This document shows positions 1-40,470 of a stretch of 40,470 bases of DNA, piece after piece. Under the pieces are notes generated by a model. It saw nothing but the letters and a program-made list of their open reading frames with translations. It had not been told where the DNA came from and ran no database searches. Position numbers and translations under genes: made by a program. The stretch lies in UHGV virus genome UHGV-0078430; one strand, 5' to 3'. Numbering within the stretch: position 1 is the stretch's first letter; the number at the start of each line of letters is the position of its first letter. Source of the stretch: a virus.

Positions 1-49
1 TTATAAGTTCATCTTTAAATGATAATCAATTGCATGGGAGTTTATCACC

Positions 50-1570
50 ATGAGGAGCGTAATTACATACTTGAGATTCTCATCAGCCATACAAGGCGCT
101 GAAGGTGCAGATTCAACCAGACGACAAAATGACCTGTTCAAGCAGTGGCTGAAGAAGAATAGCGATGCTCAAGTAGTAGCGTCTTTCAGTGATGAAGGTC
201 TATCCGGTTACAAAGGTAAGCATCTTACTGGTCAGTTTGGTGACATGTTAGCCCGTATTGAGTCTGGGGAGTTTCCAGAAGGTACGATTTTGCTTGTTGA
301 GAGTATCGACCGTATAGGCCGCTTAGAACACCTTGAAACAGAAGCCTTGATGAATCGCATCTTAGGCAACGGGTTAGAGATTCACACGCTACAAGATGGT
401 CTTATCTACACAAAGGATGCTTTAGCCGATGATTTAGGAATCTCAATCATCCAGCGTGTCAAAGCCTACATAGCGCATCAGGAGAGTAAGCAGAAGTCTT
501 TCCGTGTTAGCGAGAAGTGGAAACAACGTGCAAAACTTGCCCTTGCTGGTGAACAACGTTTAACAAAGATGGTTCCCGGATGGATTGACCCCGATACTCT
601 CAAACTCAATGAACACGCTGAGACTGTAAGACTGATTTTCAAGCTGCTGCTAAGTGGTGAAAGTCTGCATAACATTGCACGTCACCTTCAAAGCAACGGT
701 ATAAAGTCGTTTAGTCGCCGTAAAGATGCTAACGGGTTCAGTGTTCATTCTGTGCGTACTATCTTAAGGTCAGAGACAACGATAGGCACACTACCAGCAT
801 CACAACGTAATGACCGCCCCGCTATACCGAACTACTACGAAGCCGCCATAGACGCTGCAACGTTCAATAAAGCTCAAGAAATCCTCGATAAAAATCGTAA
901 AGGCCGTACACCTGCAAGTGATAACCCATTAACGATTAACATCTTCAAGGGATTATTCCGGTGTCAGTGTGGGGCTAGTGTCCATCCTACCGGAACAAAG
1001 AATAAGTATGCTGGGGTCTACAGGTGCAATAACCACTTAGACGGTCGCTGTGATGTTCCACCGCTGAAGCGTAAACCGTTTGATAAGTGGATGCTTGAAA
1101 ATTTTCTAGGAATGATTGACGTGGGGAATGATGGAGAAGCAGAGGGGAAGATTGCATCTCTACAGCATGAGGTTGAAATTGTCACAACCAGAATCAAGAA
1201 AGCTACCGCCCTACTTCTTGAGATGGATGATATTGATGAACTAAAAATTCAGATTAAGGAACTGAACCAGAGGCGTACAGAGCTACAGACCACGATTGAT
1301 AACATGAGGCGTAAGGCTTCACTCACTGATAAGGAACTACCCCAGCTTAAAGATATTGACCTGACAACTAAAGCGGGTCGTGTCGAGTGTCAGTTGATTT
1401 TGTCCAAACATCTAAAAGGGCTTACATTGGGTAAGGATTCGGTAATTGTAACGCTACAGAACGACACTGAAATCACCATACCTACAAACCCGTTACCGCT
1501 AAATGATGGAACATCAATATTTGAAATTGCTGAAAAAGAGCTACTAGAAATAGACGCTTATCAACTGTAA
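50..1570 (+). CDS. large serine recombinase (integrase/resolvase family)
   Basis: N-terminal YLRFSSAIQ catalytic-serine motif and ESIDRIGR motif typical of resolvase-type catalytic domain; 506 aa with Cys-rich zinc-ribbon-like block (CQCGAS...YRCNNHLDGRC) and coiled-coil C-terminus as in large serine recombinases. Confidence 0.85.
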   Translation: MRSVITYLRFSSAIQGAEGADSTRRQNDLFKQWLKKNSDAQVVASFSDEGLSGYKGKHLTGQFGDMLARIESGEFPEGTILLVESIDRIGRLEHLETEALMNRILGNGLEIHTLQDGLIYTKDALADDLGISIIQRVKAYIAHQESKQKSFRVSEKWKQRAKLALAGEQRLTKMVPGWIDPDTLKLNEHAETVRLIFKLLLSGESLHNIARHLQSNGIKSFSRRKDANGFSVHSVRTILRSETTIGTLPASQRNDRPAIPNYYEAAIDAATFNKAQEILDKNRKGRTPASDNPLTINIFKGLFRCQCGASVHPTGTKNKYAGVYRCNNHLDGRCDVPPLKRKPFDKWMLENFLGMIDVGNDGEAEGKIASLQHEVEIVTTRIKKATALLLEMDDIDELKIQIKELNQRRTELQTTIDNMRRKASLTDKELPQLKDIDLTTKAGRVECQLILSKHLKGLTLGKDSVIVTLQNDTEITIPTNPLPLNDGTSIFEIAEKELLEIDAYQL

Positions 1571-1575
1571 TTTTC

Positions 1576-1598
1576 AGGGGCTATGAAGCCCCTTTTTA
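1576..1598 (+). terminator. putative Rho-independent terminator after recombinase gene
   Basis: 7-bp stem aggggct/agcccct with 4-nt loop followed by ttttta. Confidence 0.45.
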
Positions 1599-1602
1599 TG
1601 TC

Positions 1603-2394
1603 TCAATAAGTGCCCTTCTTGTTCGGATTTACAGAAAACTTCCGTAAAGCATTACCCGACTTAAGCACCTTTGAAGCTTGCTCATTAGCTGAGGCTGTGA
1701 AGGTGCTCTCACCATTTTTAACACTAACGCTCTTAGAGCACGTTACACGGGCTTTTAGCGCTTCATCTGATAACTCACTTGCCGAATAGCTAAAAAGCTC
1801 TTTACAGGTCAGCATAGGGCTTCCAAGACTCGTTGTAGTGTTGCCAGTGTTCTTTTTACTGGTAGCACCACCATCATTCGTAGTCGCGGCTTTTCCAGTT
1901 GCAGCCGAGATATCAGTCTGCCCCACAATAGCTTTAAAGTTAATTTCCTGAAAAGTTAGCTGGATTCTTAGGCCATTTGAAATACCAACATCTTTAGAGG
2001 CTTTAAAGCTCGTGATAATGGAATCATCAATTTTAATTCCGTCTTTACAGATGACCGAAATAATCTGCTTCTGGTCACGCCAGTTTTCCAGAGTGTCGAT
2101 GAAGTTTTCTACCAGCTTATTATCTCTTGAGATAAGGATACTACCGGATTCACCAACCACAACCACACCACTAATAGTAATTGTTCTGGGTGAACGCATT
2201 ACATTATCTGTTACAGTCTGCCCTGATTGCATATTTTGAGTGGTCACCATCATAGGGCTGTCATATTCCATGTTTTCAGTTGCTGATAGTGACAAGAAAT
2301 TATCTGGTTGGCCTTGTAGATGAAAGTAAACGCCATCTTTACCAGTGTAACGAAGCTGATTAGTGTAAATCATTAAATTCTCCTTTGATTTCAA
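1603..2394 (-). CDS. hypothetical protein, possibly distal-tail (Dit)-like by position
   Basis: 263-aa ORF immediately downstream of tape-measure-like gene, Ser/Thr-rich C-terminal half; function inferred only from position. Confidence 0.4.
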
Positions 2395-2455
2395 AGGCTT
2401 AGTGTATTTTAATCATTTTTAACCAAGCCTTTGATATATAAGTGTTTTCTCTGCT

Positions 2456-2519
2456 AAGCGTGTTGTACGTAAATTCTATTTTTCAGTGTGGGTATTAGCT
2501 TTACAGATTTCACGTAGCA
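2456..2519 (-). promoter_or_regulatory. conserved upstream element, copy 1
   Basis: about 64 bp sharing blocks (tgctacgtgaaatct, atacccac, tttacgta, cacgctta on the minus strand) with a second copy at 4601-4663; lies upstream of ORF 1603-2394. Confidence 0.45.
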
Positions 2520-2530
2520 TTCGACTATTA

Positions 2531-4579
2531 TTAATCATCTTCTGGGAATGATGAACTTAATAGCGTAGCTTCTGCATATTGGTCGTAGATATTACTGCTA
2601 AAGGTCATAAAGCTGGTTTCATCTGGTTTAATGGCAACTTCACCACCAAGTGAAACTTTCACAGGCTCCTGAATACGTTTGCTCAAAGCACTAATTTCAT
2701 CTCTCAGGCTTTGGATATCCGTATTCGTTAATGCCGCATCTTGTCTCATGGTGATTAATTCTGGATGCTGGAAGTTAGCAAGATTCATAGCTGCACTACT
2801 AAACCAACCTTTAACATCGTCCATAGTGAACACTGGTTTAAGTCCAGACTCTTTAGCTAGCTCTGGTAATTTAGCTTGTGCTTCCATTCGTTCAGGTGTA
2901 GAAGCTAATCTCTCATAACCTGCATAGATAGCACTACCAGCTAATAACATATTCCCAAGATTAAACCTTGATGGTTTCCCGTTCTTTCTATTCACGTTAT
3001 CCGCTGTAGTATCAGCGACCTGACCTAATCTTGTGATAGCAGTCATAAGCCCGTAAATACTTCTGGTTACACCAACAACTTTATTCACAGCAATAACACC
3101 AGCCAAGACTTTTAAACTATTAATCAAGCCAGAACCTAAAGCATCAACTACTTTCTTTTGTTCATCGGTTAAACCACGGTAAGCTAATGTCACCTCATCA
3201 AAGAATGCTCTTACCCTGTAGCTGATATCAGTCAATGAATCCACACCACTTGACATAGAAGTCATGAGACTACCAAGAGATTCACCAAGACTTTTACCGC
3301 TTCCACCTAAACTATTTAAAAGATTGGTTAAGCTTCTTGTGAAATCTTGAAGACCATTTTCAGAACCTCTGAAGATACTATCAAGCGTGGTATTCCAAGA
3401 GTTTTTCAGGTTCCCTAGTTGTGCCTGTGTACTTTCTGAAATAGCTTTCCAGCCGCCTTTAGCGGTGATTTGTCTATTCAGTTCCTGAGTGACCTTCTGA
3501 AGAGTATCGGCAGATTTTAAAGCCCCCTTCTTCATGGCATCAAATAATTCCTGTTCAGTCTTTCCGGTTGCTTTAGCGAATACCTGAACCATACCAGGAA
3601 CAGCTTCAGCTAATTGCCCCTTAAGCTCTTCAGCCATAATCTGACCCTTACCAGCCATCTGTGATAATGCTGTCAGTGCTCGCTTAATCTCTTCTTCACT
3701 TCGACCCATTAAACGAGAATAGCCAATCATATTTCTAAAAAGTTCTTCAGAACCTTGAATACCCATAGATTCTTTAGCTGAAGCACCAAAACCAGCAAAC
3801 TGTGATTGCAGTTCAGCGATATCTAAACCCGTTGTTTGAGCTAATGACTTTGTGAAATCTTTTACTTGACCTGCATCTTTATCAAATACGAAATCAATAC
3901 TTCTTTCCGATGATGCACGTTGAAGGCCAACTTCCATTACTCGCTGATAAGCGGATAGTACAGCCTGAAAGCTGATAAATGCACCTGCTGCTCTAACCGC
4001 TGCTGAAGACAGGTTATCAAGGCTGCTAGCTGCTCTGTCACTATTAATGCTGGTGGATGTATGACCTCTGGCTTTAGCAATTGCTTCTCTGACTGAAGCG
4101 TTTAACTGAGCTAACTTCTCATTGAATTTTGAAGAATCCATTGACCCGGCTTTAGCAGATAGCCCGTAAAACTGACTCTTAATGTATTTCTCGACAATTG
4201 GGTTAAGGCCTTTTAGCTTGCTCATATTCGCTGAGTAAGCTGCTGTGATTGCTCTGTTTCCGCTAATTCGTGGCTGTCTTGGTTGTTTTGGAGGATTAAC
4301 AGTGTCATTAAATCTGGTGGTAAACTGGAAAGCTTTAGTATTTCTTGCTCTCTGTTCAATCTTGTCAAAGGCCTTATTAAACTTCCTTTCAAGTTGCCCT
4401 AAAGAACTTGTCAAATTACTATCAAGCTGTTTTGTATTAATCCTGAAACCTTTATTTAGGTTCTTTTCAATTCTTTGTGCTGACTGCAAAGCTGCCTTTT
4501 CAACTCTTTGCAGTCCCTTAATAACGTTCTCGCTGAAGCCTAGCTCAACGATAAAACTATCAACTTTAAATTGTGCCAT
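2531..4579 (-). CDS. phage tail tape-measure-like protein
   Basis: 682 aa, coiled-coil N-terminus, central region resembling tape-measure domain (GLDIAELQSQFAGFGASAKESMG ... ALSQMAGKGQIMAEELKGQLAEAVPG ... FAKATGKTEQELFDAMKKG), Gly/Ser-rich segment; assignment from recalled motif pattern. Confidence 0.6.
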   Translation of the reverse strand: MAQFKVDSFIVELGFSENVIKGLQRVEKAALQSAQRIEKNLNKGFRINTKQLDSNLTSSLGQLERKFNKAFDKIEQRARNTKAFQFTTRFNDTVNPPKQPRQPRISGNRAITAAYSANMSKLKGLNPIVEKYIKSQFYGLSAKAGSMDSSKFNEKLAQLNASVREAIAKARGHTSTSINSDRAASSLDNLSSAAVRAAGAFISFQAVLSAYQRVMEVGLQRASSERSIDFVFDKDAGQVKDFTKSLAQTTGLDIAELQSQFAGFGASAKESMGIQGSEELFRNMIGYSRLMGRSEEEIKRALTALSQMAGKGQIMAEELKGQLAEAVPGMVQVFAKATGKTEQELFDAMKKGALKSADTLQKVTQELNRQITAKGGWKAISESTQAQLGNLKNSWNTTLDSIFRGSENGLQDFTRSLTNLLNSLGGSGKSLGESLGSLMTSMSSGVDSLTDISYRVRAFFDEVTLAYRGLTDEQKKVVDALGSGLINSLKVLAGVIAVNKVVGVTRSIYGLMTAITRLGQVADTTADNVNRKNGKPSRFNLGNMLLAGSAIYAGYERLASTPERMEAQAKLPELAKESGLKPVFTMDDVKGWFSSAAMNLANFQHPELITMRQDAALTNTDIQSLRDEISALSKRIQEPVKVSLGGEVAIKPDETSFMTFSSNIYDQYAEATLLSSSFPEDD

Positions 4580-4600
4580 TGTTCATATTTCACCTCTGTT

Positions 4601-4663
4601 AAGCGTGAGCTACGTAAAAAATAATTTTTGGTGGGTATATCTGTTCAGGAGATTTCACGTAGC
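4601..4663 (-). promoter_or_regulatory. conserved upstream element, copy 2
   Basis: second copy of the 2456-2519 element, ends about 20 nt upstream of the tape-measure-like start codon; contains 7-bp inverted repeat gctacgt/acgtagc. Confidence 0.45.
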
Positions 4664-4789
4664 ACACATACAAAAAAGGGAGAAACTACCGAATAATATC
4701 GATAATCTCTCCCCGTGTTATAGATTCGATAGAACCTATCTCATACACCCAACCAATTCTATTAGATTCGATTAGAAGCTAATCTCAAA

Positions 4790-4999
4790 TTAATGCCTGA
4801 CAAGATAATGTAGTTCCGTTTCACCTATAATTTGAGCATCGGAAGGGATACGGTCGATACACCACTTTGGAATCTTGCGTGTTTTTGGTTTGCGTGAGGT
4901 GATAATTTGATGTTTGGTTTTAATTCTTAAGGCTGGCTTAGTTTGTAACTTTAAGTTTTCACAAACAGACCGGATAGTCTCTAAACGTTCTTCAAACAT
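4790..4999 (-). CDS. hypothetical small basic protein
   Basis: 69-aa ORF between two larger minus-strand genes; no recognisable motif. Confidence 0.3.
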   Translation of the reverse strand: MFEERLETIRSVCENLKLQTKPALRIKTKHQIITSRKPKTRKIPKWCIDRIPSDAQIIGETELHYLVRH

Positions 5000-5022
5000 T
5001 AATCACCTCTTTTAATTCATAA

Positions 5023-5733
5023 TTAAAGCACCTTTGAGTACTTCGTTGAAATCTTCGTTAACTGCTCAATATCGGCTTGCATAGCAATCTTCTTCTGCGT
5101 TTCATATCCACTAACAAGCTCTTTCATGCTATCAAGTTCTTTTCTAAGTTTTTGCTTTAACTTATCCAGTTTACCGGAATAATGCTTAGTCAAATTAGCT
5201 TCAGCTAACTGAAGAATCTCTTCGTCTGTCTTATCAGTCATCAGGATAAATTGACCAGAACCCCTTAATGCTTGTCTGACATCAATTAACCGGAACCCTT
5301 CAGGGATACTTTGAAGAACTTTAGGAACGTCTTCAATCGCTGTACCAAAACCATCATTAAAGTTTCCTTCATAATAGATAAACGGGTTTGACTTAATCTC
5401 GTAAGCAATATCATATTCTGAAGGTTTCGAGGTTTCTTCGAAGTTCTTAACAGCATCGTAAGCAATATCAAGTCGAATACGCTGTTCTTTTAGCCGTGGG
5501 TAATATTCACGCTCAAGCTCAAATAGTGCTTCAGTTTTGCAAACATCAGGCATCTCCTGAGGTTCAGGATACACAAAGATGGTTGTTTTTGGTGACATCT
5601 TTAGCGATTGCTCAAGCTTAATTCTTTCATCGTGTTCTTTACGCTGGATAGTGATAGCTGGATGTTCAGTCTGTGGTGACCAGTCCCCGAAGCTATCAAT
5701 CTTTCTGCCGTTAATAAATAAATCATTTGTCAT
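5023..5733 (-). CDS. hypothetical protein
   Basis: 236-aa ORF with Lys/Glu-rich coiled-coil-like C-terminus; no recognisable catalytic motif. Confidence 0.5.
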   Translation of the reverse strand: MTNDLFINGRKIDSFGDWSPQTEHPAITIQRKEHDERIKLEQSLKMSPKTTIFVYPEPQEMPDVCKTEALFELEREYYPRLKEQRIRLDIAYDAVKNFEETSKPSEYDIAYEIKSNPFIYYEGNFNDGFGTAIEDVPKVLQSIPEGFRLIDVRQALRGSGQFILMTDKTDEEILQLAEANLTKHYSGKLDKLKQKLRKELDSMKELVSGYETQKKIAMQADIEQLTKISTKYSKVL

Positions 5734-5940
5734 TATAACTTCCTCTAAGTGTGGTTATTTCTTAATAGAGCACCTTCAACGCCAATACACTTAGAAGATG
5801 ACTTAACGATTTATTAAAGATGCTCTATTAAGAAAAGCCCTAAACATAGGTTCATCCTTATCTGTGAAGGGCTTTGGAGTTTGCTTATAACGTTAACGGA
5901 GTTTCAGGAAAAACTTTCTTTAAAAGCTCTGTTTAAAAAC

Positions 5941-5973
5941 TCTTAAAGAAACGCCCTAACTCATGATTAGGGC
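5941..5973 (-). terminator. putative terminator between upstream 4-gene operon and downstream genes
   Basis: stem gccctaa/ttagggc with 7-nt loop; on the minus strand followed by gtttcttt. Confidence 0.35.
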
Positions 5974-6304
5974 AAAGCTGTAAGGGTTCAATAATGAATG
6001 ATTAAGCACTTTTTGATATATAGCCTATCTAGTGGGCTAAATAGGCCATGTAGCGAAAAGCATTGCACCTTTCAGAATGTTCGGTATAGAACATACCTCA
6101 CCAACTCAGAATATCCATCCATCCATCGGATTATTGAAAGAAAAATAAGAGAGAATTACTCTCCCATAATTAAAATTATGTCATGCTTAAGGTTATTTGT
6201 CAACAGCTTTTTAACAGATTGGTAACATTAATTCTTATTTACCGTGTTACCTACCCAGCAACCAACAAATAAACCCAAAGCTGTCCAAGCAATTATTAAG
6301 CCCA

Positions 6305-6649
6305 TTAATGCACCACCTTCGAATCCGTCACCAAAATATTGTCAGCGTACAAAATTGCTATAGCTGCCTTGAGATATCCTTCAGGGCTAACGCTGTATTT
6401 GTTCGTTTGCTCGATAACCAATCTTTTCATGTTGCTGTCTTTAATTGGTAGCATCATTCGAGGCTCGTTAAACTCCACCGACTGAATAAAGTCAGAGATG
6501 CTTTCCGCATTATCAGCCATTAACTCTAACAACTTATCAAAGTCAATGCTAACACCTACATCAGTGAAAGCCTGAATCATCATAGCGGTGTCGTTATCAA
6601 CCATAATTTGCATTGGGTAATTGTTCATTTTTAAATTCCTATAAAACAC
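6305..6649 (-). CDS. hypothetical protein
   Basis: 114-aa ORF, last gene of a co-directional 4-gene cluster; true start may be internal Met (MNNYPMQ). Confidence 0.45.
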   Translation of the reverse strand: MFYRNLKMNNYPMQIMVDNDTAMMIQAFTDVGVSIDFDKLLELMADNAESISDFIQSVEFNEPRMMLPIKDSNMKRLVIEQTNKYSVSPEGYLKAAIAILYADNILVTDSKVVH

Positions 6650-6765
6650 ATCTTAAATCTGCCAAAATAGCCATTCTGAGGCCAGTAACCATGCGGGTTA
6701 CAGAGGGAGTGAGACACCTTAGTAATAGGGTAGCTCATCTTTGAGTCTCACTCATTCTTACAGGC

Positions 6766-7152
6766 TTACACAGACGCTTTAATCTTGTAGTATTGACTGC
6801 GTGATAAACCGTATTTCTCAGAAATATAACTTTGTGATTGTCCTTTGGTGATTGCATCAATGATTAAATCTTTATCGTATCTTTTACCGTTGGCTTTGTG
6901 CTTGTCGCCACTTTTAATAGAGTTGAAATTCTCAATTAATTTAATGGCGTCTTTAAGGTCGTCTTCGTAAGCATAATCAAAACCCCTGATAAACTCGAAA
7001 TCACCATTATCTTTTTGTGCTTCAGTCCAGATATCAAATCTTGAGGCTAATTGCTGGTGGGTAAACTTGGGCTTATTGGTTTGTGTTACGTCTTTCCAGA
7101 CTTTACCGTCAAATCTTACCAAATGGTCACGATGTTTATAAAAGTCATACAT
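6766..7152 (-). CDS. hypothetical protein with C-terminal helix-turn-helix
   Basis: 128 aa; C-terminus ISEKYGLSRSQYYKIK resembles HTH of resolvase/terminase-small-subunit/transposase-type DNA-binding domains. Confidence 0.5.
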   Translation of the reverse strand: MYDFYKHRDHLVRFDGKVWKDVTQTNKPKFTHQQLASRFDIWTEAQKDNGDFEFIRGFDYAYEDDLKDAIKLIENFNSIKSGDKHKANGKRYDKDLIIDAITKGQSQSYISEKYGLSRSQYYKIKASV

Positions 7153-7430
7153 TAAACCTCCATCGCTAATTTGTGAATTTTAATGCTTAGTAACCTTGCT
7201 AAATCCAGTCCAAAAGCATTTAAAGATTTCAGATTATCAAGGTCGGCTTGCTCAATCCTGATATGGTGTCTTGCAGCCTCTAAGCGGCTATTAAGCAAAT
7301 CTTGTTCGTTAATATCACGGTTAATTGCAAGCTTCATCACTGCTGAGTGTGGCAGACCTGTAATGTTTTTGATTCGGTTCAGTTCATCAAAGGCTGTCTT
7401 TGTAACTCTGGTTAAAGTGTGTTTGCTCAT
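7152..7430 (-). CDS. hypothetical protein
   Basis: 92-aa ORF; start overlaps stop region of upstream gene and stop abuts next gene (translational coupling). Confidence 0.45.
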   Translation of the reverse strand: MSKHTLTRVTKTAFDELNRIKNITGLPHSAVMKLAINRDINEQDLLNSRLEAARHHIRIEQADLDNLKSLNAFGLDLARLLSIKIHKLAMEV

Positions 7431-7431
7431 T

Positions 7432-7989
7432 TTAAAATTCCTCTGTAACTAAATACGGGTCAAACTCGAAATCTGGTTGCTCGTTTTCCATTGGCTCAAT
7501 ATTTCCAACGGCAATATGATGCTCAACAACACCAATTAACTTTGCGCACATTACAGCAAGCAAAGCGCAATATTTATCGCTTGGTAATTCATGGCTAAGT
7601 CTGGTTGCTTGACGCTGAAGATGATTTGTCACGGTGGCTGAGTTAATTTCATCAAGACTTCGCAGTAAATAAAAAACCTTCTGGTTGTATTTCTGGTGAC
7701 CCTCGCTTCTGCAAAATCCAATAAAAATATCATCAAGCTTGCTCGGTAGTTGCGCGTAGCTGTCAAAGCTAGCCAGATAATTCTTGATGCTGTTCTTTGT
7801 TGTTTTGCGTGTTGGCATGTAACGGTTCCTCGGTGTAATTGCCCGAATTACTTCGTCAATGCCTTTGCGTTCTTTCTTGGTAAACTTGGGTAATTCGTGG
7901 CTGGTGGGGGAGTTTGTGTAAGCGTAGGAGTTGTGCTTGTTGCGTTCTCTTGATGCCTGAAGCATCGCTCTAAATTCTGCGTCTCTCAT
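7432..7989 (-). CDS. hypothetical protein
   Basis: 185-aa ORF, first gene of the 4-gene cluster; divergent promoter region upstream (7990-8112). Confidence 0.5.
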   Translation of the reverse strand: MRDAEFRAMLQASRERNKHNSYAYTNSPTSHELPKFTKKERKGIDEVIRAITPRNRYMPTRKTTKNSIKNYLASFDSYAQLPSKLDDIFIGFCRSEGHQKYNQKVFYLLRSLDEINSATVTNHLQRQATRLSHELPSDKYCALLAVMCAKLIGVVEHHIAVGNIEPMENEQPDFEFDPYLVTEEF

Positions 7990-8076
7990 TCATATTCTGA
8001 CCCTCATAAGATGTTATTATTCTGTTAACTTATATAGACAATACTAGCATTTTCAAAGACTAATGTCAAGCATTTT

Positions 8077-8106
8077 TTAACATTTTATTAACATCTGTGG
8101 TATAAT
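8077..8106 (+). promoter_or_regulatory. putative sigma70 promoter with extended -10
   Basis: TGgTATAAT at 8098-8106 with ttaaca -35-like hexamer about 17-18 bp upstream. Confidence 0.4.
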
Positions 8107-8286
8107 GGTTCTATGGGGAGAGTAAAATATAAAGGCGTGGCTATGATTTGGTCACATGGTTATTGCATTGCACACAGACCTCTTCAATCGCTCTGTAACG
8201 AGTTAAACAGCCTCTTAAGGTCAACTATAAGGTCAGGTACTTTTTTGTGTCAGAATGCGATTGAGAGCGTCTTACAAGGAAAACTA

Positions 8287-8463
8287 ATGGTAAATCTCCC
8301 TCCTGAGCTGGGGTCACCTGATGTGTGGGCTGGTGGAGGTGTGGGTCTGTTCGCAGGTCTGTTACTTCGCTACGTCCTCGTCAGGGTGCTTGTTGTCTTT
8401 AGACTGTTCGGTCGTACATGGACGCTTGACCTTAAGGATAACAACCACACAGACCCCCGTTAA
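8287..8463 (+). CDS. small hydrophobic (single-pass membrane-like) protein
   Basis: 58-aa ORF (MVNLPPELGSPDVWAGGGVGLFAGLLLRYVLVRVLVVF...) preceded by AAGGA RBS; sits in a locally GC-rich patch inside the AT-rich island, downstream of a strong promoter; both overlapping frames are open so coding status is uncertain. Confidence 0.3.
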   Translation: MVNLPPELGSPDVWAGGGVGLFAGLLLRYVLVRVLVVFRLFGRTWTLDLKDNNHTDPR

Positions 8464-8476
8464 ACTCCCTTCAAAA

Positions 8477-8515
8477 CCCCCTGTACGAGATGGTATAGGG
8501 GTATCTTTAGCATTT
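8477..8515 (+). terminator. weak terminator-like hairpin
   Basis: cccct/agggg stem with 14-nt loop followed by T-rich tatctttagcatttt. Confidence 0.25.
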
Positions 8516-8583
8516 TGTGCTATCTATTAAAAAACAGCTTGACATAACCGGAAAGCTGTATCTATCAAGTATTCACCTCTCTG

Positions 8584-8755
8584 ACAGTAATTGCTAAAAG
8601 TTCTTATTTTTCAATAAGTTGTAATTAGCCATATATAGAGAACTGACAAGCCTCTTCACAGTTAACTCTGAAACCTTAACAGTAAATTCTAAAAGTTCTT
8701 ATTTTTCAATGAGTTGTAATTAGCCAATATAAAGGACTGACAAGACCCTTCACAG
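8584..8755. repeat. tandem direct repeat, 2 copies of about 78 bp at 95-bp period
   Basis: 8584-8661 and 8679-8755 align along their length (acagtaa.t.ctaaaagttcttatttttcaat.agttgtaattagcca...gactgacaag.c.cttcacag). Confidence 0.7.
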
Positions 8756-8783
8756 AGAACTTCCTGGACTCACTAAGATACAA

Positions 8784-8990
8784 GGCGATAACCCCAGAAA
8801 GGGAGAGCCACCTTCTTAACCGACTTCTTAAACAATCTTTACAGACCCCGTTCACCAGTCTCAATATTTTTATTTCTCGCTCTTCGTTTGTTGCTCGTTT
8901 CTATTATTGAGGGGGTTTGAAAAACCTCTGTAAAATAACCCTTCCAGTAAAAAGCGAATAACCCCAGACAGGGGAAATCGCCTCTTTAAC
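8784..8990. repeat. two copies of about 36-bp element
   Basis: gcgataaccccagaaagggagagccaccttcttaac (8784-8820) and gcgaataaccccagacaggggaaatcgcctctttaac (8954-8990). Confidence 0.4.
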
Positions 8991-9021
8991 ATTCTCGTAA
9001 TCAGTGCTCTATATGAGAATT

Positions 9022-9684
9022 TTAGCCCAACCTTTGAGCAATCCTGTATGACGTGCTCAGAGGCATTCTGAGAGCATCTGCAATGCACTTAATGGGTTTG
9101 CCTTGCCTGTATAGTTTTATGAAGCTGTCGAGCGTCTCAGGTGGGTAAATGGTGGGTCTTCCTCTTAAGCCTCCTCTGTTAATGATGGTTAACGGTAATA
9201 GCGTGTCAGCACAGCAAACCATCTGCGTAATTTCATGCTTACGTGGTTCTTTTTTAAAAACAACGACTGCACTTGGAAACGGTGAACGAATAACAAGCCT
9301 GTTATGGCCTGCTGGTGGAAGGTATTTAACTGCACGATGAAGAATACGGATTTCATGGCAAAGCGGGTTTGTGAAGATGTGCTTAAGCCAGTATATGGTT
9401 TGGGGTCGGTACGGTATCAGGAATACCGCTAAATCTGCTTCAGACGCTTTTACGAGGAATGTTTTAGTGTCGCTGTATGGTGGGTTACAGAATACCTTTT
9501 CACCAACCCATGACTGATTGTGGATATCATCGGTGAACCGTGGCAACAATGCGTCATGCTCAGTTGCAGCACCATCCAGACTGAAACTAAACTCACGGTG
9601 TAAGTTCTTGAATAATAAAAATGGAGTTCTCCAGTAATCAGAACCCCCATGATGTTTCCCGATTAAAATACACTCAATTGACAT
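9022..9684 (-). CDS. phage-type DNA N6-adenine methyltransferase (Dam family) with C-terminal HTH
   Basis: FCNPPYSD catalytic motif, DGAATEHDALLPRF upstream motif typical of phage Dam-like MTases; C-terminal HTH-like tail (LSTSYRIAQRLG). Confidence 0.8.
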   Translation of the reverse strand: MSIECILIGKHHGGSDYWRTPFLLFKNLHREFSFSLDGAATEHDALLPRFTDDIHNQSWVGEKVFCNPPYSDTKTFLVKASEADLAVFLIPYRPQTIYWLKHIFTNPLCHEIRILHRAVKYLPPAGHNRLVIRSPFPSAVVVFKKEPRKHEITQMVCCADTLLPLTIINRGGLRGRPTIYPPETLDSFIKLYRQGKPIKCIADALRMPLSTSYRIAQRLG

Positions 9685-10001
9685 AAGAAATAAAAATTTT
9701 TATTGCAATCACTCTTGACAAGGTTTACTCTCTTTTAAGAGATACTTAACAGGCTTTCTAAACGGATATCCTTTCTGGGATATCTATCTCTTATCTTAAA
9801 AGTCTTTATAGATACTTTAAAGATATCTGTATTAAATCTGTACAGTAACTTTTCAGACTCTGAAAATTTTTATAAAATCGTAATAGCCCCTCTTCAAATT
9901 CCCCTTCTAAAAATCTTCGAAAATATCTATCACAGGTCTATACCTGCTAAGTACCCGCCACACCAGCTATGTGACCCCCTTTGCAGAATTTTAAAATATC
10001 T

Positions 10002-10766
10002 ATGAGGTTTATTCGATAGAGGTTGGTACAAGCCCAACTAACCGAATCAACTATTGACTTTCTTCATAGTATCTGTTAACTCCACCTCAAGAAACCTTCA
10101 TCACACTTCAAAGCATCTATCAAGAAGATTTAACCTATCAATAGCTGTAACATTTTATAGTTCTGTGAAGTCCTATCCAGTTTTCTCTGTAACAGACACA
10201 AACTTCTGTGACCTTATGTATCAATGACTTACAAGACATGCTCTCAAGGTGCTGTATAGCCTCTTATCAGCCAATACACAAAACCCTTATAAATCAGTAC
10301 TGATACATATACAGTGTGTTTTTAACATAATAGCTGTTTTACGCACTAATCGTGTTCTACATGAAATCTGTATAGATATTAAGGTGTCTGTAAGTGATTT
10401 TTTAAGAGGAACTACGAAGGAACTATGAGGTTGATTCCTAGAACTAACCGAATCAACTATAACCATCACCTCCTAACTTTCACATAGCTGATTGTTATCT
10501 CTTGCAACTGTAACGTATGGTGACCAAACATCTATATATCGTTATATAGCCCTGTATATAGCACTTTTCTAGGAGTCTGGAGAGGGACGACTAACACGAT
10601 ACAGTTTACCCTGAAAAGAGACTTCACAGATTCTTTATATATTTCAATAAGTTAGGGTAAAAAGAGACTATGCTGATACTGCATAGAATCTGTGTAAAAC
10701 TGCTTAGATACTTGGGAAAATGCCTTTAAATTGCATAGTCATAGGGGTTGGAACAAGCCCAACTAC
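10002..10766. repeat. family of three related 25-55-bp elements in an ORF-poor region
   Basis: 10002-10056 atgaggtttattcgatagaggttggtacaagcccaactaaccgaatcaactat; 10424-10460 atgaggttgattcctagaactaaccgaatcaactat; 10741-10766 ataggggttggaacaagcccaacta; core gttgg-N7-ccaac dyad. Confidence 0.5.
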
Positions 10767-11054
10767 ACCTGATATTGTCCTGTAATTAACAGGTCTCTTA
10801 GAAAACCGAATAGACTTCATTCAAGGGTCATTGAAGTCATAATCATTTCAGTAGAAAAACCAGGTCTCGATTTTAAATGCAAATAGCAATCATATTCAAT
10901 AAGGCAAGACGATCAGGATCAGTGAAAATGTCATTTTTGGCGTAATTACCCTTACTTTATGCATGGCCTTAACAAAGACATCATCTTTCCGTTGCAGATC
11001 TTCGCCCTTTCAAATAACGTACTTTACAACTTTCCCGAACAAGGAGTTGTGCCC

Positions 11055-11351
11055 GTGTTGTATGTTATTTACGCTCAAGACAAAGCTGATAGCCTCGAAA
11101 AACGCCTTTCCGTTCGTCCGGCACATTTAGCACGTTTACAGTTACTGCATGATGAAGGTCGTTTGTTGACAGCTGGTCCAATGCCAGCGGTAGACAGTAA
11201 CGATCCAGGGGCTGCGGGATTTACTGGCTCAACCGTTATTGCTGAATTTGAATCGCTGGAAGCAGCTCAGGCCTGGGCCGATGCTGACCCGTACGTAGCG
11301 GCAGGAGTCTATGAACACGTTTCAGTGAAACCATTTAAGAAAGTGTTCTAA
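11055..11351 (+). CDS. yciI: YciI-like protein
   Basis: 98-aa product from GTG start with AAGGAG RBS 8 nt upstream; sequence (RPAHLARLQ...GRLLTAGP...ADPYV..GVYE) matches my recollection of enterobacterial YciI family; the longer ORF from 10959 is probably not the real start. Confidence 0.75.
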
Positions 11352-11415
11352 TTTATTAGAAATTTGCACTTAAATCAAAAAGTTACGGACAATTCAACCA
11401 CCAATCAATAAATTA

Positions 11416-11450
11416 AAGGGCACATTAAAGTACACAATATTTGTGCCCTT
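11416..11450. terminator. hairpin between convergent yciI and invertase genes
   Basis: 9-bp stem aagggcaca/tgtgccctt with 17-nt loop, T-rich flank; weak as intrinsic terminator. Confidence 0.3.
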
Positions 11451-11469
11451 CTCTGTTTCTTTCCCGTTA

Positions 11470-12018
11470 TCAGCTAGCTGGAAACTTTTTATACAGAGTT
11501 GAGAGCCCTACTCCATACGTTTTTGATACGCTTTGTCGTGATTCACCGGTTGCCATCCGCTCCCCCATTTCCCGCCATTGCTCATCCGTGAACTTAGGCC
11601 TGCGACCACCAACTCGCCCTTTTGCCCTGGCTACGGCCAGCCCTGCTAAGGTACGTTCGCTATTAAGATCAGATTCATATTGTGCTGCGGAAAGGATGTT
11701 ACGAAAGTTATAGCGGCCGCTGGCTGTTTTGAGATCCACGCCATCGGTAATACTGCGGAAGTTGATACCCTTTTCCTGTAACTGCTGGAACATCAACAGC
11801 GCATGCAGAACGTTGCGGCCTATCCTGTCCAGCTTCCAGACCACCAGTTCATCCCCCGGCTGCATAGTGGCGATCAGCCGTTTTAGAACCGGCCGATTCG
11901 ATTTCCTCCCGCTGGCATGCTCTTCAAAAATTTTCTCACAACCCGCTGACTTGAGCGCCGTTAGTTGCAATTCAGTGTCCTGGTGGTTTGTTGATACTCG
12001 GGCATAACCGTAAATCAT
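11470..12018 (-). CDS. site-specific DNA invertase (Pin/Gin/Hin/Cin family small serine recombinase)
   Basis: MIYGYARVSTNHQ catalytic-Ser N-terminus, VVWKLDRIGR motif, C-terminal HTH (VGLSTLYKK); start trimmed to internal ATG at 12018 with AGGAG RBS 7 nt upstream. Confidence 0.9.
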   Translation of the reverse strand: MIYGYARVSTNHQDTELQLTALKSAGCEKIFEEHASGRKSNRPVLKRLIATMQPGDELVVWKLDRIGRNVLHALLMFQQLQEKGINFRSITDGVDLKTASGRYNFRNILSAAQYESDLNSERTLAGLAVARAKGRVGGRRPKFTDEQWREMGERMATGESRQSVSKTYGVGLSTLYKKFPAS

Positions 12019-12021
12019 GGG

Positions 12022-12048
12022 ATTTCTCCTGTTATGAAAACAGGAGAA
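12022..12048. other. 27-bp inverted repeat overlapping the invertase RBS
   Basis: minus strand tttctcctgtt-ttcat-aacaggagaaa, 11-bp arms with 5-bp spacer immediately upstream of the invertase start codon. Confidence 0.3.
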
Positions 12049-12077
12049 ACGGCGAAGCATCACCAGATTTTTGATGG

Positions 12078-12103
12078 TTATAAAAAAGGTTGGTTTGGGA
12101 AAC
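12078..12103. other. candidate hix/gix-like recombination site
   Basis: ttataaaaaaggttggtttgggaaac resembles my recollection of 26-bp hix/gix sites (TTATCAAAAACC..GGTTT..); only one copy found. Confidence 0.3.
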
Positions 12104-12152
12104 ACGAAGTATGAATGTAGTGCACCACATAAATTTCGAATCTTTGGCAAGC

Positions 12153-12183
12153 AAAACTGGATCACTAATAGTGATCCAGTTTT
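12153..12183. other. perfect 31-bp palindrome
   Basis: aaaactggatcact-aat-agtgatccagtttt, 14-bp arms; downstream of tail-fibre stop; terminator or protein-binding site. Confidence 0.4.
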
Positions 12184-12251
12184 AAATACCAATCGAAGGT
12201 TAAATGGTGGGCTTGTTGAGCCTAGAGCCTGTACATAAATTTTTTATTTTA

Positions 12252-14687
12252 CTATTCCATCTCGTCCATTCTCTTCATGACCATTGCGATATTCCGTCGT
12301 TGAAGCGCCGCCTCCATCACCAGAGCCTCCTCATATCGGATGCCGTATTTCTCACCGACAACGTAAGATTCAGCTATCAGCTTTTCATGCGCTGGTTCGG
12401 TCATGTTCCACAGCTCTGGTGAAACCTGTTTCCCATCGTCATCATAAACCGCTGGCACGACTTCATACACAGCAGGGACTGATTCATAAACAGCGGGAAT
12501 GGTTTCTTCTGGGTCGTAGCAAAAGAAAGCAAAACTATGAGGATCAAGGCCGTGGCGTTCAAAAGCCTCCTTGGCACGCTGAGCAATAATTCCAAAGTGC
12601 CAACGAGCACCGTCATCACCCTTGGCCTCTATCCTGTCGATAAACTGGAACTGCACGAAATCTACTTCCGCCCAGGCGTCCAGGATAATATCGGCATACG
12701 AGTCTTCCATCAGCCTGGGATCGGATACCGCCTCTGGCTCGAGGGACCCACGTGCCAGCATGACTGGACGTGATTTTTGTAGCTCATCGGATGTAACGGT
12801 GAACGCCGTCTGAGTGAATCCGCCAGCCCATATGGATGAGCTTGTCCCGACGCTATACGTGTTAGTCGCAACCGGCTGAACATTCCCGGTCACTCGAAGA
12901 GGCGAAAATACATCACTGACCGTAGCCGCAAATCGGGCTAACTCAGTACCCGGCGAATCCTCTGTAGAACCAGAATAGAGACGAACGCCGTTTTTACTGA
13001 ATATCGTGGTCGCAGATAAATCGTTAGCACCCTTTATCACGCCAATTCCAGCCTGCCAGTCCGCAGAACTGGGGCCTGTGACATCAGTGATGCTGTGCAG
13101 AGTTCCGCCCATCCGCCCGAACGGATCTGTAACGTTATCAAGATGCACCCCTCTTATCGTTATTTTACCAGTACTGCCGCCACCAGATACAAACCCTACA
13201 GGGCAATCCTTAAAAGTTACTCCACTTAACTTCGCGTATTTCCTGTTGATGATTGCGGCTCTGCTAACGTCTCTGCATACCAGCCCATTAATTACCGTAT
13301 CGTCCCCATTACCATACTCTCGGCCAGTCGATGTGCCACTGGTTGAGGCGGTGACAGATAAGCCATCTTCCGCGTTGGCTATCTGAATGTTAGAACCCCG
13401 GCAGTGCCGCTCTTCTATCCAGACGCCGTTTTTAAGTCGTCCGCCTTCATCACCGATAGCAACGATATTATTAAAATTAACAAATGGTGCCTTAATGTGC
13501 AGTCCGATTAACGTTGTGTAATCAGCACCAAACCGGTTTTGAACGACCGTTATGTCAGATACGTTTGCCCACGCACTCGATCCTCTTCCTTCTAAACTAC
13601 CAATCGGGCCTTGCTTGATACGAACACCCGCCCCAGGACAGCCAACGTCTCCAAAGTCAGAAACGTAGACATTAGATACTTTTGGCGCAATAGACATAAC
13701 ATCAACACCAGCCCAGGGGTTATTTGGCTCATCAAGCTGGCCGAAGTTAAATACGAAAATGTTATTAAGATGGAATGCGCGGCTGACAGATCCGTTATCT
13801 TTAATATCAATCCCATCAGCGCCGGTATTTTCTGACCAGTAACCATCAATAACGCACCCTTTGTAGCCGCCGTTCTGCAAACCCAGCCCATAGTGGGAGC
13901 AATTTTTAACCTTTAGGTTGTTGATGCTGAGACCCTCAATCCCCGCGCCGACCACCCCCTCTGTTTGTCTTACATAAGACGCAGACGTGAAATCTCCATG
14001 ATAGTTACCGTCAATGCAGATGTTGTGCAGACCTACACCATGAACTTTCGTAATGCCGTTTTGCAGCGGAGCCTTGGACCACTGGATAACGCCGTATGCC
14101 GAGTTGGTTGCATAAGCCTGAATGGTGGTTGAATTCCACCCCTGCCCACACAGGATTACGTTGTCGTAAGGAATGCGAAGAGCTGCAACGCGGATGGTCG
14201 CGGTCGAAGAGCTGAAATCAGACTCATCCATATGAACCTGATAAAGGCTTTTGGTGAAAACAATTCTTCCACCGCCAGCAGCGCTTAGTTCTGCTGCTTT
14301 TTGCATAATTTTATCGGCGTTAGATTTAGCGACAGTGATCGATACCAATCCACTTACAACACCAAATGATTCGGCTGTAACTTGAATACCTTCTAATCCA
14401 AGGTTTGTGGTAATCGCTGTCGCCAGCTTTGCCACCAGTCCATCAACGTCACCATCATCGAGCGCGTCCAGTTCGGCGTTCGCGATAAACTGCCCCAGTA
14501 CAGCCGCCATCGTCGACGGTTGGCGCAGCGCTTTACTGACCTGTGCGCTGGATGCTTTACCCGAGGAGAATCCTTTCTTCAGTGCGGTTAGCGTCTCCCA
14601 TTCCTCCTGCGAGGTAACATTTGCATTAGCATCTGTCGCAAACGCTTTAAAATCATTAGTTCCAGCCATTAAAGTAATCTCCCCCAT
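12252..14687 (-). CDS. tail fibre / tailspike protein with beta-helix-like central domain
   Basis: 811 aa, Gly/Asn/Val-rich repetitive central region typical of parallel beta-helix tailspikes, C-terminal tandem PAVYE repeats; last gene of tail module next to invertase. Confidence 0.7.
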   Translation of the reverse strand: MGEITLMAGTNDFKAFATDANANVTSQEEWETLTALKKGFSSGKASSAQVSKALRQPSTMAAVLGQFIANAELDALDDGDVDGLVAKLATAITTNLGLEGIQVTAESFGVVSGLVSITVAKSNADKIMQKAAELSAAGGGRIVFTKSLYQVHMDESDFSSSTATIRVAALRIPYDNVILCGQGWNSTTIQAYATNSAYGVIQWSKAPLQNGITKVHGVGLHNICIDGNYHGDFTSASYVRQTEGVVGAGIEGLSINNLKVKNCSHYGLGLQNGGYKGCVIDGYWSENTGADGIDIKDNGSVSRAFHLNNIFVFNFGQLDEPNNPWAGVDVMSIAPKVSNVYVSDFGDVGCPGAGVRIKQGPIGSLEGRGSSAWANVSDITVVQNRFGADYTTLIGLHIKAPFVNFNNIVAIGDEGGRLKNGVWIEERHCRGSNIQIANAEDGLSVTASTSGTSTGREYGNGDDTVINGLVCRDVSRAAIINRKYAKLSGVTFKDCPVGFVSGGGSTGKITIRGVHLDNVTDPFGRMGGTLHSITDVTGPSSADWQAGIGVIKGANDLSATTIFSKNGVRLYSGSTEDSPGTELARFAATVSDVFSPLRVTGNVQPVATNTYSVGTSSSIWAGGFTQTAFTVTSDELQKSRPVMLARGSLEPEAVSDPRLMEDSYADIILDAWAEVDFVQFQFIDRIEAKGDDGARWHFGIIAQRAKEAFERHGLDPHSFAFFCYDPEETIPAVYESVPAVYEVVPAVYDDDGKQVSPELWNMTEPAHEKLIAESYVVGEKYGIRYEEALVMEAALQRRNIAMVMKRMDEME

Positions 14688-15349
14688 GCGCCGTCATCAA
14701 AACCGGCGATGTATTCGTTATCCATGTCAAATCCAAAGAATTTTGTTCCTTCGGACGGTGTTTCGACCGAGGGTGTTTCAACGCCGCCAGCCCATACACC
14801 AGCAGCTTTAACGGTGAGATAACCCTGTTTGATAGCGGCTATCAGTTCGAGTGACACATCAGAAATATCAGTCTCGGGAAAAACCCAGACCGATATCGTC
14901 ATGTCCTGGTTGTCGACAATTTGCATCCTCAGGCCTGAGCCTGCAGTCGCAGCGTCAAGGATGGGAGGCAGAGAGTCGTTCCGACCGTCCCAGTTGTTGA
15001 TAGCGATTTTCGCTTTCAGAATGATGCGGTACGTCTCATCGCTTAGCGTCGTATAGCCAGAATCAGGATCATATGGCCCTTGCCAGATGCCCTGGTCATA
15101 CCCAAGCCCGTCAGTGTCCCAGCTGAAATAAACTCCGCTAATTGGCTGGCTGACTATGCGACTGCGTCCGATCCACAGACCGAGGATGTCGAGCTGTACA
15201 CCGACAGCAGTATCGATATCGAAGGCTGTTATAAGCCCTGACATAGTGCTGGACACATCAATCAGCGGGCGGGTGCTCAGATCTATATGGTCAAAAAAGA
15301 GTGGCTTGGTAGCGTGGTAGTTAGTGATCAGTTCGGTGTATTTGCTCAT
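14669..15349 (-). CDS. baseplate protein (P2 gpI / Mu gp48-like by position)
   Basis: 226 aa, between baseplate J-like gene and tail fibre gene as in P2/Mu gene order. Confidence 0.5.
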   Translation of the reverse strand: MSKYTELITNYHATKPLFFDHIDLSTRPLIDVSSTMSGLITAFDIDTAVGVQLDILGLWIGRSRIVSQPISGVYFSWDTDGLGYDQGIWQGPYDPDSGYTTLSDETYRIILKAKIAINNWDGRNDSLPPILDAATAGSGLRMQIVDNQDMTISVWVFPETDISDVSLELIAAIKQGYLTVKAAGVWAGGVETPSVETPSEGTKFFGFDMDNEYIAGFDDGAWGRLL

Positions 15350-16545
15350 GAGGTCACCGTGATACTGATATTCGCGGTGCTACAGGACGCTAAAGCATCA
15401 TAGGCAATATCAATGTTTGATGCCGATACGCTGCCAGACGACTTACCGATCAGCAGGTCGGTAATATCGTAATAGCGGGCATTCCCGCCGCTCACAACGC
15501 CGAGGTTTGCCGGGGAATAAATACGGCTCAGCAGAACGTCGTCGCCAATTGTTAGGCCATTTATATAATCGGCAACAGCCTGTTTAATCTGCTCGCCGAT
15601 TTGAGAGGTATAGCCGGTAAAAACTTTCAGGGTAATGGCTACGAAAATTGGCACATCGGTAGAGCGCGAAAAACTGATGACGTGAGGATTACCATAAGTA
15701 TCCGGCACTGTGACAGAAGTTTTACCGTAAGTTGCGGTTCCCTGCCCTTTATTCCCCCTGATGGTCTGGGCTATCTCGGTAACATCCCCTCCATCGACGA
15801 TGGCGGAAATAGAGTGTGGCGGCAGCCCGTTGCTGTCGGTTGCCCCAGTGTCGTTCTCATATAGTTTGTGACGTGTCACGCCAGCAACATTAGCGATAGC
15901 ACCGTCGACACCTTCAAACGGTGTGATCGATGGTAGCGCGACGCTTTGCCCCTGCCGAATGCGCAGCTCTGCGTCGGTTTCGGCTGGTGAACCGACAGTA
16001 GCCGCAACTGGATTGGTTACCGACACCCAACCTCGGGTCGGGGTGTTGATAGTGGTAATAGTCCCGGCCAGCGCCGCAACCGAACCGCTATTCGCACATG
16101 TGGCCGTCACCAGCACAGTACCATCAACGCCGATCGCCACACTCGCTGGAAAATTCCAGATAATGCCGTTTTTATCCCGTGCGGAGCCATTCGTGATAGT
16201 CGTGCCTGCCGTACCGGTTAACAGAAGGTCAGCAGTAGAGTTTGTCGCTACTTTTCGCGTGATCCCGTTAATTTTCACATTGCTGCTAAGCGCTGCGGCC
16301 TGCGCTGTCGTCGGTGAAAAAGAGTTGTAGATCCCGATAGCGGTGTTGTTAGCGTCATGCACGGCAAGAGCCACCAGCGCGACCATCTGCCCGTCTTTGC
16401 TGTCTGGTTCGAGGTAGGCATCACTACCGTAAATCTGCCTGAAATAGCTGGTCAGTGTATCTAGGATTGTCTGGTAATCAGGCGCACTAATCCCCTGGGC
16501 GGTTACCGTTGCCGATAGCCCCAGCGTGTCGAGGTTCAAAGCCAT
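15346..16545 (-). CDS. baseplate J-like protein
   Basis: 399 aa; position after W-like gene and before I-like gene; N-terminal region resembles baseplate J family. Confidence 0.65.
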   Translation of the reverse strand: MALNLDTLGLSATVTAQGISAPDYQTILDTLTSYFRQIYGSDAYLEPDSKDGQMVALVALAVHDANNTAIGIYNSFSPTTAQAAALSSNVKINGITRKVATNSTADLLLTGTAGTTITNGSARDKNGIIWNFPASVAIGVDGTVLVTATCANSGSVAALAGTITTINTPTRGWVSVTNPVAATVGSPAETDAELRIRQGQSVALPSITPFEGVDGAIANVAGVTRHKLYENDTGATDSNGLPPHSISAIVDGGDVTEIAQTIRGNKGQGTATYGKTSVTVPDTYGNPHVISFSRSTDVPIFVAITLKVFTGYTSQIGEQIKQAVADYINGLTIGDDVLLSRIYSPANLGVVSGGNARYYDITDLLIGKSSGSVSASNIDIAYDALASCSTANISITVTS

Positions 16546-16899
16546 TTATGCCTCGCTTGTTACAGTCGTCTGGCCGTAGATTGTGTCAATGGAGGAAGTG
16601 AAGGTGACGCGACGGCTGGTGCCGTCATAATTGGTATCGAAGGAAAGAATCGACAGAACGCCCGGTGTATCCTGTATGCGTTCGCGTATAGCCAGGATGT
16701 AGACATCTGATCGCTGCTTCCCAAGCACTGACTGAACATACGGCGTGCCTTCCGTCAGATCGAGAAACCACTGACCGCGCCACAGCTCGAAACGGGTTTT
16801 TACGGCCTGGGCGACACATTCCGGACTGTCGATAAGGAAAGTATCGTCACCCTGGCCGAAAGTGTAATCGCCTTCAGTATCTTCGCGACGGTATCGCAT
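16546..16899 (-). CDS. baseplate wedge protein (gpW / Mu gp46-like)
   Basis: 117 aa, between V-like and J-like genes. Confidence 0.55.
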   Translation of the reverse strand: MRYRREDTEGDYTFGQGDDTFLIDSPECVAQAVKTRFELWRGQWFLDLTEGTPYVQSVLGKQRSDVYILAIRERIQDTPGVLSILSFDTNYDGTSRRVTFTSSIDTIYGQTTVTSEA

Positions 16900-17639
16900 T
16901 ATTGCGGCCCTCCGGTAGTTCCCCCGCCAGTCTGTACTCCGCCATGTTTATGCGTGGCGACACTGATACCAGAAGCTGTTACGTCATTCGTTACCGTCAC
17001 CGGCCCAAGCATCGTCGCAGTACCGCCGCTTTCGCCCATTCCCTGAGACAAGTTGCCATTAATCGTTACGTTGCCGTTCAGCGTGATAGTCGGGGATGTG
17101 ATTGTCGTTCCACCTTCAGCCGTAGCTGTAAGCTGGCCCGGTGTTTTAATGGTGATGTTATGTCCTGCGGCGACTTCTACAAACGCCGCACCATCATCGG
17201 TTCGCAGCTGCGCGGCGCTGGTACTGATACCGCTGATTTTCCGTGCTTGCGACTGCGGGCCAACGATGGCGAACGCATCAGATAAGTCATGCTGGCGCGG
17301 GTCGACGGTCTCCTGAACGCCGCCGCTCTGCCACCAAAAATCGATGCAACGGTCAGCAAAAATCAGGAGGCACTCGTCGCCTTCTTTTACCGGAAAGGTC
17401 AGCGTGCAACCGCCGCCGCGCGGGAAGATGACCGGCACATCCACCAGCGGTTTTAATTCGGTGGATCCATCGCCAACAATACCGCGTAGCGCCACCTCTA
17501 CTGTGCAGGTAACAGTCTCAGGATCGAACGACTGAATGATGCCGGGCATCGCTACGCGCATCTGGGTCGACACCGAATCGGCAATGGCCTGCGCGGTCTG
17601 CTGCTCACCGCCGATCTGTGATTGAGTTGGAATTGGCAT
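16899..17639 (-). CDS. baseplate assembly protein V-like (central spike)
   Basis: 246 aa; Gly/Thr-rich C-terminal region with HKH motif (SVATHKHGG) reminiscent of spike-apex metal-binding motif; position after hub gene. Confidence 0.65.
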   Translation of the reverse strand: MPIPTQSQIGGEQQTAQAIADSVSTQMRVAMPGIIQSFDPETVTCTVEVALRGIVGDGSTELKPLVDVPVIFPRGGGCTLTFPVKEGDECLLIFADRCIDFWWQSGGVQETVDPRQHDLSDAFAIVGPQSQARKISGISTSAAQLRTDDGAAFVEVAAGHNITIKTPGQLTATAEGGTTITSPTITLNGNVTINGNLSQGMGESGGTATMLGPVTVTNDVTASGISVATHKHGGVQTGGGTTGGPQ

Positions 17640-17650
17640 AAAACCCCCAT

Positions 17651-17674
17651 AAAAAAACCAGCCGAAGCTGGTTT
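17651..17674 (-). terminator. Rho-independent terminator
   Basis: minus strand stem aaaccagc/gctggttt with 4-nt loop followed by U-run (plus-strand A7 at 17651-17657); lies just upstream of V gene. Confidence 0.45.
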
Positions 17675-17861
17675 GGTATCAATTATCTCTTAGTAACTAA
17701 GCTACATCAGTGTGAAGTAAGGCTTTTCCGCTGCAATGGCACACATTCACAAGGTGTATTAGGATATGTTTGCAACAAGTAAGCATTGAAAATCAATTTC
17801 AGCCATGAAGCCGCCATAGAGTGGACCTGCACCATCGCATTATTGACTACAGGAGTAACAA

Positions 17862-18152
17862 ATGGGATTTAGATTTCGTAAAAGAATCCGGATTGCGCCC
17901 GGACTCGCGATCAACATTAGTAAAAGCGGAGTAAGCACTTCAATTGGTGGTAAAGGTTCCACCATTAACATCGGGAAAAAAGGCGTAAAGATGACAAATG
18001 GCCTTCCCGGCACGGGGCTGTCGCATACCACTAACCTTTACTCTCCCGGGAAATCGACAGAAAAAAAACAACTTACTCATAAGCAAAAAATAATTAGAAA
18101 CATCCTGTTCGTAATTATTGTGTTTATTATAATTAAAGCTCAATATTTTTGA
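17862..18152 (+). CDS. DUF4236-like protein with C-terminal hydrophobic helix (moron)
   Basis: N-terminus MGFRFRKRIRIAPGLAINISKSGVSTSIGGKG...GLPGTGLS matches my recollection of the DUF4236 signature; opposite strand to surrounding tail genes; lower-GC local context. Confidence 0.6.
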   Translation: MGFRFRKRIRIAPGLAINISKSGVSTSIGGKGSTINIGKKGVKMTNGLPGTGLSHTTNLYSPGKSTEKKQLTHKQKIIRNILFVIIVFIIIKAQYF

Positions 18153-18157
18153 CGCAT

Positions 18158-18176
18158 GCCCGCCTATCTGGCGGGC
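18158..18176 (+). terminator. terminator hairpin between convergent moron genes
   Basis: gcccgcc-tatct-ggcgggc followed by tatttt. Confidence 0.4.
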
Positions 18177-18520
18177 TATTTTACTTTTCGGCAGTCGTAT
18201 GTTGCATACTGACGCGGCGAATCCATGCTGGCTTGCAACCACTGTGCGTTGAGAATGGCTTTGCCGTTTCGATTGATGTACTCAAGACCAACCCATCTTC
18301 CAGGCTGATCGGTAGCCATACGCCAATCCATCTTGATATTGTTATAATCGCCTTTGTTTTTCAGGAAGGTGATTTTTTGCATTTCTGGCTTTGCGCCATT
18401 GATTCTGGCTAAGCCATCATCTGCCCAATGGATTTTAAAATCACCACATTGCTGATCCGCAAAAGCGGGTGCTGATATAAGCACCGCGAACACGGTAACA
18501 GTGCAAAGTAAATGTCTCAC
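18176..18520 (-). CDS. secreted/periplasmic protein of unknown function (moron)
   Basis: 114 aa with N-terminal signal peptide (MRHLLCTVTVFAVLISAPAFA), two Cys in mature part; inserted between baseplate genes. Confidence 0.5.
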   Translation of the reverse strand: MRHLLCTVTVFAVLISAPAFADQQCGDFKIHWADDGLARINGAKPEMQKITFLKNKGDYNNIKMDWRMATDQPGRWVGLEYINRNGKAILNAQWLQASMDSPRQYATYDCRKVK

Positions 18521-18532
18521 GGCCCCACCTCA

Positions 18533-19597
18533 CTAATTCGTCGTCCCTTGCATTGCTTTCGGGCTATAAAGATCACGAGCGCCACGCGCAAAACACATCA
18601 AATCCATGTACCACGCCTGACCTCTGGTGTCGCCAGTATAGTCGATAGCTTTGACGATATAAACGCCATCCGTCGCAATGCTGGCAGCCTGTGACGTCGT
18701 GCCGGTCAGCACACGGTTGCCGTTCTCTTCTGTTTCGGTGATACGCCCGGGCGACTGTGCTATTTCGCTATTGCCGAGCGTGGCGCGGTACACCGAAGCC
18801 TGATCGAGCTGGATAAGACCATTAATACGGATGTTTGGGTTTATCAGGCACCGCACGTTTACTCCGCCGCCCATCGTTTGTTGCGGCATACCGATCAGGC
18901 CAGTATTGGCATTCAACACAATGGCTTCGTGAATATATTTATCCTCCGGCACCATCTGGACCTGACCATCCACCAGTTGCCATGTCGCTTTGCACTGCGC
19001 AGCAATATTATCCATCACGTTGCGGCTGGATGAGTAAATCGCGCGGCCACGAGGAAACACGGTATCAGGAAAATCGCCGGTAATGCCCTGTGTCACGCCG
19101 AACGCGTTGAAATCCTGCATCGTCGCCCGGTGCAGATCCGCAACGGTATAGCCAGCGGCAAGCGTGGTGATGGTAGTCGCGTAGAGGAACGCTTCGTGGT
19201 TACTGATGGCCTGAATCAGCACCCAGGAATCGGTGATGTTGTCCTTCCCGGTGACGGTGAAGCGAATATCACCGTCAAATATCAGGCCGTAGTTCTGACC
19301 GTTCACCTGCCCTACCTGGTCTGGTGAAATCTCCCGGGCGACACCAACCTGGCTCGCATCAACATCCGGCGCAATACCGTCATACCCGGCAATGATGCGA
19401 ATTTTTGCAAACTCCTGCCCCAGTATCTTGTTCGTGGTATCGGTCGAAAGGTTGTAAATTTTCACGTTTGCCACGCGCGGCCAGCGTGTATCTGCCCACT
19501 CGATCTGGAACGTGACCTTAAAATCAGACAGGGAAATACCCTGCCCGTTCTGGTCCAACAGCTGCAACTCAAAATGGCGCATCCAGTTAAGAGACAT
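18533..19597 (-). CDS. putative baseplate hub protein (Mu gp44 / P2 gpD-like by position)
   Basis: 354 aa; located between tape-measure-proximal genes and V-like gene. Confidence 0.5.
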   Translation of the reverse strand: MSLNWMRHFELQLLDQNGQGISLSDFKVTFQIEWADTRWPRVANVKIYNLSTDTTNKILGQEFAKIRIIAGYDGIAPDVDASQVGVAREISPDQVGQVNGQNYGLIFDGDIRFTVTGKDNITDSWVLIQAISNHEAFLYATTITTLAAGYTVADLHRATMQDFNAFGVTQGITGDFPDTVFPRGRAIYSSSRNVMDNIAAQCKATWQLVDGQVQMVPEDKYIHEAIVLNANTGLIGMPQQTMGGGVNVRCLINPNIRINGLIQLDQASVYRATLGNSEIAQSPGRITETEENGNRVLTGTTSQAASIATDGVYIVKAIDYTGDTRGQAWYMDLMCFARGARDLYSPKAMQGTTN

Positions 19598-19599
19598 TT

Positions 19600-19905
19600 C
19601 TACTCCTGCACGAAAATGAGGTGGCTGTATGTGCCGAGGTTGGTTTTGGTGGGCTCGTCTGGTGCGCCCTTATCGGTCGCCACCACCAGCGCACCATCAA
19701 TGCCAAGCTGTGGAAATTGTCGTAAAAGGTTCACGCCGGTCAGTAGAGGTACGCCAGAGAGAAGCGCGGCACCGCCGCTATCCATCACGTCCATAATCCA
19801 ACCAGCCGCATCGCGCCAGATGATCCTGAGCGTATACGTAGTATTGCCCAGCAAAACGCGGAACTGCTGATTGTCAGGAGAAAGCGGTATTTCGTTAAAC
19901 TGCAT
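19600..19905 (-). CDS. tail-associated protein, unknown function
   Basis: 101-aa ORF tightly packed in tail operon. Confidence 0.45.
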   Translation of the reverse strand: MQFNEIPLSPDNQQFRVLLGNTTYTLRIIWRDAAGWIMDVMDSGGAALLSGVPLLTGVNLLRQFPQLGIDGALVVATDKGAPDEPTKTNLGTYSHLIFVQE

Positions 19906-19906
19906 A

Positions 19907-20509
19907 TCATCCCCCGAATGCTGATGTAACGCTTCCGCCCAGCTGGCTCAGCAAAGATTCGTTTGGCGGTGTAGTGGATTTCGTCCCGGAATTTTGCACC
20001 GCCGATGTGCTGACGCCATCCTGCATATCTGATTTATCAGCAACGCTAACGCTCTGCGTTTGCGACATGATCACTTCACGCAGGGTAAGCGTGCAGTTCA
20101 GCACGTTCTCGCTGGTTTTGTCCGTTGTCACCTCGATGGCTCTCACCAGCATATTGCTGTACACCCGCTTCCCGGTCACCACATCGAACGGCACCCGGGA
20201 GGACTGGAGATCCAGCAGTTGCTGATAGGTCTCTTTCGGGCTCAGTCCGGCGCTGAGGCCGATTGAAGATGTATCAATGAAGTCCAGCAACGAACCGCCC
20301 CCAGCGAAGCCGCATTCCATTGTGACTTCGCTGGGGCGCTTATACGCATGATCGGCGATGAAACCCGAGGCGCTATTCGTTGTTGGCTTCTCCACCGGGT
20401 GCTCAGTAATTTCGAGCGCATCAGAATGCTTTTCGGAAACGACCACGCTGGGGATCAGCAGGCCAATTCGCCGTGATTGCTGGCGAAAAATCGCTGATAA
20501 AATATCCAT
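19907..20509 (-). CDS. tail-associated protein, unknown function
   Basis: 200-aa ORF immediately downstream of tape measure gene. Confidence 0.45.
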   Translation of the reverse strand: MDILSAIFRQQSRRIGLLIPSVVVSEKHSDALEITEHPVEKPTTNSASGFIADHAYKRPSEVTMECGFAGGGSLLDFIDTSSIGLSAGLSPKETYQQLLDLQSSRVPFDVVTGKRVYSNMLVRAIEVTTDKTSENVLNCTLTLREVIMSQTQSVSVADKSDMQDGVSTSAVQNSGTKSTTPPNESLLSQLGGSVTSAFGG

Positions 20510-22776
20510 TATCTCGGTCCTGCGGGGAGTTGCTGGGTTAACTGTGAATTCACACCCTTTTGACGGTCAACAGTCAAACGGGCAGCTTCGCGAGGATCGG
20601 AAACGCCGTGGATGTTAATGTTCGTTTCCTGCTGAATCACCGGGGCGCTGGTGGGCATATTGCTCATTACTTTCGGAATGTAATTGCGCGTTTCCTGCGG
20701 CATTAGCCCCATTCCATAACGTTGAACGTTCCCGATTCCCCAGTTATATGATGCAAGTGCTTTGCTAAGGTCTCCGCCGTTCTGCCGCAATAGCTGGCTA
20801 AGGTACTTAGCGGCTGCCTGAGCTGACTTTTCCGGGTCGAACACATCGTTACCACGCAGGCCCATGTCTCGCGCCGTGCCATCCATGAACTGGAACAGCC
20901 CCTTTGCACCCGCGCCGGACATGGCGAACTGGTTACCACCTGACTCGGTTATCGCCACACTTTTCAATAGACCAGCTGGAAGTTGATAAAGCGACTCAAG
21001 TTTATTGAACATTGGCCCCATCCAGTCGAGCAATACTTTGCCCTGGGCTGTGGCCTGTGGACGTTTGACTGATTGCGCAAACTGGGAGGGGTCACCCGAT
21101 ATATTTGGAGAGATTTCAGCAGCTCCAGCCGGGGAGAAAAATAAATTACCGATTTTGGCAATCCCGTCTGAGATTTTTTCAAGATAACCATTAGCAGCCT
21201 GCTGACGGTTTTTTATTTCATCTCTTTCATGCGGGGCAATTTCATTACTACGAACATGCTGTTCCGCCCCGGGAATGTCAGGCTGAACATTATCGCCATA
21301 AACGACGCCATTGCTTTGCGCCTGACGAATAATCTTACCTGGGCCACCATGCAGCCAATCCATCCATGCGGGCCATTCTCTTACCTCGCTAACATCTTTT
21401 CGCCCAAGGTCGGTTTTGATGCCAACCGTAGCAAGAGCATCACCAATGTTCCTTTTGGTATAGTCCAAAGATGATTTAGCACTGGCTTTTATGTTTTCAC
21501 GATCTGAAACCAGGTAACCAGCATACGCTCCCCATAATTTAAGCCATGGAGGTATCGGAAGACCGGATATTTTTGCGAATGCTCCCAATACTTTTGTTAC
21601 CCATACCCCAGCGATGAAAGTAGCCAAAATTTCCAGCGAGTTCTGCCATCCACCAACAGAATCTTTCAGCCCCAGAAGCTTATCGCGCAGCCAGAGAATT
21701 GCCTTTTTCGCCTTTTCTATTGCAGGCTCCCACTTGGACCAGTCAATCAGGCTTTTACCGCCTTCTTTCCACGTCTGATAATCGTCATAGAGTAATCCGA
21801 TCGCCAGAATCAGCGTGGTGATAATTCCAATCGGGGATTTCAGGAACGCAGAATTAAGCAGACGCCATGCGACAAGTAGAGCACCGAATATTTTCAGCAG
21901 ATTTTTACTGCCATCGTCAAGACGCTTCCACCAGTCAATGACAGAGCCAGCGCCCTGTATGAGCCGCCACGCCATTCGCGTGAAGGCGTTCGCAAGCCAG
22001 ATCACGCCTTTAATAACTCTGGTCAGCGTCTCTTCAATCTTCGGGAAGTTGTCGAGGATGCGCCGCCGCAGGCTGTCCAGCGAACCAGCAAGACCACCAG
22101 CGAGGTTTGAGCCGATCTTGTCCCGCATAATGCCGAACAGCGACGTAAGCCCGCGCATGGACGTCATGAATTTATTGGACTGCACAGCCGCCTTATCAGC
22201 GTTGAACCCAGTCTTTTGCAGCATAGACTGGTAATCGGCGGTAAAGCCATTCATGCCGCGCCGCATCGCCATCAGCGTGTTTTCATCGATGCCAAGCATC
22301 TGCGCGTATTGCTTCGCGCGGTAATACGGCATGTTGTTGAGCTTTTGCCCAACGCCAGTAAAGATGGCCGCAGTATCACGCATCTTTCCGCTGGCATCTC
22401 GGGTCTGGACACCAAGACGGTTCAGGAAGCCTTCCGCCCCCGGATTGCTACGCATGAAACCGGCCAGCCCTTCGAGGGAGGACATGGCCGACTCGGCGCT
22501 GGCACCGGTTTGCGACGCGGCATAGCCCAGCGCTTTGATGCCCTGGACGCTGGCCCCCGTCCGTTGGGATGCCCAGTAAATTTTATCCAGACCATTCGCG
22601 ATCTGGGTGGTAAATCCGACAATGCTCAGCGCTGCGCCTTCCACCACCGCGCCGACCTTCAGAACGTTTGCGGTAACGCCTTTCAGCACGGCTTCAAACT
22701 TATTAGCGCCAGCCTGATCGATATCGAATCCCAGCGAAACAAGGAAGTCTTTAATCGTATCTGCGTTACCGCTCAT
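20509..22776 (-). CDS. tail tape measure protein with C-terminal lytic transglycosylase (SLT) domain
   Basis: 755 aa; hydrophobic segments; C-terminal ITESGGNQFAMSGAGAKGLFQFMDGTA motif characteristic of SLT-type transglycosylases; preceded by chaperone gene with frameshift site. Confidence 0.75.
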   Translation of the reverse strand: MSGNADTIKDFLVSLGFDIDQAGANKFEAVLKGVTANVLKVGAVVEGAALSIVGFTTQIANGLDKIYWASQRTGASVQGIKALGYAASQTGASAESAMSSLEGLAGFMRSNPGAEGFLNRLGVQTRDASGKMRDTAAIFTGVGQKLNNMPYYRAKQYAQMLGIDENTLMAMRRGMNGFTADYQSMLQKTGFNADKAAVQSNKFMTSMRGLTSLFGIMRDKIGSNLAGGLAGSLDSLRRRILDNFPKIEETLTRVIKGVIWLANAFTRMAWRLIQGAGSVIDWWKRLDDGSKNLLKIFGALLVAWRLLNSAFLKSPIGIITTLILAIGLLYDDYQTWKEGGKSLIDWSKWEPAIEKAKKAILWLRDKLLGLKDSVGGWQNSLEILATFIAGVWVTKVLGAFAKISGLPIPPWLKLWGAYAGYLVSDRENIKASAKSSLDYTKRNIGDALATVGIKTDLGRKDVSEVREWPAWMDWLHGGPGKIIRQAQSNGVVYGDNVQPDIPGAEQHVRSNEIAPHERDEIKNRQQAANGYLEKISDGIAKIGNLFFSPAGAAEISPNISGDPSQFAQSVKRPQATAQGKVLLDWMGPMFNKLESLYQLPAGLLKSVAITESGGNQFAMSGAGAKGLFQFMDGTARDMGLRGNDVFDPEKSAQAAAKYLSQLLRQNGGDLSKALASYNWGIGNVQRYGMGLMPQETRNYIPKVMSNMPTSAPVIQQETNINIHGVSDPREAARLTVDRQKGVNSQLTQQLPAGPR

Positions 22777-22953
22777 TGGCCGCTCTCCATTTATCTACCC
22801 GGGCGTCGTTATCCTCGCGCATGTCGAGGTAGTCATTGAGAAGCGCGATACGGCAGAGGTCTACCGCACCGCTGTTAAGGTCTTTCTGGTCAATATGGAA
22901 GGCAAGCGCCGGACGAAGAATAAAGTCTTCACCGCCCGGCAGGCTGTTGAAGG

Positions 22954-23379
22954 TTATTCCGCTGGCGGGGTGGGCGTCTCGCTGGTAGGGAGTCCTTGCA
23001 AAAAATTTCCCAGCGAGTCGGCGACCACCCGCGCCACCAGTTGCAGCATGGTAAGCAGGTCGATATCGTCAAACGCCATTTCGCCATGCTGGCAGACCGG
23101 CACCCAGCCTTTCATGTGCTCGCGTGAAACAACGGAAAGACAGGGGAACAGGATAGCGTCCACGTCGCCATCACTCAGATCGGACACAGCATTGGCAATC
23201 TTTGGCAGGATGGTAGCCATCGCGCCTTCGGTGTCTTTGCTGCTGATCTTCTCCTGAACGCTCCGGAAGTCCGAAACCATCCCGGCCAGAACCGGCAACA
23301 GCTTGCGGGACACCTTCAGCTGTTCGAAAACGCTGAGCTTTGCGGTGCGATATTTCACGCCTTTAATTTCGAATTCCAT
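22954..23379 (-). CDS. tail assembly chaperone (G-like), zero-frame product
   Basis: 141-aa ORF between tube gene and tape measure gene; slippery heptamer near 3' end. Confidence 0.6.
   Translation of the reverse strand: MEFEIKGVKYRTAKLSVFEQLKVSRKLLPVLAGMVSDFRSVQEKISSKDTEGAMATILPKIANAVSDLSDGDVDAILFPCLSVVSREHMKGWVPVCQHGEMAFDDIDLLTMLQLVARVVADSLGNFLQGLPTSETPTPPAE
22999..23005 (-). other. candidate -1 programmed frameshift slippery heptamer T_TTT_TTG
   Basis: in-frame heptamer about 15 codons before chaperone stop; -1 frame is open for 77 codons ending at 22766-22768, overlapping tape-measure start. Confidence 0.5.
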
Positions 23380-23382
23380 GCG

Positions 23383-23823
23383 TTAAAACTCCCCGAGAAG
23401 CTGGTCAATCTTGCCGCAGTCGAATACCCAGGCAACGGTTCCGCCCTCTTCAGCGTTATTGAAATCAGGCTGTTTCTGGAATGCACACGAACGCGCAGTA
23501 GAAATATCACCCGATGCCGTGTTGCGAATGACGATCACGTTATTGCCCCAGGTGGCAGAGGACTGGCTTTGCGCGTTATACGCCAGAGACAGCTTTTTAT
23601 TCACCGGGGAGGTTTTGAGTAGCGTCACCGTAATGGTGCCTGACTTATCGGCGTGCAGGCTGTGCATCACCTCGCCGTCGGCACCGATGGTCATGGTGTT
23701 TTTGTTGCCGCCCATGGTCTGGGTGATACCTTCCTCAGAGTTCGCAGAACCCTGACCAAGATCGATAACGCCGGTCGGCCCGGTGAGCGACGCGGTTACA
23801 TCGAGAAAAGAATAAGTTGCCAT
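23383..23823 (-). CDS. putative tail tube protein
   Basis: 146 aa, directly downstream of sheath-like gene and upstream of chaperone; resembles DUF3277-type tube proteins from memory. Confidence 0.5.
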   Translation of the reverse strand: MATYSFLDVTASLTGPTGVIDLGQGSANSEEGITQTMGGNKNTMTIGADGEVMHSLHADKSGTITVTLLKTSPVNKKLSLAYNAQSQSSATWGNNVIVIRNTASGDISTARSCAFQKQPDFNNAEEGGTVAWVFDCGKIDQLLGEF

Positions 23824-23833
23824 TTATCGCTCC

Positions 23834-24994
23834 TTAGCGAACCACGTTGATCTGCACATCGGCGTAATGAACTGCGCCAGCCAGCTTACAAGCCACCTGG
23901 ATTAACGGCGCTTTGCGTGCTTCTCGGTCAGCCTGTGCTTGCTCGGAAAGAGGTTGCGCATACACGTAATAACCTTTTGTCAGCGTATCGCCGGAATTCA
24001 GTTGCCCGATAGGGCCACCATTCCACACGCCAGCCGCTACCAGACCGTTCGTGACGGACTGATCCATGGACTGTTCAACGTTGGAAAGCAGACGGGTCAC
24101 ACCGGCATCAGTCTGCGGAATTTTGGTGGTGCTGGTGTAAAGCAGGTTATAGAGGTTGGTCTGAACGTAGTTCTGCAACCAGTCGAGCCCGTGGCGCTCG
24201 TCGAAGAAGTCACCGTTCGCCATGACACCCTGTTGCAGGATCGCCGTGTCGTTGGCGTAGTACACGAACACGTTCGCATTCTTCGCATCCACAGCCGCCG
24301 CCTGTCCTACCGTCAGCGTTTCGTAGGTTACGCTCGGTTCCTGTTTGAATTTCAGGGTAATGGTGGTATTGCTGCCGTTGAAATTGACAGTAAACGCGCG
24401 ACCGAAAGCTGAAACCGCCGCATAAGGGCTGCTGGTGGAATATTGAATAAAGGTACGGGAATACTTACCGGCCTTTAATTTAGACGCAACATCGGTCGTC
24501 GAAGTCGTGCTGATGATCTCAGCGTCGGCTGACGTTACCCCGAAAATGCGGCTCAGGCTGGACGCTTCGATGAGTTTAGCAACCTCAATCACGTCGTCAG
24601 CATCAAGCACATCATCGCCATCAGCAACATCATCAGCGACAACCAGCCCATACCAGTTGGTATACTGCAGGCAGGCATTAACAGCTTGCACGATGGTTTC
24701 CACGCTTCCACCTTCGGAAGAGGTCAGCGTCTTCGCCCAGCGGCCAACATAAACCTGCGTCGGCTTCGGCGACTGGCTGAAGAAAACCTGCGCCGCTTCA
24801 TATTCCGGGCTGTCGACTCCGAAGTCCTCGCCAATGTCCTCAACGGACGCATAAAGGCGAACGCGCTCCTGCACCGGAATGACAGTGGAAGAACCGAGGA
24901 TCAGCAGTGCGCCGAAGTTACGACCAGTAGCCGCTTTCGGCGAGATGATCACATCAACGTTTACAACGTTGGATACAGGTAAGCCCTGCGTCAT
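23834..24994 (-). CDS. putative tail sheath protein
   Basis: 386 aa, first gene of tail module, upstream of tube-like gene; resembles DUF3383-type sheath proteins from memory. Confidence 0.5.
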
Positions 24995-24997
24995 AGT

Positions 24998-25603
24998 TTA
25001 TTCTCCAAAAAAGGTGACTGGCGCTTCCACCAGCGATTTAATGCCGTACTCGCGCACGACCTTCCGGCGCAGGCGCACCGTCATGTCGTAGCGGCGAACC
25101 CATTGCTGGTTGATAAGTTCGGGGAAAGGGGTCAGACCGGTATAGTCGCCCAGAGACAAACCAAGCGCGTTCAGCTCAGCATTGTTTTGCGGGACAGATA
25201 TGCCATCGCGAAAACGGGACGCATAAGACATACCAGCCGGGCCATAGAACGACGCCATGCACTCGAACGTTTCATGCCGCCAGAGCTGAGCGCCCTCGTC
25301 GGTCTGATTGGTGAATGCAGGGTTGTTATCAATGAGCAACCCGGTAACGCCAAACGCGCACCAGTTCGTTTCAACGGGTGGCAGTGGCGGCTGATTTTTC
25401 TGCCAGCGCGGACGAACCATTCCAGACGGCAAGCCGGAAACATTGCGCATCCACTGGCTTAGCAGCCTGTCGAGCGCTTCGTCATAATCCGGATCGCCAC
25501 TGGTTGGTATCAGCCAGCCGCGCTCTGTGCTGGTGTTATTGCTCAATGGGAGTTCCCCCATCAAACGGCAGTAATTCACAATGAGCCTGGACGAAGCCAG
25601 CAC
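24998..25603 (-). CDS. head-tail joining / neck protein, unknown family
   Basis: 201-aa ORF between head and tail modules; real start may be internal (MGELPLS). Confidence 0.4.
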   Translation of the reverse strand: MLASSRLIVNYCRLMGELPLSNNTSTERGWLIPTSGDPDYDEALDRLLSQWMRNVSGLPSGMVRPRWQKNQPPLPPVETNWCAFGVTGLLIDNNPAFTNQTDEGAQLWRHETFECMASFYGPAGMSYASRFRDGISVPQNNAELNALGLSLGDYTGLTPFPELINQQWVRRYDMTVRLRRKVVREYGIKSLVEAPVTFFGE

Positions 25604-25925
25604 CGTAAGCCGTATACGGGTCGACGAATGTCACGCGATAATCACGGTTCTGATACGTCACGATATCGGCATCACGGCCAGTCTGCCCCTGCGTCAGCCG
25701 CTCAGTTGTCACGATGAGAATCGCGCCGCTGATAACCTGCCCGGCCTGCATGCGGCGGTTTTCCAGGGAGCGGTCAACAGTAACAACCCCGGCAAACTGC
25801 GTTTTAACTTCGCTGTCGCTGCCGATCCCGTCATCGTCCACCGTTTGCGCGCGACGCGTTACCCACAGGTTGAAGTCGCAAAAATCGGGGTCAAAAAGCA
25901 CATCTGTTACATCAAGATTCGGCAT
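25536..25925 (-). CDS. head-tail connector protein, unknown family
   Basis: 129-aa ORF in neck region, overlaps neighbours. Confidence 0.4.
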   Translation of the reverse strand: MPNLDVTDVLFDPDFCDFNLWVTRRAQTVDDDGIGSDSEVKTQFAGVVTVDRSLENRRMQAGQVISGAILIVTTERLTQGQTGRDADIVTYQNRDYRVTFVDPYTAYGAGFVQAHCELLPFDGGTPIEQ

Positions 25926-26466
25926 CTTTATCCCTCACAATATGGGTAATAGCTCTGCGATATTGCCCGGTGTCGATTAGCGGTTTCACCAGATCGGTTC
26001 CAGGAGACTCACCAGCAGCGCGCCGCGCAAGTTCCTCTTTTGCCCCTTTGCGCCCACGGCGTGCGCGTGCTTCAACGGTGCTATCAGCAAGCGGTGTAAA
26101 GCCGGTAATGGTCATGTAACGCCTGACGCCATTCGCGGCCAGCATTCCGGCGCGGTTAAGCGCTCTTTCCGCACCCGCCGCATTTCCATCAAGCGCAGCC
26201 TGCGCCGCTGCTTTAAGCTGCGGCACTGTCTGTTCCTCTACCGATTTAACGCCGGGGATCAGGTGCGGGCGTGGGGGGATATTTTGCGCCGGTGAGCCGT
26301 ATTCATTGACGTAGCCGATCCCCGCATTACCAAACGGAACATCTTCACGCTCGCTGTCTTCCGAAGGGATGCCGACCAACACATCCTTTTTGGTTAGCGA
26401 CCTGAGCGCATCCAGAATGGCCTGAGCGTTATCCACCCTCGTTGTTACACCGCTTTTGAAACTCAT
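25912..26466 (-). CDS. head completion / tail terminator-like protein
   Basis: 184-aa ORF in neck region. Confidence 0.4.
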
Positions 26467-26906
26467 AGCTGGCGACCGCCTGCACCGAACATCGTGATCA
26501 GCTGATAAAATTCAGCGCCATATCGGGTGTTATTCCAGAAGCCTGCGTCAGGGTTTAGCGTCGCGCTGGTGTCATAGCTGACGCTTACCTTGTCAACGGA
26601 CTTGGAGGACTGAACACCATTGGTTGAACCGCCCGGGCCGCCAACCAGCATCGCCCGGCTATCTGCCGCCCAAAGCGTCATGTAGTGCGCAACGAACAAC
26701 TCGGCAAAATAAGGAAACAACTTTTTGCCGGTGACGTTTTCGCTCAGCAGCACATCGGCCAGATTCAGACGAAACTGGATTTGTGCTTCGGGATATTTGG
26801 CAGGGTCAGCAAACTGTGGAAAGTCGCGCCGAAAATCACTTACTGTTGGCAGGCTTTGATTCTTTGGCATCTTTCGCCCCATTACCGCCAGTCTGTGCGG
26901 CAGCAA
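26463..26906 (-). CDS. head-tail connector protein, unknown family
   Basis: 147-aa ORF; 5' end overlaps upstream ORF so start probably internal (MPKNQS). Confidence 0.4.
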
Positions 26907-27225
26907 TCTGCGCTTGCAGGCTGTCGTTCTGCTCTTGCAGCTTGAGCAGCGCTTCTTTCAGGTCGGCAATCAACTGATCTTTATCGATAATCTGCTTATC
27001 TTTGTCGGCAATCTGAGCTTGCAGGCTGTCGATAATGGGTTGCAGATCATCGGTGTCGCTAATCACGCTTTCGGAAAGCTCGGAGTGCGCCTGGGTGAAC
27101 CAGTGCGACGCGACCTCTTCCGGTACGTTATGCCGTCCCCGGCCAAACTCCCTTTTTGACTGATCGCCGAGCGTCAGCGTAAACGGGGTGTGAACATGGA
27201 TGGTAACCAGCTTTTCTTTCGCCAT
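26836..27225 (-). CDS. coiled-coil protein downstream of capsid gene
   Basis: 129 aa with Gln/Asp/Lys-rich heptad-like C-terminal half. Confidence 0.4.
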
Positions 27226-27266
27226 TTTCAGTTCCCTTCTGGCCCCTTTCGGGGCCGTTCTGGTTA

Positions 27267-28208
27267 TCAGATACCGTCCACGTAGGACAGGGTTTCTTTG
27301 TACACTGGCTCAACCGCACCGAGCTTGCCGTAGTAGGTCGCAATCTGATACAGACCGCGATACTGGACAGGAACGCTCTGCAACGGCACCAGCGGATAGC
27401 GCACGTATTTCTTGTCGTTGGTGTAGGCGATCATACGGTCTTTACCGCCAACCCCACGCCCTTTCAGCCATTTGACCGCTTTGATTTCAAGCGGAACGCC
27501 GTTCTGGTGGAAAGCGATAGTGTTCACAGCCAGATAGGTCAGCAGTGACTGGTTACCCGCTTCGGAAACCTTACGGCTCGCCAGCAGTGAATACTGCTCT
27601 GGCGGAATGCGCAGATCAGAAGGCACGATGGAATAACCGGATGCTGCCCAGGCATTAGACAGAATGCTGTTCACGCTATCGAGGATCTCGTCGTTGGTTG
27701 AGTTCGCCCAGGTCTTCGGCGCGTTGTTCAGCGTCACACCGACGAGGTTTGCCAGACCTTTCAGGCCGAGTGCGTCATCACCGATGTAAACCTGCTCGTC
27801 GTTGTCCATCTGCCATTTGAGCTGCATCCCGTCGTACTTCTGGGTATCAATCGGGCGGCCTACCTGCTGAGCAGCTGCCAGCTCTACAACGGTCCAGCCC
27901 AGTTCCATACCCCAGAGGTTCAGTGGATTGCCGTCTTTGCTGATATCCACGTTCACGCCAGCAATAGCGGTGGAGTCTTTGCCTACCCAGTTTTTACCAT
28001 TCGGATTTGCACCAGTACCCGCAGCGGCGAAGCTGGTATTCGTCCAGCTGGAAATGTCATCTGCGATAGACACGTCTTCACGCAGTTGAATATCTCGGGT
28101 CCAGGTGTACCCCACCAGAGGCAGGTTCAGCGTCTGGTCGAGTCGCTCCAGCTCCCCGATGAGAAAGGCACCAGAGCTATCAACGGTTGCCTGATCAAAA
28201 GTAATCAT
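27267..28208 (-). CDS. major capsid protein
   Basis: 313 aa, position after scaffold-like and decoration-like genes; sequence resembles DUF2184-type capsid proteins from memory. Confidence 0.6.
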   Translation of the reverse strand: MITFDQATVDSSGAFLIGELERLDQTLNLPLVGYTWTRDIQLREDVSIADDISSWTNTSFAAAGTGANPNGKNWVGKDSTAIAGVNVDISKDGNPLNLWGMELGWTVVELAAAQQVGRPIDTQKYDGMQLKWQMDNDEQVYIGDDALGLKGLANLVGVTLNNAPKTWANSTNDEILDSVNSILSNAWAASGYSIVPSDLRIPPEQYSLLASRKVSEAGNQSLLTYLAVNTIAFHQNGVPLEIKAVKWLKGRGVGGKDRMIAYTNDKKYVRYPLVPLQSVPVQYRGLYQIATYYGKLGAVEPVYKETLSYVDGI

Positions 28209-28219
28209 TCGTCTGTTCC

Positions 28220-28723
28220 TTAAATCTTCCAGGAGATTTCTGCATTGCCGTTAGCGTCACCGGCCCCTGTGAATTCGGCGTTGGTCAGCGCCACGTTTTT
28301 GCCACTGACGGACGTGGACATGAAGCCGCCCAGCGGCACTTTGATGGATTCATCAGTGGAGACGACAACGTATACCGGGTCGCCTTTTTTGATGGTGCTG
28401 GCATCAAAATCAGAACCGAGATTAACGGTCATGTAGCCACGCTTCATGGCGTCACCCGGGAAGTTCTTATCCGTCCCCACCTGGCGAACCATGTCTGGCT
28501 GCGATGTGGTCGGATACGGACGAACGTAGATCCCCTTCACCTTGTCGGCGGTGTCACCGTCCGCCAGCGGCACGAAAAAGCCGTCAGCGTCATATTTGCC
28601 AGCCAGACCATAGGCAGCGAAGGCGTTAGCGGATTTAAGGATCACCGGCTCGACGGTTAAATCCTGCGGGCGAGAGATAGCCCCGGCAATGCCAACAGGC
28701 ATCCGGTACAAATATGCAGTCAT
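28220..28723 (-). CDS. capsid-associated structural protein
   Basis: 167-aa ORF immediately upstream of major capsid gene. Confidence 0.45.
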   Translation of the reverse strand: MTAYLYRMPVGIAGAISRPQDLTVEPVILKSANAFAAYGLAGKYDADGFFVPLADGDTADKVKGIYVRPYPTTSQPDMVRQVGTDKNFPGDAMKRGYMTVNLGSDFDASTIKKGDPVYVVVSTDESIKVPLGGFMSTSVSGKNVALTNAEFTGAGDANGNAEISWKI

Positions 28724-28727
28724 TGGA

Positions 28728-29960
28728 TTATCCTTTGCGGTTAGACCAGAAGTCGGCGTTTTGTTTGTTCAGGGAAGCGATGCTGGTCATGCCCATATTT
28801 GGACGTTGTGCATCGCCCGTGGTGCTGCGGGTGTTTCGCCCTTTGGCAATCTCTGACACGGCGTTAAACGCCATATCTACCGATTGCTTGGGCAATTTGC
28901 GGATATCCGCATCACCGACAACCTGGCGAACCAGTGTTTTGTCAGCGGCAGCCAGCACATCACGTTTGAACGCGGTCGGTTTCACCTTACGGCTCAGATC
29001 GATACCCGGGACGATAACCTCGGCACGATAGGCAGAGTCACCGGTAATCGTGGTTTCCTCTTCGTCGTCCTCGCCGTCGCCGGTCGGATCTTTTTTGTCT
29101 TTTTCGTCAGGCTTATTGTCGTTATCGCCCGTCGCAGTTCCTTCGAGCTTAGCCAGCAGGGCTTTGAGCAAGGTTTTGATATCGTCCTCGCCGTCGCCGG
29201 TTGGATCTCCGCCCATTTCCGGCTTTTTGTCCGGCAATGGTTGCTGCGGTGAAAGGTTAATGTTGAGGTTAACGCCGCTCGGCAGATCCCCTTCGTCACC
29301 CGTTACCGCCGCTGGCGCAGAGTCCAGCAGTTCGTTCATGGTGTCAGCGTCACCCGTTTTGATGGCCGTGCGCATGCGGGTCCACCAGCTTTTCTTTTGA
29401 TTTGCCATTGTGTCTCTGTCTCCAATTGCACAACGATTTCCGGCTCTGCCTTTAGGGACAAGAGCCACATGGTTTCCGGTAATATCGACCTGCTCGGCTT
29501 TACCTGGCTCGGTCTGCTCGTACTCCGCGTCATAGCCGCACGACACTTCGCGCAGACCATCTTCGATAAGCTGAATGGCGCTTTCGTCTTTGACGATAAG
29601 GTCTGCCAGCATCAAATCAGACTGGTCACCAGTCCCGCGCCGCACATTCTGAAGATGCCCGACAGCAAGCTCTTTCCAGTTCTCGGGATTTACCAGCCGC
29701 ACATTCCCGTTTTCATCTTCAGGATGCAGGATCGTGATGCTCATCCCTTCGAATGAGGCGAGCGTGGCCGGATGGAATACCTGCTCAGGAGAACGCGTTA
29801 CGACTATCTCACCGAGCTTGTCGGGTTTGAGGTTTGGCAGATCGGCAGCGCCGTAGAGCTGCTTACCCGTTCGACCTATCGGCACGTCTTTACACAACAG
29901 CGAGCCGTCAGCCAGCTGATAGCGGGTTTCCCCCAGCCGGGTATTGAAAAAATATTTCAT
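28728..29960 (-). CDS. putative scaffold / prohead-core protein with acidic repeats
   Basis: 410 aa; central acidic low-complexity region with duplicated DPTGDGEDD motif; between Mu-F-like gene and capsid genes. Confidence 0.5.
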   Translation of the reverse strand: MKYFFNTRLGETRYQLADGSLLCKDVPIGRTGKQLYGAADLPNLKPDKLGEIVVTRSPEQVFHPATLASFEGMSITILHPEDENGNVRLVNPENWKELAVGHLQNVRRGTGDQSDLMLADLIVKDESAIQLIEDGLREVSCGYDAEYEQTEPGKAEQVDITGNHVALVPKGRAGNRCAIGDRDTMANQKKSWWTRMRTAIKTGDADTMNELLDSAPAAVTGDEGDLPSGVNLNINLSPQQPLPDKKPEMGGDPTGDGEDDIKTLLKALLAKLEGTATGDNDNKPDEKDKKDPTGDGEDDEEETTITGDSAYRAEVIVPGIDLSRKVKPTAFKRDVLAAADKTLVRQVVGDADIRKLPKQSVDMAFNAVSEIAKGRNTRSTTGDAQRPNMGMTSIASLNKQNADFWSNRKG

Positions 29961-29974
29961 GGTTTACCTGCGAT

Positions 29975-30748
29975 TCAGGCGAGATAAGAATGAGGGTTGG
30001 GGAAGACGATTTCTTTGTAACAGCGGCAGTTCGGCAGCTCACCAGCGTGACCGGTCATACCGTCAAGCGTTGGAGGTCGGCCCCATTCGACAAACTTACC
30101 TTCCATCTCCCGATGAGAATGCCGGACGTCGCCATCTTCGGCTGTACGCCAGATATAACCATTCGAGCCGATTGACAGCGCACGCGCCTGATCCAGCGCG
30201 CCGGTTGCGCGTCCAAGCTCGGTACGGGCGATAAGGTTCGCTCGTGAGCGTGACACGTCACCGGACGCAGCTATCTCTTTCGCGAATGGCTCAGCGCGGC
30301 CACCAGTCACAACGGCCTCGATGGCTTTGTTCTGAATGTCATACACCCGATCGGCGGCCTCAAGAGGCAGCGATTTGATGTACTTAATTTGCTCGGCGAC
30401 GATGGATTTCATCACCTGGCCTACCGGGGCGCGGTCGACCATGTTGCGTAGTTCTGCGCTGATGTTCCGGCTGTGCTGACGCCACTGCTTTTCATTCTGG
30501 CGCGCTATGTCTGCGGTGAAGTTCTCAGCAACCTTCGTCGCCCAGGGGGTGATGATTTCGCTGTAGCGCTCCAGCGCATCCATTATTTCGGTGACGCTAT
30601 CGTTTGAACCATCGTAGCGCCCATTTACGATATCCCCGACCGCCCGCGCTATCTGCCGTAGGCTCGTTCGATATCGGATCTCCGCCTGGCGACTCTGGCG
30701 GTTTGTCGCCAAGTTCGCCGATGCCTGGCGGCGCTTCGTCTTCGGCAT
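29975..30748 (-). CDS. head morphogenesis protein (Mu gpF / SPP1 gp7 family)
   Basis: C-terminal HSHREMEGKFVEWGRPP...PNCRCY motif typical of Mu-F-like minor capsid proteins; 5' 152 nt overlap the portal ORF so the start is uncertain. Confidence 0.7.
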   Translation of the reverse strand: MPKTKRRQASANLATNRQSRQAEIRYRTSLRQIARAVGDIVNGRYDGSNDSVTEIMDALERYSEIITPWATKVAENFTADIARQNEKQWRQHSRNISAELRNMVDRAPVGQVMKSIVAEQIKYIKSLPLEAADRVYDIQNKAIEAVVTGGRAEPFAKEIAASGDVSRSRANLIARTELGRATGALDQARALSIGSNGYIWRTAEDGDVRHSHREMEGKFVEWGRPPTLDGMTGHAGELPNCRCYKEIVFPNPHSYLA

Positions 30749-32066
30749 TCTCGATATCCTCGTCGGTAATGGATGCCCCGATGCCGGTGACGTCAGAGTT
30801 TTCGCGCAGGTCGGTCATCGCCGCCTTACGCGTCATCAATCCGTCGCCCAGCGCGGTACTGATCGCGTTGGTGGTGTTTACGGCCACCGTTGATCGGTCA
30901 ACGTCTGACATTTGCCATAGCGGGTTAAACTCAAACGTGAAATCGTCCGGCAGCGGCTTTCCGAGTTCCGAGCGGTGCATAATGTCCAGTATCCGGCGCA
31001 TCGGCAGCCGTAAGCGGCGCTCCTGCAATGAGCTCACCCGGTCGTAATAGTTGGCGAGGTCTGCATCACCAGTATAGAAGCCTTTCGGGGATTGACCGAA
31101 CAGGCGTACCAGCGGGATACCAACGGCACCGCTGATCTGCTCAGCAAACTGCGAAAGAATGTCATCCAGACCGCTGAAGCTGTACTGGTGGGTTTCGAAC
31201 TTATCCCGCGAGTCCATGAGCGTCATGCCTTCATTGCTCTGGAACTGGCGGATCAGGTCGATGTTCTTCAGCAGCGCCTCGAACGCCGGGCCTCCAAGCG
31301 CGATAAGCTCGCGCAACTTCTCCACGCTATAGGTACGCAGATGCGCTTTATAGACCAGCTGCGCCGCGCCGACAGTGGCGCTATCGAACGCAGTAAGCCG
31401 ATCCCAGATACGCTCTACAACCGACATTCCCCATTCGTTTTCGGTCATCTTCTGCTGGAATGGCAGCGTGACGCCATCAAAGCGGATCAGGCGGCTGTGA
31501 TGGATGCGCCAGGCCGGAATGCCCGTTGCGGTGGTCACCACGTCGTAAAACTCAGGCTTGCCGAGGTCCGGCCCCATCTCTTTAATGCGGCGTGTCAGCA
31601 CCGGGTTAATCATCCAGCGGTCGAGCGGGAGAATGCCCTTAAACTTGCCCTCGCCAATGGTTTCGAGTCGCAGCGGGGTCATTGGTGCTTGCCCCTCGAT
31701 CATGATGAAGCCGACCGCGCCGCCGTAGAGACGCGACCATTTCAGCACGTCGTTCAGCGCATCCCAGATCTGCAACTCATCCAGTTGCGCTTCGAGGGTG
31801 CCACGGTCTTTGGCGTCAATCTCCGAAGTGATGCGAATGCCCTTTCGGGTCATATCGTCCGGGATAGCGTCGACCGCTTCACCGATAACCCACGAACCGC
31901 GATATGACCATTCCACCAGCATGCGGTTGCGGCTGGTGAAGTTCGCCCGGTAGGTCGATGCTGAATGCTGGTTAGGCGTCTGCATCCCAACGCGGGCGAC
32001 GAAGTTCTCGTAGCCGTCAGCGGTGGCCTGTGCCGTTCGCTGAGAGGATTGCTTGTTTCGTGCCAT
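30597..32066 (-). CDS. portal protein
   Basis: 489 aa, immediately downstream of large terminase; acidic C-terminus; resembles DUF1073-type portals from memory. Confidence 0.7.
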   Translation of the reverse strand: MARNKQSSQRTAQATADGYENFVARVGMQTPNQHSASTYRANFTSRNRMLVEWSYRGSWVIGEAVDAIPDDMTRKGIRITSEIDAKDRGTLEAQLDELQIWDALNDVLKWSRLYGGAVGFIMIEGQAPMTPLRLETIGEGKFKGILPLDRWMINPVLTRRIKEMGPDLGKPEFYDVVTTATGIPAWRIHHSRLIRFDGVTLPFQQKMTENEWGMSVVERIWDRLTAFDSATVGAAQLVYKAHLRTYSVEKLRELIALGGPAFEALLKNIDLIRQFQSNEGMTLMDSRDKFETHQYSFSGLDDILSQFAEQISGAVGIPLVRLFGQSPKGFYTGDADLANYYDRVSSLQERRLRLPMRRILDIMHRSELGKPLPDDFTFEFNPLWQMSDVDRSTVAVNTTNAISTALGDGLMTRKAAMTDLRENSDVTGIGASITDEDIENAEDEAPPGIGELGDKPPESPGGDPISNEPTADSAGGRGYRKWALRWFKR

Positions 32067-33694
32067 CAGGCCTGTCTCCCTAGCAGCTCCCAGATGTTCA
32101 GGGCTGAATTCATTGGCGCGTAGCTGATCATCACCGAGTCGGCGAGGTTCGGCGACTTGGTGCCATCAGGCTGTTTATCAACAACGATTTTCCCCACGCC
32201 ATTAATGGAGTAGGTCGGCTGCGACAGCTCAATGATGAGTTTGTCTTTGCTCGCCATGGCGCTGCTGATTGAGATGATTTCGTCCGGGTTGTAGGCCATG
32301 CCCTCAACCACGGCGCGATAGGTGTTCTGGAAAAGCTTGCGTAGCCACCACCAGCTCTGGGCCTTGGCGTTGGCGAAGAAGTCCTTGTTCAGGCGTGCGG
32401 CCTGTCCGTTGTCCCCGCGCACCGCTTCATCGTCCGGATCAAATACCGCGCCGCTACCACGAAACGGTGTGGCGAGTATTGACGGTCGGCGCGCTGCGTA
32501 ACGCAGTTCGTTGATGGCGCGCGCATCGCCGCGAACGCCAGCACCCAGGCCGTCCTCGTCGAAGCGAAACTCTTCGAGGTTGTCCTGTTCGCAAAAGCCG
32601 AAGACCTTCTCAACAGACTGGTAAATGTCGCTGCCAACGCCGGACCATTCACGCACGTTCTCCAGGAGGAAGCCGTGACGGGTCGAAAAGGCGTTTTTGT
32701 CCCGGCCTTCGTCGGCGACGTCCATCGCGCCCAGGCGTTTGCCCGTTGGCTGGATGCCCAGCTTAATATGAGCGTCGACGGCAGCCTGTACCCAGTCGGA
32801 CGGGATCAGGACGCCTTCCGCAGATGCGCTGTAGTTCAGGTCAAGTTCCTGCGCCACCACCACCGGATTGTCGATTTTCTCGCACTCCCTGCGATACCAC
32901 TCTTCATCCTTGCGAGGATCATCCCGCCAGTGGAATGTGAATACCGGTATCTTCCCGCCGTGACGCTTCTGCGCGAACGGGTTCGCCATGCCATTAACCG
33001 AGCTCAGGTCAATACGGCAACGGGTGGTTTGCGACAGCGCCGCATCAATCAACAGAGGACGCTGGAGGAATGCAGCTTCATCCACCAGGTAGAGCGTGGT
33101 ACGGTCACCACGTCCGATATTGTCGCCAGCCTCGCCTTTGATAACCGCGCCAGTATCTGGAAACTCAACGCGCATATACGGCGCATGCTTCTTCTCGTCC
33201 CACGAACCACGAAACTCGATGGGCAGTGTTTCCACGAACTTTCGCGCCTTCCAGAACAGCGCCTTCGGGTCACCGGTGCTGTCGACGTATTCCTCTTTAC
33301 GGGAGCCGAAACCGATAACCATTTCTTTGTTGAAGAGACAAAGCGAGCAGGCCAGCCCGATCGCGGTCCAACTGAGCCCCATTTCGCGGCTCTTTTCGGT
33401 GATGCCGTTCTCCAGTCGTTCGCGCCGCTCCATGATCCAGTGAATCCACTCTTCCTGTTTCGGGAACAGCAGAAAAGGGATGGTGACCGGCAGGCCATAA
33501 TCGATGTTACGCGGGTCAGTAGTCATACCCCAGTCGATGATGAACTGTGCCGGGTTGGTGCGATAAAACTGCTTTAGCGCTGGCAGCATTTCAGGGTTCT
33601 GGCGAATGCGCTGTAAGCGCTCCATCCGCCATTCAAAAACCATCTGGTAATCAGGGTTTCTGAAATCGAATTCAAACGGGAGAGGCATGATCAC
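32066..33694 (-). CDS. terminase large subunit
   Basis: 542 aa; Walker-B-like [11 protein letters not shown]; followed by portal; preceded by small-subunit-like gene. Confidence 0.8.
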
Positions 33695-34164
33695 CCCATC
33701 ATCTTGCGGTAAATCTCTGCGGCCTGATCTGCGGTGAGGTTGGTCGTCTCGGTCTTGATCGGGCCGCCATCCTTGCCAGTGCTCTCAACCTTCAGCTTAT
33801 TGGTGTAAGCGTCGCCAACCTCTTTCGCGGCCTGTTCGATAAGCTGCGCCGTCAGGGAGAAGTTTTTCATCCCCTCGGTTTTGGTTGCCATGCGGTCAAG
33901 CACGCGGAGGCGATAGGATTTGTTCGCTATCGGAATGTCGCTGGTTTCGGTCAGGAACCGTTCGCGCGTCGCGTGGAACATCTCGATCCACTTTTTGGCG
34001 AGCGTCTTACCGCTGGCCTTCGTGGGGTCGTGAGATTCAGCCTGCTGGCGGGTAATCTTGATCCCGAATTCTTTTTGGACAGCCTCGACCACCTGCGATG
34101 GCGTGTCATAGCACGCAAGCGACTGAATGATGAAGGCTTTCACATCAGGTTTTAATGCAGCCAT
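33691..34164 (-). CDS. terminase small subunit (putative)
   Basis: 157 aa, overlaps start of large terminase (ATGA-type coupling). Confidence 0.55.
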
Positions 34165-34195
34165 AAATCACCATTCGTCTTATACAGTCCAGTAT

Positions 34196-34852
34196 TTAAG
34201 CCAGTCGCAGCATGCACGTCCCGCACGCTCTGGCAATATCGAGATGAGCAACCTCCGCTGGCTGATTCGCCGCATCAATCATTTCCTGCACGTCCCGGCT
34301 TGCACCGTAACGGCGAACCACGCCCACAAACTCTTCCACGTCATGGCCGCGCAGCTTCAGCTTTGGCTGCCCTTCCTGCGTGAACTTCGGCGCGCCAAAT
34401 TCATCTGTCGCCTGGCAGATGTGATAAAGCTCGTGCTCTATCAGCGCACAGAATTCCAGATCGGAACATTGCGAGCAGTAATCAGCGGCCAGCGTGATGA
34501 TGAACTGCGGCACCCTGCCGAACCATTCATACATCTGCTGCTCCATCCGCGCTTTCTGCCAGCCTCCAGCCCGCATTGCCACTTCTTCCGCCTGCCCCAG
34601 CACGGAACGCCCTTTCTTCTCGAAAGCGTTAGACGCCCAGAGAAAGCACAGATCCGCTTCAAGCAAATGCTGGTGGTCATGGTTGTAGAGGTCACCCTCA
34701 TCGCTCAGGATGTGCTGATTCAGCCACTCGCCAACGTCATTAGCGGGCATAATGCTGATGTACGGCTTCGGGTCAGGTGGCATCGTAAAATGCGCTGGTG
34801 GGTGTGGTCTGTTCATGAATAATTCCAGTGCTCCATTATCGAAGCCCCTCAA
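34196..34852 (-). CDS. HExxH-motif protein (putative metallopeptidase-like)
   Basis: 218-aa ORF with HELYH motif and multiple Cys; between Rha and terminase genes. Confidence 0.45.
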   Translation of the reverse strand: MRGFDNGALELFMNRPHPPAHFTMPPDPKPYISIMPANDVGEWLNQHILSDEGDLYNHDHQHLLEADLCFLWASNAFEKKGRSVLGQAEEVAMRAGGWQKARMEQQMYEWFGRVPQFIITLAADYCSQCSDLEFCALIEHELYHICQATDEFGAPKFTQEGQPKLKLRGHDVEEFVGVVRRYGASRDVQEMIDAANQPAEVAHLDIARACGTCMLRLA

Positions 34853-34876
34853 TGAAGGGCTTCTGTAATGCCGCGA

Positions 34877-35431
34877 TCAGCCAATAAGTAATTCCGGCTG
34901 CGTTACCTGCATGATGTGCTCATGTTCGAGCTCCAGGACGCGCTTCTCTTTCTTCCGCTCGTTCATCAAACGGCTTCCGATCGTGCCTTTCAGCTTTGAG
35001 CGCGTTTCTTTGATGGCGTAGCGATGCTGCAATTCTTCACCCATCGCCATGCGCCGGTTTAGCTGCTCGGCCATCCAGTTGAAGGCATTGATGTAACACT
35101 CCTTCACTGCGGCAGCTGTTTTGCCAGTGAATCCCATCACTAGCATCATGCATCCGTCGCGGGTGATGTTATACATAGGCTGAACATCGCCATTTTTATC
35201 AATGAAATCAATGGGCGCAAAATTGCGCTGGGTGAAGTCATCGGAGCATTTCAGGTTACGTATGGCACGCAAAACGTCTTTGTGTCGCTTGCCAAAGTAA
35301 TCCGCCACCTTGAGTGATGTGGTGATTATCTTGTTGTCGAGGGTCGTGACCATTTCGCGGAAGTCGAAGGCCGGAATAACTGACGGATTATTCATAGCGT
35401 CTTTACCTTTTAGAAAGTGAGCCTGTCTCAC
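34877..35431 (-). CDS. phage regulatory protein Rha
   Basis: N-terminal TSLKVADYFGKRHKDVLRAIRNL matches Rha-family signature; start probably internal Met (MNNPS). Confidence 0.75.
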   Translation of the reverse strand: MRQAHFLKGKDAMNNPSVIPAFDFREMVTTLDNKIITTSLKVADYFGKRHKDVLRAIRNLKCSDDFTQRNFAPIDFIDKNGDVQPMYNITRDGCMMLVMGFTGKTAAAVKECYINAFNWMAEQLNRRMAMGEELQHRYAIKETRSKLKGTIGSRLMNERKKEKRVLELEHEHIMQVTQPELLIG

Positions 35432-35538
35432 AGAAAAGCCGCCCGAGAGAGGTCGCCACCTATAACGGCATTTCTCAGGCTCGCTTACTGAAAGGCTCTC
35501 GTTAATATGCGCGTGAGATGCGCGTTTACTGCGGACAT

Positions 35539-35561
35539 AAAAAAGCCCCGCATCGCGAGGC
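35539..35561 (-). terminator. Rho-independent terminator after lysis cassette
   Basis: minus strand gcctcgc-gat-gcggggc followed by U6. Confidence 0.45.
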
Positions 35562-35593
35562 TCATTAAATTGACTTTGTGATTTGCAAAAAAA

Positions 35594-36061
35594 TTATTTC
35601 AGGCATTGCGTCCTGATGTATTCCTGCAGGTAGTTAACCTGCGCGGTTATCCTGTCGATTCCACTTCGGAGACGGTAATAATTGAGTTCAGCATCTGCTG
35701 TAAGTCTTGGGCTTTCTCCATCGCCCATGCTGCTGGCTCCGGTCGTTGACTTTGCACAGGTGGCGGCGACTTGCAGCCGCTTACGGCCAGCAATGACATC
35801 GCTATGCAGACGCTCAATGGTTTCTTTCGCATCAGCCAGTTCTCCGGTGTATTTGGCATCCAGTGCAGCGACATCACGCTGGCGGGTCTGCATGTCTTTA
35901 ATGGTGGCGGTCGCCAGGAGGAGTTTCTCAGTGGCCTTATCGCGCTGGTCTCTGTAAGTGATGGCGTTGTCGCGGTAGTGGTTCACGAAGAAAGCCAGTG
36001 CGCCGATTAACGCCAGCACCAGCAACTGCAGCCAGTAACGCTTAACCAGTGCGCTAATCAT
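35594..36061 (-). CDS. i-spanin (Rz-like)
   Basis: 155 aa, N-terminal TM helix, coiled-coil periplasmic domain; downstream of endolysin; contains embedded lipoprotein ORF. Confidence 0.75.
35647..35832 (-). CDS. o-spanin (Rz1-like lipoprotein) embedded in Rz
   Basis: 61-aa product [20 protein letters not shown]... with lipobox and Pro-rich mature part, entirely within the Rz gene in another frame. Confidence 0.7.
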
Positions 36062-36534
36062 GACAGGAACAGAGCTCGCTCTGCCTCCCGCCGACGTGTC
36101 AGCCCATTCAGCACCTTCCCACCAGCTTTATTCCAGCGCAGGAACTCATCGGCTGCACCAGCGTAATCTCCGGCGTTGAGTTTTCGCAGGAGAGTCGATG
36201 TCGACAATGACCGCGCACCGAGGTTATACGTGAACGACACCAGGGCATCGAACTGGCCTTGTGTCAGCTTCACCCTGACAACTTTCAGCACGTCATTCTC
36301 ATAACCAACAAGCCCTGTTTTCAGAAGCCTGTCAGCGGTTTGCTGGTCGATAGTCATACCGCGCTTTACTGGCTTTCCGTCAACCGGATGGGTCCAGCCA
36401 TAGCCGATGGTCCACGGCGCATCTCCCGTTCCGGGGTCGGGGTAAGCAGTCAGCCGACAACCTTCAAATTTTTTTATCAGAGCAATTCCGTCAGGACTGG
36501 TTTGCATCGTCAACTCCCGCCTTTTTTGCTGCAA
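36058..36534 (-). CDS. endolysin (GH24 lysozyme-like)
   Basis: [20 protein letters not shown]...WTIGYGWT motif typical of T4-lysozyme-like muramidases; true start may be internal Met (MQTSPDG). Confidence 0.85.
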
Positions 36535-36814
36535 GTTTTTTAATCAGATTGCCGATCGAATCGGTGCCGATGTATCCAATAAAGACGCTGGCTATGTAGG
36601 CGAGGTTGCTGCTCAGGCCGATAAAGTCCAGAAGGTCACGAACGAACCAGGCAATCATCGCGCACATCAGCGCATCAATTAGCGTTTTTGTTACCGCGCC
36701 GCCGTTATAGCGACCACGCAGATACGCCATGATAAAAGCCAGCATTGCACCAATACCCTGCTCCTTGGCGGCAAGTAGCGCAGCGATGAAATCTTGTTTG
36801 TATGGCATTTTCAT
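36491..36814 (-). CDS. class I holin (lambda S-like) with dual-start motif
   Basis: 107-aa product from MKM start, closely matches my recollection of lambda S ([27 protein letters not shown]...[21 protein letters not shown]); ORF trimmed from 36934. Confidence 0.85.
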
Positions 36815-36922
36815 AGGCCTCACCTCCGATTTTCCGGATGGTGCTGTGTGTGTTTGTAGGGGAAAGGCCGTCAGACTCTGATTGCTACATGGCATCTGAA
36901 AATGATATCTGCGGCCTGCAAT

Positions 36923-36946
36923 AAAAAAGCCCACGGCGCGGTGGGC
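36923..36946 (-). terminator. Rho-independent terminator
   Basis: minus strand gcccac-cgcgcc-gtgggc followed by U6. Confidence 0.45.
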
Positions 36947-36996
36947 AATAGAGGGTAGTGCGTTGAGCTTTTGCTCTTATGGTCCTGGTAGGTATT

Positions 36997-37071
36997 TGGC
37001 GGGACAGGAAGGATTCGAACCTTCGACCAATCGGTTAACAGCCGATCTCACAACCTCTGTGCTTCTGACCC
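36997..37071 (-). tRNA. tRNA-Asn-like (anticodon GUU), possibly phage-borne or degenerate
   Basis: manual cloverleaf: acceptor GGGTCAG/CTGTCCC (one T-T mismatch), D-arm with GG, anticodon stem ATCGG/CCGAT with loop CTGTTAA, T-arm GAAGG-TTCGAAT-CCTTC, encoded CCA. Confidence 0.45.
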
Positions 37072-37078
37072 TGAATGC

Positions 37079-37105
37079 AAAAAGCCCCTGCATTTCTGCA
37101 AGGGC
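37079..37105 (-). terminator. tR'-like terminator downstream of Q-position gene
   Basis: minus strand gcccttgca-gaaa-tgcaggggc followed by U5. Confidence 0.45.
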
Positions 37106-37189
37106 TTAAATGTGGTTCACACCGCTCCGCGCAAGGCATCTCCGCTGGTGGGTAAGCTCTTTCGCCTTTGACGTCCGAGCATATCTGAA

Positions 37190-37873
37190 TTATGCAGTTT
37201 CAAAACTCGTTTTCAAGTCTTTTTCGCAAGTTTTTGCATTTTCGAAGCCAAATTCATCTTTTAACGTGAAGAAGACAGCAGAATTAAACAACTCAATACA
37301 CCAGCGCACGCGGTCAATACATTGCTTTTCGGTCAGAAACGGCGCGTAGTAATATTGCATCCACCGTGCCATGTCATTAATGGTTTTCCTCCAGGTGTAA
37401 TAGTCCTTCCCTATCTCATACACGGGATTCCCCGGCTTGAAGGACTTCAGGATGATAGCCTCCATGAATGCAGCTTCCTCTTGATCCCCGGCGTTGCCGA
37501 TCAGGTCAGAAAGTGATTTCTTCGGCCAGATGATGGCTTTAGCCTGCTCAAACAACGCATCTCCGGTATAGCCAATTTTACGCAGACCAGACAGTACGGT
37601 AGCGATCCGCTCCTGCTGTTCGCCAGTCCAGCCGGTCAATATCATTGACCACATACCACCGCCACCTGAAAGGTGTTCTATTCCGCTGCCTCCATACATG
37701 CCGCCCCAGTGGTTCAGCAACGAACGAACCCAACGGCTTTGCGATGGTGTCAGTCGGCGGTATTTCCCCAGGTAAGATCTGCGTGGTGCTGCTGCCAGCG
37801 TCACCCAGGCGTTTTGCGGGTTGGTACGCTCAACAGACGCTTTCTGGTAATTGTTAATATCGGTGCGTGTCAT
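37190..37873 (-). CDS. putative late-gene regulator (antiterminator Q position)
   Basis: 227-aa product from ATG overlapping rusA stop (ATGA); located between rusA and tR'-like terminator/lysis genes as Q is in lambdoid phages; family not recognised by sequence. Confidence 0.45.
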   Translation of the reverse strand: MTRTDINNYQKASVERTNPQNAWVTLAAAPRRSYLGKYRRLTPSQSRWVRSLLNHWGGMYGGSGIEHLSGGGGMWSMILTGWTGEQQERIATVLSGLRKIGYTGDALFEQAKAIIWPKKSLSDLIGNAGDQEEAAFMEAIILKSFKPGNPVYEIGKDYYTWRKTINDMARWMQYYYAPFLTEKQCIDRVRWCIELFNSAVFFTLKDEFGFENAKTCEKDLKTSFETA

Positions 37874-38229
37874 TGTCCGTTCTCCCGAATGATGATCTGG
37901 CCTTTCTCGCCCCATAGCTTTGTAATGCGACAATCCCAGACACTGGAATCATCATCAAACAGGGCATCCATCAGTGCTTTAAGCATGTTGTCGCAGTCTG
38001 GTTTTGACTGGTGCGGCTTGCCGTTGAGCTGTTCACGCTTCTTTTTTCTCCAGCTCGGAGGCATTGGCATAACGAAGGTGATATGCGCGCCGGACTCAGG
38101 GAGATTGATTTTGCGCAGACGTGCTTCATCGCAGAATGCGCGGTAACGCATGACCGCAGGCCGTGTTTTCCATTTGTCGGCGCGGGTCATACGGGGCTTG
38201 CCGATCGGCGTGATGTCGTAAATTTTCAT
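37870..38229 (-). CDS. rusA: Holliday junction resolvase RusA
   Basis: 119-aa product MKIYDITPIGKPRMTRADKW...DCDNMLKALMDAL matches RusA family from memory; ORF trimmed from 38376. Confidence 0.8.
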   Translation of the reverse strand: MKIYDITPIGKPRMTRADKWKTRPAVMRYRAFCDEARLRKINLPESGAHITFVMPMPPSWRKKKREQLNGKPHQSKPDCDNMLKALMDALFDDDSSVWDCRITKLWGEKGQIIIRENGQ

Positions 38230-38525
38230 GCTGGCACCACCAGCCCAAGGCGGGCTATCTGGATAACGGTCAGAACGATAGCGCGGTCCATCAGCTGGCG
38301 GCGTTCGTCTCGCGATAGCTTGCTGCCGTTGTCGATGCTGTCGTGGCAGCAAACGCAAATCGCCGCCGTGGCGCAATCATCGGCTTTCAGGCCCATGCCT
38401 TTGCCTTCATTGCGATGCGCTACCTGTGTCCCCCACGAACCGCATAACACGCACTGCTCGATCTGCCCGACAGCGGCGAGCCATTTTTTGCTGCGGTAGG
38501 TTTTCTGACTGGGGTTATTTCGCAT
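38226..38525 (-). CDS. Cys-rich nin-region protein (YbcO/DUF1364-like)
   Basis: about 99 aa with CVLCGS...CVCCH cysteine clusters; position between ninB and rusA as ybcO in DLP12-type prophages. Confidence 0.5.
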   Translation of the reverse strand: MRNNPSQKTYRSKKWLAAVGQIEQCVLCGSWGTQVAHRNEGKGMGLKADDCATAAICVCCHDSIDNGSKLSRDERRQLMDRAIVLTVIQIARLGLVVPA

Positions 38526-38967
38526 TGCTGTTCCCCCAGCGCTTTGCCCACTCGATTTCATTGCGGGATTGTTCGCTGAATGTGACGCCCTGCTGGGTGC
38601 CGAACCAGTAAATCGCCTCGATGACCTCTACCATCTGGGGAATGGTCATTTTGCTGGTGCGCTGGCCGAACATCACGACGCCGCCATCAAGCCCGGGGGC
38701 CATTCGCTGTTCCTGCTTTTTGGTCTTCGCCACCAGCGCGGTGATGAGGTCTTTCCAGTCGTCGGAATCGTATTTATTGCCGAACCAGAGAACCTGGTCG
38801 GAAAGATCTTTCAGTAGCGGCCACATCTTGCGATTTTGAATAGCGGTGCGCGTCGACTCTTTGACGTCGAGTATCAGCGGGCGCTTACTGTCGACTGGCA
38901 ACTGACGAATGTAGTTGATAGCGTTCTGCTTAACGCTTTCGTTAACGAGGTGGAATTGTTGGCTCAC
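38515..38967 (-). CDS. ninB: recombination protein NinB (Orf family)
   Basis: 150 aa; QNAINYIRQLP...QNRKMWPLLKDLSDQVLWFG...GQRTSKM...EWAKRWG matches my recollection of lambda NinB; GTG start. Confidence 0.8.
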   Translation of the reverse strand: MSQQFHLVNESVKQNAINYIRQLPVDSKRPLILDVKESTRTAIQNRKMWPLLKDLSDQVLWFGNKYDSDDWKDLITALVAKTKKQEQRMAPGLDGGVVMFGQRTSKMTIPQMVEVIEAIYWFGTQQGVTFSEQSRNEIEWAKRWGNSNAK

Positions 38968-39156
38968 GCGTCACCCCCGAAGAGGTTAAGCGACAGATAC
39001 GACAAATCGCTGACGTCGGATAACGTCAGGCGAATGTGTTTAAGCTGGTGGTGCTGCGCCATGGTGTTCTCCGTGGCGCGAATGTCCGGGTGTCAGTTGT
39101 TCAGGCTGACAGGGATATTATGGATGGGCATTGTGGCAAAAGCAATTTAACGCCGA

Positions 39157-39179
39157 CAAAAAAAGCCTCCGAAGAGGCT
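39157..39179 (-). terminator. Rho-independent terminator
   Basis: minus strand stem agcctc/gaggct with 4-nt loop followed by U-run (plus-strand A7). Confidence 0.45.
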
Positions 39180-39196
39180 TGTATGTTATTGATTAC

Positions 39197-39214
39197 ATTG
39201 TGACATGTCACAAT
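39197..39214. other. perfect 18-bp palindrome overlapping stop codon
   Basis: attgtgaca/tgtcacaat; candidate operator or protein-binding site. Confidence 0.4.
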
Positions 39215-39546
39215 GCTAATTTAGTTTCATGCCAGCCACGCGTAACCCAGCATTTCGAATCACCGTCGCACGGACACGACTTAACCGGCAGCGCATCTCC
39301 GCATTTACCGCAGCGGTTCGCGCTGATTGACTTAATGCGACCACGAACGCGGGCATCGTCCTGGCGGATCAGCATCGCGACGTATTCGCTCATTTCATAC
39401 GGCGCTCGCCCCGGGCGGCGTGATGCACAATTGCGCTCCAGCATCTCCAGTTCCTGCGTATCAAGCATGAGCTCAAATTTACGACCACCAGCAGCAGCTT
39501 GCCGGGCTCGCTGGGCGGCTTTGCGTTCAGCGGCAGATTTAGCCAT
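39208..39546 (-). CDS. hypothetical protein with C-terminal Cys cluster
   Basis: 113-aa product from ATG overlapping upstream stop (CATGGCTAA); CGKCG...CPCDGDSKC suggests zinc binding. Confidence 0.5.
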   Translation of the reverse strand: MAKSAAERKAAQRARQAAAGGRKFELMLDTQELEMLERNCASRRPGRAPYEMSEYVAMLIRQDDARVRGRIKSISANRCGKCGDALPVKSCPCDGDSKCWVTRGWHETKLAL

Positions 39547-40456
39547 GACCGGACTCCTGAATAGCGGCACGACAGGCTTGTTCAACATGTGTGCGTACCA
39601 TTTCCCGGCAATCTTCCGCATTGTCGGCATAAGTTGCCATAATTCCATTTACTGCTGCGCTGATCACAGAATCAGGCACTGTCTGCGGCGCTGGCTTAAG
39701 ATGCTGGCGCGGCTCTCCGTCCTTCGGCTCCGGCCACTGGCGCGCCATGTTCACTTTCAGCTTTTCTTCCATCGCAGCTGTGATTTCACCGTCACTGATA
39801 CCGGCGCGCCGCTGGGCGTCCCATAACAGGAACTGCATGTCAGCCCACTCGCTGAGGTCGTCAGGTTCTGCGGCAGCTTCCAGCGCCTCTTTCGACAGGT
39901 GTTTAAGCGGGCCAACGGGACCAACATCGCCGAAAGTCTTATCTGACCATTCAGCGTGTTCACGGCGAACCTGTTCGCGCTTACTTACAGGTTGGCTACC
40001 CTGAAGCATGGCGGCGTGGCAGGCATCCTCAACGTTCTTCACTGCATCTGCGCAGTAGTTATAGCGATTGCATTCCACTAACTTCTGCTTGAGATTTTCA
40101 ATTGCTTGCGCGACATCAGCCTGTATTGGCGGAACGGCTGTCTGCTGCTCTCGAACGTCATTAGTCGCTATCGGTTCTGCTGCCAACTGACTGGCATATT
40201 TGTTAATGGTAACGATAAGCTCTTGCTCGGCCTCATCCAGACAATCACCGATACCTCGTCTGTCGCCGTCGAAATGATCGAAGTCTGTGCGAATTCTGGC
40301 GACTTTACGGATTGCTGATAACACCTCATCAGGAATCACCGGAGAGTTGCCACCCTGAACAGTAGGCATATCCGGACCTTTGCGAATCGCCCTGGCAAGA
40401 TCGATTGGGTCATCGTACAACCAGTCACCTGTTTGCGGATGATTGGCTTCTGCCAA
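39539..40456 (-). CDS. nin-region protein, possibly MazG/DUF550-like NTP pyrophosphohydrolase
   Basis: 305 aa; C-terminal region (EALEAAAEPDDLSEWADMQFLLWDA) resembles MazG-like all-alpha NTPase motifs; low certainty. Confidence 0.4.
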   Translation of the reverse strand: MAEANHPQTGDWLYDDPIDLARAIRKGPDMPTVQGGNSPVIPDEVLSAIRKVARIRTDFDHFDGDRRGIGDCLDEAEQELIVTINKYASQLAAEPIATNDVREQQTAVPPIQADVAQAIENLKQKLVECNRYNYCADAVKNVEDACHAAMLQGSQPVSKREQVRREHAEWSDKTFGDVGPVGPLKHLSKEALEAAAEPDDLSEWADMQFLLWDAQRRAGISDGEITAAMEEKLKVNMARQWPEPKDGEPRQHLKPAPQTVPDSVISAAVNGIMATYADNAEDCREMVRTHVEQACRAAIQESGHG

Positions 40457-40470
40457 TTGTGCAGCCCACT

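Follow-up and report, generated by a model that had tools for sequence, protein, structure and literature searches.

An integrative island of ~10.9 kb at the tonB start codon of Escherichia coli with tail genes related to those of Felixounavirus, a candidate phage satellite

The window, a 40,470-nt stretch of viral DNA (UHGV-0078430), opens with a discrete element of ~10.9 kb located at the tonB start codon of E. coli. On balance, this island is best understood as one of a family of integrative elements of ~11 kb, hitherto undescribed and most likely satellites or parasites of Felixounavirus. Its own versions of two tail proteins, together with DNA signals copied from the phage, suggest that it most likely parasitises or sabotages Felix O1-type phages. 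No publication describing the element was found, and the island has no detectable homology to known satellite families.

The GC content of positions 1-10820 is 39.6%, compared with 53.4% for the adjoining prophage (11353-40470), which bears out the contrast between the AT-rich first ~11 kb and the higher-GC remainder reported in the first-pass annotation; in the remainder of the stretch, every 10.8-kb window has at least 50.8% GC. The value for the island is nearly equal to that of Felixounavirus (38.9%), and no likeness to the adjacent prophage was found in it. The attL core was located ~37 bp before window position 1, in line with the earlier suggestion to look for attachment sites upstream of position 50, so the window opens inside the element. 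The right end had been placed at 10958, at the YciI-like gene; the actual end is at 10820/10833, at the attR core, and positions 10834-10958 belong to the displaced tonB promoter region. The 13-bp core, which spans the tonB start codon, is present at attL, at attR and once in attB of K-12, and is the site into which the large serine recombinase (LSR) inserted the element. The reconstructed attP is symmetric, with perfect 8-bp inverted arms flanking the core, and the att sites look functional. In viral and metagenome contig collections the attP junction had 0 matches versus 26 for attR. The tonB ORF stays whole (239 aa) beside the island, with its promoter displaced. The candidate outward promoter at the left end matches the Fur consensus at 13 of 19 positions (12 of 19 for the native tonB Fur box), both boxes lying at a similar distance from the tonB ATG, and could perhaps stand in for the displaced promoter.

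Table 1. Features of the island and its right flank (window coordinates)
Feature	Position	Strand	Remarks
Island body, visible part	1..10820	.	Defined against the K-12 empty site and L001; GC 39.6%
Candidate outward promoter GTGATA-18-TATCAT with Fur-box-like sequence	15..48	-	Facing tonB; weak candidate
LSR (integrase), 506 aa	50..1570	+	Pfam Resolvase, Recombinase, Zn_ribbon_recom; phrog_95 integrase, E=2e-79
Terminator-like hairpin	1576..1593	+	3' of integrase gene
Tube initiator (Pfam Dit_like)	1603..2394	-	Homologue of gp74 (wV8) / gp18 (Bas63)
D1 regulatory element, copy 1	2449..2519	-	Directly upstream of tube initiator gene
Tape measure protein (TMP), 682 aa, TMP_3	2531..4579	-	E=3e-67 to PDB 9ndy_F TMP
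D1 regulatory element, copy 2	4594..4664	-	Directly upstream of TMP gene
Terminator-like hairpin, strong	4677..4714	-	16-bp stem; between o69 and D1/TMP
o69, 69-aa conserved orphan	4790..4999	-	Directly upstream of TMP gene; in all variants
o236, signature orphan of the family	5023..5733	-	RefSeq label "transposase"
Conserved intergenic region	5734..6304	-	Upstream of o236-o69-TMP-tube initiator block
o114, conserved orphan	6305..6649	-	
o128, o92 and o185	6766..7989	-	Exchangeable replication/regulation module
Sigma70-like promoter pair, divergent	8041..8106	.	Between o185 and small + strand ORF
Small hydrophobic protein, ~70 aa	8251..8463	+	Mechanical ORF 8113-8463; conserved
Repeat-rich non-coding region	8584..8990	.	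95-bp duplication 8584-8761; 33-nt repeat 8788-8820, 8958-8990
Dam-family N6-adenine methyltransferase, orphan	9022..9684	-	C-terminal HTH_7; variable cargo
Phage-derived promoter/leader	9714..9807	+	CTTGACAAGGT box and nested hairpin GATATCC..GGATATC; homologous to wV8 gene 45/46 divergent intergenic region
Segment colinear with right boundary of Felixounavirus direct terminal repeat (DTR)	9838..10000	-	
Right arm, conserved, non-coding	10001..10820	.	85-95% nt identity between variants
25-nt hairpin repeat	10016-10040, 10741-10765		
D1, third copy, partial	10347-10381		Facing rightward; in right arm
attR core TCAAGGGTCATTG	10821..10833	.	Reverse complement of tonB ATG and first 10 nt
Native tonB promoter/Fur-box region and tonB-yciI intergenic DNA	10834..11054	.	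Outside island; cut off from tonB by it

Pfam and PHROG profile searches confirmed the LSR, the Dit-like neighbour, the tape measure and the Dam methylase recognised in the first-pass annotation. The TMP, there called short, is not especially so for its relatives, the phage protein having 742 aa. The seven small unrecognisable genes are likewise present, and o69, o236, o114, o128, o92, o185 and the hydrophobic ORF 8251-8463 received no Pfam, PHROG, NCBIfam or PADLOC assignment; no family match was obtained for o69, whose place next to the TMP gene would suit a small effector or a tail assembly chaperone. The product of o236 is predicted to be mostly helical with a coiled-coil C terminus, and accounts for no more than 17 clusters (50% identity) out of 1.84 billion representatives. 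A resolvase-type HTH is found at the C terminus of o128. The RefSeq orthologue of the tube initiator begins at the ATG at 2373. As stated earlier, capsid, terminase and lysis genes were not detected in the island, nor was any capsid-size or other packaging gene recognised; the variant in this window has no recognisable replication initiator, and PADLOC found no defence system in the island apart from the orphan methylase.

The only phage relatives found for the island are Felixounavirus, strictly virulent myophages with DTR packaging, rather than the siphophages to which it had been likened. The tube initiator shares 69.6% amino acid identity with gp74 of wV8 (E=3e-112 to PDB 9ndy_A), its gene being 85-93% identical to the phage gene at the nucleotide level (85-88% over 1828-2344), and the order of TMP followed by initiator is common to the island and the phages (gp73/gp74 in wV8, gp17/gp18 in Bas63). 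The initiator retains a tube-like core close to that of the phages (74-100% identical), whereas its C-terminal ~75 aa, the baseplate-contacting extension, are island-specific, with 32-46% identity versus 93-99% among the phages. Similarly, the TMP is phage-like over its first ~45 aa and in its C-terminal LLSSSFPEDD motif (LLSSSYPEEE-type in the phages), while its interior is 10-45% identical; with 682-726 aa, the island variants are 16-60 aa shorter than the phage protein. This domain-wise conservation fits the Bas63 structure (PMC12609058): the retained parts are those that dock into the phage tail, with strong divergence elsewhere. Phage-identical patches differ by variant, initiator residues 30-100 being 100% identical in some and the 3'-terminal 30 nt of the TMP gene 97-100% identical in others, indicating repeated exchange or strong constraint. 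Among the island genes, both dN/dS and diversity are greatest for TMP. No likeness to Felixounavirus was found in the other ORFs of the island.

Non-coding DNA also links the island to these phages. The promoter/leader copy is 86% identical over 63 nt, and ~245 Ounavirinae genomes match it at 84-87%. Further right, window positions 9974-10000 are an exact 27-mer of wV8 14903-14929, and at least 93 phage records contain 24-27 nt of this DTR-boundary block without a mismatch; the right boundary is the only one with a convincing homologue in the island. Alternatively, these phage-like stretches may have been left behind by earlier recombination, a point against the satellite reading.

The three repeat families of the first-pass annotation are real, consisting of the 71-nt D1 element, the 95-bp duplication and the 25-nt hairpin repeat. 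The window has five occurrences of the D1 core motif where 0.79 would be expected; the element is conserved even between distantly related variants, and wV8 lacks it. The repeat-rich region is a candidate origin or regulatory region. Upstream of o236, a strong sigma70-like promoter (6203-6175) is followed by terminator-like hairpins (6167-6145, 5974-5952), and the divergent promoter pair includes TTAACA repeats with an 11-nt period. The right arm is non-coding, as its ORFs are disrupted in orthologues and its substitutions have no codon-position bias.

Of 5,426 complete E. coli genomes, 377 carry elements of this family, in up to three copies, all chromosomal. Shigella, Salmonella, E. albertii and E. 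fergusonii have them too, and this host range agrees with that of Felixounavirus. There are two LSR types, each with a different insertion site. Variants are mosaic around a conserved core; the o236-o69-TMP-tube initiator block is conserved, and there is swappable cargo in the right half (Dam, HNH-AP2 endonuclease, small invertase or a 221-aa orphan); for example, the endonuclease replaces Dam in variant L008. In variants L010 and L011 a 319-aa O-like replication initiator occupies the slot of o185-o92-o128. Every variant examined has whole core ORFs without stop codons, on which selection is purifying (dN/dS 0.07-0.40; 0.12-0.16 for the LSR and 0-0.30 for o69), as it is on the small hydrophobic protein (0.19-0.23). 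A 4.4-kb mini-derivative of the island also exists. The island does not amount to a complete known prophage, its genes do not belong to the core genome, and its lower GC content is genuine.

Among the readings offered in the first-pass annotation, that of a satellite-like element is the best supported, considering the LSR, the exact att junctions, the helper-derived tail genes and cis-sequences, the replication-initiator module of sister variants and the phage-equal GC content; that of a composite island with novel cargo is partly right, in view of the swappable cargo of the right half. In the proposed scheme, infection by Felixounavirus would turn the island on through its phage-like regulatory DNA, leading to excision and replication. 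The island TMP and initiator would take the place of the phage versions on phage-made hubs, and the chimeric tails, 2-9 nm shorter owing to 16-60 fewer TMP residues, could be used by the island and/or spoil phage tail assembly, while the terminal-repeat mimic would enable the phage terminase to package island DNA. If this is true, the island spreads and phage yield falls, as with Vibrio cholerae PLE and ICP1. Counted against a satellite are the 0 matches for attP, the lack of a recognised packaging, capsid-size or terminase gene, the lack of a recognisable replication initiator in the variant of this window, the absence of a phage counterpart of the D1 element upstream of TMP and initiator, the convincing match to the right DTR boundary only, and the need for an 88-kb DTR phage to package a unit of 10.9 kb.

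An alternative, which we consider possible although rather doubtful, is that the island serves anti-phage defence only and does not enter phage particles. Its TMP and initiator would be dominant-negative decoys, docking on Felixounavirus hubs via their conserved ends and giving dead tails because of their altered interiors and extensions, and spread of the island would depend on processes like generalised transduction or flank recombination. The kept docking surfaces beside a diverging interior and baseplate-contacting extension, the high dN/dS and diversity of TMP, which fit an arms race, and the absence of packaging and capsid genes and of an attP junction agree with this, and tail-assembly targeting is a known mode of defence, as in Rta of PLE11. 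It leaves unexplained, however, the exact DTR-boundary block and ~1 kb of conserved non-coding arm, the replication-initiator module of sister variants, the whole LSR with its symmetric attP and two site specificities, and the phage-equal GC content, and the orphan methylase is all that PADLOC reported. Relatedness to the phage extends to only two of the ~11 genes and to ~230 bp of non-coding sequence, and the cargo at the right end is variable; the island could also be a generic LSR-mobilised element that occasionally captured phage genes without functional interaction. This is improbable given that the family keeps the phage-related parts as its invariant core, that their domain-specific conservation matches structural interfaces, that the phage-identical patches vary by variant and that the host ranges agree. 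Least probable of all is the degenerate remnant proposed in the first-pass annotation, here taken as a non-functional derivative of a low-GC temperate Felix O1-type relative that lost most genes. Phage-type TMP and initiator in phage order, an integrase, missing capsid, terminase and lysis genes and the mini-derivative could be so explained, but many diverged variants, located at two or more sites and in several genera, share the ~11-kb architecture with whole core ORFs, selection is purifying, the att sites look functional, the orphans are particular to the family and do not represent eroded genes of a phage, and known Ounavirinae are strictly virulent and lack an integrase (wV8 annotation).

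As a presumed satellite, the island resembles P4-like elements, PICIs and cf-PICIs in being a small E. coli island, dependent on or interfering with a helper and carrying variable cargo. Those elements, however, use tyrosine integrases and temperate helpers, and their hallmarks are absent from the island: P4 alpha primase, Sid, Psu and Delta; PICI AlpA, primase-rep, TerS or Ppi; and capsid, portal and terminase of cf-PICIs. Predicted tmp genes have been reported for cf-PICIs only, and not for classical PICIs or P4-like elements. The EPIPs found in Mycolicibacterium share a serine integrase, their own TMP and altered tail length, but add TerS, head-to-tail adaptors, scaffold and capsid protein, and have a temperate siphophage helper and an actinobacterial host (preprint 10.64898/2025.12.02.691453). 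The Felixounavirus tail hub module (PDB 9ndy) has homologous TMP and initiator in identical gene order, whereas the island genes sit in a chromosomal integrative element without other structural genes.

The closest analogue appears to be PLE, the satellite of the virulent myophage ICP1, which encodes a TAC, a TMP and a hub protein 19-41% identical to those of ICP1 and forms chimeric tails 10 nm shorter (bioRxiv 10.1101/2025.01.29.635557). In none of the libraries searched could sequence homology to PLE genes be detected for the island, which resides in Enterobacteriaceae rather than Vibrio, is ~11 kb instead of ~18 kb long, and enters the tonB start codon instead of a Vibrio repeat. Its second tail gene encodes the tube initiator in place of the hub protein BhuB; a RepA_N initiator, TcaP-type scaffold and NixI-type nuclease were not recognised, and its induction, replication and transduction are predicted. 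Nevertheless, both are small integrative islands with an LSR, associated with a strictly virulent myophage and existing as module-swapped variants rich in orphan proteins, with small orphan genes next to tmp. Both encode a hub-proximal baseplate protein and a TMP distant from those of the phage, and in both the TMP is the shorter one (582 versus 677 aa for PLE, 682-726 versus 742 aa for the island).

The sliding GC profile bears out the compositional break described in the first-pass annotation, with values of 36–45% up to ~11 kb and 48–59% beyond. Positions 1–10820 have a GC content of 39.6% and positions 11353–40470 of 53.4%, and all 10.8-kb windows of the remainder reach at least 50.8%. The AT-rich island proposed there stands, while its right end had been placed wrongly, at 10958; the element ends at the attR core. 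The "YciI" open reading frame called mechanically at 10959–11351 extends too far upstream with its 130 aa: yciI is annotated with 98 aa (297 bp), and its start would therefore lie at about 11055. The serine recombinase, Dit-like, tape-measure and Dam genes reported earlier were all recovered by ORF listing and HMM scans. The seven small genes described as unrecognisable, namely the orphan ORFs o69, o236, o114, o128, o92 and o185 and a ~70-aa hydrophobic ORF on the plus strand, indeed had no matches in Pfam, PHROGs, NCBIfam or PADLOC, no capsid, terminase or lysis genes were detected in the island by HMM scans, and the repeat families are genuine. In the recommended screen for defence systems (PADLOC-DB v2) the sole match, "orphan methyltransferase", was the Dam gene, indicating no known defence system; a PADLOC match to PbeC (E=0.008) was weak and not credible. 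NCBIfam, PADLOC, Rfam and tRNA scans of the island yielded nothing further.

Principal genes and attachment sites of the island
Feature	Position in the window	Strand	Identified by
attL	~37 bp upstream of position 1		island–K-12 empty-site alignment
Large serine recombinase (LSR), 506 aa	50-1570	+	ORF listing and HMM scans; Pfam Resolvase, Recombinase and Zn_ribbon_recom; phrog_95
Dit_like protein (tube initiator)	1603-2394	-	ORF listing and HMM scans
TMP_3 tape measure protein (TMP)	2531-4579	-	ORF listing and HMM scans
Dam-family methylase, C-terminal HTH_7	9022-9684	-	ORF listing and HMM scans
attR	10821-10833		island–K-12 empty-site alignment

The rest of the window (11353–40470) is occupied by an unrelated myophage-type prophage of ~53% GC, which starts just past the yciI stop codon and encodes TerL, a DUF1073 portal, baseplate J and SLT proteins. 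Because it shows no similarity to the island and most island copies lack a neighbouring prophage, this prophage was rejected as a helper. Within the prophage, a Hin/Pin-type invertase ORF (11470–12192, minus strand) adjoins an 811-aa tail-fibre ORF (12252–14687, minus strand), which suggests an invertible fibre switch.

The island resides in E. coli. Annotated genomes carry this element between tonB and yciI, two genes that are direct neighbours in K-12. When the island was aligned with the vacant K-12 site, a 13-bp core emerged, TCAAGGGTCATTG, that occurs once in K-12 and at each end of the island. This core corresponds, in reverse complement, to the tonB ATG and the following 10 nt, and the tonB ORF (239 aa) is therefore kept upon insertion. 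The attP site rebuilt by joining the island ends, CCGAATAG-N28-CTATTCGG, carries perfect 8-bp inverted arms symmetric about the core. Such arms fit the expectation for a serine integrase, and together with the short shared core and the discrete insertion they identify the island as a serine-integrase mobile element. A 31-mer probe for the attP junction (attP sequence AGACTTYATTCAAGGGTCATTGTATTGTAGC) had no matches in the viral and metagenome contig collections, as against 26 for the attR junction. Island-sized contigs were considered as excised circles and rejected, being integrated copies with short flanks.

Insertion displaces the native Fur-regulated tonB promoter to the yciI side (window 10834 onward), ~10.9 kb from tonB. 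The tonB-proximal end of the island (window 15–48) holds a weak promoter directed outward and a sequence resembling a Fur box at 13 of 19 positions, a score reached by many other sites in the window. The native tonB Fur box matches at 12 of 19 positions and lies at a similar distance from the ATG. These observations concern window 10821–11054 and 7949–8050 in L001, the locus used in the boundary comparison. Judging from these sequence features, the island may supply replacement iron regulation of tonB.

Of 5,426 complete E. coli genomes, 377 carry the o236 signature gene, always on the chromosome, in up to three copies per genome and with 70–96% nucleotide identity. Shigella, E. albertii, E. 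fergusonii and Salmonella carry homologues as well, and some o185 clusters comprise more than 1,000 Shigella contigs. At 50% identity the o236 family amounts to just 17 clusters in a collection of 1.84 billion representatives. The RefSeq name "transposase" for this family (window 5023–5733) has no domain support in any library. Ten variants share a core of o114, o236, o69, TMP, tube initiator and LSR, and are strongly mosaic, with o69, for example, up to 100% identical beside a TMP at 49%. The right half is variable, carrying either Dam or an HNH-AP2 endonuclease and, further on, a 221-aa orphan, a small invertase, or nothing. In the sister variant L008, the label "AP2/ERF family transcription factor" (11028–11552) is misleading, the protein being an HNH_3 + AP2 homing-type endonuclease (phrog_99, E=1e-44). 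A second LSR type (507 aa, 35% identical) belongs to sister elements at a different chromosomal site, beside a DUF72/isochorismatase/aspS cluster (4335–6968 in L012; 8865–10869 in L011). A metagenomic mini-derivative of 4.4 kb (QZLR01001205.1) lies between the same attL and attR cores, and the LSR is the sole protein of the window's island detected in it. All core genes are intact, with dN/dS of 0.07–0.40 (dS up to ~1.2), and for this reason the interpretation of the island as a decaying remnant is strongly disfavoured.

Megablast against 50,697 phage records returned matches only to the Felixounavirus group (Felix O1-type virulent myophages), all at the Dit-like gene and with 83–88% nucleotide identity among the matches listed; no record covers more than 5% of the island. 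In the Felixounavirus wV8, whose GC content of 38.9% was treated as equal to that of the island, the TMP (gene 73) and initiator (gene 74) genes follow in the same order. The island initiator is 69.6% identical to wV8 gp74 over its full length at the amino acid level and the TMP is 30% identical to gp73 over residues 1–510; the other island ORFs have no homologues in wV8. The Felixounavirus tail structure PDB 9ndy identifies both proteins (tube initiator, E=3e-112; TMP, E=3e-67). In phage Bas63 the initiator forms a tube-like hexamer on the hub, with a C-terminal extension of ~100 aa running through the baseplate, and the last 25 residues of the TMP touch the hub and puncturing apparatus (PMC12609058). 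Residues 30–190 of the initiator core are 74–100% identical between island and phage, whereas the C-terminal ~75 aa are only 32–46% identical to the phage in every island variant, compared with 93–99% among phages. The island TMPs (682–726 aa, versus 742–743 aa in phages) retain the N-terminal ~45 aa and the terminal LLSSS(F/Y)PE(D/E)(D/E) motif, with interiors 10–45% identical to the phage TMP. Phage TMPs are 96–100% identical to one another, whereas those of other islands are 49–93% identical to the TMP of the window; the phage-identical patches differ from variant to variant. This domain-wise conservation closely matches the Bas63 structure. Two database records deserve a comment: GU169904.1, "Staphylococcus phage SA1", includes a 1.2-kb stretch with 90% identity to Felixounavirus, and PV390658.1, Escherichia phage vB_EcoM_P54, is labelled Tequatrovirus and has a Felixounavirus-like tail module. 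The former is probably a chimeric assembly, the latter a mislabelled record.

Similarity to these phages extends to non-coding DNA. Window positions 9745–9807 share 86% identity with the intergenic DNA that separates the divergent wV8 genes 45 and 46, and ~245 Ounavirinae genomes match at 84–87%; a CTTGACAAGGT box followed by a nested hairpin has the same orientation in phage and island. A second segment, 9838–10000, is colinear, in reverse, with part of a 1.6-kb ORF-free region of the phage. In Felixounavirus genomes this stretch contains no ORF of at least 30 aa in any frame, and in wV8 (L004, 13885–15560) terminators are its sole annotation. The region holds the ~580-bp direct terminal repeat (DTR), as seen in records with experimentally determined ends (PMC8303462), and the island segment spans the right boundary of this repeat. 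A 27-mer within the DTR, single-copy in wV8 (14903–14929), is copied exactly at window 9974–10000; at least 93 Felixounavirus-group records match it exactly over 24–27 nt, and in end-resolved records it lies ~25–50 bp from the right end of the DTR in both repeat copies. The rest of the right arm (10001–10820) is non-coding and 85–95% conserved between variants; small ORFs at 10054–10227 and 10249–10428 were rejected as genes owing to frameshifts and stops in their orthologues. Repeats of TTAACA at 11-nt intervals mark the left end of the phage DTR (phage Pr103Blw, L007 2442–2480) as well as the two strongest predicted promoters of the island (window 8071–8094 and 6198–6228), and could reflect chance, a common promoter architecture or a second cis-site mimic. 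Headful packaging of the island as an 8-mer was considered and rejected: 8 x 10.87 kb gives ~87 kb, but other variants measure 11.2–11.8 kb core to core (metagenome copies up to 12.0), corresponding to 90–94 kb.

A 71-nt element, D1, is located directly upstream of the TMP and initiator genes in all variants, and a partial third, rightward-facing copy lies at 10347–10381. D1 has no counterpart in wV8; it was rejected as a Felixounavirus promoter and taken as the island's own element. The o236-o69-TMP-initiator block is preceded by a predicted strong sigma70-like promoter followed by terminator-like hairpins, a terminator with a 16-bp stem is predicted ahead of D1 and the TMP gene, and divergent promoters are predicted between o185 and the small hydrophobic ORF. 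This ~70-aa strongly hydrophobic protein (8251–8463, plus strand), divergent from the regulatory block and conserved (dN/dS ~0.2), is a candidate membrane-acting toxin, exclusion factor or holin-like protein. In the sister variants L010 and L011 the o185-o92-o128 slot is occupied by a 319-aa replication initiator (PHROG O-like families, E down to 4e-11), and the slot is therefore read as an exchangeable replication/regulation module. No replication initiator is recognisable in the variant of the window, and no packaging or capsid-remodelling gene in the island. AlphaFold models of o236 and o185 are poor (pLDDT 58 and 42), and no meaningful match to o236, o69, o128 or o114 came from PDB sequence searches.

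The island integrates site-specifically by means of its LSR, and it maintains a conserved module of TMP, tube initiator and orphan genes under purifying selection. It preserves the structural interfaces with Felixounavirus and carries copies of the phage leader and of the DTR boundary. In the mechanism proposed, Felixounavirus infection would induce the island, which would excise and then replicate. Its TMP and initiator would assemble on phage hubs, giving chimeric tails 2–9 nm shorter than those of the phage (16–60 fewer TMP residues at ~1.5 Å each), and the DTR mimic would recruit the phage terminase. The chances are about even that the island represents the first Enterobacteriaceae satellite family parasitising strictly virulent Felix O1-group phages, combining its own TMP and tube initiator for chimeric tails, mimicry of the DTR packaging signal, and a site at the tonB start codon with a replacement promoter. 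The tail-protein pattern would also fit a pure decoy defence by the island tail proteins; this reading leaves the cis-element mimicry, the initiator module and the intact integration machinery unexplained and is considered rather unlikely. Selection and conservation data agree poorly both with a remnant, which is very improbable, and with an incidental capture of phage parts, to which little credence is given.

If parasitism of Felixounaviruses is confirmed, PLE-type exploitation of virulent phages (after PLE, the Vibrio cholerae satellite of phage ICP1), satellite-built chimeric tails included, would no longer be a Vibrio peculiarity, and would extend to ~7% of sequenced E. coli genomes as well as to numerous Shigella and Salmonella. 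Salmonella and E. coli typing, food biocontrol and therapy cocktails rely on Felixounaviruses as workhorses, and a resident element blocking or hijacking them would affect host-range prediction and the design of phage products. Besides this practical importance, a solved structure and phages that infect K-12 open the hypothesis to direct testing: Bas63, from the BASEL collection, infects E. coli K-12, and its virion structure shows the places at which the island TMP and initiator would dock. The ~8 families of orphan proteins and the conserved non-coding DNA (~1 kb) may have roles in induction, replication, packaging and possibly capsid remodelling.

The island is best classed with phage satellites or phage-parasitic islands, and full-text literature searches found no description of it. 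The tyrosine integrase, alpha primase-helicase and Sid/Psu/Delta of P4-like satellites are absent from its ORFs in Pfam and PHROG searches, its integrase being a serine recombinase, and it scored negative for the P4-like features, P2-type cos included. PICIs and cf-PICIs are characterised by a tyrosine integrase, AlpA, primase/rep and packaging or capsid genes, whereas the island has no capsid, portal, terminase, AlpA or primase matches. The possibility that the island is the prophage of a known temperate phage, whether complete or defective, was rejected in view of the coverage of at most 5% by any phage record, the two ORFs with wV8 homologues and the purifying selection. The island thus falls outside the P4-like satellites, PICIs and cf-PICIs, known prophages, PADLOC systems and, by homology, PLE. 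Library searches (Pfam, PHROGs, NCBIfam and PADLOC) found no RepA_N or other PLE-related matches in the island, and PDB searches with its small proteins returned no PLE TAC or RepA chains. PLE carries an LSR, uses the virulent myophage ICP1 as its helper and encodes its own TAC, TMP and hub protein, 19–41% identical to those of the phage; its chimeric tails are 10 nm shorter, and one variant carries a small orphan tail-assembly inhibitor (bioRxiv 10.1101/2025.01.29.635557). The other tmp-bearing satellites named there are Vibrio elements and cf-PICIs, not this island (bioRxiv 10.1101/2025.01.29.635557). The LSR integrase of the island is a generic likeness, not specific to PLE. The island also resembles PLE in encoding its own TMP and hub-proximal tail protein, both homologous to proteins of a virulent myophage (Felixounavirus gp73/gp74). 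PLE is the closest documented system, and the island appears to work like a PLE.

Follow-up and report, generated by a model that had tools for sequence, protein, structure and literature searches.

A repeated 53-bp inverted-repeat unit ahead of two phage-like tail genes of an Escherichia coli island, a candidate control signal of diverse mobile elements

The island and its two repeats

The window analysed here is the complete 40,470-nt sequence of the virus genome UHGV-0078430. It contains an AT-rich island of ~11 kb with a large serine recombinase. About 9% of the complete E. coli genomes have this island, among them those of strains MRE162 and ECNB21-M121. The island has several integration sites, an attP junction is seen in L105, and an 11,178-bp circular metagenome contig of it was also found. 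When the tape-measure protein was used as a query against one-genome-per-species contigs, 3 loci only were obtained. The features of the tail-gene region are the following:

50-1570, plus strand: large serine recombinase, the island integrase
1603-2373, minus strand: Dit-like 'baseplate' gene, downstream of copy B
2393-2432, minus strand: hairpin AAAGGCTT..AAGCCTTT, past copy B and ahead of the ribosome-binding site of the Dit-like gene
2519-2455, minus strand: copy B, ahead of the Dit-like baseplate gene
2517-2465, minus strand: 53-bp unit of copy B, arms as in copy A, with a variant centre
2478-2473, minus strand: TAGAAT of copy B
2462-2455, minus strand: box CACGCTTA of copy B
2531-4579, minus strand: tape-measure gene (682 aa), with copy A on one side and copy B on the other
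4664-4599, minus strand: copy A, ahead of the tape-measure gene
4662-4610, minus strand: 53-bp unit of copy A, with left arm CTACGTGAAATCT, right arm TTTACGTAG and a centre containing ATACCCAC and an A-tract
4623-4618, minus strand: TATTTT of copy A
4607-4599, minus strand: box CACGCTTAA of copy A (CACGCTTA at 4607-4600, trailing A at 4599)
4677-4714, minus strand: intrinsic terminator with a stem of 16 pairs and a T6 run, ending 12 nt before copy A

In wV8, the homologue of the Dit-like gene (72% amino acid and 85% nucleotide identity) comes immediately after the tape-measure gene of the phage, and the island tape-measure protein shares 30% amino acid identity with wV8 gp74. Two non-coding stretches are also shared between the island and wV8. 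As both tail genes match Felix-O1-like phages, the island is probably a PLE-like phage satellite. Five small island proteins received no function from Pfam, PHROGs or NCBIfam. PMC12987554 describes the PLE satellites of the Vibrio cholerae phage ICP1 as parasites of a lytic myovirus. They are small islands that carry a large serine recombinase and encode their own tape-measure and baseplate-hub proteins, which replace the phage versions in chimeric tails. By gene content the present island can be likened to them, with the difference that it resides in E. coli and relatives and that its tail genes come from Felix-O1-like phages. It appears to be an E. coli equivalent of these Vibrio elements.

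The two 64-bp repeats are genuine copies of one repeated unit. In a repeat search of the window, no direct-repeat family is longer than the one at 2449-2519 and 4594-4664 (71 nt, ungapped identity of 72%). Its members lie on the minus strand and upstream of two consecutive genes, as originally predicted. The 15-mer TGCTACGTGAAATCT occurs exactly twice in the window; with up to 3 mismatches it has 5 matches against 1.03 expected, and none of 100 shuffles reaches 5. The blocks said to be shared (ATACCCAC, TT(T)ACGTA and CACGCTTA) are indeed present in both copies and in identical order, with ATACCCAC offset by 2 nt in copy B relative to copy A while the overall length is unchanged. The distance from the end of the copy A box (4599) to the tape-measure ATG (4579) is 20 nt, in agreement with the predicted value, and copy B begins 12 nt past the tape-measure stop codon. 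An inverted repeat gctacgt/acgtagc had been expected in each copy. It is present in copy A, where it extends to 11 pairs when one G-U is permitted. In copy B the right arm reads ACGTAC, so that the complementary part is limited to TACGT/ACGTA. The hairpin at 2393-2432 is conserved in related islands.

A family of 53-bp units

The family to which both copies belong is defined here by four features: inverted CTACGTGAA/TTCACGTAG arms, a span of 53 bp, a central ACCC(A/G)C motif and a CACGCTT box on the gene side. The general form is CTACGTGAA..N35..TT(C/T)ACGTAG over 53 bp, with CACGCTTA located 2-3 nt farther on. The two inverted arms are each ~9-15 bp long, and the central motif adjoins an A-tract. 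Copies A and B display all four features and point the same way, each toward its gene.

A search of the genome for more copies yielded a decayed third one:

10487-10346, minus strand: third copy, degenerate, at the non-coding end of the island, with arms CTATGTGAAAG (10487-10477) and CAGATTTCATGTAG (10370-10357)
10354-10346, minus strand: box CACGATTAG of the third copy

Arms and box are present in this copy, and its span is 131 nt instead of 53. Compared with copies A and B, both its arms and its centre are in the inverted orientation. It lies at the non-coding left end of the island, and there is no island transcription upstream of that edge. Intact versions are found in islands L089, L099, L129 and L149; in L149 the third copy is followed by a short stretch and then a terminator. 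A fourth arm pair (18925-19022) lies inside a prophage coding region without a box and was judged a chance match.

The original prediction had named a lack of further conservation in homologous elements as the outcome that would speak against it. The conservation found is extensive: the element is kept at both positions in 139 instances, drawn from E. coli genomes, viral contigs and metagenomes. These represent 40 distinct cores, 36 of which are exactly 64 nt long. Variants with a 27-nt insertion at the functional position exist as well. When both strands are counted, the span is 53 bp in 78 of 92 distinct units. The unit centres are unrelated, the paired stem varies from 9 to 19 bp and the locus GC content from 0.31 to 0.59, the loci at the 0.31 end being possibly chance matches. 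For the 29-position centre, the satellite and JK004 share 19 matches in the same orientation, and JK004 and L172 share 20 matches in inverted orientation; the 99th percentile of the null is 15 and its maximum 17. P1-like loci with the same flanks carry both centre orientations. The box is found on the gene-proximal side wherever a direction can be judged, namely at the three satellite positions, in P1, P7, SJ46 and JK004, in the terS/terL phages, and in L130 and L118. Across these very different genomes, comparison of the units indicates that length, arms and box are under strong purifying selection.

Outside the island, the unit is located between loxP and cra/cre in P1-like phages, where it overlaps the annotated putative promoter pR1. 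The P1 unit, GCGCTACGTAAAATCTG..CAGATTTCGCGTA(G)C, covers nt 167-216 of X03453 within the loxP-cre region, with loxP ~100 nt upstream of it and cra ~40 nt downstream, and the -10 of the putative pR1 (TAAAAT, 175-180 in that record) falls inside its left arm. G>A and A>G changes are present in the arms of the P1 unit, and its centre is inverted compared to JK004 and the satellites. In P7 (AY751747) and SJ46 the unit is followed by CGCAC-TTAGC. The unit is also found between terS and terL in two unrelated phage groups and ahead of genes for tyrosine recombinases. In GC-rich phages, 9-12 nt separate its end from the ATG, and the Shine-Dalgarno sequence abuts the right arm. A single unit is present in the 94-kb JK004/P1-like genome (at lox-cre), and there are three per island. 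Text searches on the P1 cre/cra promoter, Felix O1 satellites, satellite tape-measure genes and the arm strings returned no description of the unit. To our knowledge, and as far as these literature searches reach, the 53-bp inverted-repeat unit is previously undescribed.

Gene control at the DNA or RNA level

The presence of the unit at loxP/cre in P1 and between the terminase genes of other phages makes a portable gene-control signal the most likely explanation. It is quite probable that the unit is a cis-acting expression-control element, at either the DNA or the RNA level. The reading tentatively preferred here is that of a duplex-DNA promoter/operator cassette at the gene head, serving a factor that the island probably does not encode. 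Such a cassette would comprise three parts: a two-fold-symmetric 53-bp core with CTACGTGAA and TTCACGTAG arms at a fixed distance, the central ACCC(A/G)C motif by the A-tract, and the directional CACGCTTA box. The symmetric arms may be the site of a dimer or tetramer, most likely of a host protein, which would then occlude or activate the core promoter. The right arm of the satellite units would provide a weak sigma-70-type -10 (TAnnnT), the -35 being poor. Transcription would begin where the right arm ends, so that the box would supply the first bases of the transcript. As a result, the tape-measure and Dit-like genes would possess matched control regions behind a terminator, and the two helper-derived tail genes could be switched together.

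The original interpretation is supported in part, and its duplicated promoter-operator modules are compatible with the anatomy. The terminator at 4714-4677 divides the tail-gene module from the upstream genes, and its stem shows compensatory changes between islands. The 85 nt between terminator and tape-measure ATG are entirely filled by the copy A element. Because the terminator ends 12 nt before copy A and the element fills this interval, a new transcript most simply starts there. The fixed 53 bp, kept despite unrelated centres and a stem of 9-19 bp, points to a spacing-dependent duplex site, as a hairpin needs no such constraint. Likewise, the conservation of the centre motif in either orientation points to a double-stranded site. 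TAnnnT was seen at unit positions 40-45 in every satellite right-arm variant inspected by eye (TAGAAT, TAGATT, TATTTT, TAATTT and TAGTTT, differing in the inner bases). The same polarity of both copies, the overlap with pR1 in P1, the gene-proximal box and the place of the third copy at the island edge also agree with promoter-operator modules. A consensus scan of both copies for a sigma-70 promoter gave nothing at 9 of 12 matches. On visual inspection, TGAACA-18-TATTTT in copy A and TAGAAT without a -35 in copy B are the best candidates. No candidate binding protein could be named, which was counted against the promoter/operator reading, as were the variants with the 27-nt insertion and the islands that have no arms upstream of the tape-measure gene.

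The regulator for these modules had been thought of as a dedicated one. The distribution of the unit does not support this, as it is also present in P1-like phages, at terS/terL junctions and upstream of tyrosine recombinases. JK004 is the one non-satellite carrier that was checked in full, and none of the island proteins has a tblastn match in it. In an all-vs-all blastp of the island ORFs and the ORFs within 3.5 kb of ten non-satellite units, the island shared no protein; only Cre-like and c1-like proteins were held in common, among the P1-like loci. An island-encoded or shared binder finds no support in these two comparisons. Mimicry of a helper promoter, as in the P4 strategy, was rejected after blastn of both copies against 50,697 phage records, which gave chance matches only, and after motif scans of the complete genome of the putative helper wV8, which contains neither the arm pair nor the box. 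The intergenic regions of wV8 display a different motif of the CTTAAAAG type. As no protein is common to the island and JK004 or the neighbours of the ten units, and as wV8 is devoid of the unit, any binder seems to be neither island- nor helper-specific. The consensus sequences of IHF, Fis, the DnaA box, CRP, ArgR and sigma-54, as well as boxA/Nus, ops/RfaH, XerCD and the ParB parS/box A sites, were compared informally; none fits every context.

The main rival to the promoter/operator cassette is an RNA element, which is possible but judged doubtful. In this case the arms would pair in the mRNA to form a stem of 9-19 bp with a loop of 15-35 nt, directly 5' of the ribosome-binding site, and the stem-loop would control processing, stability or translation of the downstream cistron. 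It might be recognised by a universal host RNase, for example RNase III, or act as a 5' stabiliser, and would uncouple adjacent late genes (tape-measure/Dit, terS/terL). The complementarity is specific for the register, with 75% of the cells paired compared to 24-46% when the partner is slid. By the authors' tally, one-sided transitions arose 8 times independently in the nine core pairs, and 7 of these events leave a G-U or U-G pair on the gene-sense strand, including both arms of the third copy in the window and L123, and one variant completes the series G-C > G-U > A-U. Covariation is nevertheless weak overall, as 49 of 500 column shuffles reach the observed score. In some contexts the pairing runs past the conserved arms (19 bp in L118), and the fold z-scores are -5.6 for L118 and -4.1 for L166; the satellite copies, however, fold no better than shuffles (z = -1.4 to -1.5). 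The unit tolerates long loops of 80-143 nt and also an inserted mini-hairpin, in which a compensatory change is seen (GGATAA/TTATCC compared to GGATAG/CTATCC).

The location of the units bears on the same question. Positions inside late operons and between terS and terL, together with a Shine-Dalgarno sequence at the right arm (touching it in L176 and L023), suit an RNA element better than a promoter. JK004 contains a better promoter, overlapping a LexA box, ~75 nt upstream of the unit, which is there probably transcribed as a leader; in L174, transcription from an extended -10 would begin with the first base of the stem. On the other hand, the pR1 start as annotated in P1 would leave the left arm untranscribed, and the terminator upstream of copy A leaves no obvious source for a transcript. 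A hairpin also leaves unexplained why the length is constant at 53 nt while the stem length varies, and why a loop motif that has been flipped is still conserved, in complementary form. Conservation of the 10-nt arm sequence goes far beyond structural need. In a search of window positions 1-11500 with Rfam 15, ribozymes and riboswitches included, no match overlaps the units, even at E <= 5. As for an intrinsic terminator, neither strand of the unit has a T-run after the right arm. The 11-mer TCTCCTGAACA is shared with the cspG 5' UTR, nothing further is, and kinship with cold-shock leaders was rejected as chance.

A broader proposal, which is rather unlikely, is that the unit forms the binding site of a conserved host machine that is tapped by diverse mobile elements. 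This machine could be a regulator that binds DNA, or else a factor that acts on the gene-sense strand. If true, it would set the timing at P1-type lox-cre, temperate-phage terS/terL and Felix-O1-type satellite tail genes, as a shared 'mobile-element regulon' signal with a reach like that of the LexA box. The satellite switch would then sense helper infection without a satellite-encoded repressor.

Two further explanations leave gene expression aside and are both improbable. First, the unit could be a site for a non-transcription DNA transaction. This might be the start of packaging by terminase, the priming of replication, or some other nucleoprotein assembly in which two arms enclose a bent centre, lambda cosB and P1 parS being examples. 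By carrying the unit, the satellite would exploit the phages that use it. The fixed spacing, symmetric arms, A-tract and orientation-free centre of the unit resemble the architecture of cosB and parS. Its place exactly between terS and terL in two unrelated phage groups and its three copies in the island agree with such a role. The arm heptamer ATTTCAC/GTGAAAT matches P1 ParB box A, although the P1 arms themselves are imperfect matches to it, and P1 pac and parS lie elsewhere in the P1 genome. P1-like genomes hold one unit, at lox-cre, and wV8, which represents the sole phage group whose tail genes the island carries, is without it. In addition, the polarity toward the start codon and the presence at two consecutive gene starts have no packaging rationale.

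Second, and with as little probability, the unit could be a selfish or neutral palindromic repeat, MITE-like or hairpin-prone, that acts as a recombination linker for swapping tail-gene alleles and has no expression role. The islands are mosaic in this respect: the copies swap sequence, and centre variants move between positions A and B across islands. There is strict linkage between the B-variant with ACCAACATC and the MFDTKQIR allele of the Dit-like gene (31 instances each), the centres flip orientation as the loops of hairpin-forming DNA do, and islands L069 and L071 have no arms upstream of the tape-measure gene. However, the copy number is low, no target-site duplication is visible at the flanks, and the selection on length, arms and box and the constant gene polarity argue against neutrality. 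The idea that the direct repeats delimit a cassette from which the tape-measure gene is excised belongs to the same explanation and finds no counterpart in the genomes, as a synthetic tape-measure-less junction has no contiguous match in the 453 E. coli genomes that carry the flanks (0/453). Several specific site types were also discarded. A lox-type core is rejected by the ~25-35 bp between the arms, compared to a spacer of 6-8 bp, and the true lox lies ~100 nt upstream in P1, P7 and JK004. An integron attC or gene cassette is rejected because the arms lack the R''(RYYYAAC)/R'(GTTRRRY) consensus and none of the 453 genomes is without the tape-measure gene. A MITE or Correia-like repeat would share the terminal inverted repeats, but there is no flanking duplication and the copies number 1-3.

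Relation to known systems

The region upstream of cra-cre in P1 (X03453), P7 (AY751747) and SJ46 is a member of the same sequence family. P1 differs in that it has one copy, which drives the recombinase operon rather than tail genes. The PeSL repeats (promoter-early stem-loop) of T4-type phages were reportedly presented as 'mobile regulatory cassettes' by Arbiol et al. in 2010. Like the present unit, they are repeated intergenic modules of ~50-80 bp with a promoter-like part and a stem-loop; they flank single ORFs, and recombination between copies shuffles the modules. PeSL are, however, many-copy early sigma-70 promoters of one phage lineage, whereas the present unit has no clear sigma-70 promoter, a fixed length of 53 bp and 1-3 copies per genome, and is found in unrelated mobile elements.

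The P2/P4 late promoters contain the Ogr/Delta dyad TGT-N12-ACA, and zinc-finger activators encoded by the helper or the satellite bind it at -55. Much as proposed for the island, identical dyad control sites are set before the late genes of a satellite for joint switching. In P2/P4 the motif is shared with the helper, whereas here the putative helper is without the motif and the dyad spans the whole core promoter region. RNase III hairpins of the T7 type are irregular structures of ~50-60 nt between late genes. They resemble the unit in being intercistronic and, if the RNA reading holds, in relying on a universal host enzyme and in uncoupling neighbouring genes. They differ in having no comparable 10-nt conservation, no fixed length with a variable stem and no loop motif that is independent of orientation.

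If a host factor does read the unit, a new control motif common to otherwise unrelated mobile elements would be at hand. It would provide a handle on how the satellite of a strictly lytic phage times its substituted tail parts, and on what controls the expression of Cre in P1. Felix-O1-like phages are used for typing and biocontrol, and the island could both block these phages and ride on them.

Repeat copies at the tape-measure and Dit-like genes

The paired repeats noticed around the tape-measure gene are real. Copies A and B are imperfect direct repeats of 71 nt with 72% ungapped identity and form the longest direct-repeat family that a repeat search found in the 40-kb window. The 15-mer TGCTACGTGAAATCT occurs exactly twice in the window, with a near-match count above that of every shuffle; chance is excluded. 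The predicted spacing of about 20 nt to the tape-measure start codon holds as well. The features concerned are:

1 to ~10,950: AT-rich island (36-45% GC), adjoining a yciI-like gene and a prophage
4714-4677: terminator, a 16-pair hairpin followed by T6, ending 12 nt upstream of copy A
4664-4594, minus strand: copy A, ending 20 nt 5' of the tape-measure ATG
4579-2531, minus strand: tape-measure gene (682 aa)
2519-2449, minus strand: copy B, starting 12 nt past the tape-measure stop, 5' of the Dit-like gene
2373-1603, minus strand: Dit-like 'baseplate' gene, downstream of copy B
10487-10346: third, decayed copy with arms CTATGTGAAAG and CAGATTTCATGTAG and box CACGATTAG

The stem at 4714-4677 shows compensatory changes among related islands and is therefore a real terminator. 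The third copy is bracketed by a 25-nt hairpin-forming sequence, ATAGAGGTTGGTACAAGCCCAACTA, which occurs twice in the non-coding island end (10016-10040 and 10741-10765, 725 bp apart).

When E. coli loci and contigs of viral and metagenome origin were scanned for the pattern, 139 instances turned up at the two satellite positions, representing 40 distinct cores. The core measures exactly 64 nt in 36 of them and 65 nt in one, while three carry a 27-nt insertion. It contains a 53-bp unit with the inverted arms CTACGTGAA(A/T)TCTG...CAGA(A/T)TT(C/T)ACGTAG, followed 2-3 nt past the arms by the box CACGCTTA(A), a short directional motif. In some islands, such as L012, complementarity between the arms extends to 14 of 15 positions. 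All satellite right-arm variants examined contain TAnnnT at unit positions 40-45. The centre exists in few variants, each found at either position depending on the island; the copies therefore exchange sequence. Certain islands have no arms 5' of the tape-measure gene and retain only a box remnant and a small hairpin there. A 27-nt mini-hairpin, GGATAAGAATTATCC or, with a compensatory change, GGATAGCCTTCTATCC (L070 6970-7050, L129 9840-9917, L069 6960-7010), is inserted beside one arm or the other, as mirror images; some islands that have lost the arms still have it, alone, 5' of the tape-measure gene.

Occurrence of the unit in other elements

A blastn search of the phage collection did not find the 53-bp unit, and the complete genome of wV8, a Felix-O1-like phage and putative helper, lacks it too. 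It recurs, with an otherwise different centre sequence, in other elements:

P1, P7, SJ46 and JK004 (Cronobacter): 40 nt 5' of cra-cre or a 356-aa gene, with loxP and a LexA box some 100 nt upstream of the unit
L172, L177 and L200: directly 5' of Cre-like genes, with c1-like genes adjacent
L130: 5' of another tyrosine recombinase
~60-kb phages (one group): at the junction of the small and large terminase genes
L023, a GC-rich phage: directly 5' of the large terminase gene, 12 nt before the ATG
L118, a bacterial chromosome: between convergent genes

Length is nearly constant, 78 of the 92 distinct units spanning 53 bp, and the box, where present, always faces the downstream gene. Three units lie in the 11-kb island versus one in the 94-kb JK004. 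No proteins are common to the island and JK004, nor to the island and the ORFs beside ten non-satellite units. The observation is solid and the unit family unexpectedly broad.

The nearest genuine relative is the P1 unit upstream of cre, which as far as is known has not been singled out before; text searches that also covered the arm sequences brought up no description of the unit. Between loxP and the unit lies a LexA-box-like sequence (CTGTATATCCATACAG in JK004, L182 3560-3600; CTGTAAATCCATACAG in P1, L181 100-120), which overlaps a promoter-like site, and paired GATC sites are found just 5' of the unit. This arrangement suggests that cra-cre expression receives SOS and Dam inputs.

Duplex DNA site or RNA hairpin

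The unit probably acts in cis to control expression, when the DNA-site and RNA readings are taken together. On weighing the RNA, duplex and further observations, a duplex promoter/operator cassette is tentatively ranked first and an mRNA leader stem-loop second. The overall length is fixed at 53 bp irrespective of stem length, and the ACCC(A/G)C motif at the centre is kept in either orientation relative to the gene (centre comparison: 19/29 matches in the same orientation and 20/29 inverted, where the null never exceeded 17). Both orientations exist among the related P1-like loci, and the third island copy is inverted relative to copies A and B. It is located where upstream island transcription is absent, and the terminator above copy A leaves the tape-measure promoter no other place. 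The P1 annotation likewise puts a promoter within the unit: the putative -10 of pR1 lies inside the left arm.

That the unit works as a stem-loop in the mRNA leader is somewhat less likely; several signs of pairing support it. When 36 diverse units were aligned without gaps, pairing was register-specific (75% of cells, versus 24-46% with the partner slid). The author's own count on the sequences gives eight independent one-sided transitions in the core stem, seven of them wobble-compatible on the gene-sense strand (one-sided binomial ~0.035, to which strand-biased mutation could contribute). One variant shows the full path from G-C through G-U to A-U, pairing in L118 reaches 19 bp, some units have loops as long as 80-143 nt, and the inserted mini-hairpin carries its own compensatory change. 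Several units are also intercistronic or 3' of a better promoter. Overall covariation is weak (the observed score was reached by 49 of 500 shuffles), the predicted folds of the satellite copies are no stronger than those of shuffled sequence, and the conservation of the arm sequence far exceeds structural need.

A role in packaging or as another nucleoprotein site is improbable: it would suit the location between terS and terL and a layout resembling cosB/parS, but the unit is absent from the putative helper, points toward start codons and, in P1-like genomes, occurs just once, near lox. Equally unlikely is a palindrome that is prone to recombination but has no function, given how strongly length, arms and box are constrained. 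The original prediction had also allowed for repeats that delimit a cassette. Site-specific excision of the tape-measure gene is not supported: the synthetic junction (the upstream flank joined to copy B and the Dit-like gene) was contiguous in none of the 453 genomes carrying both halves.

No Rfam family fits the unit, nor does it conform to the definition of a lox site, an attC site, a terminator or a MITE. The described systems that come closest in how they work are the PeSL regulatory cassettes known from T4-type phages, the shared P2/P4 late-promoter dyad and the T7 RNase III hairpins; the unit lacks at least one defining feature of each. Judged from sequence, it would be a kind of repeated gene-proximal control cassette with a putative function and binding partner.

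The island as a putative satellite

The gene order of the island starts with a large serine recombinase, continues with the Dit-like and then the tape-measure gene, and ends with six small genes whose products have no family match and a methyltransferase gene. The last gene (9022-9684, minus strand) fuses a Dam-type N6-adenine methyltransferase to a C-terminal resolvase-type helix-turn-helix (HTH_7/HTH_23). Related islands are present in 468-534 of 5,426 complete E. coli genomes (about 9%), where they occupy several sites: wrbA/ymdF, a position beside tonB, yecD/DUF72 and lafU. An 11,233-bp metagenome contig whose ends overlap by 55 nt represents a circular form (11,178 bp), in which the recombinase end is joined to the non-coding end.

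The only phage relatives of the island are Felix-O1-like phages. Its tape-measure and Dit-like genes match wV8 gp74/gp75 (30% aa identity for the former; 72% aa and 85% nt identity for the latter), and in wV8 the Dit-like homologue follows the tape-measure gene immediately, with no intergenic space. Vibrio PLE satellites swap the tape-measure and baseplate-hub proteins of their lytic helper for their own copies (PMC12987554); the island similarly has its own tape-measure and Dit-like ('baseplate') genes matching a lytic phage. Given these relatives and this parallel, the most plausible interpretation is that the island is a putative Felixounavirus satellite of the PLE-like kind. The carrier of the unit (window 1-10950; L001, L068-L071, L105) looks like a new, undescribed E. 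coli member of the PLE-like satellites.

wV8 also matches two non-coding island stretches. The first (9745-9807; 86% identity over 63 nt) corresponds to the region 5' of gp46 and includes the hairpin GGATATC..GATATC; the second (9845-10000; 70% over 161 nt) corresponds to an unannotated 1.6-kb gap at wV8 13.9-15.5 kb. Both are candidates for helper-responsive promoter, origin or packaging mimicry. The wV8 record itself (L170 8100-13630) annotates nine families of 40-80-bp direct repeats 5' of small early genes, and its intergenic regions have a common CTTAAAAG/CTTTTAAG motif that is unrelated to the 53-bp unit.

Within the island, a 570-nt non-coding gap contains, at 6203-5945 on the minus strand, a near-consensus sigma-70 promoter (TTGACA-17-CATAAT with TG) and terminator-like hairpins at 6167-6145, directly after that promoter, and 5974-5952; the region may encode a small RNA or attenuator. 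Strong promoter-like sites lie back to back at 8041-8106 (minus 8069-8041, plus 8077-8106), between early-looking genes and tandem 48-nt repeats (8584-8631 and 8679-8726; 94% identical). This layout suggests a regulatory switch, possibly with iterons. Just past the yciI-like gene that borders the island, a prophage-like block (11470-40470) with every long ORF on the minus strand opens with genes for a Hin-type invertase and a tail-fibre-like protein of 811 aa.

What the first reader, a model, noticed from the sequence alone, without database searches (positions are those of the whole stretch)
6305..7989. Tightly coupled four-gene operon of unrecognisable small proteins
Genes of 185, 92, 128 and 114 aa are co-directional with overlapping or abutting stop and start codons, suggesting co-translated partners. 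Only the third gene has a recognisable feature, a C-terminal HTH. The operon starts at a divergent promoter region shared with a promoter-driven small membrane protein gene. This compact layout in an accessory island is typical of regulatory, toxin-antitoxin or defence modules.
Basis: partly seen in the sequence, partly recalled or inferred. Interest (0 to 1): 0.55.

Follow-up and report, generated by a model that had tools for sequence, protein, structure and literature searches.

The report
Control operon of a new phage satellite
The four small genes are real and conserved, and they form the front operon of an ~11 kb mobile island, carried by about 7% of E. coli genomes, that has copied tail genes and control DNA from Felix-O1-type lytic phages and so looks like an undescribed phage satellite; what each protein does is still unknown.

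Summary
The ORFs exist on the minus strand at 6305-7989 and are under purifying selection (dN/dS 0.1-0.3).
- Gene 4 is 107 aa, not 114.
- A 137-nt hairpin-containing spacer separates genes 3 and 4.
- A fifth, 25-aa membrane-peptide ORF overlaps gene 4's stop codon.
- The divergent membrane gene is 58 aa, not 116.

Context is what informs. Window 1-10790 is an integrative element: large serine recombinase, Dit-like protein, tape measure, this operon, Dam-HTH. The element occurs alone in yecE, tonB-yciI and wrbA in other E. coli. Its Dit-like protein is 70% identical to the Felixounavirus gene that follows the tape measure. Its non-coding end copies Felixounavirus promoter and genome-end DNA.

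The operon is modular. Gene 1 is replaced in some variants by a lambda-O-like gene with internal iterons. Gene 3 is replaced by HNH endonuclease genes. Genes 2, 4 and 5 are constant.

Best reading (about 0.5): the early control and replication operon of a new satellite-like element. The toxin-antitoxin or defence reading is unsupported. Individual protein roles are inferred, not shown.

The parts
8041..8069 (-). Promoter of the operon: TTGACA, 17 nt, TG-n-TAGTAT
   Evidence: Consensus scan, 10/12 with TG; conserved in all eight aligned variants, with the -10 hexamer reading TAAGAT in two of them.
8077..8093 (-). Phased repeat TGTTAA-N5-TGTTAA, 7 nt upstream of the -35. It also forms the -35 and spacer of the divergent promoter.
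   Evidence: 5 hits at <=1 mismatch in 40 kb against 0.34 expected, all in promoter or non-coding parts of the element; present at the same place in every variant.
8012..8028 (+). Inverted copy of the phased repeat, inside the G1 5' untranslated region
   Evidence: a perfect TTAACA-N5-TTAACA in L001, L007, L010 and L011.
7432..7989 (-). G1, 185 aa. Basic N-terminus, confident helical core (aa 61-165), conserved acidic tail ending in Phe. This is the swappable slot.
7152..7430 (-). G2, 92 aa, basic. Two strand-helix-helix-like sequence patterns. Constant member with three alleles.
   Evidence: Residues H4, T5, T7, R8 and the I-R-I triplet are invariant across alleles that are otherwise 30-57% identical. 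Pfam DndE E about 0.02-0.03 in 5 of 6 alleles, below threshold.
6766..7152 (-). G3, 128 aa, weak C-terminal HTH (aa 94-127). Optional cargo slot.
   Evidence: Replaced by a 71-aa gene plus an HNH_3 endonuclease gene, or by HNH plus two small genes, in L006, L007, L009, L010 and L016.
6629..6765 (-). G3-G4 spacer with hairpins (inverted repeat 6702-6715 / 6745-6758)
6305..6628 (-). G4, 107 aa. Acidic N-terminal half (pI 4.05), basic C-terminal half (pI 9.2). Constant member.
6228..6305 (-). G5, a 25-aa hydrophobic peptide ORF coupled to the G4 stop (TAATG)
   Evidence: dN/dS 0.06-0.17; a different 21-aa hydrophobic ORF occupies the same place in L008.
8077..8106 (+). Divergent promoter TTAACA, 18 nt, TG-n-TATAAT
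   Evidence: 11/12 with TG.
8287..8463 (+). 58-aa membrane-protein gene divergent from the operon
   Evidence: dN/dS 0.11-0.21; RBS AGGAA. A non-homologous small membrane ORF sits in the same position in L014.
8478..8501 (.). Hairpin terminator that closes the 58-aa gene. Read on the other strand, it separates the upstream Dam unit from the operon.
6175..6203 (-). Next promoter downstream (TTGACA, 17 nt, CATAAT), with the same phased repeat 7 nt upstream (6211-6227)
   Evidence: perfectly conserved.
6145..6167 (-). Terminator-like hairpin directly after that promoter. This is the boundary between the operon and the tail-gene operon.
   Evidence: pairing kept through compensatory changes among variants.

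Best explanation
G1-G2-G3, a spacer, and G4-G5 form the promoter-proximal ('early') transcription unit of a ~10.8 kb integrative element (window ~1-10790). The element consists of a large serine recombinase, a Dit-like tail protein, a tape measure, two unknown genes, this operon, a divergent 58-aa membrane gene, a Dam-HTH methylase and 1.1 kb of non-coding DNA. It is most likely a satellite or parasite of virulent Felix-O1-like myoviruses, working on the same logic as the Vibrio PLE elements.

Within the element, the operon is the modular control and replication region:
- G1 occupies the slot that sister elements fill with a lambda-O-type initiator gene carrying its own iterons. G1 is therefore inferred to be the element's DNA-binding replication organiser, or failing that its early activator.
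- G2, and possibly the C-terminal half of G4, are inferred to be small sequence-specific DNA-binding regulators. They would act on the conserved phased TGTTAA-N5-TGTTAA repeats that bracket the operon promoter and precede the tail-gene promoter.
- G3 is an optional HTH cargo gene.
- G5 is a small membrane peptide.

Shown: gene reality, operon layout, modularity, element identity, and sharing of genes and DNA with Felixounavirus. Inferred: every individual biochemical role and the satellite life style.
For: Gene reality:
- dN/dS is 0.1-0.3 for all five ORFs and for the 58-aa gene.

Layout:
- One near-consensus promoter; coupled start and stop codons.
- No terminator was found by the scan before the hairpin at 6167-6145.

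The element:
- The same ~11 kb element sits alone inside yecE, between tonB and yciI and beside wrbA.
- The recombinase is only 34-35% identical between the window element (at the yciI site) and three sister elements, including the yecE copy. This fits an active, retargeting mobile element.
- A distant version in another assembly keeps Dam-HTH (51%), G1-like (34%), tape measure (23%) and recombinase in the same order.

The operon is backbone, not cassette:
- Every G4-containing locus examined is this element.

Modularity:
- G1, the 58-aa gene and ~1 kb of non-coding DNA are replaced in L014 and L015 by a 326-aa HTH_36-type gene (E=0.002). In L014 that gene contains three tandem 23-bp iterons followed by AT-rich DNA, the lambda O/ori arrangement.
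- The distant G1-like gene is followed at once by three 41-bp AT-rich tandem repeats.
- The window element has no other candidate replication gene.
- G1 has a basic N-terminus and core plus a conserved acidic tail ending in Phe.
- The G3 slot alternates with HNH_3 endonuclease genes.

Regulatory DNA:
- TGTTAM-N5-TGTTAA occurs 5 times against 0.34 expected, only at the element's promoters and non-coding regions, and at the same places in all variants.
- Across G2 alleles of 30-57% identity, the residues of the two predicted strands are invariant (H-T-x-T-R and I-R-I).

Link to the helper phage:
- The Dit-like protein is 70% identical over 99% of its length to the Felixounavirus gene directly after the tape measure.
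- The tape measure is 29% identical over its full length to Felixounavirus tape measures.
- The element's non-coding end copies a Felixounavirus promoter and leader (86% over 63 nt) and DNA 170-320 nt from the phage's left end (73-85%).
- The same phased TGTTAA pairs cluster at both ends of the phage genome.
Against: - No protein of the operon has a significant sequence or fold match to any initiator, regulator or other known family.
- The window element has no short iterons next to G1, only two 95-bp repeats about 600 nt upstream.
- The G1 homologue in Aeromonas phage 85AhydR10PP has no iterons nearby.
- Positional replacement does not prove equal function.
- The TGTTAA pair upstream of the promoter is also simply the -35 and spacer of the divergent promoter, so it need not be an operator.
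- The operon promoter looks constitutive, and no repressor gene is identified.
- Satellite behaviour (excision, replication, packaging) is untested. The element has no capsid or terminase gene.
Confidence: 0.5

Rival explanations
1. Toxin-antitoxin, abortive-infection or other defence module. A small membrane peptide (G5 or the divergent 58-aa protein) would be the toxin, held in check by the small putative DNA-binding proteins (G2, G4) or by antisense RNA. The module would stabilise the island or kill phage-infected cells.
For: - Two conserved small hydrophobic ORFs flank the operon.
- G4-G5 are translationally coupled.
- In type B and C operons the G4 leader carries two ~32-nt blocks that would pair with the 5' UTR of the 58-aa gene's mRNA.
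- A non-homologous small membrane ORF occupies the same divergent position in L014.
Against: - No PADLOC hit, and no significant Pfam or NCBIfam toxin or antitoxin hit. The only one is a single sub-threshold VAPB_antitox match (E=0.1) in one of six G2 alleles.
- The operon is never found outside this element.
- G1 and G3 are exchanged for initiator-type and homing-endonuclease genes, not for other defence genes.
- The antisense blocks are absent from the window's own type A operon.
Confidence: 0.15
2. G1 is a transcription factor, either a Q-like antiterminator or an activator, rather than a replication protein. It would be loaded at the TGTTAA direct repeats next to the downstream promoter and let RNA polymerase read through the hairpin terminator at 6167-6145 into the tape-measure operon.
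For: - A strong promoter is followed at once by a terminator hairpin whose pairing is kept through compensatory changes, then by a 430-nt highly structured leader (z -6.8).
- Direct repeats lie beside that promoter.
Against: - L014 and L015 lack G1 but keep the same promoter and hairpin, so G1 cannot be essential for read-through.
Confidence: 0.15
3. The operon redirects helper-phage DNA packaging. One or more of the small DNA-binding-like proteins would act as a small-terminase substitute or partner that recognises the element's copy of the helper's end sequences.
For: - The element carries helper-phage end-proximal DNA and phased repeats like those at the phage ends.
- It has no terminase of its own.
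- HNH endonuclease genes, which assist terminase in some cos phages (from general knowledge), alternate with G3.
- G2 has a very weak hit to a P27-family small terminase (E=0.031).
Against: - The hit is far below threshold.
- The HNH genes are of the HNH_3 homing type.
- There is no structural match to small terminases.
Confidence: 0.1
4. A decaying prophage remnant whose small ORFs have no present function.
For: - The island holds only fragments of a tail module and no head genes.
- One variant (L008) has a frameshifted G1, and L016 has a pseudogenised neighbour.
Against: - Purifying selection acts on every ORF.
- The same architecture is kept across alleles as far apart as 23-57% identity and across three integration sites, each occupied by an element carrying a full-length serine recombinase.
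- The promoter, hairpin and repeats are conserved.
Confidence: 0.05

Closest known systems
[quoted passage not shown]
   Same: - Small island integrated by a large serine recombinase.
- Genes almost all unidirectional and without recognisable families.
- Long non-coding regions with repeats.
- A dedicated initiator next to an iteron origin, switched on by infection with a virulent helper (PMC7145576, read).
- Small membrane proteins (from memory, LidI).
   Different: - Half the size: ~11 kb here, against ~18 kb for PLE (PLE size from memory).
- Carries tail genes (tape measure plus the next tail gene) taken from the presumed helper; as far as I know PLE does not.
- Host is Escherichia/Shigella/Salmonella.
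- Satellite behaviour is not demonstrated here.
Early or regulatory operons of P4-like satellites and of Gram-negative PICIs (alpA, pri-rep)
   Same: A promoter-proximal block of small regulators and a replication gene sits upstream of the genes that manipulate helper morphogenesis, in an integrative island of about 10-15 kb.
   Different: - No AlpA, no primase-helicase, no tyrosine integrase, no Psu, Sid or Delta homologues.
- The morphogenetic genes here are for the tail, not the capsid.
- The presumed helper is virulent, not temperate.
Lambda O protein with its internal origin (iterons plus AT-rich DNA inside the gene)
   Same: The gene that replaces G1 in L014 and L015 has an N-terminal winged-helix-type match (HTH_36). 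In L014 it carries three tandem 23-bp iterons and then AT-rich DNA inside its reading frame.
   Different: - This describes the alternative module, not G1 itself.
- G1 has no such iterons and no HTH_36 match.
- The HTH_36 match itself is below Pfam's threshold.
Ribbon-helix-helix regulators (CopG, Arc, MetJ class; tandem-RHH TraY)
   Same: G2 twice, and G4 at least once, show the sequence pattern of a short polar strand, a helix, a G-x-S/T-like turn and a second helix. The helix positions predicted for G4 fit this pattern. The candidate DNA targets are direct repeats one helical turn apart.
   Different: - No significant profile or structural match.
- G4 as a whole is acidic.
- The resemblance is a lead only.
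Uncharacterised phage proteins related to G1 (Aeromonas phage 85AhydR10PP AWH15028; Pseudomonas phages phiK7A1 and 98PfluR60PP; Klebsiella phage RaK2)
   Same: Sequence similarity (33% identity, E=2e-8) and fold similarity (Foldseek E=2.6e-6 to 1.4e-2). In the Aeromonas phage the gene is also the first after an ~850-nt non-coding gap.
   Different: None has a known function, so they give no annotation.

Membership tests
Ribbon-helix-helix superfamily (for G2) | Significant match to an RHH profile or solved RHH structure | tested here: inconclusive
   Pfam DndE E=0.023-0.029 in 5 of 6 alleles and VAPB_antitox E=0.1 in one, all below threshold. PDB profile searches gave nothing relevant.
Ribbon-helix-helix superfamily (for G2) | Internal duplication giving two strand-helix-helix units, as in TraY | tested here: not met
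   hhalign of the N-terminal half against the C-terminal half: probability 1.4%, E=0.038, over 14 columns. The profiles are very shallow (Neff about 1.8), so the test is weak.
Ribbon-helix-helix superfamily (for G4) | Fold match to RHH domains | tested here: inconclusive
   [not shown]
Resolvase/homeodomain-like HTH (for G3 C-terminus) | Match above Pfam gathering score | tested here: not met
   HTH_28 18.0 bits against a cut-off of 25 (E=0.003); HTH_7 13.8 bits against 23.8; HTH_23 13.1 bits against 24.6; gamma-delta resolvase HTH 1res E=0.93. Three related families agree on aa 94-127, so an HTH is likely but not proven.
Known anti-phage defence systems (PADLOC-DB v2) | Any component protein matching a PADLOC model | tested here: not met
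   No family at E<=0.1 for G1-G4, the 236-aa, 69-aa and 116-aa ORFs. Only the neighbouring Dam matches, as 'orphan methyltransferase'.
Type II toxin-antitoxin systems | Recognisable toxin or antitoxin domain, and occurrence as a portable two-gene cassette in varied contexts | tested here: not met
   No domain hit. The operon was found only inside one element family, at three chromosomal sites.
Phage satellite (general) | Integrase plus att sites; an autonomous island much smaller than a phage | tested here: met
   A large serine recombinase (Resolvase + Recombinase + Zn_ribbon_recom). An 11.2 kb insertion splits yecE into two annotated halves. The same element lies between intact tonB and yciI and beside wrbA.
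Phage satellite (general) | Genes or cis-elements derived from, or aimed at, a specific helper phage | tested here: met
   Dit-like protein 70% identical, tape measure 29% identical, plus copies of promoter, leader and end-proximal DNA of Felixounavirus.
Phage satellite (general) | Helper-dependent excision, replication and packaging | not testable with these tools
   Needs infection experiments. The four IMG/VR hits lie on 25-55 kb contigs, far larger than the ~11 kb element, so they probably include neighbouring DNA and are not evidence that the element is packaged.
PLE, PICI, cfPICI and P4-like satellite families | Their marker genes: RepA_N initiator; AlpA and Pri-Rep; capsid module; Psu, Sid, Delta or primase-helicase | tested here: not met
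   None found in any ORF of the element with Pfam, PHROG or NCBIfam. The G1 model shows no RepA_N-like or DnaD-like fold match.
Q-type antiterminators (for G1) | Significant fold or sequence similarity to Q-lambda, Q82 or Q21 | tested here: not met
   [not shown]

The most novel reading that the evidence does not exclude
The operon is the control and replication core of a previously undescribed family of phage satellites of Enterobacteriaceae. These satellites would parasitise virulent Felix-O1-like myoviruses and, unlike known satellites, bring their own tape measure and adjoining tail protein. They would be wired to the helper through copied helper promoter and genome-end sequences. G1 would be a new kind of replication organiser: a basic helical DNA-binding core with an SSB-like acidic tail ending in Phe that recruits the helper's replisome. 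G2 and G4 would be new small repeat-binding regulators.
Probability: 0.35. Interest if true: 0.8.

Novelty: new variant of a known kind. Interest (0 to 1): 0.6.

Why it matters
Known satellites of virulent phages are essentially limited to the Vibrio PLE-ICP1 pair. An E. coli, Shigella and Salmonella island that targets Felix-O1-type phages would be a second such system, and a genetically tractable one. Felix-O1-type phages are used for Salmonella typing and are candidates for phage therapy.

The island is common. The G4 gene is present in 7% of complete E. coli genomes, and two G1 protein clusters recorded mainly from Shigella sonnei are each on at least 1000 contigs. It carries tail-length and baseplate genes rather than capsid genes, which is a different way of exploiting a helper.

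The operon examined here is where the island's decision-making and probably its replication are encoded, by proteins with no known relatives. It is therefore the place to look for new initiator, regulator and helper-sensing mechanisms. It could also explain strain-specific failures of Felix-O1-like therapeutic phages.

Tried and rejected
- Profile searches of all four proteins against Pfam, PHROGs, NCBIfam and PADLOC: nothing significant.
- PDB sequence searches with single proteins and with profiles: nothing significant.
- Exhaustive HMMER search for G1: only 23 representatives, none annotated.
- hhalign of G2 against G4, and of G2's N-terminal half against its C-terminal half: negative.
- Rfam scan of window 1-12000: only one weak chance hit.
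- Distant-relative locus search with the G1 alignment failed for lack of a conserved block. The single-protein genome scan found only E. albertii.
- Naming the alternative 326-aa gene through its homologues gave only 'helix-turn-helix domain-containing protein'.
- An array of YTGTWAR motifs like the one at the phage ends is not enriched in the element's right-hand non-coding region: 4 observed against 2.05 expected.
- Seven literature searches and one paper checked for yecE elements found no description of this island.
- I rejected the 116-aa reading of the divergent ORF. Its N-terminus is not conserved and PGAP does not call it.
- I rejected the GTG start of G4.
Full report
**1. Observation**

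The minus strand of 6305-7989 carries four ORFs:

| Gene | Coordinates | Length |
|---|---|---|
| G1 | 7989..7432 | 185 aa |
| G2 | 7430..7152 | 92 aa |
| G3 | 7152..6766 | 128 aa |
| G4 | 6649..6305 | 114 aa from a GTG |

- G1 and G2 are 1 nt apart. G2 and G3 overlap by 1 nt (TAATG). Each has a Shine-Dalgarno sequence.
- G3 and G4 do not abut. The true G4 start is the ATG at 6628, giving 107 aa. All 120 listed homologues are 105-107 aa, 119 of them 107 aa, and PGAP aa in strain S171-1. That leaves a 137-nt spacer that folds into two or three hairpins.
- A fifth ORF of 25 aa (6305..6228) begins in the TAATG at the G4 stop. It encodes a hydrophobic peptide that is conserved mostly through synonymous changes.
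- Pairwise dN/dS against diverged homologues: G1 0.18-0.29, G2 0.12-0.23, G3 0.11-0.39, G4 0.19-0.31, G5 0.06-0.17. These are real genes.
- The operon promoter (8069..8041, TTGACA-17-TGnTAGTAT) stands back to back with a plus-strand promoter (8077..8106, TTAACA-18-TGnTATAAT). The whole 66-bp block is conserved in all variants.
- The divergent gene is a 58-aa membrane protein (8287..8463, dN/dS 0.11-0.21), not the 116-aa ORF. It ends at a hairpin terminator (8478-8501) that can act in both directions.
- The scan finds no terminator between the promoter and 6203. There, a second strong promoter is followed at once by a terminator-like hairpin.

**2. The proteins themselves**

- Pfam, PHROGs, NCBIfam and PADLOC give no significant match. 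PDB sequence and profile searches give none either.
- **G3.** Three related HTH models agree on aa 94-127, but all score below threshold (best E=0.003).
- **G1, distribution.** There are 1084 clusters at 90% identity, all from Escherichia, Shigella and Salmonella. An exhaustive search at the 50% level finds only 23 representatives, with a few relatives at 27-35% identity.
- **G1, charge.** The N-terminus is basic (pI 10.2) and the conserved tail is acidic (...EPDFEFDPYLVTEEF).
- **RHH idea.** By eye, G2 (twice) and G4 show a strand-helix-turn-helix pattern like ribbon-helix-helix proteins. Every formal test was negative or inconclusive. I treat this as a lead only.

**3. What the island is**

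- The low-GC stretch 1-10790 contains:
  - a large serine recombinase (50..1570);
  - a Dit-like tail protein (2394..1603);
  - a tape measure protein (4579..2531);
  - 69-aa and 236-aa unknown genes;
  - the operon, then the 58-aa gene;
  - a Dam methylase with a C-terminal HTH (9684..9022);
  - 1.1 kb of non-coding DNA.
- In E. coli S171-1 the same 11.2 kb unit sits alone inside yecE. In ETEC4068 and MIN10 it lies between tonB and yciI, as in this window, where yciI is at 10959..11351. In strain M15 it lies beside wrbA.
- The recombinase of the window element is only 34-35% identical to those of three sister elements, including the yecE copy.
- A much more distant version in another assembly keeps Dam-HTH, a G1-like gene, a tape measure and a recombinase in the same order.
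- The G4 DNA is present in 390 of 5426 complete E. coli genomes. Every G4 locus I opened is this element.
- The myovirus prophage from about 11.4 kb onwards is a separate neighbour.

**4. Link to a helper phage**

- The Dit-like protein is 70% identical over 99% of its length to the gene directly downstream of the tape measure in Felixounaviruses, which are ~86-88 kb virulent myoviruses.
- The tape measure is 29% identical over its full length to theirs. Gene order is the same.
- At DNA level, against phage PHB11:

| Window | Phage PHB11 | Identity | What the phage region is |
|---|---|---|---|
| 1828-2344 | 30051-30567 | 83% | Dit-like gene |
| 4496-4580 | 27808-27892 | 80% | Tape measure 5' end |
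| 9745-9807 | 8395-8455 | 86% | Promoter (CTTGACAAGG) and leader hairpin |
| 9920-10000 | 168-248, inverted | 73% | Just inside the phage's left end |
| 9845-9878 | 290-323, inverted | 85% | Just inside the phage's left end |

- No capsid, terminase or known satellite marker gene is present.
- The element therefore looks like a satellite or parasite of Felix-O1-like phages. Its closest analogue in logic is PLE of Vibrio cholerae, which has a large serine recombinase, an initiator next to an iteron origin in a non-coding region, and a virulent helper (PMC7145576). There is no homology between the two.
- I found no description of this island in the searchable literature.

**5. The operon is modular**

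| Type | Loci | Gene order |
|---|---|---|
| A | window, L001, L008 | G1-G2-G3-spacer-G4-G5 |
| B | L006, L007, L009, L016 | G1-G2'(57%)-71 aa-HNH_3 endonuclease-spacer-G4-G5 |
| C | L010 (E. albertii) | G1-G2'-HNH-87 aa-73 aa-spacer-G4-G5 |

- In L014 and L015, G1 is replaced together with the 58-aa gene and ~1 kb of non-coding DNA. The replacement is a 326-aa gene with an HTH_36-type N-terminus (E=0.002). In L014 it has three tandem 23-bp iterons, followed by AT-rich DNA, inside its own reading frame. This is the lambda O/ori arrangement.
- The replacement module also holds another divergent small membrane ORF and a separate promoter for a third G2 allele of about 30% identity.
- So G2, G4 and G5 are the constant members. 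G3 is optional cargo. G1 occupies a slot that can be filled by an initiator-type module.
- In the distant element, three 41-bp AT-rich tandem repeats follow the G1-like stop codon.
- In the window, the nearest repeats are two 95-bp units at 8584-8761.

**6. Candidate regulatory DNA**

- A phased pair, TGTTAM-N5-TGTTAA, occurs five times at <=1 mismatch in the 40-kb window, against 0.34 expected. All five are in the element:
  - 7 nt upstream of the -35 of the operon promoter;
  - inverted, in the G1 5' UTR;
  - 7 nt upstream of the -35 of the 6203 promoter (two overlapping hits);
  - in the right-hand non-coding region.
- The pairs are at the same positions in every variant. One also lies upstream of the G1-like gene of the distant element.
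- In L014 the pair lies in the spacer of the G2 promoter. A Felixounavirus intergenic promoter at 39401 has the same layout.
- Six of the seven exact pairs in phage PHB11 lie within a few hundred nt of the genome ends. There, the related heptamer YTGTWAR reaches 15 and 11 copies per 500 nt, against a mean of 1.5.
- The motif may be an operator for an element protein. In favour of G2: the residues of its two predicted strands are invariant across its three alleles.
- It may instead be a site for a helper-phage protein, or just part of a shared promoter architecture. The upstream pair doubles as the -35 and spacer of the divergent promoter. I cannot decide between these.

**7. Interpretation**

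- Most likely (about 0.5) the operon is the early control and replication unit of this satellite-like island. G1 would be the replication organiser or early activator. G2, and possibly G4, would be small DNA-binding regulators. G3 is exchangeable HTH cargo and G5 a membrane peptide.
- Rivals:
  - a toxin-antitoxin or defence module built on the two small membrane peptides (0.15);
  - G1 as a Q-like antiterminator for the promoter-plus-terminator at 6203-6145 (0.15; weakened because L014 and L015 lack G1 but keep that unit);
  - a packaging-redirection function (0.1);
  - a functionless remnant (0.05).
- All protein roles are inferences from position, composition and conservation. None rests on a significant homology.

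**8. Novelty and verdict**

Of its three interpretations only 'regulatory' survives, and the real interest lies in the island.
- The operon is a new variant of a known kind of thing, a satellite's early region, built from protein families with no known relatives.
- Interest 0.6.

Noticed in passing
window 6145-6203 and 5734-6175 (minus strand): A near-consensus promoter (TTGACA-17-CATAAT) is followed immediately by a terminator-like hairpin whose pairing is kept through compensatory changes in other variants. Next comes a 430-nt leader that folds far better than shuffles (z -6.8), with a second terminator at 5974-5952. Interleaved inverted repeats (5730-5835) cover the RBS and start of the 236-aa gene. 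It looks like an antitermination or attenuation switch in front of the tape-measure operon.
   Followed up: partly
window 9685-10790: This 1.1 kb non-coding right end of the island is nearly identical to strain S171-1 over most of its length, while the genes are about 87% identical. It contains copies of a Felixounavirus promoter and leader hairpin (9745-9807) and of DNA 170-320 nt from the phage's left end (9845-9878, 9920-10000). It is a candidate packaging or helper-sensing region.
   Followed up: partly
window 1603-4579: The island carries its own tape measure (682 aa, against about 735 aa in Felixounavirus) and a 70%-identical copy of the phage gene that follows it. This suggests it alters or hijacks helper tail assembly, possibly giving shorter tails.
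   Followed up: partly
window 10000-10060 and 10423-10460; L006 and L007 upstream of the 58-aa gene: A ~52-bp palindromic unit (ATAGTTGATTCGGTTAG-TTGGGCTTGTACCAACC-CCTATCGAATAAACCTCATAG) is repeated in the island. In L006 it is inserted with a CATAG duplication on both sides, like a miniature transposable element; L007 carries a shorter version at the same spot.
   Followed up: no
window 8584-8761 and 8788-8990: Two tandem 95-bp repeats, and a pair of 33-nt repeats with CCCC/GGGG hairpins, lie in the non-coding region between Dam and the 58-aa gene. They are possibly an origin or an array of binding sites.
   Followed up: no
L007 11325-11499 vs 9688-9786; also L009 and L010: In operon types B and C the leader of G4 carries two ~32-nt blocks that are 88-94% identical to the strand antisense to the 5' UTR of the 58-aa gene. 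The operon mRNA could therefore pair with that mRNA. The blocks are absent from the window's type A operon.
   Followed up: partly
window 7970-7993 (minus strand): A conserved 7-codon mini-ORF (ATGAATGAG...TAG; MNERRRI here, MNERQRI in other variants) overlaps the G1 start codon out of frame. It sits at the better distance from the Shine-Dalgarno sequence, so it may act in translational control of G1.
   Followed up: no
L014 10139-12022 (E. coli ETEC4068); similar module in L015: An alternative module replaces G1. It has a 326-aa HTH_36-type gene with three internal 23-bp iterons (GTAACCAAATTCTGGTTAGGTAG), a degenerate HNH-like 72-aa ORF and its own small divergent membrane ORF. Its protein family is even commoner than G1: 2291 clusters, one of them on at least 1000 contigs.
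   Followed up: partly
window 50-1570; L001, L014, L016: The serine recombinase differs between copies of the island at three different sites (tonB-yciI, yecE, wrbA). It is only 34-35% identical between the window element and three sister elements, including the yecE copy. This would be a natural set of retargeted large serine recombinases.
   Followed up: partly
window 9022-9684: The Dam methylase has a resolvase-type HTH fused to its C-terminus. In other variants (L007, L016) the same position is held by a small serine recombinase, and L014 carries one in addition to its Dam.
   Followed up: no
window 10959-40470: A separate myovirus prophage lies on the other side of yciI. It is 93% identical to Citrobacter phage Omnitron over 55% of the part queried (window 9700-21000) and has a Pin-type invertase. 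The island and the prophage use neighbouring attachment sites, and the same pairing is seen in L007.
   Followed up: partly
whole island: Eight copies of the ~10.8-11.2 kb island add up to about 86-90 kb, the genome size of Felixounaviruses. That would fit headful packaging of island concatemers into normal helper capsids. This is pure arithmetic and untested.
   Followed up: no

Follow-up and report, generated by a model that had tools for sequence, protein, structure and literature searches.

A possible moron-type cassette for a small membrane protein in a phage-related island of Enterobacteriaceae

In the definition of Juhala and Hendrix a moron is an independent unit of promoter, ORF and terminator with a deviant composition, and among such units the superinfection-exclusion moron gp15 of phage HK97 reportedly acts through the tape-measure protein. 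Other small membrane proteins are LidI of the PLE satellites of Vibrio cholerae, which is said to accelerate lysis and collapse lysis inhibition, and the type I toxins such as Hok/Gef and TisB. Small membrane proteins on mobile elements are often missed, yet they often decide the outcome of a phage infection. Here we describe a locus at positions 8077 to 8515 of a viral DNA stretch of 40,470 nucleotides (UHGV virus genome UHGV-0078430, hereafter the window), for which a sequence-only reading had proposed a promoter-driven small hydrophobic protein. Our preferred reading, to which we assign a probability of roughly 40%, is that the locus is an autonomous moron-type expression cassette in a phage-related island with a role in phage interference. 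The three features of a moron that can be examined in sequence, a promoter of its own, a terminator-like hairpin and a deviant base composition, are all found in the cassette.

The promoter of the small gene, P_R (8077..8106, plus strand), was found by a promoter scan as a near-consensus sigma-70 site, in which the -35 hexamer TTAACA (8077-8082) and a perfect -10 hexamer TATAAT (8101-8106) are separated by a spacer of 18 nt ending in TG (8098-8099). This gives the extended -10 element TGgTATAAT (8098-8106) that the sequence-only reading had picked out, and a match of 11/12 to the consensus. Just two sites with a match of at least 11/12 occur in the 40-kb window, both with TGn and P_R being one of them, as against about 0.02 such sites with TGn expected per window from composition-preserving shuffles, and P_R is thus beyond chance. 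Furthermore, the arrangement of TGgTATAAT and the -35 box is identical in 57 of 59 non-redundant homologous loci, and P_R is kept in the Citrobacter and Kluyvera copies as well. P_R lies back to back with a divergent leftward promoter, P_L (8041..8069, minus strand; TTGACA-17-TGnTAGTAT, scored 10/12 with TG in the promoter scan), the two -35 boxes being 7 bp apart, and the plus-strand form of P_L, ATACTA-N17-TGTCAA, is found in 39 of the 59 variants by a strict regular expression. Few parts of the neighbourhood vary as little as 8027-8116, and its most conserved part is 8027-8716, with a DNA conservation exceeding that of the flanking protein genes. Since direct TTAACA repeats (8077-8082 and 8088-8093, 11 bp apart) overlap P_R, the promoter could be repressed by a putative island factor, and in that case the notion that the small gene is expressed in the resting state would be wrong.

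The relatives used here come from E. coli genomes, metagenomes and viral contigs, and removal of redundancy left 59 regions, each spanning -260 to +330 relative to the start codon. In the window the CDS assigned by comparative evidence runs from ATG 8287 to the TAA stop at 8461-8463 (8287..8463, plus strand) and its product is a protein of 58 aa, MVNLPPELGSPDVWAGGGVGLFAGLLLRYVLVRVLVVFRLFGRTWTLDLKDNNHTDPR. The CDS is intact in 55 of 55 distinct copies, which have lengths of 58, 61 or 62 codons, and its indels are multiples of three throughout. Variable sites are distributed over the first, second and third codon positions as 27, 12 and 44, the pooled pN/pS is 0.23 in the 58-aa frame as compared to 0.67 and 8.2 in the other two frames, and the amino-acid replacements are conservative (V/I, L/F, R/K, T/S, D/E). 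We consider it almost certain that the 58-codon ORF is a real protein-coding gene, and the pattern of substitution demonstrates, at the level of sequence, purifying selection on this gene across dozens of variants from several genera. The ORF furthermore forms the GC-rich patch in an AT-rich island that had been reported for the locus, its GC content being 0.531 as compared to 0.396 for the island (1-10900), which places it in the top 0.3% of 177-nt windows.

The sequence-only reading was also right in pointing to two overlapping open frames; these are found at 8113-8463, where the frame of the gene is extended upstream to 116 aa, and at 8321-8530 in the +1 frame, and neither of them is conserved. 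The in-frame open stretch upstream of the ATG varies from 0 to 195 nt among relatives, and database proteins covering this upstream part are frame-shifted relative to one another. The pN/pS of 0.67 belongs to the +1 frame 8321-8530, which is represented in databases by frameshift fusions. Judged by these comparisons, the 116-aa and +1 frames are by-products and the 58-aa ORF is the gene.

A 58-aa protein with one membrane helix and a charged tail had been predicted, and this description is borne out. The Kyte-Doolittle profile with 19-residue averaging reaches a maximum of 2.18 at residues 19-37, AlphaFold2 supplied with a 14-sequence alignment returns a single helix spanning residues 11-51 with a mean pLDDT of 72, and the protein is very likely a membrane-inserted single helix. 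Its acidic N-terminal tail (residues 1-13) has a net charge of -2, and the hydrophobic helix carries R28, R33, R39 and R43, such that residues 28-46 hold four positive charges. Topology can be assigned from the positive-inside rule, and since the N-terminus is net negative and residues 28-46 are positive, the rule suggests an orientation with the N-terminus out and the C-terminus in.

A glycine zipper, GxxxGxxxG (G16, G20, G24), is invariant or nearly so among the 55 CDSs, and its register is kept in Citrobacter (GGGIGLVIG) and Kluyvera (GCSIGLVVG), where neighbouring glycines differ. Glycine zippers mediate tight helix-helix packing and are found in many oligomeric channels, and the protein would by this motif belong to the transmembrane glycine-zipper class, which is a class defined by a motif and not a homologous family. 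The helix continues into a juxtamembrane segment studded with Arg and Lys and ends in the C-terminal tail FGRTWTLDLKD, conserved as FGRxWxxDLKD. The Citrobacter and Kluyvera proteins diverge in the N-terminal 13 residues and retain LLRY..VR..VF.LFGR.W..DLKD in addition to GxxxGxxxG. The combination of a conserved motif predicted to be cytoplasmic with a glycine zipper suggests that the protein associates with a specific partner and does not cause generic membrane damage.

The statement that the protein belongs to no recognised family stands after the searches carried out here. Pfam and NCBIfam give no match even at E<=10, the known toxin families Hok/Gef, Ldr, TisB, ShoB and Ibs being included, no family matching the protein is found in PHROG, PADLOC or the PDB, and tblastn against collections of 50,697 phage and 72,556 plasmid records retrieves nothing. 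When 1.84 billion cluster representatives were searched exhaustively by HMM, 17 matches were obtained, nearly all of which are family members or fragments thereof, the inspection covering all but the two weakest (E > 1e-4). At least 1000 contigs carry a record of the identical protein (UniProt A0A8H9XTN7), under the name 'hypothetical protein', and the PGAP pipeline of NCBI annotates the gene in only a minority of the complete E. coli genomes sampled. In the literature we found no paper mentioning the protein sequence or accession, and none on this island or on a FelixO1-associated satellite. The family is uncharacterised, narrow and confined to islands of Enterobacteriaceae.

Transcription from P_R is predicted to start at about 8113, as judged from the position of the -10 box, which gives a predicted 5' UTR of 174 nt (8113..8286, plus strand) with a purine tract, GGGGAGAG, at 8115-8122. 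Among relatives, modular insertions and deletions place the -10 box and the ATG anywhere from 82 to 233 nt apart. Folding and comparison of variants reveal a conserved leader stem-loop, GUGGCUA-UGAUU-UGGUCAC (8137..8155, plus strand), which is specific to the plus strand since it contains G.U pairs. Its basal stem is retained in 19 of the 19 distinct hairpin variants recovered, with one-sided changes from U.G to C-G and from U.G to U-A and, in one case from Citrobacter, a two-sided change from A-U to G-C, and in some variants nested palindromes, up to about 50 nt long, are inserted in the loop. Further downstream, alignment of leader classes and folding identify an optional imperfect palindrome of about 100 nt (8178..8278, plus strand), the arms of which are GACCTCTTCAATCGC (8177-8191) and GCGATTGAGAGCGTC (8257-8271). 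The palindrome is missing from short-leader variants and many relatives, and where it occurs its 3' end supplies part of the Shine-Dalgarno sequence.

The Shine-Dalgarno sequence itself, AAGGA (8276..8280, plus strand), is found 6 nt ahead of the ATG, in agreement with the good ribosome binding site that had been claimed. A similar purine block is kept at constant distance in differing surroundings, namely as AGGAAA in short-leader E. coli variants, AGGAG or AAGAG in Citrobacter and GAAGG in Kluyvera. For the majority of leader variants, folding predicts the Shine-Dalgarno sequence to be mostly unpaired (P about 0.2-0.3), and the mRNA therefore looks translatable. Downstream of the gene, folding predicts a GC-rich, intrinsic-terminator-like hairpin of 9 bp, CCCCUGUAC-GAGAUG-GUAUAGGGG (8478..8501, plus strand), which is followed by a broken T-run at 8502-8519. 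The segment 8464-8525, in which this hairpin folds jointly with a second small hairpin, has a folding energy of -20.6 kcal/mol. The terminator-like hairpin is present in 49 of the 59 variants, and a different stem-loop takes its place in Citrobacter, Kluyvera and the L071 type.

The cassette adjoins the divergent control region of an integrative island of some 10-12 kb, which is found in Escherichia, Shigella, Salmonella, Citrobacter and Kluyvera. Under the control of P_L, which is also a strong promoter, an operon of orphan genes runs leftward, encoding proteins of 185 aa (7989..7432, the first gene), 92, 128 and 114 aa, and leading toward a gene for a 236-aa protein that has a second near-consensus promoter ahead of it at about 6203. 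Beyond the 236-aa gene in the same leftward direction are found a tape-measure gene (2531-4579), past this a Dit-like hub gene (1603-2394), and after the hub gene a large serine recombinase gene (50-1570). The whole unit of about 11 kb is inserted between tonB and yciI in E. coli, in other E. coli strains the island lies between wrbA and ymdF with unchanged gene order, and the layout of the Citrobacter and Kluyvera islands is likewise unchanged. The same layout at two E. coli attachment sites and in other genera indicates a mobile island rather than a prophage in decay. Of 5426 complete E. coli genomes, 410 contain the small-gene region and 367 the neighbouring 185-aa gene, and the frequency of the island among complete E. 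coli genomes is about 7.5%. A search of a contig collection with the 185-aa protein returned E. albertii only, since this collection holds one genome per species. An identity of the 185-aa protein as a regulator was pursued by AlphaFold2 and given up, the model having an unusable pLDDT of 43, and sequence searches of the PDB with the 185-aa and 236-aa proteins gave nothing meaningful. The surrounding island may be a more notable finding than the small gene itself.

As regards phage relationships, the hub-like protein is 70% identical (85% at the DNA level over 460 nt) to the product of a Felixounavirus gene located directly after the tape-measure gene, about 300 Felixounavirus genomes having a hub-matching gene in this position. 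The best phage matches of the island tape-measure protein come from the same Felixounavirus phages, with 29-30% identity over the full length, and the first 130 nt of the tape-measure genes of island and Felixounavirus are 73% identical. Furthermore, four short non-coding stretches of the island match non-coding regions of phage bumzen. From these similarities the island seems to be tied to virulent FelixO1-like phages, and we infer that it is of a satellite nature.

In our preferred reading of the locus as a moron-type cassette, the strong extended -10 sigma-70 promoter would give rise to an RNA of about 390 nt, with a structured and modular leader, an accessible Shine-Dalgarno sequence and the 58-codon ORF, and the downstream hairpin would end the transcript. 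The product would be a bitopic inner-membrane protein with the short acidic N-terminus predicted to be periplasmic, a transmembrane helix packing through the GxxxGxxxG zipper, and the Arg/Lys-rich amphipathic continuation with the FGRxWxxDLKD motif on the cytoplasmic face. Expression would be constitutive, the protein being produced from the chromosomally integrated island without killing the host; a consensus host promoter, an accessible Shine-Dalgarno sequence and an ORF free of interruptions are in line with a product that is made and tolerated in the resting state. It may then oligomerise or dock onto a membrane partner and so interfere with phage infection at the inner membrane, either by exclusion of DNA entry or by manipulation of lysis timing, and the likely targets would be the FelixO1-like phages that share tail genes and non-coding sequences with the island. 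Phage interference is ranked first here since the island apparently has a relationship with a virulent myophage. The proposed function is drawn from context and general features, since no similarity to known exclusion, defence, holin or toxin families is found in Pfam, PHROG, NCBIfam, PADLOC, the PDB or by tblastn.

The foremost alternative, which we regard as possible if rather unlikely, is that the protein is a type I-like membrane toxin that acts in addiction to the island or in abortive infection by depolarising or permeabilising the inner membrane. Its translation would be held back by the leader or a fold-back structure, possibly with the aid of an antisense RNA transcribed from 8253..8224, and the peptide would be released after RNA processing or upon loss of the island or its regulator. 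This alternative predicts a protein that is small and hydrophobic, with a single helix and a polar tail, glycine zippers are from general knowledge typical of pore-forming helices, and the strong promoter and long leader are likewise in line with it. The folding of the RNA points in the same direction, since the sense transcript 8113-8510 folds better than 100 of 100 dinucleotide shuffles (z -3.3), whereas the antisense strand of the same segment shows no excess structure (z -0.4), and the structure is thus strand-specific. Moreover, folding of 10 full-length variants predicts in each of them a pairing of the 5' purine tract, either with the CU tract at codons 4-6, which belongs to a CU-rich tract over codons 3-6 (8295-8304), or with a second CU-rich tract directly 3' of the stop codon (8465..8470, plus strand), the latter being its predicted alternative partner in the minimum free energy fold of the full transcript. 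The predicted fold of E. coli-type transcripts in this way resembles the fold-back control of type I toxin mRNAs.

However, excess structure is not a general property of the family, since the sense transcripts of eight E. coli-type variants have a significant excess of structure (z -1.9 to -4.1) and those of Citrobacter and Kluyvera are not over-structured (z about 0). The accessibility of the Shine-Dalgarno sequence predicted in most variants also argues somewhat against a classical type I toxin, and the strongly conserved cytoplasmic motif suggests a specific partner instead. As to an antisense RNA, a promoter-like site on the opposite strand of the leader (8224..8253, minus strand; CTGACA-18-TATAGT, 10/12) is a tentative candidate for an antisense start, but it is located inside the optional palindrome, matches a strict regular expression in 14 of 59 variants, is only partly conserved where the palindrome is present and is absent wherever the palindrome is absent. 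No further promoter-like site on the minus strand emerges when the CDS and the 3' end of the window are scanned for promoters, and comparison of the 59 variants did not reveal a conserved antisense RNA gene. In the L007-type islands a second copy of the palindrome is found in the opposite transcriptional orientation upstream of a gene for a 109-aa protein; antisense control by way of such a copy was considered for the window and discarded, since the second copy occurs only in L007-type islands. Searches of Rfam and Pfam identify neither an antitoxin small RNA nor a toxin family. At the gathering score Rfam reports for the whole window only a tRNA located elsewhere in it, and at E<=10 the region 7900-9100 gives just chance matches to eukaryotic snoRNAs and lncRNAs.

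A more far-reaching proposal, which must be considered doubtful, is that the 58-aa protein is a membrane effector or self-immunity determinant of an undescribed family of phage satellites in Enterobacteriaceae, which would parasitise virulent FelixO1-like myophages and by analogy be an enterobacterial counterpart of the Vibrio PLE-ICP1 system. The peptide might then stop or divert DNA entry that depends on the tape measure, or else reset the timing of lysis, and the island would supply tape-measure and hub proteins of its own.

It is improbable, though suggested by analogy with LidI, that the protein is a lysis-timing or holin-like factor acting only during infection by a helper phage. This role would suit a protein that spans the membrane once and has a charged C-terminus and a glycine zipper, the virulent myophage to which the island appears tied carries rIIA/rIIB and a holin, and the large serine recombinase on the island is a feature shared with the PLEs. 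The promoter is however a host sigma-70 consensus promoter without resemblance to phage sequences, no holin family matches the protein, and judging from gene content and profile searches the island is devoid of an endolysin.

The sequence-only reading had also pointed out that the open frames might reflect a structured RNA. It is highly improbable that function resides in the RNA, which would serve in regulation or immunity like P4 CI or P1 c4, with the ORF being incidental or secondary. Such a role might account for the DNA of 8027-8716 being more conserved than the flanking protein genes and for the retention of the leader hairpin with compensatory changes, and in L007-type islands the transcript could pair with that of the antisense palindrome copy ahead of the 109-aa gene. 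However, the codon-position pattern, the in-frame indels and the conservative replacements amount to selection on the protein, the palindrome is optional and its second copy absent from the window, and Rfam holds no known structural RNA matching the locus. As the main identity of the locus a structured RNA thus lacks support, given a pN/pS of 0.23 as compared to 0.67 and 8.2, and the suggestion survives in the form of the conserved leader hairpin and the over-structured sense transcript; a dual role through both protein and RNA is still conceivable. Finally, virtually no credence can be given to a 116-aa protein translated from a leaderless mRNA starting at ATG 8113, even though this ATG is found at the expected start of transcription 7 nt after the -10 box and the window, like a number of database entries, has an uninterrupted frame as far as 8463, since the upstream part is frame-shifted, interrupted or deleted in relatives.

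None of the variants examined has a broken copy of the gene, its place is at the control hub of an island that about 7.5% of complete E. coli genomes contain, and FelixO1-like phages are in use for typing and biocontrol. If it is true that the peptide excludes or sabotages such phages, this would matter for phage therapy and biocontrol, and the small gene would furthermore provide a simple handle on an unexplored satellite-phage system.

In conclusion, an accessory cassette for a small membrane protein on a phage-related island is a familiar kind of object, and the locus can be compared with several described systems. It is reminiscent of the type I toxins (Hok/Gef, TisB, Ldr, ZorO, TxpA) in the size of the protein, its single hydrophobic helix and polar tail, the location on a mobile element, and the long structured leader with predicted pairing of the 5' end to the start region or the 3' end, but it differs from them in the lack of a conserved antisense RNA gene among the variants and of any family match, in a Shine-Dalgarno sequence predicted to be accessible, and in a conserved cytoplasmic motif. 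With LidI, to which it is likened from description and not from sequence, it shares being a small membrane protein on an island that has a large serine recombinase and apparently parasitises a virulent myophage, although the promoter here is of the host type. In comparison with the HK97 gp15 moron, the protein resembles neither gp15/YebO nor any Pfam or PHROG family in sequence, the carrier is an island of about 11 kb and not a complete prophage, and both resting-state expression and exclusion are in the present case putative. In spite of these differences the likeness to gp15 extends to several features, since in both cases a small inner-membrane protein is encoded on an element that carries a tape-measure gene, and since the gene forms a promoter-ORF-terminator unit situated between functional blocks of a mobile element and has a base composition unlike that of its neighbours.

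Islands of the type represented by locus L007 are about 98-99% identical to the window outside the difference in leader palindrome and gene module, and they carry a second leader palindrome of about 100 nt directly upstream of a 109-aa gene, L007 1233-1359 corresponding to window 8175-8278 in the opposite transcriptional orientation. Because the two copies are oppositely oriented, the rightward and leftward transcripts of such islands could pair with each other along a stretch of about 100 nt (86-90% identity). The second copy is absent from the window, since a different gene module, that of the 128-aa HTH gene, occupies the corresponding place. The leader of the small gene furthermore varies in the loop of its hairpin (window 8137-8155 and the homologous loci), where, depending on the island variant, the stem-loop is lengthened by nested palindromic inserts that measure about 15, 30 or 50 nt, and such apparent stepwise growth of a hairpin within a predicted 5' UTR is an unusual pattern.

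On the 3' side of the small gene, an inverted repeat, ACAGCTT-N12-AAGCTGT, is followed by T6 on the minus strand (8530-8556) and looks like a terminator of leftward transcripts arriving from the side of the repeats and the Dam-like gene, which as such would insulate the small gene. CTTGACAnAnCCGGAAAG, the conservation of which reaches Citrobacter, overlaps this inverted repeat and is similar to the -35 region of the leftward promoter P_L. Just downstream of the small gene there is also a tandem repeat of about 95 bp in two copies (families D1 and D2, 8584-8761), a part of which, ATATAGAGAACTGACAAG, is weakly similar to the -10 region of P_L (8030-8064), and the repeats may be iterons or operator sites. 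In several E. coli genomes the alignment falls into two pieces and is about 95 bp shorter than the window, consistent with a single copy of the repeat. The sole other near-consensus promoter in the window is TTGACA-17-TGnCATAAT (11/12, at about 6170-6203 on the minus strand), situated between the 114-aa and 236-aa genes, from which the predicted leader to the 236-aa ORF at 5733 is about 430 nt long.

Islands differ in the gene at their right end. In the window this gene codes for a fusion of a Dam-like methyltransferase with a resolvase-type HTH (9022-9684, minus strand; Pfam Dam and HTH_7), and its place in other islands (L079-L085) is taken by a gene for a small serine recombinase (about 181-189 aa), found in either orientation and preceded by about 1.1-1.5 kb without called genes, a variability that may point to an invertible segment. 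Beyond yciI (10959-11351) comes a second and far larger prophage-like block (11470-36934), with head-, tail- and terminase-sized ORFs, every one of them on the minus strand, and an end beside a tRNA-Asn gene (36997-37071); the gene order past yciI is unlike that of the inspected E. coli genomes.

The island of about 11 kb (window 1-10900) appears to be a so far undescribed satellite of virulent FelixO1-like phages, or a parasite of these phages; a literature search found no paper on it. Its contents are genes for a large serine recombinase, a Dit-like hub protein and a tape-measure protein, a series of orphan genes, the divergent promoter pair, the small ORF, the repeats and the Dam-HTH gene. 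In E. coli this layout is the same at the tonB-yciI and wrbA-ymdF sites, as it likewise is in Citrobacter and Kluyvera. The product of the Felixounavirus gene adjoining the tape-measure gene is 70% identical to the hub-like protein of the island (85% at the nucleotide level), and the best phage matches of the island tape-measure protein are the same Felixounavirus phages. Non-coding stretches of the island are furthermore matched by non-coding regions of the Felixounavirus Escherichia phage bumzen, ATAACCCCAGAAAGGG being present in two copies in the island (8788-8820 and 8958-8990) and in one at bumzen 78898, and island 9745-9807, 9838-9878 and 9979-10000 corresponding to bumzen 87033-87093 and 79697-79860; these matches could be origin, packaging or promoter elements shared by island and phage.

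Follow-up and report, generated by a model that had tools for sequence, protein, structure and literature searches.

The two tandem 95-bp direct repeats in the 40,470-nucleotide window (the whole stretch of viral DNA analysed here, UHGV-0078430) are genuine, conserved, non-coding DNA modules. They belong to an ~11.2-kb serine-integrase island of E. coli/Shigella and not to the neighbouring dam gene, and the repeat module is cis-acting, variable in copy number and clearly constrained. The units are most likely protein-binding promoter or control sites. Among the specific readings weighed below, we tentatively favour a tandem pair of rightward promoters controlled by IHF and a regulator.

The repeats are two abutting 95-bp units

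A repeat search identified direct repeats of 48 nt (8584-8631/8679-8726, 94% identity, spacing 95) and of 35 nt (8633-8667/8727-8761, 83% identity, spacing 94). Self-BLAST merged these into a single alignment of 84 nt between 8584-8667 and 8679-8761, with 88.1% identity and E = 1.9e-24, and the intergenic stretch showed no further copy of the unit when compared with the entire window. Because the units abut, the period is the unit length, 95 bp. An earlier note on this DNA had described near-identical head-to-tail units of about 78 bp and proposed a dot-plot or alignment as the check; the alignment recovers the tandem pair at the right coordinates, but the 78 bp are only the well-matching part of the true unit. 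The pair is missing from the Tandem Repeats Finder output, probably because the score of two copies is too low. The units contain no + strand ORF of at least 40 aa, with stops in all frames when inspected by eye. They are also not a CRISPR array, as the note had concluded: such an array has at least three repeats of ~23-47 bp with unique spacers of similar size, whereas these 95-bp units abut without spacers and no relative has more than three copies.

Table 1 Features of the repeat region and of the island that carries it (positions in the window).
Feature	Position	Strand	Basis or remark
Island owning the repeats	50..10800	.	Right end approximate; ~10.8 kb here
Large serine recombinase (integrase, int)	50-1570	+	Domain searches
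Felixounavirus-like tail protein, 263 aa, Dit-like	1603-2394	-	Domain and similarity searches
Tape-measure protein	2531-4579	-	Domain and similarity searches
ORF185	7432-7989	-	First in minus-strand operon
Divergent promoter-like pair	8041..8106	both	Leftward TTGACA-17-TAGTAT (8069-8041), rightward 8077-8106
Conserved 58-aa single-transmembrane ORF	8287..8463	+	ORF list, relatives; promoter-like match 8077-8106 ahead
Terminator-like hairpin after small ORF, upstream of units	8478..8501	+	Whole hairpin inverted in L007/L068
Sigma-70-like match CTGACA-18-TATTTT, spans unit 1 start	8581..8610	+	9/12; consensus scan
Repeat unit 1, 95 bp	8584..8678	+	Repeat search, self-BLAST; U1-type right half kept in relatives
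IHF-type core TTTCAATAAGTTG, unit 1, upstream A/T tract	8609..8621	+	12/13 to WATCAANNNNTTR; putative, sequence only
Operator-like imperfect palindrome CTGACAAGCCTCTTCACAG, unit 1	8643..8661	+	Motif scan
Sigma-70-like match TTAACA-18-TATTTT, spans unit 2 start	8676..8705	+	9/12; consensus scan
Repeat unit 2, 95 bp	8679..8773	+	Repeat search, self-BLAST, relatives
IHF-type core TTTCAATGAGTTG, unit 2	8704..8716	+	12/13 to WATCAANNNNTTR; putative, as for unit 1
Operator-like imperfect palindrome CTGACAAGACCCTTCACAG, unit 2	8737..8755	+	Motif scan
Short repeat copy 1, ATAACCCCAGAAAGGG...CTTCTTAAC	8788..8820	+	Repeat search, relatives
12-nt mini-repeat CTTCTTAACCGA	8812..8833	+	Two copies here, up to four in relatives
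Short repeat copy 2, backbone/dam-cassette junction	8958..8990	+	Repeat search, relatives
dam, Dam domain and C-terminal HTH_7, optional cassette	9022..9684	-	ORF and domain searches
Third, compact motif pair CTGAAAAGAGACTTCACAG, 13 nt later TTTCAATAAGTTA	10611..10656	+	Near island right end

The units lie in the non-coding arm of an excising island

The island carries a minus-strand operon that begins with ORF185 and continues through several ORFans and a 236-aa ORF to the tape-measure protein and the 263-aa protein. Its right arm (~7990-10800) is almost entirely non-coding, and about a quarter of the island's length is conserved non-coding DNA. Between 7990 and 9021 there is no convincing ORF but the conserved one of 58 aa (Table 1); the rightward promoter-like match ahead of it, TTAACA-18-TATAAT, has an extended -10 (TG) and scores 11/12. 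Further along the arm, the block 10045-10740 is highly conserved, and we found in it neither an Rfam match nor RNA structure. The island interrupts yecE in E. coli 50EVA and lies beside yciI here and in other strains. From ~11.4 kb onward, the window holds a separate myovirus-type prophage.

The entire island occurs in circularly permuted form on a metagenome contig of 11,233 bp (L036), whose first 55 nt recur exactly as its last 55, a signature of circular assembly. In this circle the right arm runs into int on the same strand. The island is a small integrative element with its own integrase that, judged from the assembly signature, excises as a circle, as satellites do. Known satellites are recognised by hallmark genes: alpha, sid, psu and delta in P4; alpA, pri-rep and terS or rpp in PICIs; a capsid module in cfPICIs; and RepA_N in PLEs. 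None of the P4-like, PICI, cfPICI or PLE hallmarks was found among ten island proteins with PHROGs, Pfam and NCBIfam.

ORF185 is recorded on at least 1,000 Shigella sonnei contigs, and its distant relatives (27-35% identity) mark islands of the same build in other bacteria. These carry a serine recombinase, a small resolvase/invertase, a tape-measure protein and sometimes a Dam at 51% identity. When checked, the distant islands had no equivalent of the 95-bp repeats; L080 alone showed a pair, of 26 nt and with its copies 89 bp apart.

The module is conserved and its copy number varies

Megablast matched 8400-9100 at least in part in 497 of 5,426 complete E. coli genomes. An exact-pattern scan with the conserved unit core found 58 metagenome stretches and 4 viral-contig stretches, the metagenome loci all belonging to the same island family except two (L029 and L062); related loci with the module come from E. 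coli, E. albertii and gut metagenomes. By similarity search the repeat region had no match in a plasmid collection. Likewise, 8000-9100 had no match at E <= 1e-5 in 50,697 phage records, Felixounavirus genomes included, and only chance-level matches at E <= 10.

The earlier note had held that its proposal would fall if the repeats were absent or not conserved in related elements and showed neither transcription nor protein binding, and had suggested comparing copy number between strains. We counted copies with nhmmer over 67 non-redundant loci and found conservation throughout, with one unit at 18 loci, two at 48 and three at a single locus (L031), at a period of 94-97 bp.

Conservation is uneven along the unit. 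Positions 1-48, with the consensus ACAGtaAnTTCTAAAAnnnCTTATTTTTCAAtnAGTTGTAATnAnCCA, are almost invariant in 93-94 distinct units, and the flanks and right halves vary, the right half retaining ATATA, CTG, AG and CTTCACAG. The identity between the two units of a locus is only 78-80% in most relatives, indicating that the duplication is old, and the contrast between a near-invariant left half and a diverged right half favours the view that the module itself is under selection. Loci with one copy carry a U1/U2 hybrid, which is what unequal crossing-over should produce. Such hybrids and a copy number between one and three would also be seen if the pair were a neutral tandem duplication, kept by descent and lost through unequal crossing-over. 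We regard that as very improbable, however, since both copies persist in 48 of the 67 loci despite the divergence of their right halves, and since the near-invariance of the left halves across 93 distinct sequences points to selection.

The units are not structured RNA

Rfam 15 matched only a tRNA in the window (37000-37071). Below threshold, 7900-9100 matched eukaryotic families only (E 1.8-6.8), and a search of four relatives gave no match. The 221-nt stretch 8570-8790 was not more stable than its shuffles (z = +1.23 on the + strand and -0.73 on the - strand), and RNAalifold on 94 distinct units gave -0.3 and 0 kcal/mol on the two strands, with no consensus structure. The units are not structured RNA, and the small RNA genes suggested in the earlier note find no support in this sense.

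A small unstructured regulatory RNA is a different matter. The unit could be, or could drive, a base-pairing RNA comparable to the immunity RNAs CI of P4 and c4 of P1, directed at a transcript of the helper phage or of the island. Each unit has promoter-like hexamers, what is conserved is sequence and not structure, and the right arm can host RNA genes, as that of L014 holds a convincing sRNA-like unit with promoter and terminator. Nonetheless we consider such an RNA improbable: Rfam is empty for it even below threshold, the unit end has no terminator, and the fold energy is no better than that of shuffles. Moreover, self-BLAST of 7990-9021 (word size 7, E <= 1) found no complementary target in the window, and phage genomes yielded chance-level matches only.

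Tandem direct repeats after promoter-like sequence also recall the RNA antitoxin of a type III toxin-antitoxin system (ToxI-like) or another repeat-RNA antitoxin. In ToxI-type arrays, though, the period is ~34-45 nt, against 95 here, and RNA structure was not found. The next gene downstream is dam, in the opposite orientation, relatives having no ORF there, and PADLOC gives only an orphan methyltransferase and one borderline integrase match. The absence of a ToxN-like gene effectively refutes this reading, to which we attach almost no weight. A type I toxin-antitoxin pair, composed of the small transmembrane ORF and an antisense RNA, was rejected as the units have no complementarity to the ORF mRNA.

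Each unit combines IHF-type, promoter-like and operator-like motifs

An IHF-type core, TTTCAAnnnGTTG, is near-invariant in every unit, with variation confined to its N positions. It occupies unit positions 26-38 (TTTCAA-NNN-GTTG) and matches WATCAANNNNTTR, which we take to be the IHF consensus, at 12 of 13 positions. A T-rich tract stands ahead of it, and both TTTCAATAAGTTG and TTTCAATGAGTTG are preceded by CTTATTTTT. A core of this type behind an A/T-rich tract, with specified positions invariant in 93 units, is what a putative IHF site would look like. The lambda H' site, presumably TATCAATTTGTTG, resembles TTTCAATAAGTTG of unit 1.

An unbiased consensus scan placed promoter-like sites inside both units on the + strand and none on the - strand. 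The hexamers and spacing of yTrACA-18-TATTTT are retained in 89 of 93 distinct units, and a second promoter candidate, TTCAAT-17/18-TATAnn, is likewise retained. Conserved hexamers 16-18 bp apart would suit a sigma-70 promoter, although the matches are weak and of a kind frequent in A/T-rich DNA (GC across the units is 30-34%); 9 promoter-like matches were found, compared to 4.0 +/- 1.8 in shuffles. Of the options listed in the earlier note, tandem promoters fit best, given + strand hexamers that are kept in nearly all units, weak as they are.

Following a TATA-like block is an operator-like 19-bp imperfect palindrome, CTGnnnAGnnnCTTCACAG, of the form CTGnnnAG-N3-CTTCACAG. It is present in 90 of 93 distinct units, and the window holds 3 copies where none is expected. 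The third copy (10611-10629) belongs to the compact motif pair of Table 1. That pair sits where the right arm is strongly conserved, and once the island is a circle it precedes the int start codon by ~240 bp. Of CTTCACAG by itself the window has 6 copies where 1.2 would be expected, and none of them lies outside the island; within the unit this motif comes ~72 bp after the ACAGTAA of the unit start. We also tried CTTCACAG as a promoter mark of Felix O1-like phages and rejected it: the opening 50 kb of PHB11 contain it 9 times, always within coding sequence and without a common context.

A regulated promoter pair is the favoured reading

In the reading that we tentatively favour, each unit would be a regulated promoter from which RNA polymerase starts rightward transcription of the non-coding/cargo arm, at a point just past the terminator that closes the small-ORF transcript. 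IHF would shape the DNA upstream, and a dimeric regulator encoded by the island or its helper would gate firing at the CTTCACAG palindrome, a candidate operator ~20 bp beyond the hexamers. In the excised circle, rightward transcription would continue toward int. One module should suffice because one-copy islands exist; a second copy may raise output or permit cooperative binding, and the 95-bp spacing, which would be about nine helical turns, would set both copies on the same face. We infer that the units act as promoters and bind IHF, that a regulator recognises CTTCACAG and that there is a link to int.

Several observations bear on a regulated promoter pair. In its favour, the units directly follow the terminator-like hairpin, and in the circular form int follows the right arm in the same orientation. 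Downstream of the units, 18 aligned relatives show short hairpins only (-7.8 kcal/mol, 4 of 22 pairs compensated), a few of them with compensatory or G-U changes on the + strand, which faintly suggest that this strand is transcribed. Against it, conservation covers the spacer and far more than a promoter needs, and no conserved gene lies downstream, many relatives having no ORF of at least 70 aa in the whole right arm. In addition, dam faces the units here, and the strong terminator within the arm of L014 would halt transcripts before int. A search for a candidate regulator among the island proteins found none: the fold of ORF185 is unassignable, and the HTH-bearing ORF128 is not universal.

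The rrn P1/P2 promoters, ~120 bp apart with upstream A/T (UP-like) elements, offer a familiar comparison. Like them, the units are two promoter-like modules ~100 bp apart in the same direction, with A/T-rich upstream DNA and putative sites for nucleoid or regulatory proteins. By contrast, the units duplicate one module, their hexamers are weak and no downstream gene product is evident.

A replication or packaging site is possible but doubtful

The 11.2-kb circle that the island forms on excision requires an origin or a site for packaging, and the units could be such a cis site, like P4 crr. This is the main rival reading, which we hold possible but doubtful, and the packaging/recombination sites proposed in the earlier note fall under it. 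An island or helper protein would then bind CTnnACAG motifs at both unit ends, with an IHF bend between. This would account for conservation in excess of what a promoter requires, and the IHF-type core is indeed flanked by invariant motifs, the ACAGTAA start and CTTCACAG. The 95-bp period would keep the units in helical phase, the units are among the few repeat-bearing non-coding stretches of the island, and one copy suffices, as it does for P4 crr. On the other hand, a short iteron array is absent, and a search of the island proteins gave no recognisable initiator, primase or small terminase subunit. Nothing similar occurs in the phage records, Felixounavirus included, distant island relatives have no such repeats, and the equally conserved block 10045-10740 is an alternative candidate for the site. 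The iterons put forward in the earlier note were not seen in their classical short form: 8465-9021 contains no short-period array. Domain searches of the island proteins found no Rep, primase or helicase domain. A mimic of the helper's cos/pac packaging site was also rejected, since the lack of similar sequence in the 50,697 phage records, with Felixounavirus among them, indicates that the units were not copied from such a site.

In its logic, a replication or packaging site would resemble lambda cosB (R sites and I1), P1 parS and the 120-bp repeats of P4 crr. P4 crr consists of two ~120-bp direct repeats in which the alpha primase-helicase binds TGTTCACC octamers; it works with ori1, and one repeat is enough. 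Like P4, the island is an integrative element of ~11 kb in which two long head-to-tail repeats occupy non-coding DNA; each repeat has a short recognition motif, and one copy suffices. It differs in having no alpha-like protein, in its motif, CTTCACAG, and in its lack of similarity to any phage record; the octamer TGTTCACC does not occur in the units. IHF-organised sites include lambda cosB (R3-I1-R2), the lambda attP H' site and P1 parS, and the units resemble these in their WATCAANNNNTTR-type core, upstream A/T tract and recognition motifs on both sides, the role of IHF being putative here. Unlike those systems, the island encodes no terminase, tyrosine integrase or ParB; its integrase is a large serine recombinase, and such recombinases are not known to need arm sites. 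In the PLE of Vibrio cholerae, finally, the origin consists of short iterons, and the RepA_N initiator that binds them is encoded alongside. The island is like PLE in its large serine recombinase, its mostly ORFan content, its putative dependence on a virulent myovirus and its long repeat-bearing non-coding region. It is unlike PLE in that neither a RepA_N-type initiator nor iterons were found in it, and the two have no sequence relationship.

The island is linked to virulent Felix O1-like phages

In ~250 virulent Felix O1-like phages (Felixounavirus), the gene directly behind that for the tape measure encodes a protein to which the island's 263-aa protein is 70% identical along its full length, and the tape-measure protein of the island is 29% identical end to end to that of Felixounavirus. 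Judged by these identities, the island's tail genes are copied from virulent Felix O1-like phages, and the 70% match suggests that the island is a satellite of such a phage. In Felix O1, gp68 counts among the virion proteins and gp67 is the probable tape measure (PMC3185647); from its position, we infer that the 263-aa protein is the equivalent of gp68. The Felix O1 genome paper reports host-type promoters only, and neither a phage sigma factor nor a phage RNA polymerase (PMC3185647), so there is no phage motif to compare with the units.

A literature search returned no account of an island of this kind or of a Felixounavirus satellite, and the element controlled by the repeats appears to be undescribed so far. 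Tandem cis-regulatory duplications are ordinary, and the interest of these repeats comes mainly from the element. It is conceivable, though we think it unlikely, that the units are the helper-sensing control site or the origin of an undescribed E. coli/Shigella satellite family that parasitises virulent Felix O1-like myoviruses. A phage or island protein would then switch the island on at the tandem IHF/CTTCACAG modules. If so, Enterobacteria would have in this island a rare counterpart of the Vibrio PLE-ICP1 system, and the module, with its IHF-type site and CTTCACAG palindrome, would provide an experimental handle as regulator bait, induction reporter or deletion target. Felix O1-like phages are used for Salmonella and E. 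coli typing, biocontrol and therapy, and a satellite or tail-interference element of these phages would have practical relevance.

The short repeat pair probably marks the junction with the dam cassette

The repeats do lie downstream of dam, as the earlier note had put it, with respect to dam's own strand (9684->9022). A functional link to dam or to the HTH proteins of the island, which it had also raised, looks weak: the units are part of the backbone, whereas dam varies, as does the 128-aa ORF with the HTH, and dam is missing from many relatives that retain the 95-bp repeats.

Between the units and dam, the same note had seen two copies of a 36-bp element with hairpin potential. The pair exists, and both copies contain a CCCC-AGAnA-GGG(G) mini-hairpin, but the copies are 33 nt long (76% identity in the repeat search), are not adjacent (170 bp start-to-start) and on their own are not significant in self-BLAST (26 nt, E = 0.42). 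A boxA/nut-like reading of copy 2 (CGCCTCTTTAACA) was dropped, as the sequence is not kept in other lineages. Relatives without dam keep copy 1 (GCGATAACCCCAGAGAGGGAAGCTCCCTTCTTAAC), followed by 2-4 copies of the 12-nt CTTCTTAACCGA, and have diverged sequence where copy 2 would be. In four loci (L019, L043, L066 and L070) there is a single hybrid copy, formed of the left part of copy 1 and the right part of copy 2, with the dam cassette directly after it, which lends credence to the pair. The pair thus looks like a duplicated cassette-insertion junction and not like a functional hairpin pair, and this arrangement suggests that it marks the site where the dam cassette recombined into the backbone.

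Tail genes on the island and their putative control

The integrative island carries only two phage tail genes, which lie side by side. The first encodes a 263-aa Dit-like protein that shares full-length 70% identity with the product of the gene just after the tape-measure gene in ~250 virulent Felix O1-like phages. The neighbouring gene encodes a 682-aa tape-measure protein with 29% identity, end to end, to its Felix O1-like counterparts. That an 11-kb integrative element bears just these two tail genes suggests a lytic phage's satellite or tail-interference element. A literature search found no publication on such an island.

Upstream of the tail genes, a leftward promoter-like sequence with a strong match (TTGACA-17-CATAAT plus TG) runs straight into a terminator-like hairpin, and another hairpin precedes a 236-aa ORF and the tape-measure and Dit genes. 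The layout at 5734-6304 (-) suggests antitermination-type control over the tail genes.

Coordinates of features of the island and its surroundings (window positions unless another locus is named)
Feature	Position	Strand	Remark
Dit-like and tape-measure genes	1603-4579	-	adjacent tail-gene pair of the island
Promoter-like match	6203-6175	-	strong match, leftward
Terminator-like hairpin	6167-6145	-	immediately 3' of the promoter-like match
Second hairpin	5974-5952	-	ahead of the 236-aa ORF
MITE-like element, ~50 nt	10006-10054		
MITE-like element, shortened copies	about 10425-10460 and 10740-10770		
MITE-like element in L002	8084-8136		related locus
yciI-like ORF	10959-11351		between island and prophage
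tRNA	37000-37071	-	within the prophage stretch

A circular form and a conserved non-coding block

One complete copy of the island, on the 11,233-bp metagenome contig ERZ506742.633 (L036), is circularly permuted. Its first 55 nt are identical to its last 55 nt, a signature of circular assembly, and the junction lies at about L036 5380-5523. In this copy int immediately follows the right arm. In the window, a non-coding stretch of ~700 bp (10045-10740) exceeds the nearby protein genes in conservation; most of its positions are at least 95% conserved among 22 distinct relatives, with a variable exception at about 10425-10540. Tests of this block for RNA structure gave no signal (z -0.36 and +0.22) and an Rfam search of it returned no match. 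We regard it as a candidate attP-proximal, origin or packaging region.

Variable cargo and MITE-like elements in the right arm

The dam gene at 9022-9684 (-) encodes a Dam domain fused to a C-terminal resolvase-type HTH_7. In relatives, dam is replaced by a + strand AP2/HNH-type gene or the slot is empty, while a very distant island (L077) has in the same place a Dam with 51% identity. In relatives lacking cargo, the right arm contains a unit that convincingly resembles an sRNA gene; the window lacks it. In L014 (about 8072-8270 in reverse-complement coordinates) it comprises TTGACG-N17-TATAAT, a predicted G-rich transcript ~170 nt long, and a strong terminator (GGACTCC-ttcac-GGAGTCC then T6); an Rfam search of this unit yielded no match.

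The MITE-like element contains a central hairpin between imperfect terminal inverted repeats (GTTTATTCG...CGAATCAAC) and is flanked by CTAT(G) duplications. In the window it occupies its site in the right arm and is missing from the one in the 5' UTR, whereas the reverse holds in two related loci (L002 and L007). Relatives carry a second family, AATTGGTATTGTTA[TGAGGATGCTTCATCCGAATCATCTA]CCAATCC, between the second 95-bp repeat unit and the cargo. It has a long and a short form and is similar to the island end in yecE.

The 58-aa protein encoded by a small ORF at 8287-8463 (+), which is conserved and contains a single hydrophobic helix, matched nothing in any of the family libraries searched. 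This ORF is preceded by the region's strongest promoter-like match, its putative driver. Within its 5' UTR, ~100 nt (8178-8277) are an insertion or deletion relative to L001, L002 and L007; most relatives, though not the window, have a second copy of the first 42 nt of this segment ~900 bp upstream. The terminator-like hairpin at 8478-8501 is wholly reverse-complemented in L007 and L068 (cccctataccatctcgtacagggg against cccctgtacgagatggtatagggg), with unchanged flanks.

Neighbouring prophage

The stretch 11470-40470 is a separate myovirus-type prophage with genes for a Pin-like invertase, tail fibre, baseplate, sheath, tape measure, capsid, portal and terminase.

Follow-up and report, generated by a model that had tools for sequence, protein, structure and literature searches.

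A predicted Dam-family adenine methyltransferase with a resolvase-type DNA-binding tail in a GATC-free integrative element of Escherichia coli

Introduction

A Dam-family gene that is kept by selection in a genome without a single GATC site raises the question of what gets methylated, and on whose DNA. Such a gene lies at positions 9022 to 9684 of the virus genome UHGV-0078430, and the whole stretch of 40,470 nt that was analysed is called the window below. T1 Dam and HP1 Dam are members of the phage Dam family that we take to be GATC-specific. M.EcoVT2Dam, an orphan methylase of an Stx phage, targets GATC (PMC6602927). The enzyme class is an ordinary one; it is the GATC paradox, together with the candidate satellite that carries the gene, that makes the role of this methylase a sharp question. 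Here we describe the domains of the protein, the conservation of their fusion, the element around the gene and its avoidance of GATC, and weigh the functions that these could indicate.

Results

The gene product has a catalytic domain and a DNA-binding tail

The gene is encoded on the minus strand and can be divided as follows.

9022 to 9684, minus strand: complete coding sequence of the methyltransferase–DNA-binding domain fusion (ORF list, ATG to stop, 220 aa plus stop)
9175 to 9684, minus strand: predicted catalytic N6-adenine methyltransferase domain, approximately residues 1–170 (Pfam and PHROG matches, motifs, AlphaFold fold, Foldseek)
9025 to 9174, minus strand: predicted linker, minor-groove arm (RGGLRGRPTIY) and three-helix helix-turn-helix (HTH), approximately residues 171–220 (HTH_7, profile against the PDB, AlphaFold)

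The catalytic part matched the Pfam family Dam (PF05869) with 55.7 bits against a cut-off of 28.1 (E 6.5e-15, residues 15–91), a match that spans only positions 9–95 of the 169 in the model. It also matched PHROG 111, 'DNA methyltransferase' (E 5.9e-27, residues 15–151), and the 'orphan methyltransferase' model of PADLOC (E 5.1e-14). The methylase motifs follow each other in the order I to IV, with the motif I-like FSLDGAA at residues 34–40 and motif IV, NPPY, at residues 67–70 (nucleotides 9475–9486), and DYWRTP occupies residues 16–21. D37, N67, P68 and P69 are invariant across the methylase subfamily. The AlphaFold model, made from a 15-sequence alignment, has a Rossmann-type domain and a mean pLDDT of 84.6. 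When the catalytic domain was compared with solved structures in the PDB by Foldseek, the best matches were the N6-adenine methyltransferases PCIF1, HsdM (Type I), CamA and M.TaqI, and in BFVD they were phage N6A methyltransferases. The gene is publicly annotated as 'DNA N-6-adenine-methyltransferase'. The methylase scored 44 bits against the NCBIfam equivalog TIGR01712 (phage_N6A_met), far under the cut-off of 97.05, and is therefore regarded as a diverged member of the family and not as an equivalog, so that the canonical phage N6A function cannot simply be transferred to it.

The tail taken as a single sequence gave a match to Pfam HTH_7 (PF02796) at residues 175–215 with 21.4 bits, which is under the cut-off of 23.8 (E 2.8e-4). 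A profile built from nine tails of the family was then run against the solved structures of the PDB, and its best match was the Sin/Bin3 resolvase 2r0q (E 1.2e-7, residues 142–195). The alignment included the arm, where KGVYKGRPLLY of Sin/Bin3 is paired with RGGLRGRPTIY of the methylase tail. The same profile matched the gamma-delta resolvase 1res (E 1.5e-4), the Tn3 resolvase (E 1.7e-4) and Hin (E 0.04). In the AlphaFold model the helices 182–193, 198–204 and 209–219 (pLDDT 85–97) form a three-helix bundle of residues 182–219, which is separated from the Rossmann-type domain by a low-confidence linker at residues 174–177. The recognition helix PLSTSYRIAQRL is near-invariant across alleles. 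As judged from the profile and the predicted fold, the tail is a serine-recombinase-type DNA-binding domain, composed of a GRP arm and an HTH.

The preliminary description had named a phage-type Dam methyltransferase with an NPPY motif and an HTH-like C-terminal tail. The first of these claims was borne out by PF05869, PHROG 111, PADLOC and the NPPY at residues 67–70, and the tail was confirmed and, by the profile match and the three-helix model, found to be of the resolvase type. We have high confidence in this identity and domain architecture. A fusion with the HTH of an invertase that is encoded 2 kb away in a neighbouring prophage was considered as a local source of the tail and rejected; since BLASTP found no similarity between the tail and that HTH, the tail does not seem to come from a local gene fusion.

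The fusion is conserved

An exhaustive representative search gave 2683 relatives of the methylase, nearly all of them of approximately 150–190 aa and spanning only residues ~15–145. Full-length matches that included the tail were found in six further clusters at 50% identity, which were 37–64% identical to the query, and such fusions were also present among the species-representative genomes, in Winslowiella, Erwinia and Pseudocitrobacter. In the E. coli/Shigella clade all of the 120 clusters listed had a length of 215–220 aa. The 220-aa frame was intact in 43 of the 47 related loci; two of the others were frameshifted and the remaining short ones end at contig ends. Within E. coli a frame of 220–222 aa was kept down to 63% identity, and in other genera at 37–51%. 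The median pairwise dN/dS (Nei-Gojobori, 41 alleles) was 0.23 for the catalytic part and 0.21 for the tail. On these ratios both domains are under purifying selection, with a dN/dS of about 0.23 indicating moderate constraint only. A chance open reading frame is excluded by the frame being intact in 43 of 47 loci and by the similar dN/dS of about 0.23 in both domains. The viral contigs of IMG/VR yielded ordinary single-domain phage Dam genes only, and no close relative of the methylase.

The gene lies in an integrative element

The surroundings in the window are E. coli-type chromosome, and the methylase is part of a discrete integrative element of approximately 10.9 kb, with its left junction about 40 nt to the left of position 1. 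The main parts of the element are the following.

1 to 10833, no strand assigned: integrative element carrying the methylase
50 to 1570, plus strand: large serine recombinase (integrase) at the end opposite to the methylase (Resolvase, Recombinase and Zn_ribbon_recom domains; PHROG 95, E 2e-79)
1603 to 2394, minus strand: Dit-like/baseplate protein with a homologue in Felix O1-like phages
2531 to 4579, minus strand: tape-measure protein with a homologue in Felix O1-like phages
10820 to 10833, no strand assigned: attR core TTCAAGGGTCATTG, which repeats the first codons of tonB and closes the element on the right (comparison with the empty K-12 site and the related locus L002)

As compared with the empty tonB-yciI site of K-12 and with strain 2017.18.04CC, the element is inserted exactly at the start codon of tonB. 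Its order is recombinase, Dit-like protein, tape measure, small proteins without a family, a divergent promoter region, the methylase and a non-coding arm of 1.1 kb. The methylase is thus located 1.1 kb inside the right end, and it is the first gene of an array on a single strand. This gene order was found again in about 45 loci, genomic and metagenomic, the modules of which are strongly mosaic. The recombinases of these relatives fall into three classes, with 92–96%, 33–35% and 28% identity, and the classes match different insertion sites, of which the family has at least three (tonB, yecE and wrbA-ymdF). About half of the relatives have an alternative module, in which an O/DnaD-like replication initiator comes directly after the methylase. 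The 2-kb methylase region was present in 525 of 5426 complete E. coli genomes, the methylase coding sequence alone in 206 and the Dit-like gene in 455. One locus that was found through the Dit-like gene, and not through the methylase, also carries the methylase.

Several features of the element are those of a satellite: it encodes an integrase, its size of ~10.9 kb falls within the range of 7–20 kb, and neither Pfam nor PHROGs detected capsid or terminase genes in it; a replication initiator is found only in the alternative module of the relatives. No terminal overlaps that would point to excised circular forms were found among the metagenomic contigs. The preliminary description had overlooked this satellite-like element around the methylase.

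Upstream of the methylase, between the gene and the right end of the element, three further features were distinguished.

9685 to 9860, no strand assigned: control region directly upstream of the methylase (hexamers, phage-like segment, repeats, palindrome)
9715 to 9722, no strand assigned: overlapping -35-like hexamers TTGACA/TTGTCA in the control region
9861 to 10819, no strand assigned: AT-rich non-coding right arm, 85–97% conserved in relatives

The control region contains clustered GATATC and TAYAGATAY repeats and palindromes, one of them at 9804–9845. No Shine-Dalgarno sequence before the methylase ATG and no good sigma-70 promoter were found in this allele. A hairpin module of 47–55 nt in the right arm (10000–10054) is present, absent or inverted among the relatives. 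When the upstream regions of the divergent clades were searched for a shared operator, none was found. The sequence CTGTTAA/TTAACAG recurs, and the phage has scattered copies of it too, with a cluster in its non-coding repeat region. Rfam scans of the whole window and of 7900–10950 gave only an unrelated tRNA-Asn.

The methylase is without a recognisable restriction partner

No restriction-endonuclease candidate adjoins the methylase, either here or in the about 45 related loci. When the ORFs of the element and representatives of the variable modules of the relatives were searched with Pfam, NCBIfam, PHROGs and PADLOC, no nuclease or defence family was detected apart from HNH_3, which is represented by homing-type proteins of 90–95 aa in some relatives only. 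PADLOC found the orphan methylase model as the sole defence-system component of the element. The genes adjoining the methylase are swapped between relatives, and an obligate partner is therefore unlikely. As far as nuclease families can be recognised, the methylase is an orphan and not half of a restriction-modification pair. That no endonuclease is adjacent had been stated in the preliminary description and held after this closer family search of the element and the modules of its relatives; its suggestion of a 'DNA-targeted or regulatory' orphan was a reasonable one, given a real HTH domain and no recognisable cognate nuclease.

The element is free of GATC and related to Felix O1-like phages

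The element contains no GATC, as against 40.6 expected from a maximal-order Markov model and 38.5 expected from base composition (Poisson P ~2e-18). GATC first occurs in the window at 10911, a short distance beyond the element, and outside the element the window contains about 4 per kb. Every relative in the E. coli clade had a GATC-free interval of 11.7–13.7 kb that coincided with the element, and contigs consisting of the element only (11.5–12.7 kb) were likewise without GATC. The distant relatives in other genera are not GATC-free.

The same absence was found in Felix O1-like phages, to which the element is linked by several of its parts. Phage PHB11 (87.5 kb, 38.9% G+C) has no GATC where 300 are expected, and the first 50 kb of Felix O1 have none. 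The Dit-like protein of the element has 70% amino acid identity to a Felixounavirus protein encoded directly after the tape measure (86% nucleotide identity over 468 bp), the tape-measure protein has 29% identity to that of Felixounavirus over its full length, and the homologues of the two are an adjacent gene pair in Felix O1-like phages. In the control region, the 63-nt segment 9745–9807 is 86% identical to the unique divergent-promoter intergenic region of these phages, located between divergent operons at 8395–8455 in PHB11 and 21578–21638 in Felix O1; the match includes the overlapping TTGACA/TTGTCA hexamers. The segments 9838–9878 and 9974–10000 match the large non-coding repeat region of Felix O1-like phages. 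In PHB11 the methylase has no homologue.

GATC is one of many sites that are avoided. The element family and PHB11 avoid the same ones, with CCWGG, GGWCC and more than 20 palindromic hexamers at zero or near zero, including CAGCTG, CCATGG, CTGCAG, GAATTC, GAGCTC, GGTACC and TCCGGA. Among the palindromes we found no convincing candidate for a site that is avoided in the methylase-less phage and freed in the element: ATGCAT had 0.40 against 0.0, and AGCGCT and GCTAGC rested on tiny expectations. With no palindrome clearly freed, there is no positive support for protection at a palindromic site.

The element looks like a mobile island with a long evolutionary history under constraints that it shares with a virulent Felix O1-like phage, from which it borrows cis-acting DNA, and it may be regarded as a candidate satellite. 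In the literature covered, our searches gave nothing relevant on a Felix O1-linked satellite, on the absence of GATC in Felixounavirus or on Dam-HTH fusions, and we found no earlier description of the methylase-HTH fusion or of a GATC-free element related to Felix O1.

The preliminary description had proposed that the methylase may protect the element. For GATC this did not hold: the element has none where about 40 are expected, the related phages have none either, and self-protection at the canonical site is therefore impossible. Protection of the element would need a changed specificity of the methylase. That the methylase is solitary and does not act on GATC of its own element is, in our judgement, probable.

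Discussion

An enzyme specific for GATC would find nothing to methylate on the element or in its presumed helper, and the gene is nevertheless under selection; a different or relaxed target is therefore the simplest explanation. Our preferred reading of the whole chain, which is plausible but tentative, is that the gene encodes a solitary N6-adenine methylase that would be expressed during replication and have its target set by the fused DNA-binding domain. The catalytic domain is predicted to be competent, and a recombinase DNA-binding domain would have been acquired at its C terminus. In gamma-type enzymes such as M.TaqI the target-recognition domain is in C-terminal position, and it is this place that the acquired domain would occupy. 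Activation of the element, for which a Felix O1-like helper phage infecting the cell is the most plausible trigger, would lead to early transcription of the methylase; action in an early, replicative phase is suggested because the methylase is the first gene of the array and a replication initiator comes next in about half of the relatives. The DNA-binding domain may dock the methylase on DNA, upon which the catalytic domain would flip out an adenine and methylate it with S-adenosylmethionine, the fused domain giving the enzyme a new or relaxed target. One outcome could be that replicating or packaged element DNA is shielded from restriction at asymmetric Type I, III and IIS sites, where the protective niche would lie because the element already avoids most palindromic sites. 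The other could be that methylation marks the control region of the element itself. M.EcoGII was considered as a non-specific analogue and rejected, as it is a class-beta enzyme of another family (PMC7544214).

The tail could also have a different purpose, with the HTH acting mainly as a transcription factor or recombination cofactor that binds an operator in the control region or near att. It would autoregulate the gene, switch on the operon or serve the serine integrase as a directionality factor, and methylation would be secondary or only reinforce the switch. Methyltransferases with a regulatory HTH are known (M.SsoII and M.EcoRII types), the methylase adjoins a divergent control region in which clustered GATATC and TAYAGATAY repeats and palindromes occur, conservation is higher in the recognition helix than elsewhere in the protein, and on excision the methylase and integrase genes would face each other across attP. 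However, the upstream regions of the clades have no repeat or operator in common in spite of near-identical recognition helices, the catalytic motifs are fully conserved under a constraint equal to that of the tail, and the tail is a resolvase DNA-binding module and not of the classical repressor type. We consider a mainly regulatory role rather doubtful. It appears unlikely that the enzyme is instead an ordinary phage Dam, specific for GATC, with the host chromosome as its substrate. Such an enzyme would rapidly complete the GATC methylation of host DNA and thereby disable processes that depend on hemimethylation, such as strand discrimination by MutH and sequestration by SeqA, leaving element and helper untouched; its membership of PF05869 and the GATC specificity of M.EcoVT2Dam (PMC6602927) agree with this, and with the element and the Felix O1-like phages both free of GATC it would be harmless to both. 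Yet E. coli already has a Dam of its own, so that a benefit is hard to see, the methylase is well under the equivalog cut-off, and it has an extra sequence-reading domain that is absent from canonical members. Moreover, the element and the phage have more than 20 avoided sites in common, of which GATC is just one, and the absence of GATC is thus no specific pointer to a Dam-related function. The preliminary description had also suggested altered host gene expression, which is a possible effect of the methylase.

The methylase could further be the modification half of a restriction or defence system that has escaped recognition, with p185, p236, the small HNH_3 proteins or the 221-aa cargo protein of L002 as the nuclease. 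Several neighbours are indeed without a detectable family and small HNH_3 proteins are present in some relatives, but no candidate partner is co-conserved with the methylase, the adjoining modules being swapped; PADLOC finds the orphan methylase model only, and the HNH_3 proteins, with 90–95 aa, are of the homing-endonuclease type. We regard such a hidden partner as very improbable. It is hardly credible that the gene is a decaying, functionless remnant in a cryptic prophage fragment, as could be thought from the two frameshifted alleles, the weak translation signals of this allele and the lack of a close relative among the viral contigs of IMG/VR. Against this, the frame of 220–222 aa is kept across a wide divergence with a dN/dS of about 0.23, and the size, gene order and strict site avoidance of the element are kept despite mosaic exchange and at least three insertion sites.

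The preferred reading of a methylase with a target set by its fused domain can be extended to the element as a whole, although this extension is speculative and, taken together, doubtful. The fusion would be a conserved early gene of undescribed E. coli satellites that parasitise virulent Felix O1-like phages, a PLE-like way of life in Enterobacteria. Its recombinase-derived domain would direct m6A to sites on the helper or the satellite, and thereby control replication or packaging or sabotage the helper; the enzyme would then be a methyltransferase programmed by its DNA-binding domain and not a Dam paralogue.

If the fused resolvase domain does set the target, the protein would be a natural, minimal methyltransferase that has been re-targeted by a modular DNA-binding domain. 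This would bear on the evolution of methyltransferase specificity, and such an enzyme could serve as a tool for targeted m6A. The element around the gene appears to be a widespread E. coli island that has gone unreported and that has ties to Felix O1-like phages. These phages are used for typing and biocontrol of Salmonella and E. coli, and the element could therefore affect the outcome of phage therapy.

Comparison with known systems

The small phage Dam enzymes (PF05869/TIGR01712), among them M.EcoVT2Dam and the Dam proteins of T1 and HP1, have the same order of DxWxTP, FxLDxAA and NPPY and the same fold as the methylase. Phages or mobile elements carry them too, with the gene placed early in a module of replication type and no cognate nuclease. 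Whereas the canonical enzymes are of ~150–190 aa and have no separate DNA-reading domain, the methylase has 220 aa, including a resolvase-type DNA-binding domain of 50 aa, and whereas they methylate GATC on genomes that contain it, the element of the methylase has none.

The tail has its counterparts in the serine recombinases. The DNA-binding domains of Sin/Bin3 (2r0q), gamma-delta (1res/1gdt), Tn3 and Hin (1hcr) have in common with it the arm (K/R)G..(K/R)GRP..Y followed by a three-helix HTH of equal length. In those proteins the domain is joined to a recombinase catalytic domain, whereas here it is joined to a methyltransferase. Methyltransferases of the M.SsoII, M.Ecl18kI and M.EcoRII types are C5-cytosine enzymes with an N-terminal regulatory HTH and belong to restriction-modification pairs. 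The likeness to the M.SsoII type consists in an extra sequence-specific HTH on a methyltransferase beside a divergent promoter region; in contrast, the present enzyme is predicted to be an N6-adenine methyltransferase with a C-terminal, resolvase-type domain and has no nuclease.

For the element only, a comparison can be made with the PLE of Vibrio cholerae, a satellite of the virulent phage ICP1. Both are chromosomal islands of 10–18 kb with a large serine recombinase, kinship to a virulent rather than a temperate phage, a replication initiator and no capsid or terminase. Unlike PLE, to which it is not related in sequence, this candidate satellite carries a tape measure, a Dit-like protein and the methylase. 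In phiX174 and T7-like phages, GATC has been described as completely or almost completely counter-selected in a Dam+ host (PMC5014478). What sets the present case apart from these GATC-free coliphages is that the GATC-free genome itself encodes a Dam-family enzyme, and that GATC is one of many palindromes it avoids.

Insertion of the element at tonB

The whole element (window 1-10833) seems to be a mosaic island of a previously undescribed type, integrated by a large serine recombinase. The loci on which this description is based were window 1-10833 together with the compared loci L001, L002, L087-L128 and L133. The element is inserted exactly at the start codon of tonB, with duplication of TTCAAGGGTCATTG (window 10820-10833; L002 3950-4060), and its insertion has cut tonB off from its native promoter. 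At the left end of the element, promoter-like hexamers point toward tonB, and a Fur-box-like AATGATAATCAATTGC (window 18-33) agrees at 13 of 16 positions with the consensus. Control of TonB expression may now lie with the element.

On the other side of yciI lies a second prophage (window 11470-40470), unrelated to the element and with normal GATC density, which also carries tail genes. Other features of this prophage were:

11470-12192, Gin/Hin-type invertase
36997-37071, tRNA-Asn

Region 3' of the methylase gene

The following features were found in the region 3' of the methylase gene:

8069-8041 (-), strong divergent promoter, predicted
8077-8106 (+), strong divergent promoter, predicted
8287-8463 (+), conserved small ORF of ~58 aa within the plus-strand transcript
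8478-8501, terminator-like hairpin at the end of the plus-strand transcript
8584-8667 and 8679-8761, tandem duplication of ~95 bp, copies 83-94% identical

The divergent promoters (region 8041-8106) had 11/12 matches and an extended -10, and the predicted plus-strand transcript (8113-8501) is convergent to the methylase gene. Substitutions in the small ORF were biased by codon position, with 44, 30 and 15 at positions 3, 1 and 2, respectively, and its product is predicted to be a hydrophobic, toxin-like or holin-like peptide. The tandem duplication lies in the interval that separates the small ORF from the 3' end of the methylase gene and is kept in the relatives.

Variable modules among the relatives

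Variation among the relatives involved the following segments:

10000-10054, module of 47-55 nt with the hairpin GTTGG-tacaagc-CCAAC
10423-10460, 10741-10765 and 10804-10816, partial copies of this module
L111 1291-2319 and ~20 other relatives, O/DnaD-like initiator and 98-aa protein, directly downstream of the methylase
L002 14632-15297, extra 221-aa protein, found in some relatives

The hairpin module was present, absent, inverted or relocated. For example, it was inverted in L001, L124 and L125, and in L001, L088, L120 and L123 it was inserted at the equivalent of window ~8146. Its behaviour is that of a very small cassette that moves or recombines. Around half of the relatives have the O/DnaD-like replication initiator (PHROG 8102, E 5e-11) and the 98-aa protein in place of the window's 1-kb non-coding stretch and the genes for p185 and p92, two proteins encoded by the element. 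Two alternative modules for replication/regulation are therefore present in the element family. The gene for the 221-aa protein, for which no family was detectable, is flanked by the conserved right arm and by attR, still inside the GATC-free interval, and may be cargo.

Relation to Felix O1-like phages

The large non-coding region of Felix O1-like phages was found at:

PHB11, L129 1-700 and the end of L130
Felix O1, L131 12305-13928

This region is densely filled with degenerate CTGTTAAG/CTTGTTAG repeats, with eight copies of CTGTTAA within the first 510 bp of PHB11, and may serve as a signal for packaging or replication. Short patches of it are contained in the right arm of the element. Tail genes and non-coding segments are common to the element and the virulent Felix O1-like phages, and their restriction-site avoidance spectra are near-identical (no GATC, almost no CCWGG and >20 hexamers absent). 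The element is thus a candidate satellite of Felixounavirus.

Follow-up and report, generated by a model that had tools for sequence, protein, structure and literature searches.

A resident yciI gene very probably flanked by two unrelated site-specific integrations, an island at the tonB start codon and a prophage at the phi80 attachment site

In the window, by which we mean the whole 40,470-nt stretch of DNA that was analysed, the gene yciI stands on 532 bp of core chromosome (10821..11352) with an AT-rich island on its left and a prophage on its right (Table 1). An earlier note made from the letters of this DNA had described a 98-aa YciI-like gene with its own ribosome binding site and GTG start, and this description holds: the protein matches the Pfam family YCII (PF03795) with E = 4.1e-33 (114.2 bits against a cut-off of 24) over residues 1-95, covering profile positions 1-95 of 95 and hence the full-length domain, and AAGGAG is found 8 nt 5' of the GTG. 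The annotated length of K-12 yciI, 297 bp, agrees with the GTG start at 11055; position 10959 is the ATG of the longest open reading frame (130 aa) in the yciI frame and not the GTG start. The gene does lie at a compositional step, as the same note had it, with a GC content of 0.35-0.37 at 9501-11000 versus 0.52 at 11501-12000, and mobile-element genes are indeed present on both sides, a Resolvase/HTH_7 invertase to the right and the large serine recombinase, tape measure and Dit-like genes to the left.

Table 1. Features of the window (positions are those of the window, position 1 being its first letter; a dot marks features given without strand)
Feature	Position	Strand	Remarks
AT-rich island, ~10.8 kb	1..10820	.	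GC 0.35-0.44
Fur-box-like 19-mer	15..33	-	13/19 matches, perfect 11-nt core AATGATAATCA; in island DNA facing tonB
Promoter-like site GTGATA-18-TATCAT	48..19	-	overlaps the Fur-box-like 19-mer; faces tonB
Large serine recombinase, 506 aa	50..1570	+	Resolvase (PF00239), Recombinase (PF07508) and Zn_ribbon_recom (PF13408) above cut-offs
Dit-like tail/baseplate protein	1603..2394	-	Pfam Dit_like, E = 3.8e-19
Tape measure protein, 682 aa	2531..4579	-	Pfam TMP_3; PHROG 4036
Dam-type adenine methyltransferase	9022..9684	-	weak C-terminal HTH_7-like tail; PADLOC 'orphan methyltransferase' models
Non-coding patches	9745..10000	.	77-86% identity to Si3 32-92 and 77128-77291
tonB start remnant	10817..10831	-	ATG ACC CTT GAA TGA (M T L E stop), by comparison with K-12 tonB
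Island att core TCAAGGGTCATTG, 13 bp, right-hand copy	10821..10833	.	contains the orphaned tonB ATG (minus strand, 10831..10829)
Promoter-like site TTGAAT-18-TAAAAT	10870..10899	-	promoter scan; native tonB upstream region, now facing the island
Shine-Dalgarno AAGGAG	11041..11046	+	8 nt 5' of the yciI GTG, read from the sequence
yciI, 98 aa	11055..11351	+	GTG start at 11055; stop TAA at 11349-11351
phi80-type att core ATTTAAGAAAGTGTTCT, 17 bp	11333..11349	+	last yciI codons; prophage/chromosome junction
Prophage	11350..40470	.	runs off the right end of the window; phi80 att/pin module and myovirus-type structural genes
phi80-type attP arm	11350..11469	.	118-bp gap plus the last two stop-codon bases; base-for-base as in phi80 JX871397
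IHF site AATCAAAAAGTTA	11373..11385	.	mapped from the annotated IHF feature of phi80 JX871397
Hairpin, 9-bp stem	arms 11416..11424 and 11442..11450	.	followed by a T-rich run; -17.4 kcal/mol, z = -2.0
pinL-type DNA invertase, 182 aa	11470..12018	-	Resolvase E = 3.6e-39, and HTH_7
Tail fibre or spike gene, 811 aa	12252..14687	-	C-terminal Peptidase_S74 chaperone domain

When the whole window was compared with the K-12 locus (L003) by blastn, colinearity was restricted to 10821..11352 (99.8% over 533 columns), a segment that takes in 11 nt from the start of tonB, the whole of yciI and the intergenic DNA between the two genes. The coding sequence of yciI is identical to that of K-12, the sole change falling at 11350, where the stop TGA has become TAA. 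The gene order in K-12 is kch - yciI - tonB, with yciI and tonB divergent, and a synteny comparison of the kind that had been proposed finds this tonB / yciI / kch neighbourhood, element insertions aside, in K-12, in the relative G3/10 and in four further genomes (L007-L010). A megablast search with 10400..12300 returned a match in 5423 of the 5426 complete E. coli genomes, as did a separate query with only the 3' half of yciI (5423 of 5426); most of the yciI-positive genomes carry neither the island nor the prophage. By these comparisons yciI is a resident core chromosomal gene, the orthologue of E. coli yciI. Its own upstream region and coding sequence are retained, and for this reason normal expression of yciI in the double-insertion arrangement is most likely.

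On the right, the chromosome gives way to prophage DNA at a phi80-type attachment core, ATTTAAGAAAGTGTTCT. This 17-bp sequence is single in K-12 and occurs at both prophage ends in G3/10, where the second copy lies ~43 kb off, just past the tyrosine integrase gene and directly before K-12 sequence toward kch. In the 40,470-nt window it occurs once (0 occurrences expected by chance), so the integrase end of the prophage lies past position 40470, beyond the window as the earlier note had expected; in the relative G3/10, whose junction is 100% identical, that end is present. The record of phage HK225 annotates exactly ATTTAAGAAAGTGTTCT as attP, with the remark "similar to yciI", and the phi80 record JX871397 carries an annotated 'attP core' that is offset by 3 nt from ATTTAAGAAAGTGTTCT. 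The published location of the phi80 attB is within the 3' end of yciI (PMC13449921, PMC5727415, PMC11148124).

The nucleotide identity of the region 11330..12100, a stretch that includes pinL, is 94.6% to phi80, 99.6% to HK225 and 97.0% to mEp237, and G3/10 is 100% identical to the window over 10821..12100. The hairpin within the attP arm occupies the place of the native K-12 hairpin 3' of yciI and may serve as the yciI terminator in lysogens. The earlier note had expected a prophage attachment junction in the 118-bp gap (11352..11469) between the yciI stop (11351) and the stop of the invertase gene (11470). A prophage junction does exist; its place is another one, since the crossover core falls in the yciI reading frame and the gap is phi80 arm DNA throughout, which puts the junction in the 3' end of the gene and rules out a junction inside the gap. 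Among the 5426 complete E. coli genomes, 150 have the same junction of yciI and attP arm.

This organization is what would be expected if recombination had taken place between the attP of a temperate phage with a phi80 integration module and the classical attB of phi80, whose core consists of the 17 bp at the end of the yciI frame. Such an integration would restore an intact yciI in which the stop alone is altered, from TGA to TAA, and would swap the native 3' flank of the gene and its native terminator hairpin for attP-arm DNA with a hairpin of its own. At the far end of the prophage we would predict early genes, a phi80-type tyrosine integrase and a second ATTTAAGAAAGTGTTCT followed by GAATAGAG, and then kch. 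Integration of a prophage into the 3' end of yciI at att-phi80 is a mechanism that is already known, and for that reason the sandwiched position of yciI is ordinary. The att-phi80 site, adjoining tonB, is a textbook integration hot-spot, one that phi80 transducing phages and CRIM plasmids have made use of. The point for annotation is that the 3' end, the stop codon and the terminator of yciI in such lysogens are to be read as phage-supplied.

On the left, homology to K-12 starts at 10821, inside tonB. The 13-bp sequence at this position, TCAAGGGTCATTG, is the reverse complement of CA-ATG-ACC-CTT-GA and corresponds to the start codon of tonB together with the three codons after it. It is single in K-12, flanks the island on the left and on the right in five E. 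coli genomes (L001 and L007-L010) and occurs once in the 40,470-nt window, with 0 occurrences expected by chance; no second copy of either ATTTAAGAAAGTGTTCT or TCAAGGGTCATTG was found within the window. The annotation of those five genomes shows an intact tonB of 720 bp, with 90 bp between it and the start of the recombinase gene. In Citrobacter sp. ANG330 (L013) the left-hand copy of TCAAGGGTCATTG likewise lies beside tonB, and the locus as fetched ends before the right-hand junction. The location of the island junction on the tonB start codon was not part of the earlier note.

Judging from these relatives, position 1 of the window would be 42 bp past the tonB start codon, which places the left end of the island and tonB itself ~40-50 bp outside position 1. 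The left island-tonB junction and the integrase end of the prophage both lie outside the window and are, for this strain, drawn from close relatives. We propose that the ~10.8-kb island was inserted by its own large serine recombinase at the 13-bp sequence across the tonB start codon. The complete tonB frame would thereby have been moved to the far left of the island, behind island DNA, and the native tonB upstream region with a 4-codon stub would have been left attached to yciI. The sequence predicted to the left of position 1 is, ~42 bp out, CAATGACCCTTGA then TTTA and a complete 239-codon tonB. The short frame at 10817..10831 is accordingly best annotated as a scar and not as a gene.

Joining the right and left arms of the island gives a reconstructed attP whose junction can be written GACTTCAT-TCAAGGGTCATTG-TATTGTAGC. 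On the two sides of its central G|T, 15 of 25 half-site positions agree, perfect CCGAATAG/CTATTCGG arms among them. As reconstructed, this partly palindromic attP has the layout expected for a large serine recombinase. The left junction of the island, always at the tonB start codon, is present in 225 of the 5426 E. coli genomes (~4%). For the right junction the count is 87, this end of the island being more variable than the left. The attP junction had 0 matches in viral contigs and in metagenome contigs and no full-length match in the 5426 E. coli genomes; none of the three yielded an excised circle, absence from assemblies being compatible with excision. In the literature we found neither the island described nor any recombinase site located at tonB/yciI or on the tonB start codon.

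The prophage downstream of the phi80-type module has a different relationship. Similarity to phi80, HK225 and G3/10 ends at position 12100, and Citrobacter phage Omnitron matches the region 14700..39600 at 97% identity and 91% coverage; this Omnitron-like region encodes myovirus-type baseplate, sheath and head genes. By these matches the prophage is a mosaic, a phi80 att/pin module joined to a non-phi80 body. G3/10 carries a related prophage of ~43 kb with a tyrosine integrase at the end adjoining kch. Between the two parts of the mosaic, 12101..14394 has no counterpart in G3/10 or in the COL60J prophage. A palindrome with 24-nt arms is found at 12144..12192, and a tRNA-Asn (GTT) gene lies within the prophage at 36997..37071 on the minus strand.

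For the pinL-type invertase, 11400..15400 was searched for paired inverted crossover sites that would enclose an invertible segment, and none were found. G3/10 has an invertible tail-fibre segment, and the same place is taken here by the single 811-aa fibre gene, which stands where G3/10 and COL60J prophages have their invertible tail-fibre cassette. With no inverted-repeat pair and with the invertible segment replaced, the invertase appears to be an orphan, which is also the annotation of pinL in phi80, and we treat it as such.

The island itself has a small set of recognisable genes. Its recombinase matches PHROG 95, an integrase family, with E = 2e-79; its relatives among species-representative genomes were limited to Citrobacter sp. 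ANG330, and none were found in IMG/VR. The same island architecture is present between tonB and yciI in five E. coli loci (L001, L007-L010) and in Citrobacter (L013). In Felixounavirus Si3 the gene next after that of the tape measure protein encodes a full-length counterpart of the Dit-like protein (70% amino acid identity); at the nucleotide level the two genes agree at 83% over 524 bp. Homologues of the Dit-like protein were found in 299 of 50,697 phage records and belong, among the matches listed and by the organism counts, to FelixO1-like phages (85-90 kb) and Erwinia-infecting relatives. The tape measure protein resembles that of Si3 at the N-terminus (45% identity) and in the centre (32%).

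The resemblance to FelixO1-like phages extends to non-coding DNA. The patches at 9745..10000 match 253 phage records, nearly all of them FelixO1-like, in unannotated DNA, and one of the matched Si3 regions is a 1.8-kb stretch free of open reading frames and dense in 11-bp and 33-bp repeats. Some variants of the island have an AP2-family gene instead of the Dam-type methyltransferase. Six open reading frames of the island (o69, o236, o114, o128, o92 and o185) had no match in Pfam, PHROGs, NCBIfam, PADLOC or PDB sequences, and the AlphaFold model of o236, computed without an alignment, was unusable at a pLDDT of 45. A scan of 8000..11500 against Rfam gave nothing above threshold. No replication or packaging genes were recognised in the island with Pfam, PHROG, NCBIfam, PADLOC or PDB sequences.

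The gene content of the island raises the question of whether it is still a functional element. Between island variants all ten tested reading frames have a dN/dS of 0.06-0.45 at a dS of 0.1-1.8, which indicates that the reading frames are under purifying selection between strongly diverged variants. Gene order and the size of ~11 kb are moreover maintained across the E. coli and Citrobacter variants. Both observations speak against the reading in which the island alone is a decaying AT-rich prophage remnant without present function, inert and persisting vertically and horizontally. That reading draws on the two tail genes being all that Pfam and PHROG recognise of a virion, with no capsid, terminase or lysis genes found by either, and on the lack of an excised form in viral contigs, metagenome contigs and E. 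coli assemblies. We regard decay as a rather doubtful account of the island.

Another possibility is that the island is a living integrative element functionally tied to virulent FelixO1-like phages, either as a satellite or through interference with tail assembly. Its tape measure and Dit-like genes and the iteron-like non-coding patch would then derive from virulent FelixO1-like myophages, and the island may ride in such phages or may sabotage the assembly of their tails. As in satellites, an integrase is found together with a tie to a specific helper phage, namely the recombinase on one hand and, on the other, a Dit-like gene, a tape measure gene and non-coding patches that are FelixO1-like only. 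No description of a FelixO1 satellite was found in the literature. We put this interpretation forward tentatively, as a conjecture with less than even odds. FelixO1-like phages are used in typing and biocontrol, and the island would carry practical weight if it interferes with these phages or alters the regulation of tonB.

The regulation of tonB is of interest in its own right. The island cuts tonB off from its native upstream region, which stays beside yciI and contains the TTGAAT-18-TAAAAT site, presumably the known Fur-controlled tonB promoter. In the island DNA that now faces tonB, a Fur-box-like 19-mer and a promoter-like site overlap (Table 1). Five Fur-like sites in the window score at least 13/19, and the promoter scan returned no excess of sites over shuffled sequence; the Fur-box-like and the promoter-like site are both weak consensus matches. 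Uniform conservation among island variants extends over the 90 bp that separate tonB from the recombinase gene, and conservation is therefore not specific to the Fur-box-like site. We hypothesize that the insertion placed tonB under island-borne, possibly Fur-responsive, control, in other words that a promoter swap kept iron control.

A terminator-like hairpin with a T-run, one of a chance-level number of hits, lies at 10686..10668 on the minus strand, ~135 bp inside the right end of the island, in the orientation that would end transcripts coming from the orphaned tonB promoter. We also considered that the native tonB promoter drives island genes; this idea is weakened by the same hairpin, promoter and hairpin both being chance-level consensus matches. 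Effects of the insertions on the expression of tonB and yciI are what we infer from this arrangement. TonB energises iron uptake as well as the entry of several phages and colicins, and ~4% of complete E. coli genomes carry the island directly before tonB, severed from its native promoter. If any part of the locus merits further work, it is the island at the tonB start codon.

Taken together, we consider it about 95% probable that two unrelated site-specific integrations flank a resident chromosomal yciI. Each element occurs alone in other genomes, which makes the insertions independent: in the island-only genomes (L007-L010) yciI is directly followed by kch, and the prophage with tonB directly beside yciI is seen in G3/10 and many other genomes. 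The double arrangement, scored as at least 80% of 10400..12300 covered, is found in 4 of the 5426 genomes. The junction sequences, the empty site, the single-occupancy genomes and the identity to phi80 were all observed directly, and the enzymes named above would have carried out the integrations. Of the two possibilities raised by the earlier note, the one in which both elements inserted beside a conserved chromosomal gene agrees with the presence of the gene in 5423 of 5426 genomes, with the K-12 neighbourhood and with the genomes that have a single element. The sandwich is a sliver of core chromosome between two occupied attachment sites and adds nothing new about yciI.

Recurrence of the same double arrangement in four genomes is what one would also expect if island, yciI and prophage formed one composite element moving as a unit. 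This is very improbable: each element comes with a recombinase and a pair of direct repeats of its own, each is found alone at the same site in many genomes, their counts differ (150 versus 225 genomes) and the segment between them is ordinary K-12-like chromosome. Even less credible is the other possibility of the earlier note, that yciI is cargo of one element (a phage moron or an island passenger), for although the gene abuts both elements at the GC boundary and has a phage-supplied stop codon and 3' flank, synteny and prevalence refute it, with a K-12-identical coding sequence, a neighbourhood conserved in relatives, a match in 5423 of 5426 genomes of which most have neither element, phage genomes (phi80 and HK225) that hold the 17-bp core only and no yciI gene, and island-only genomes that retain yciI beside kch.

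The reading of two independent integrations around a resident gene can be placed next to known systems. YciI is the same 98-aa protein as K-12 YciI (b1251, PF03795), from a gene with the same GTG-start length and the same upstream region; the K-12 gene differs in its TGA stop and native 3' flank, in place of the TAA stop and phage-derived 3' flank seen here. The right junction resembles att80 of phage phi80 (Lula) in having the identical 17-bp core and the identical attP arm, IHF site included, and the adjoining pinL invertase region is 94.6-99.6% identical in phi80 and HK225. The chromosomal position between yciI and kch is shared with phi80 and the other lambdoid phages of the phi80 att type, HK225, mEp237 and mEpX1. 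The body of phi80 is unlike that of the prophage here, whose structural genes are myovirus-type and Omnitron-like. The invertase has in common with the Hin/Gin/Pin/Cin switches a small serine recombinase with a C-terminal HTH_7, and differs from them in that no inverted crossover pair surrounds a tail-fibre segment here (11400..15400).

Large serine recombinases are exemplified by the integrases of phiC31, Bxb1 and A118-type phages and by the Vibrio PLE integrase. The island shares with elements of this type the Resolvase, Recombinase and zinc-ribbon domains, a short core common to attP and attB, an attP that forms an imperfect palindrome about its central dinucleotide, and insertion in the 5' end of a gene. 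It differs from them in its target, the tonB start codon, for which no description was found in the literature, and it differs from the phages among them in having no phage capsid or lysis genes that we could recognise. Another parallel is offered by satellites that parasitise virulent phages, such as Vibrio PLE with its phage ICP1. The two islands have no sequence relationship; in the one described here no replication or packaging genes were recognised, and no excised form of it was found in contigs or assemblies. Shared with such satellites is a small integrated island, with a recombinase, whose only phage-like genes and part of whose non-coding DNA resemble a single group of virulent myophages. 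By this analogy it is conceivable, though on balance we think it unlikely, that the island is an undescribed phage-parasitic or anti-phage element of Enterobacteria, the counterpart in E. coli and Citrobacter of the Vibrio PLE.
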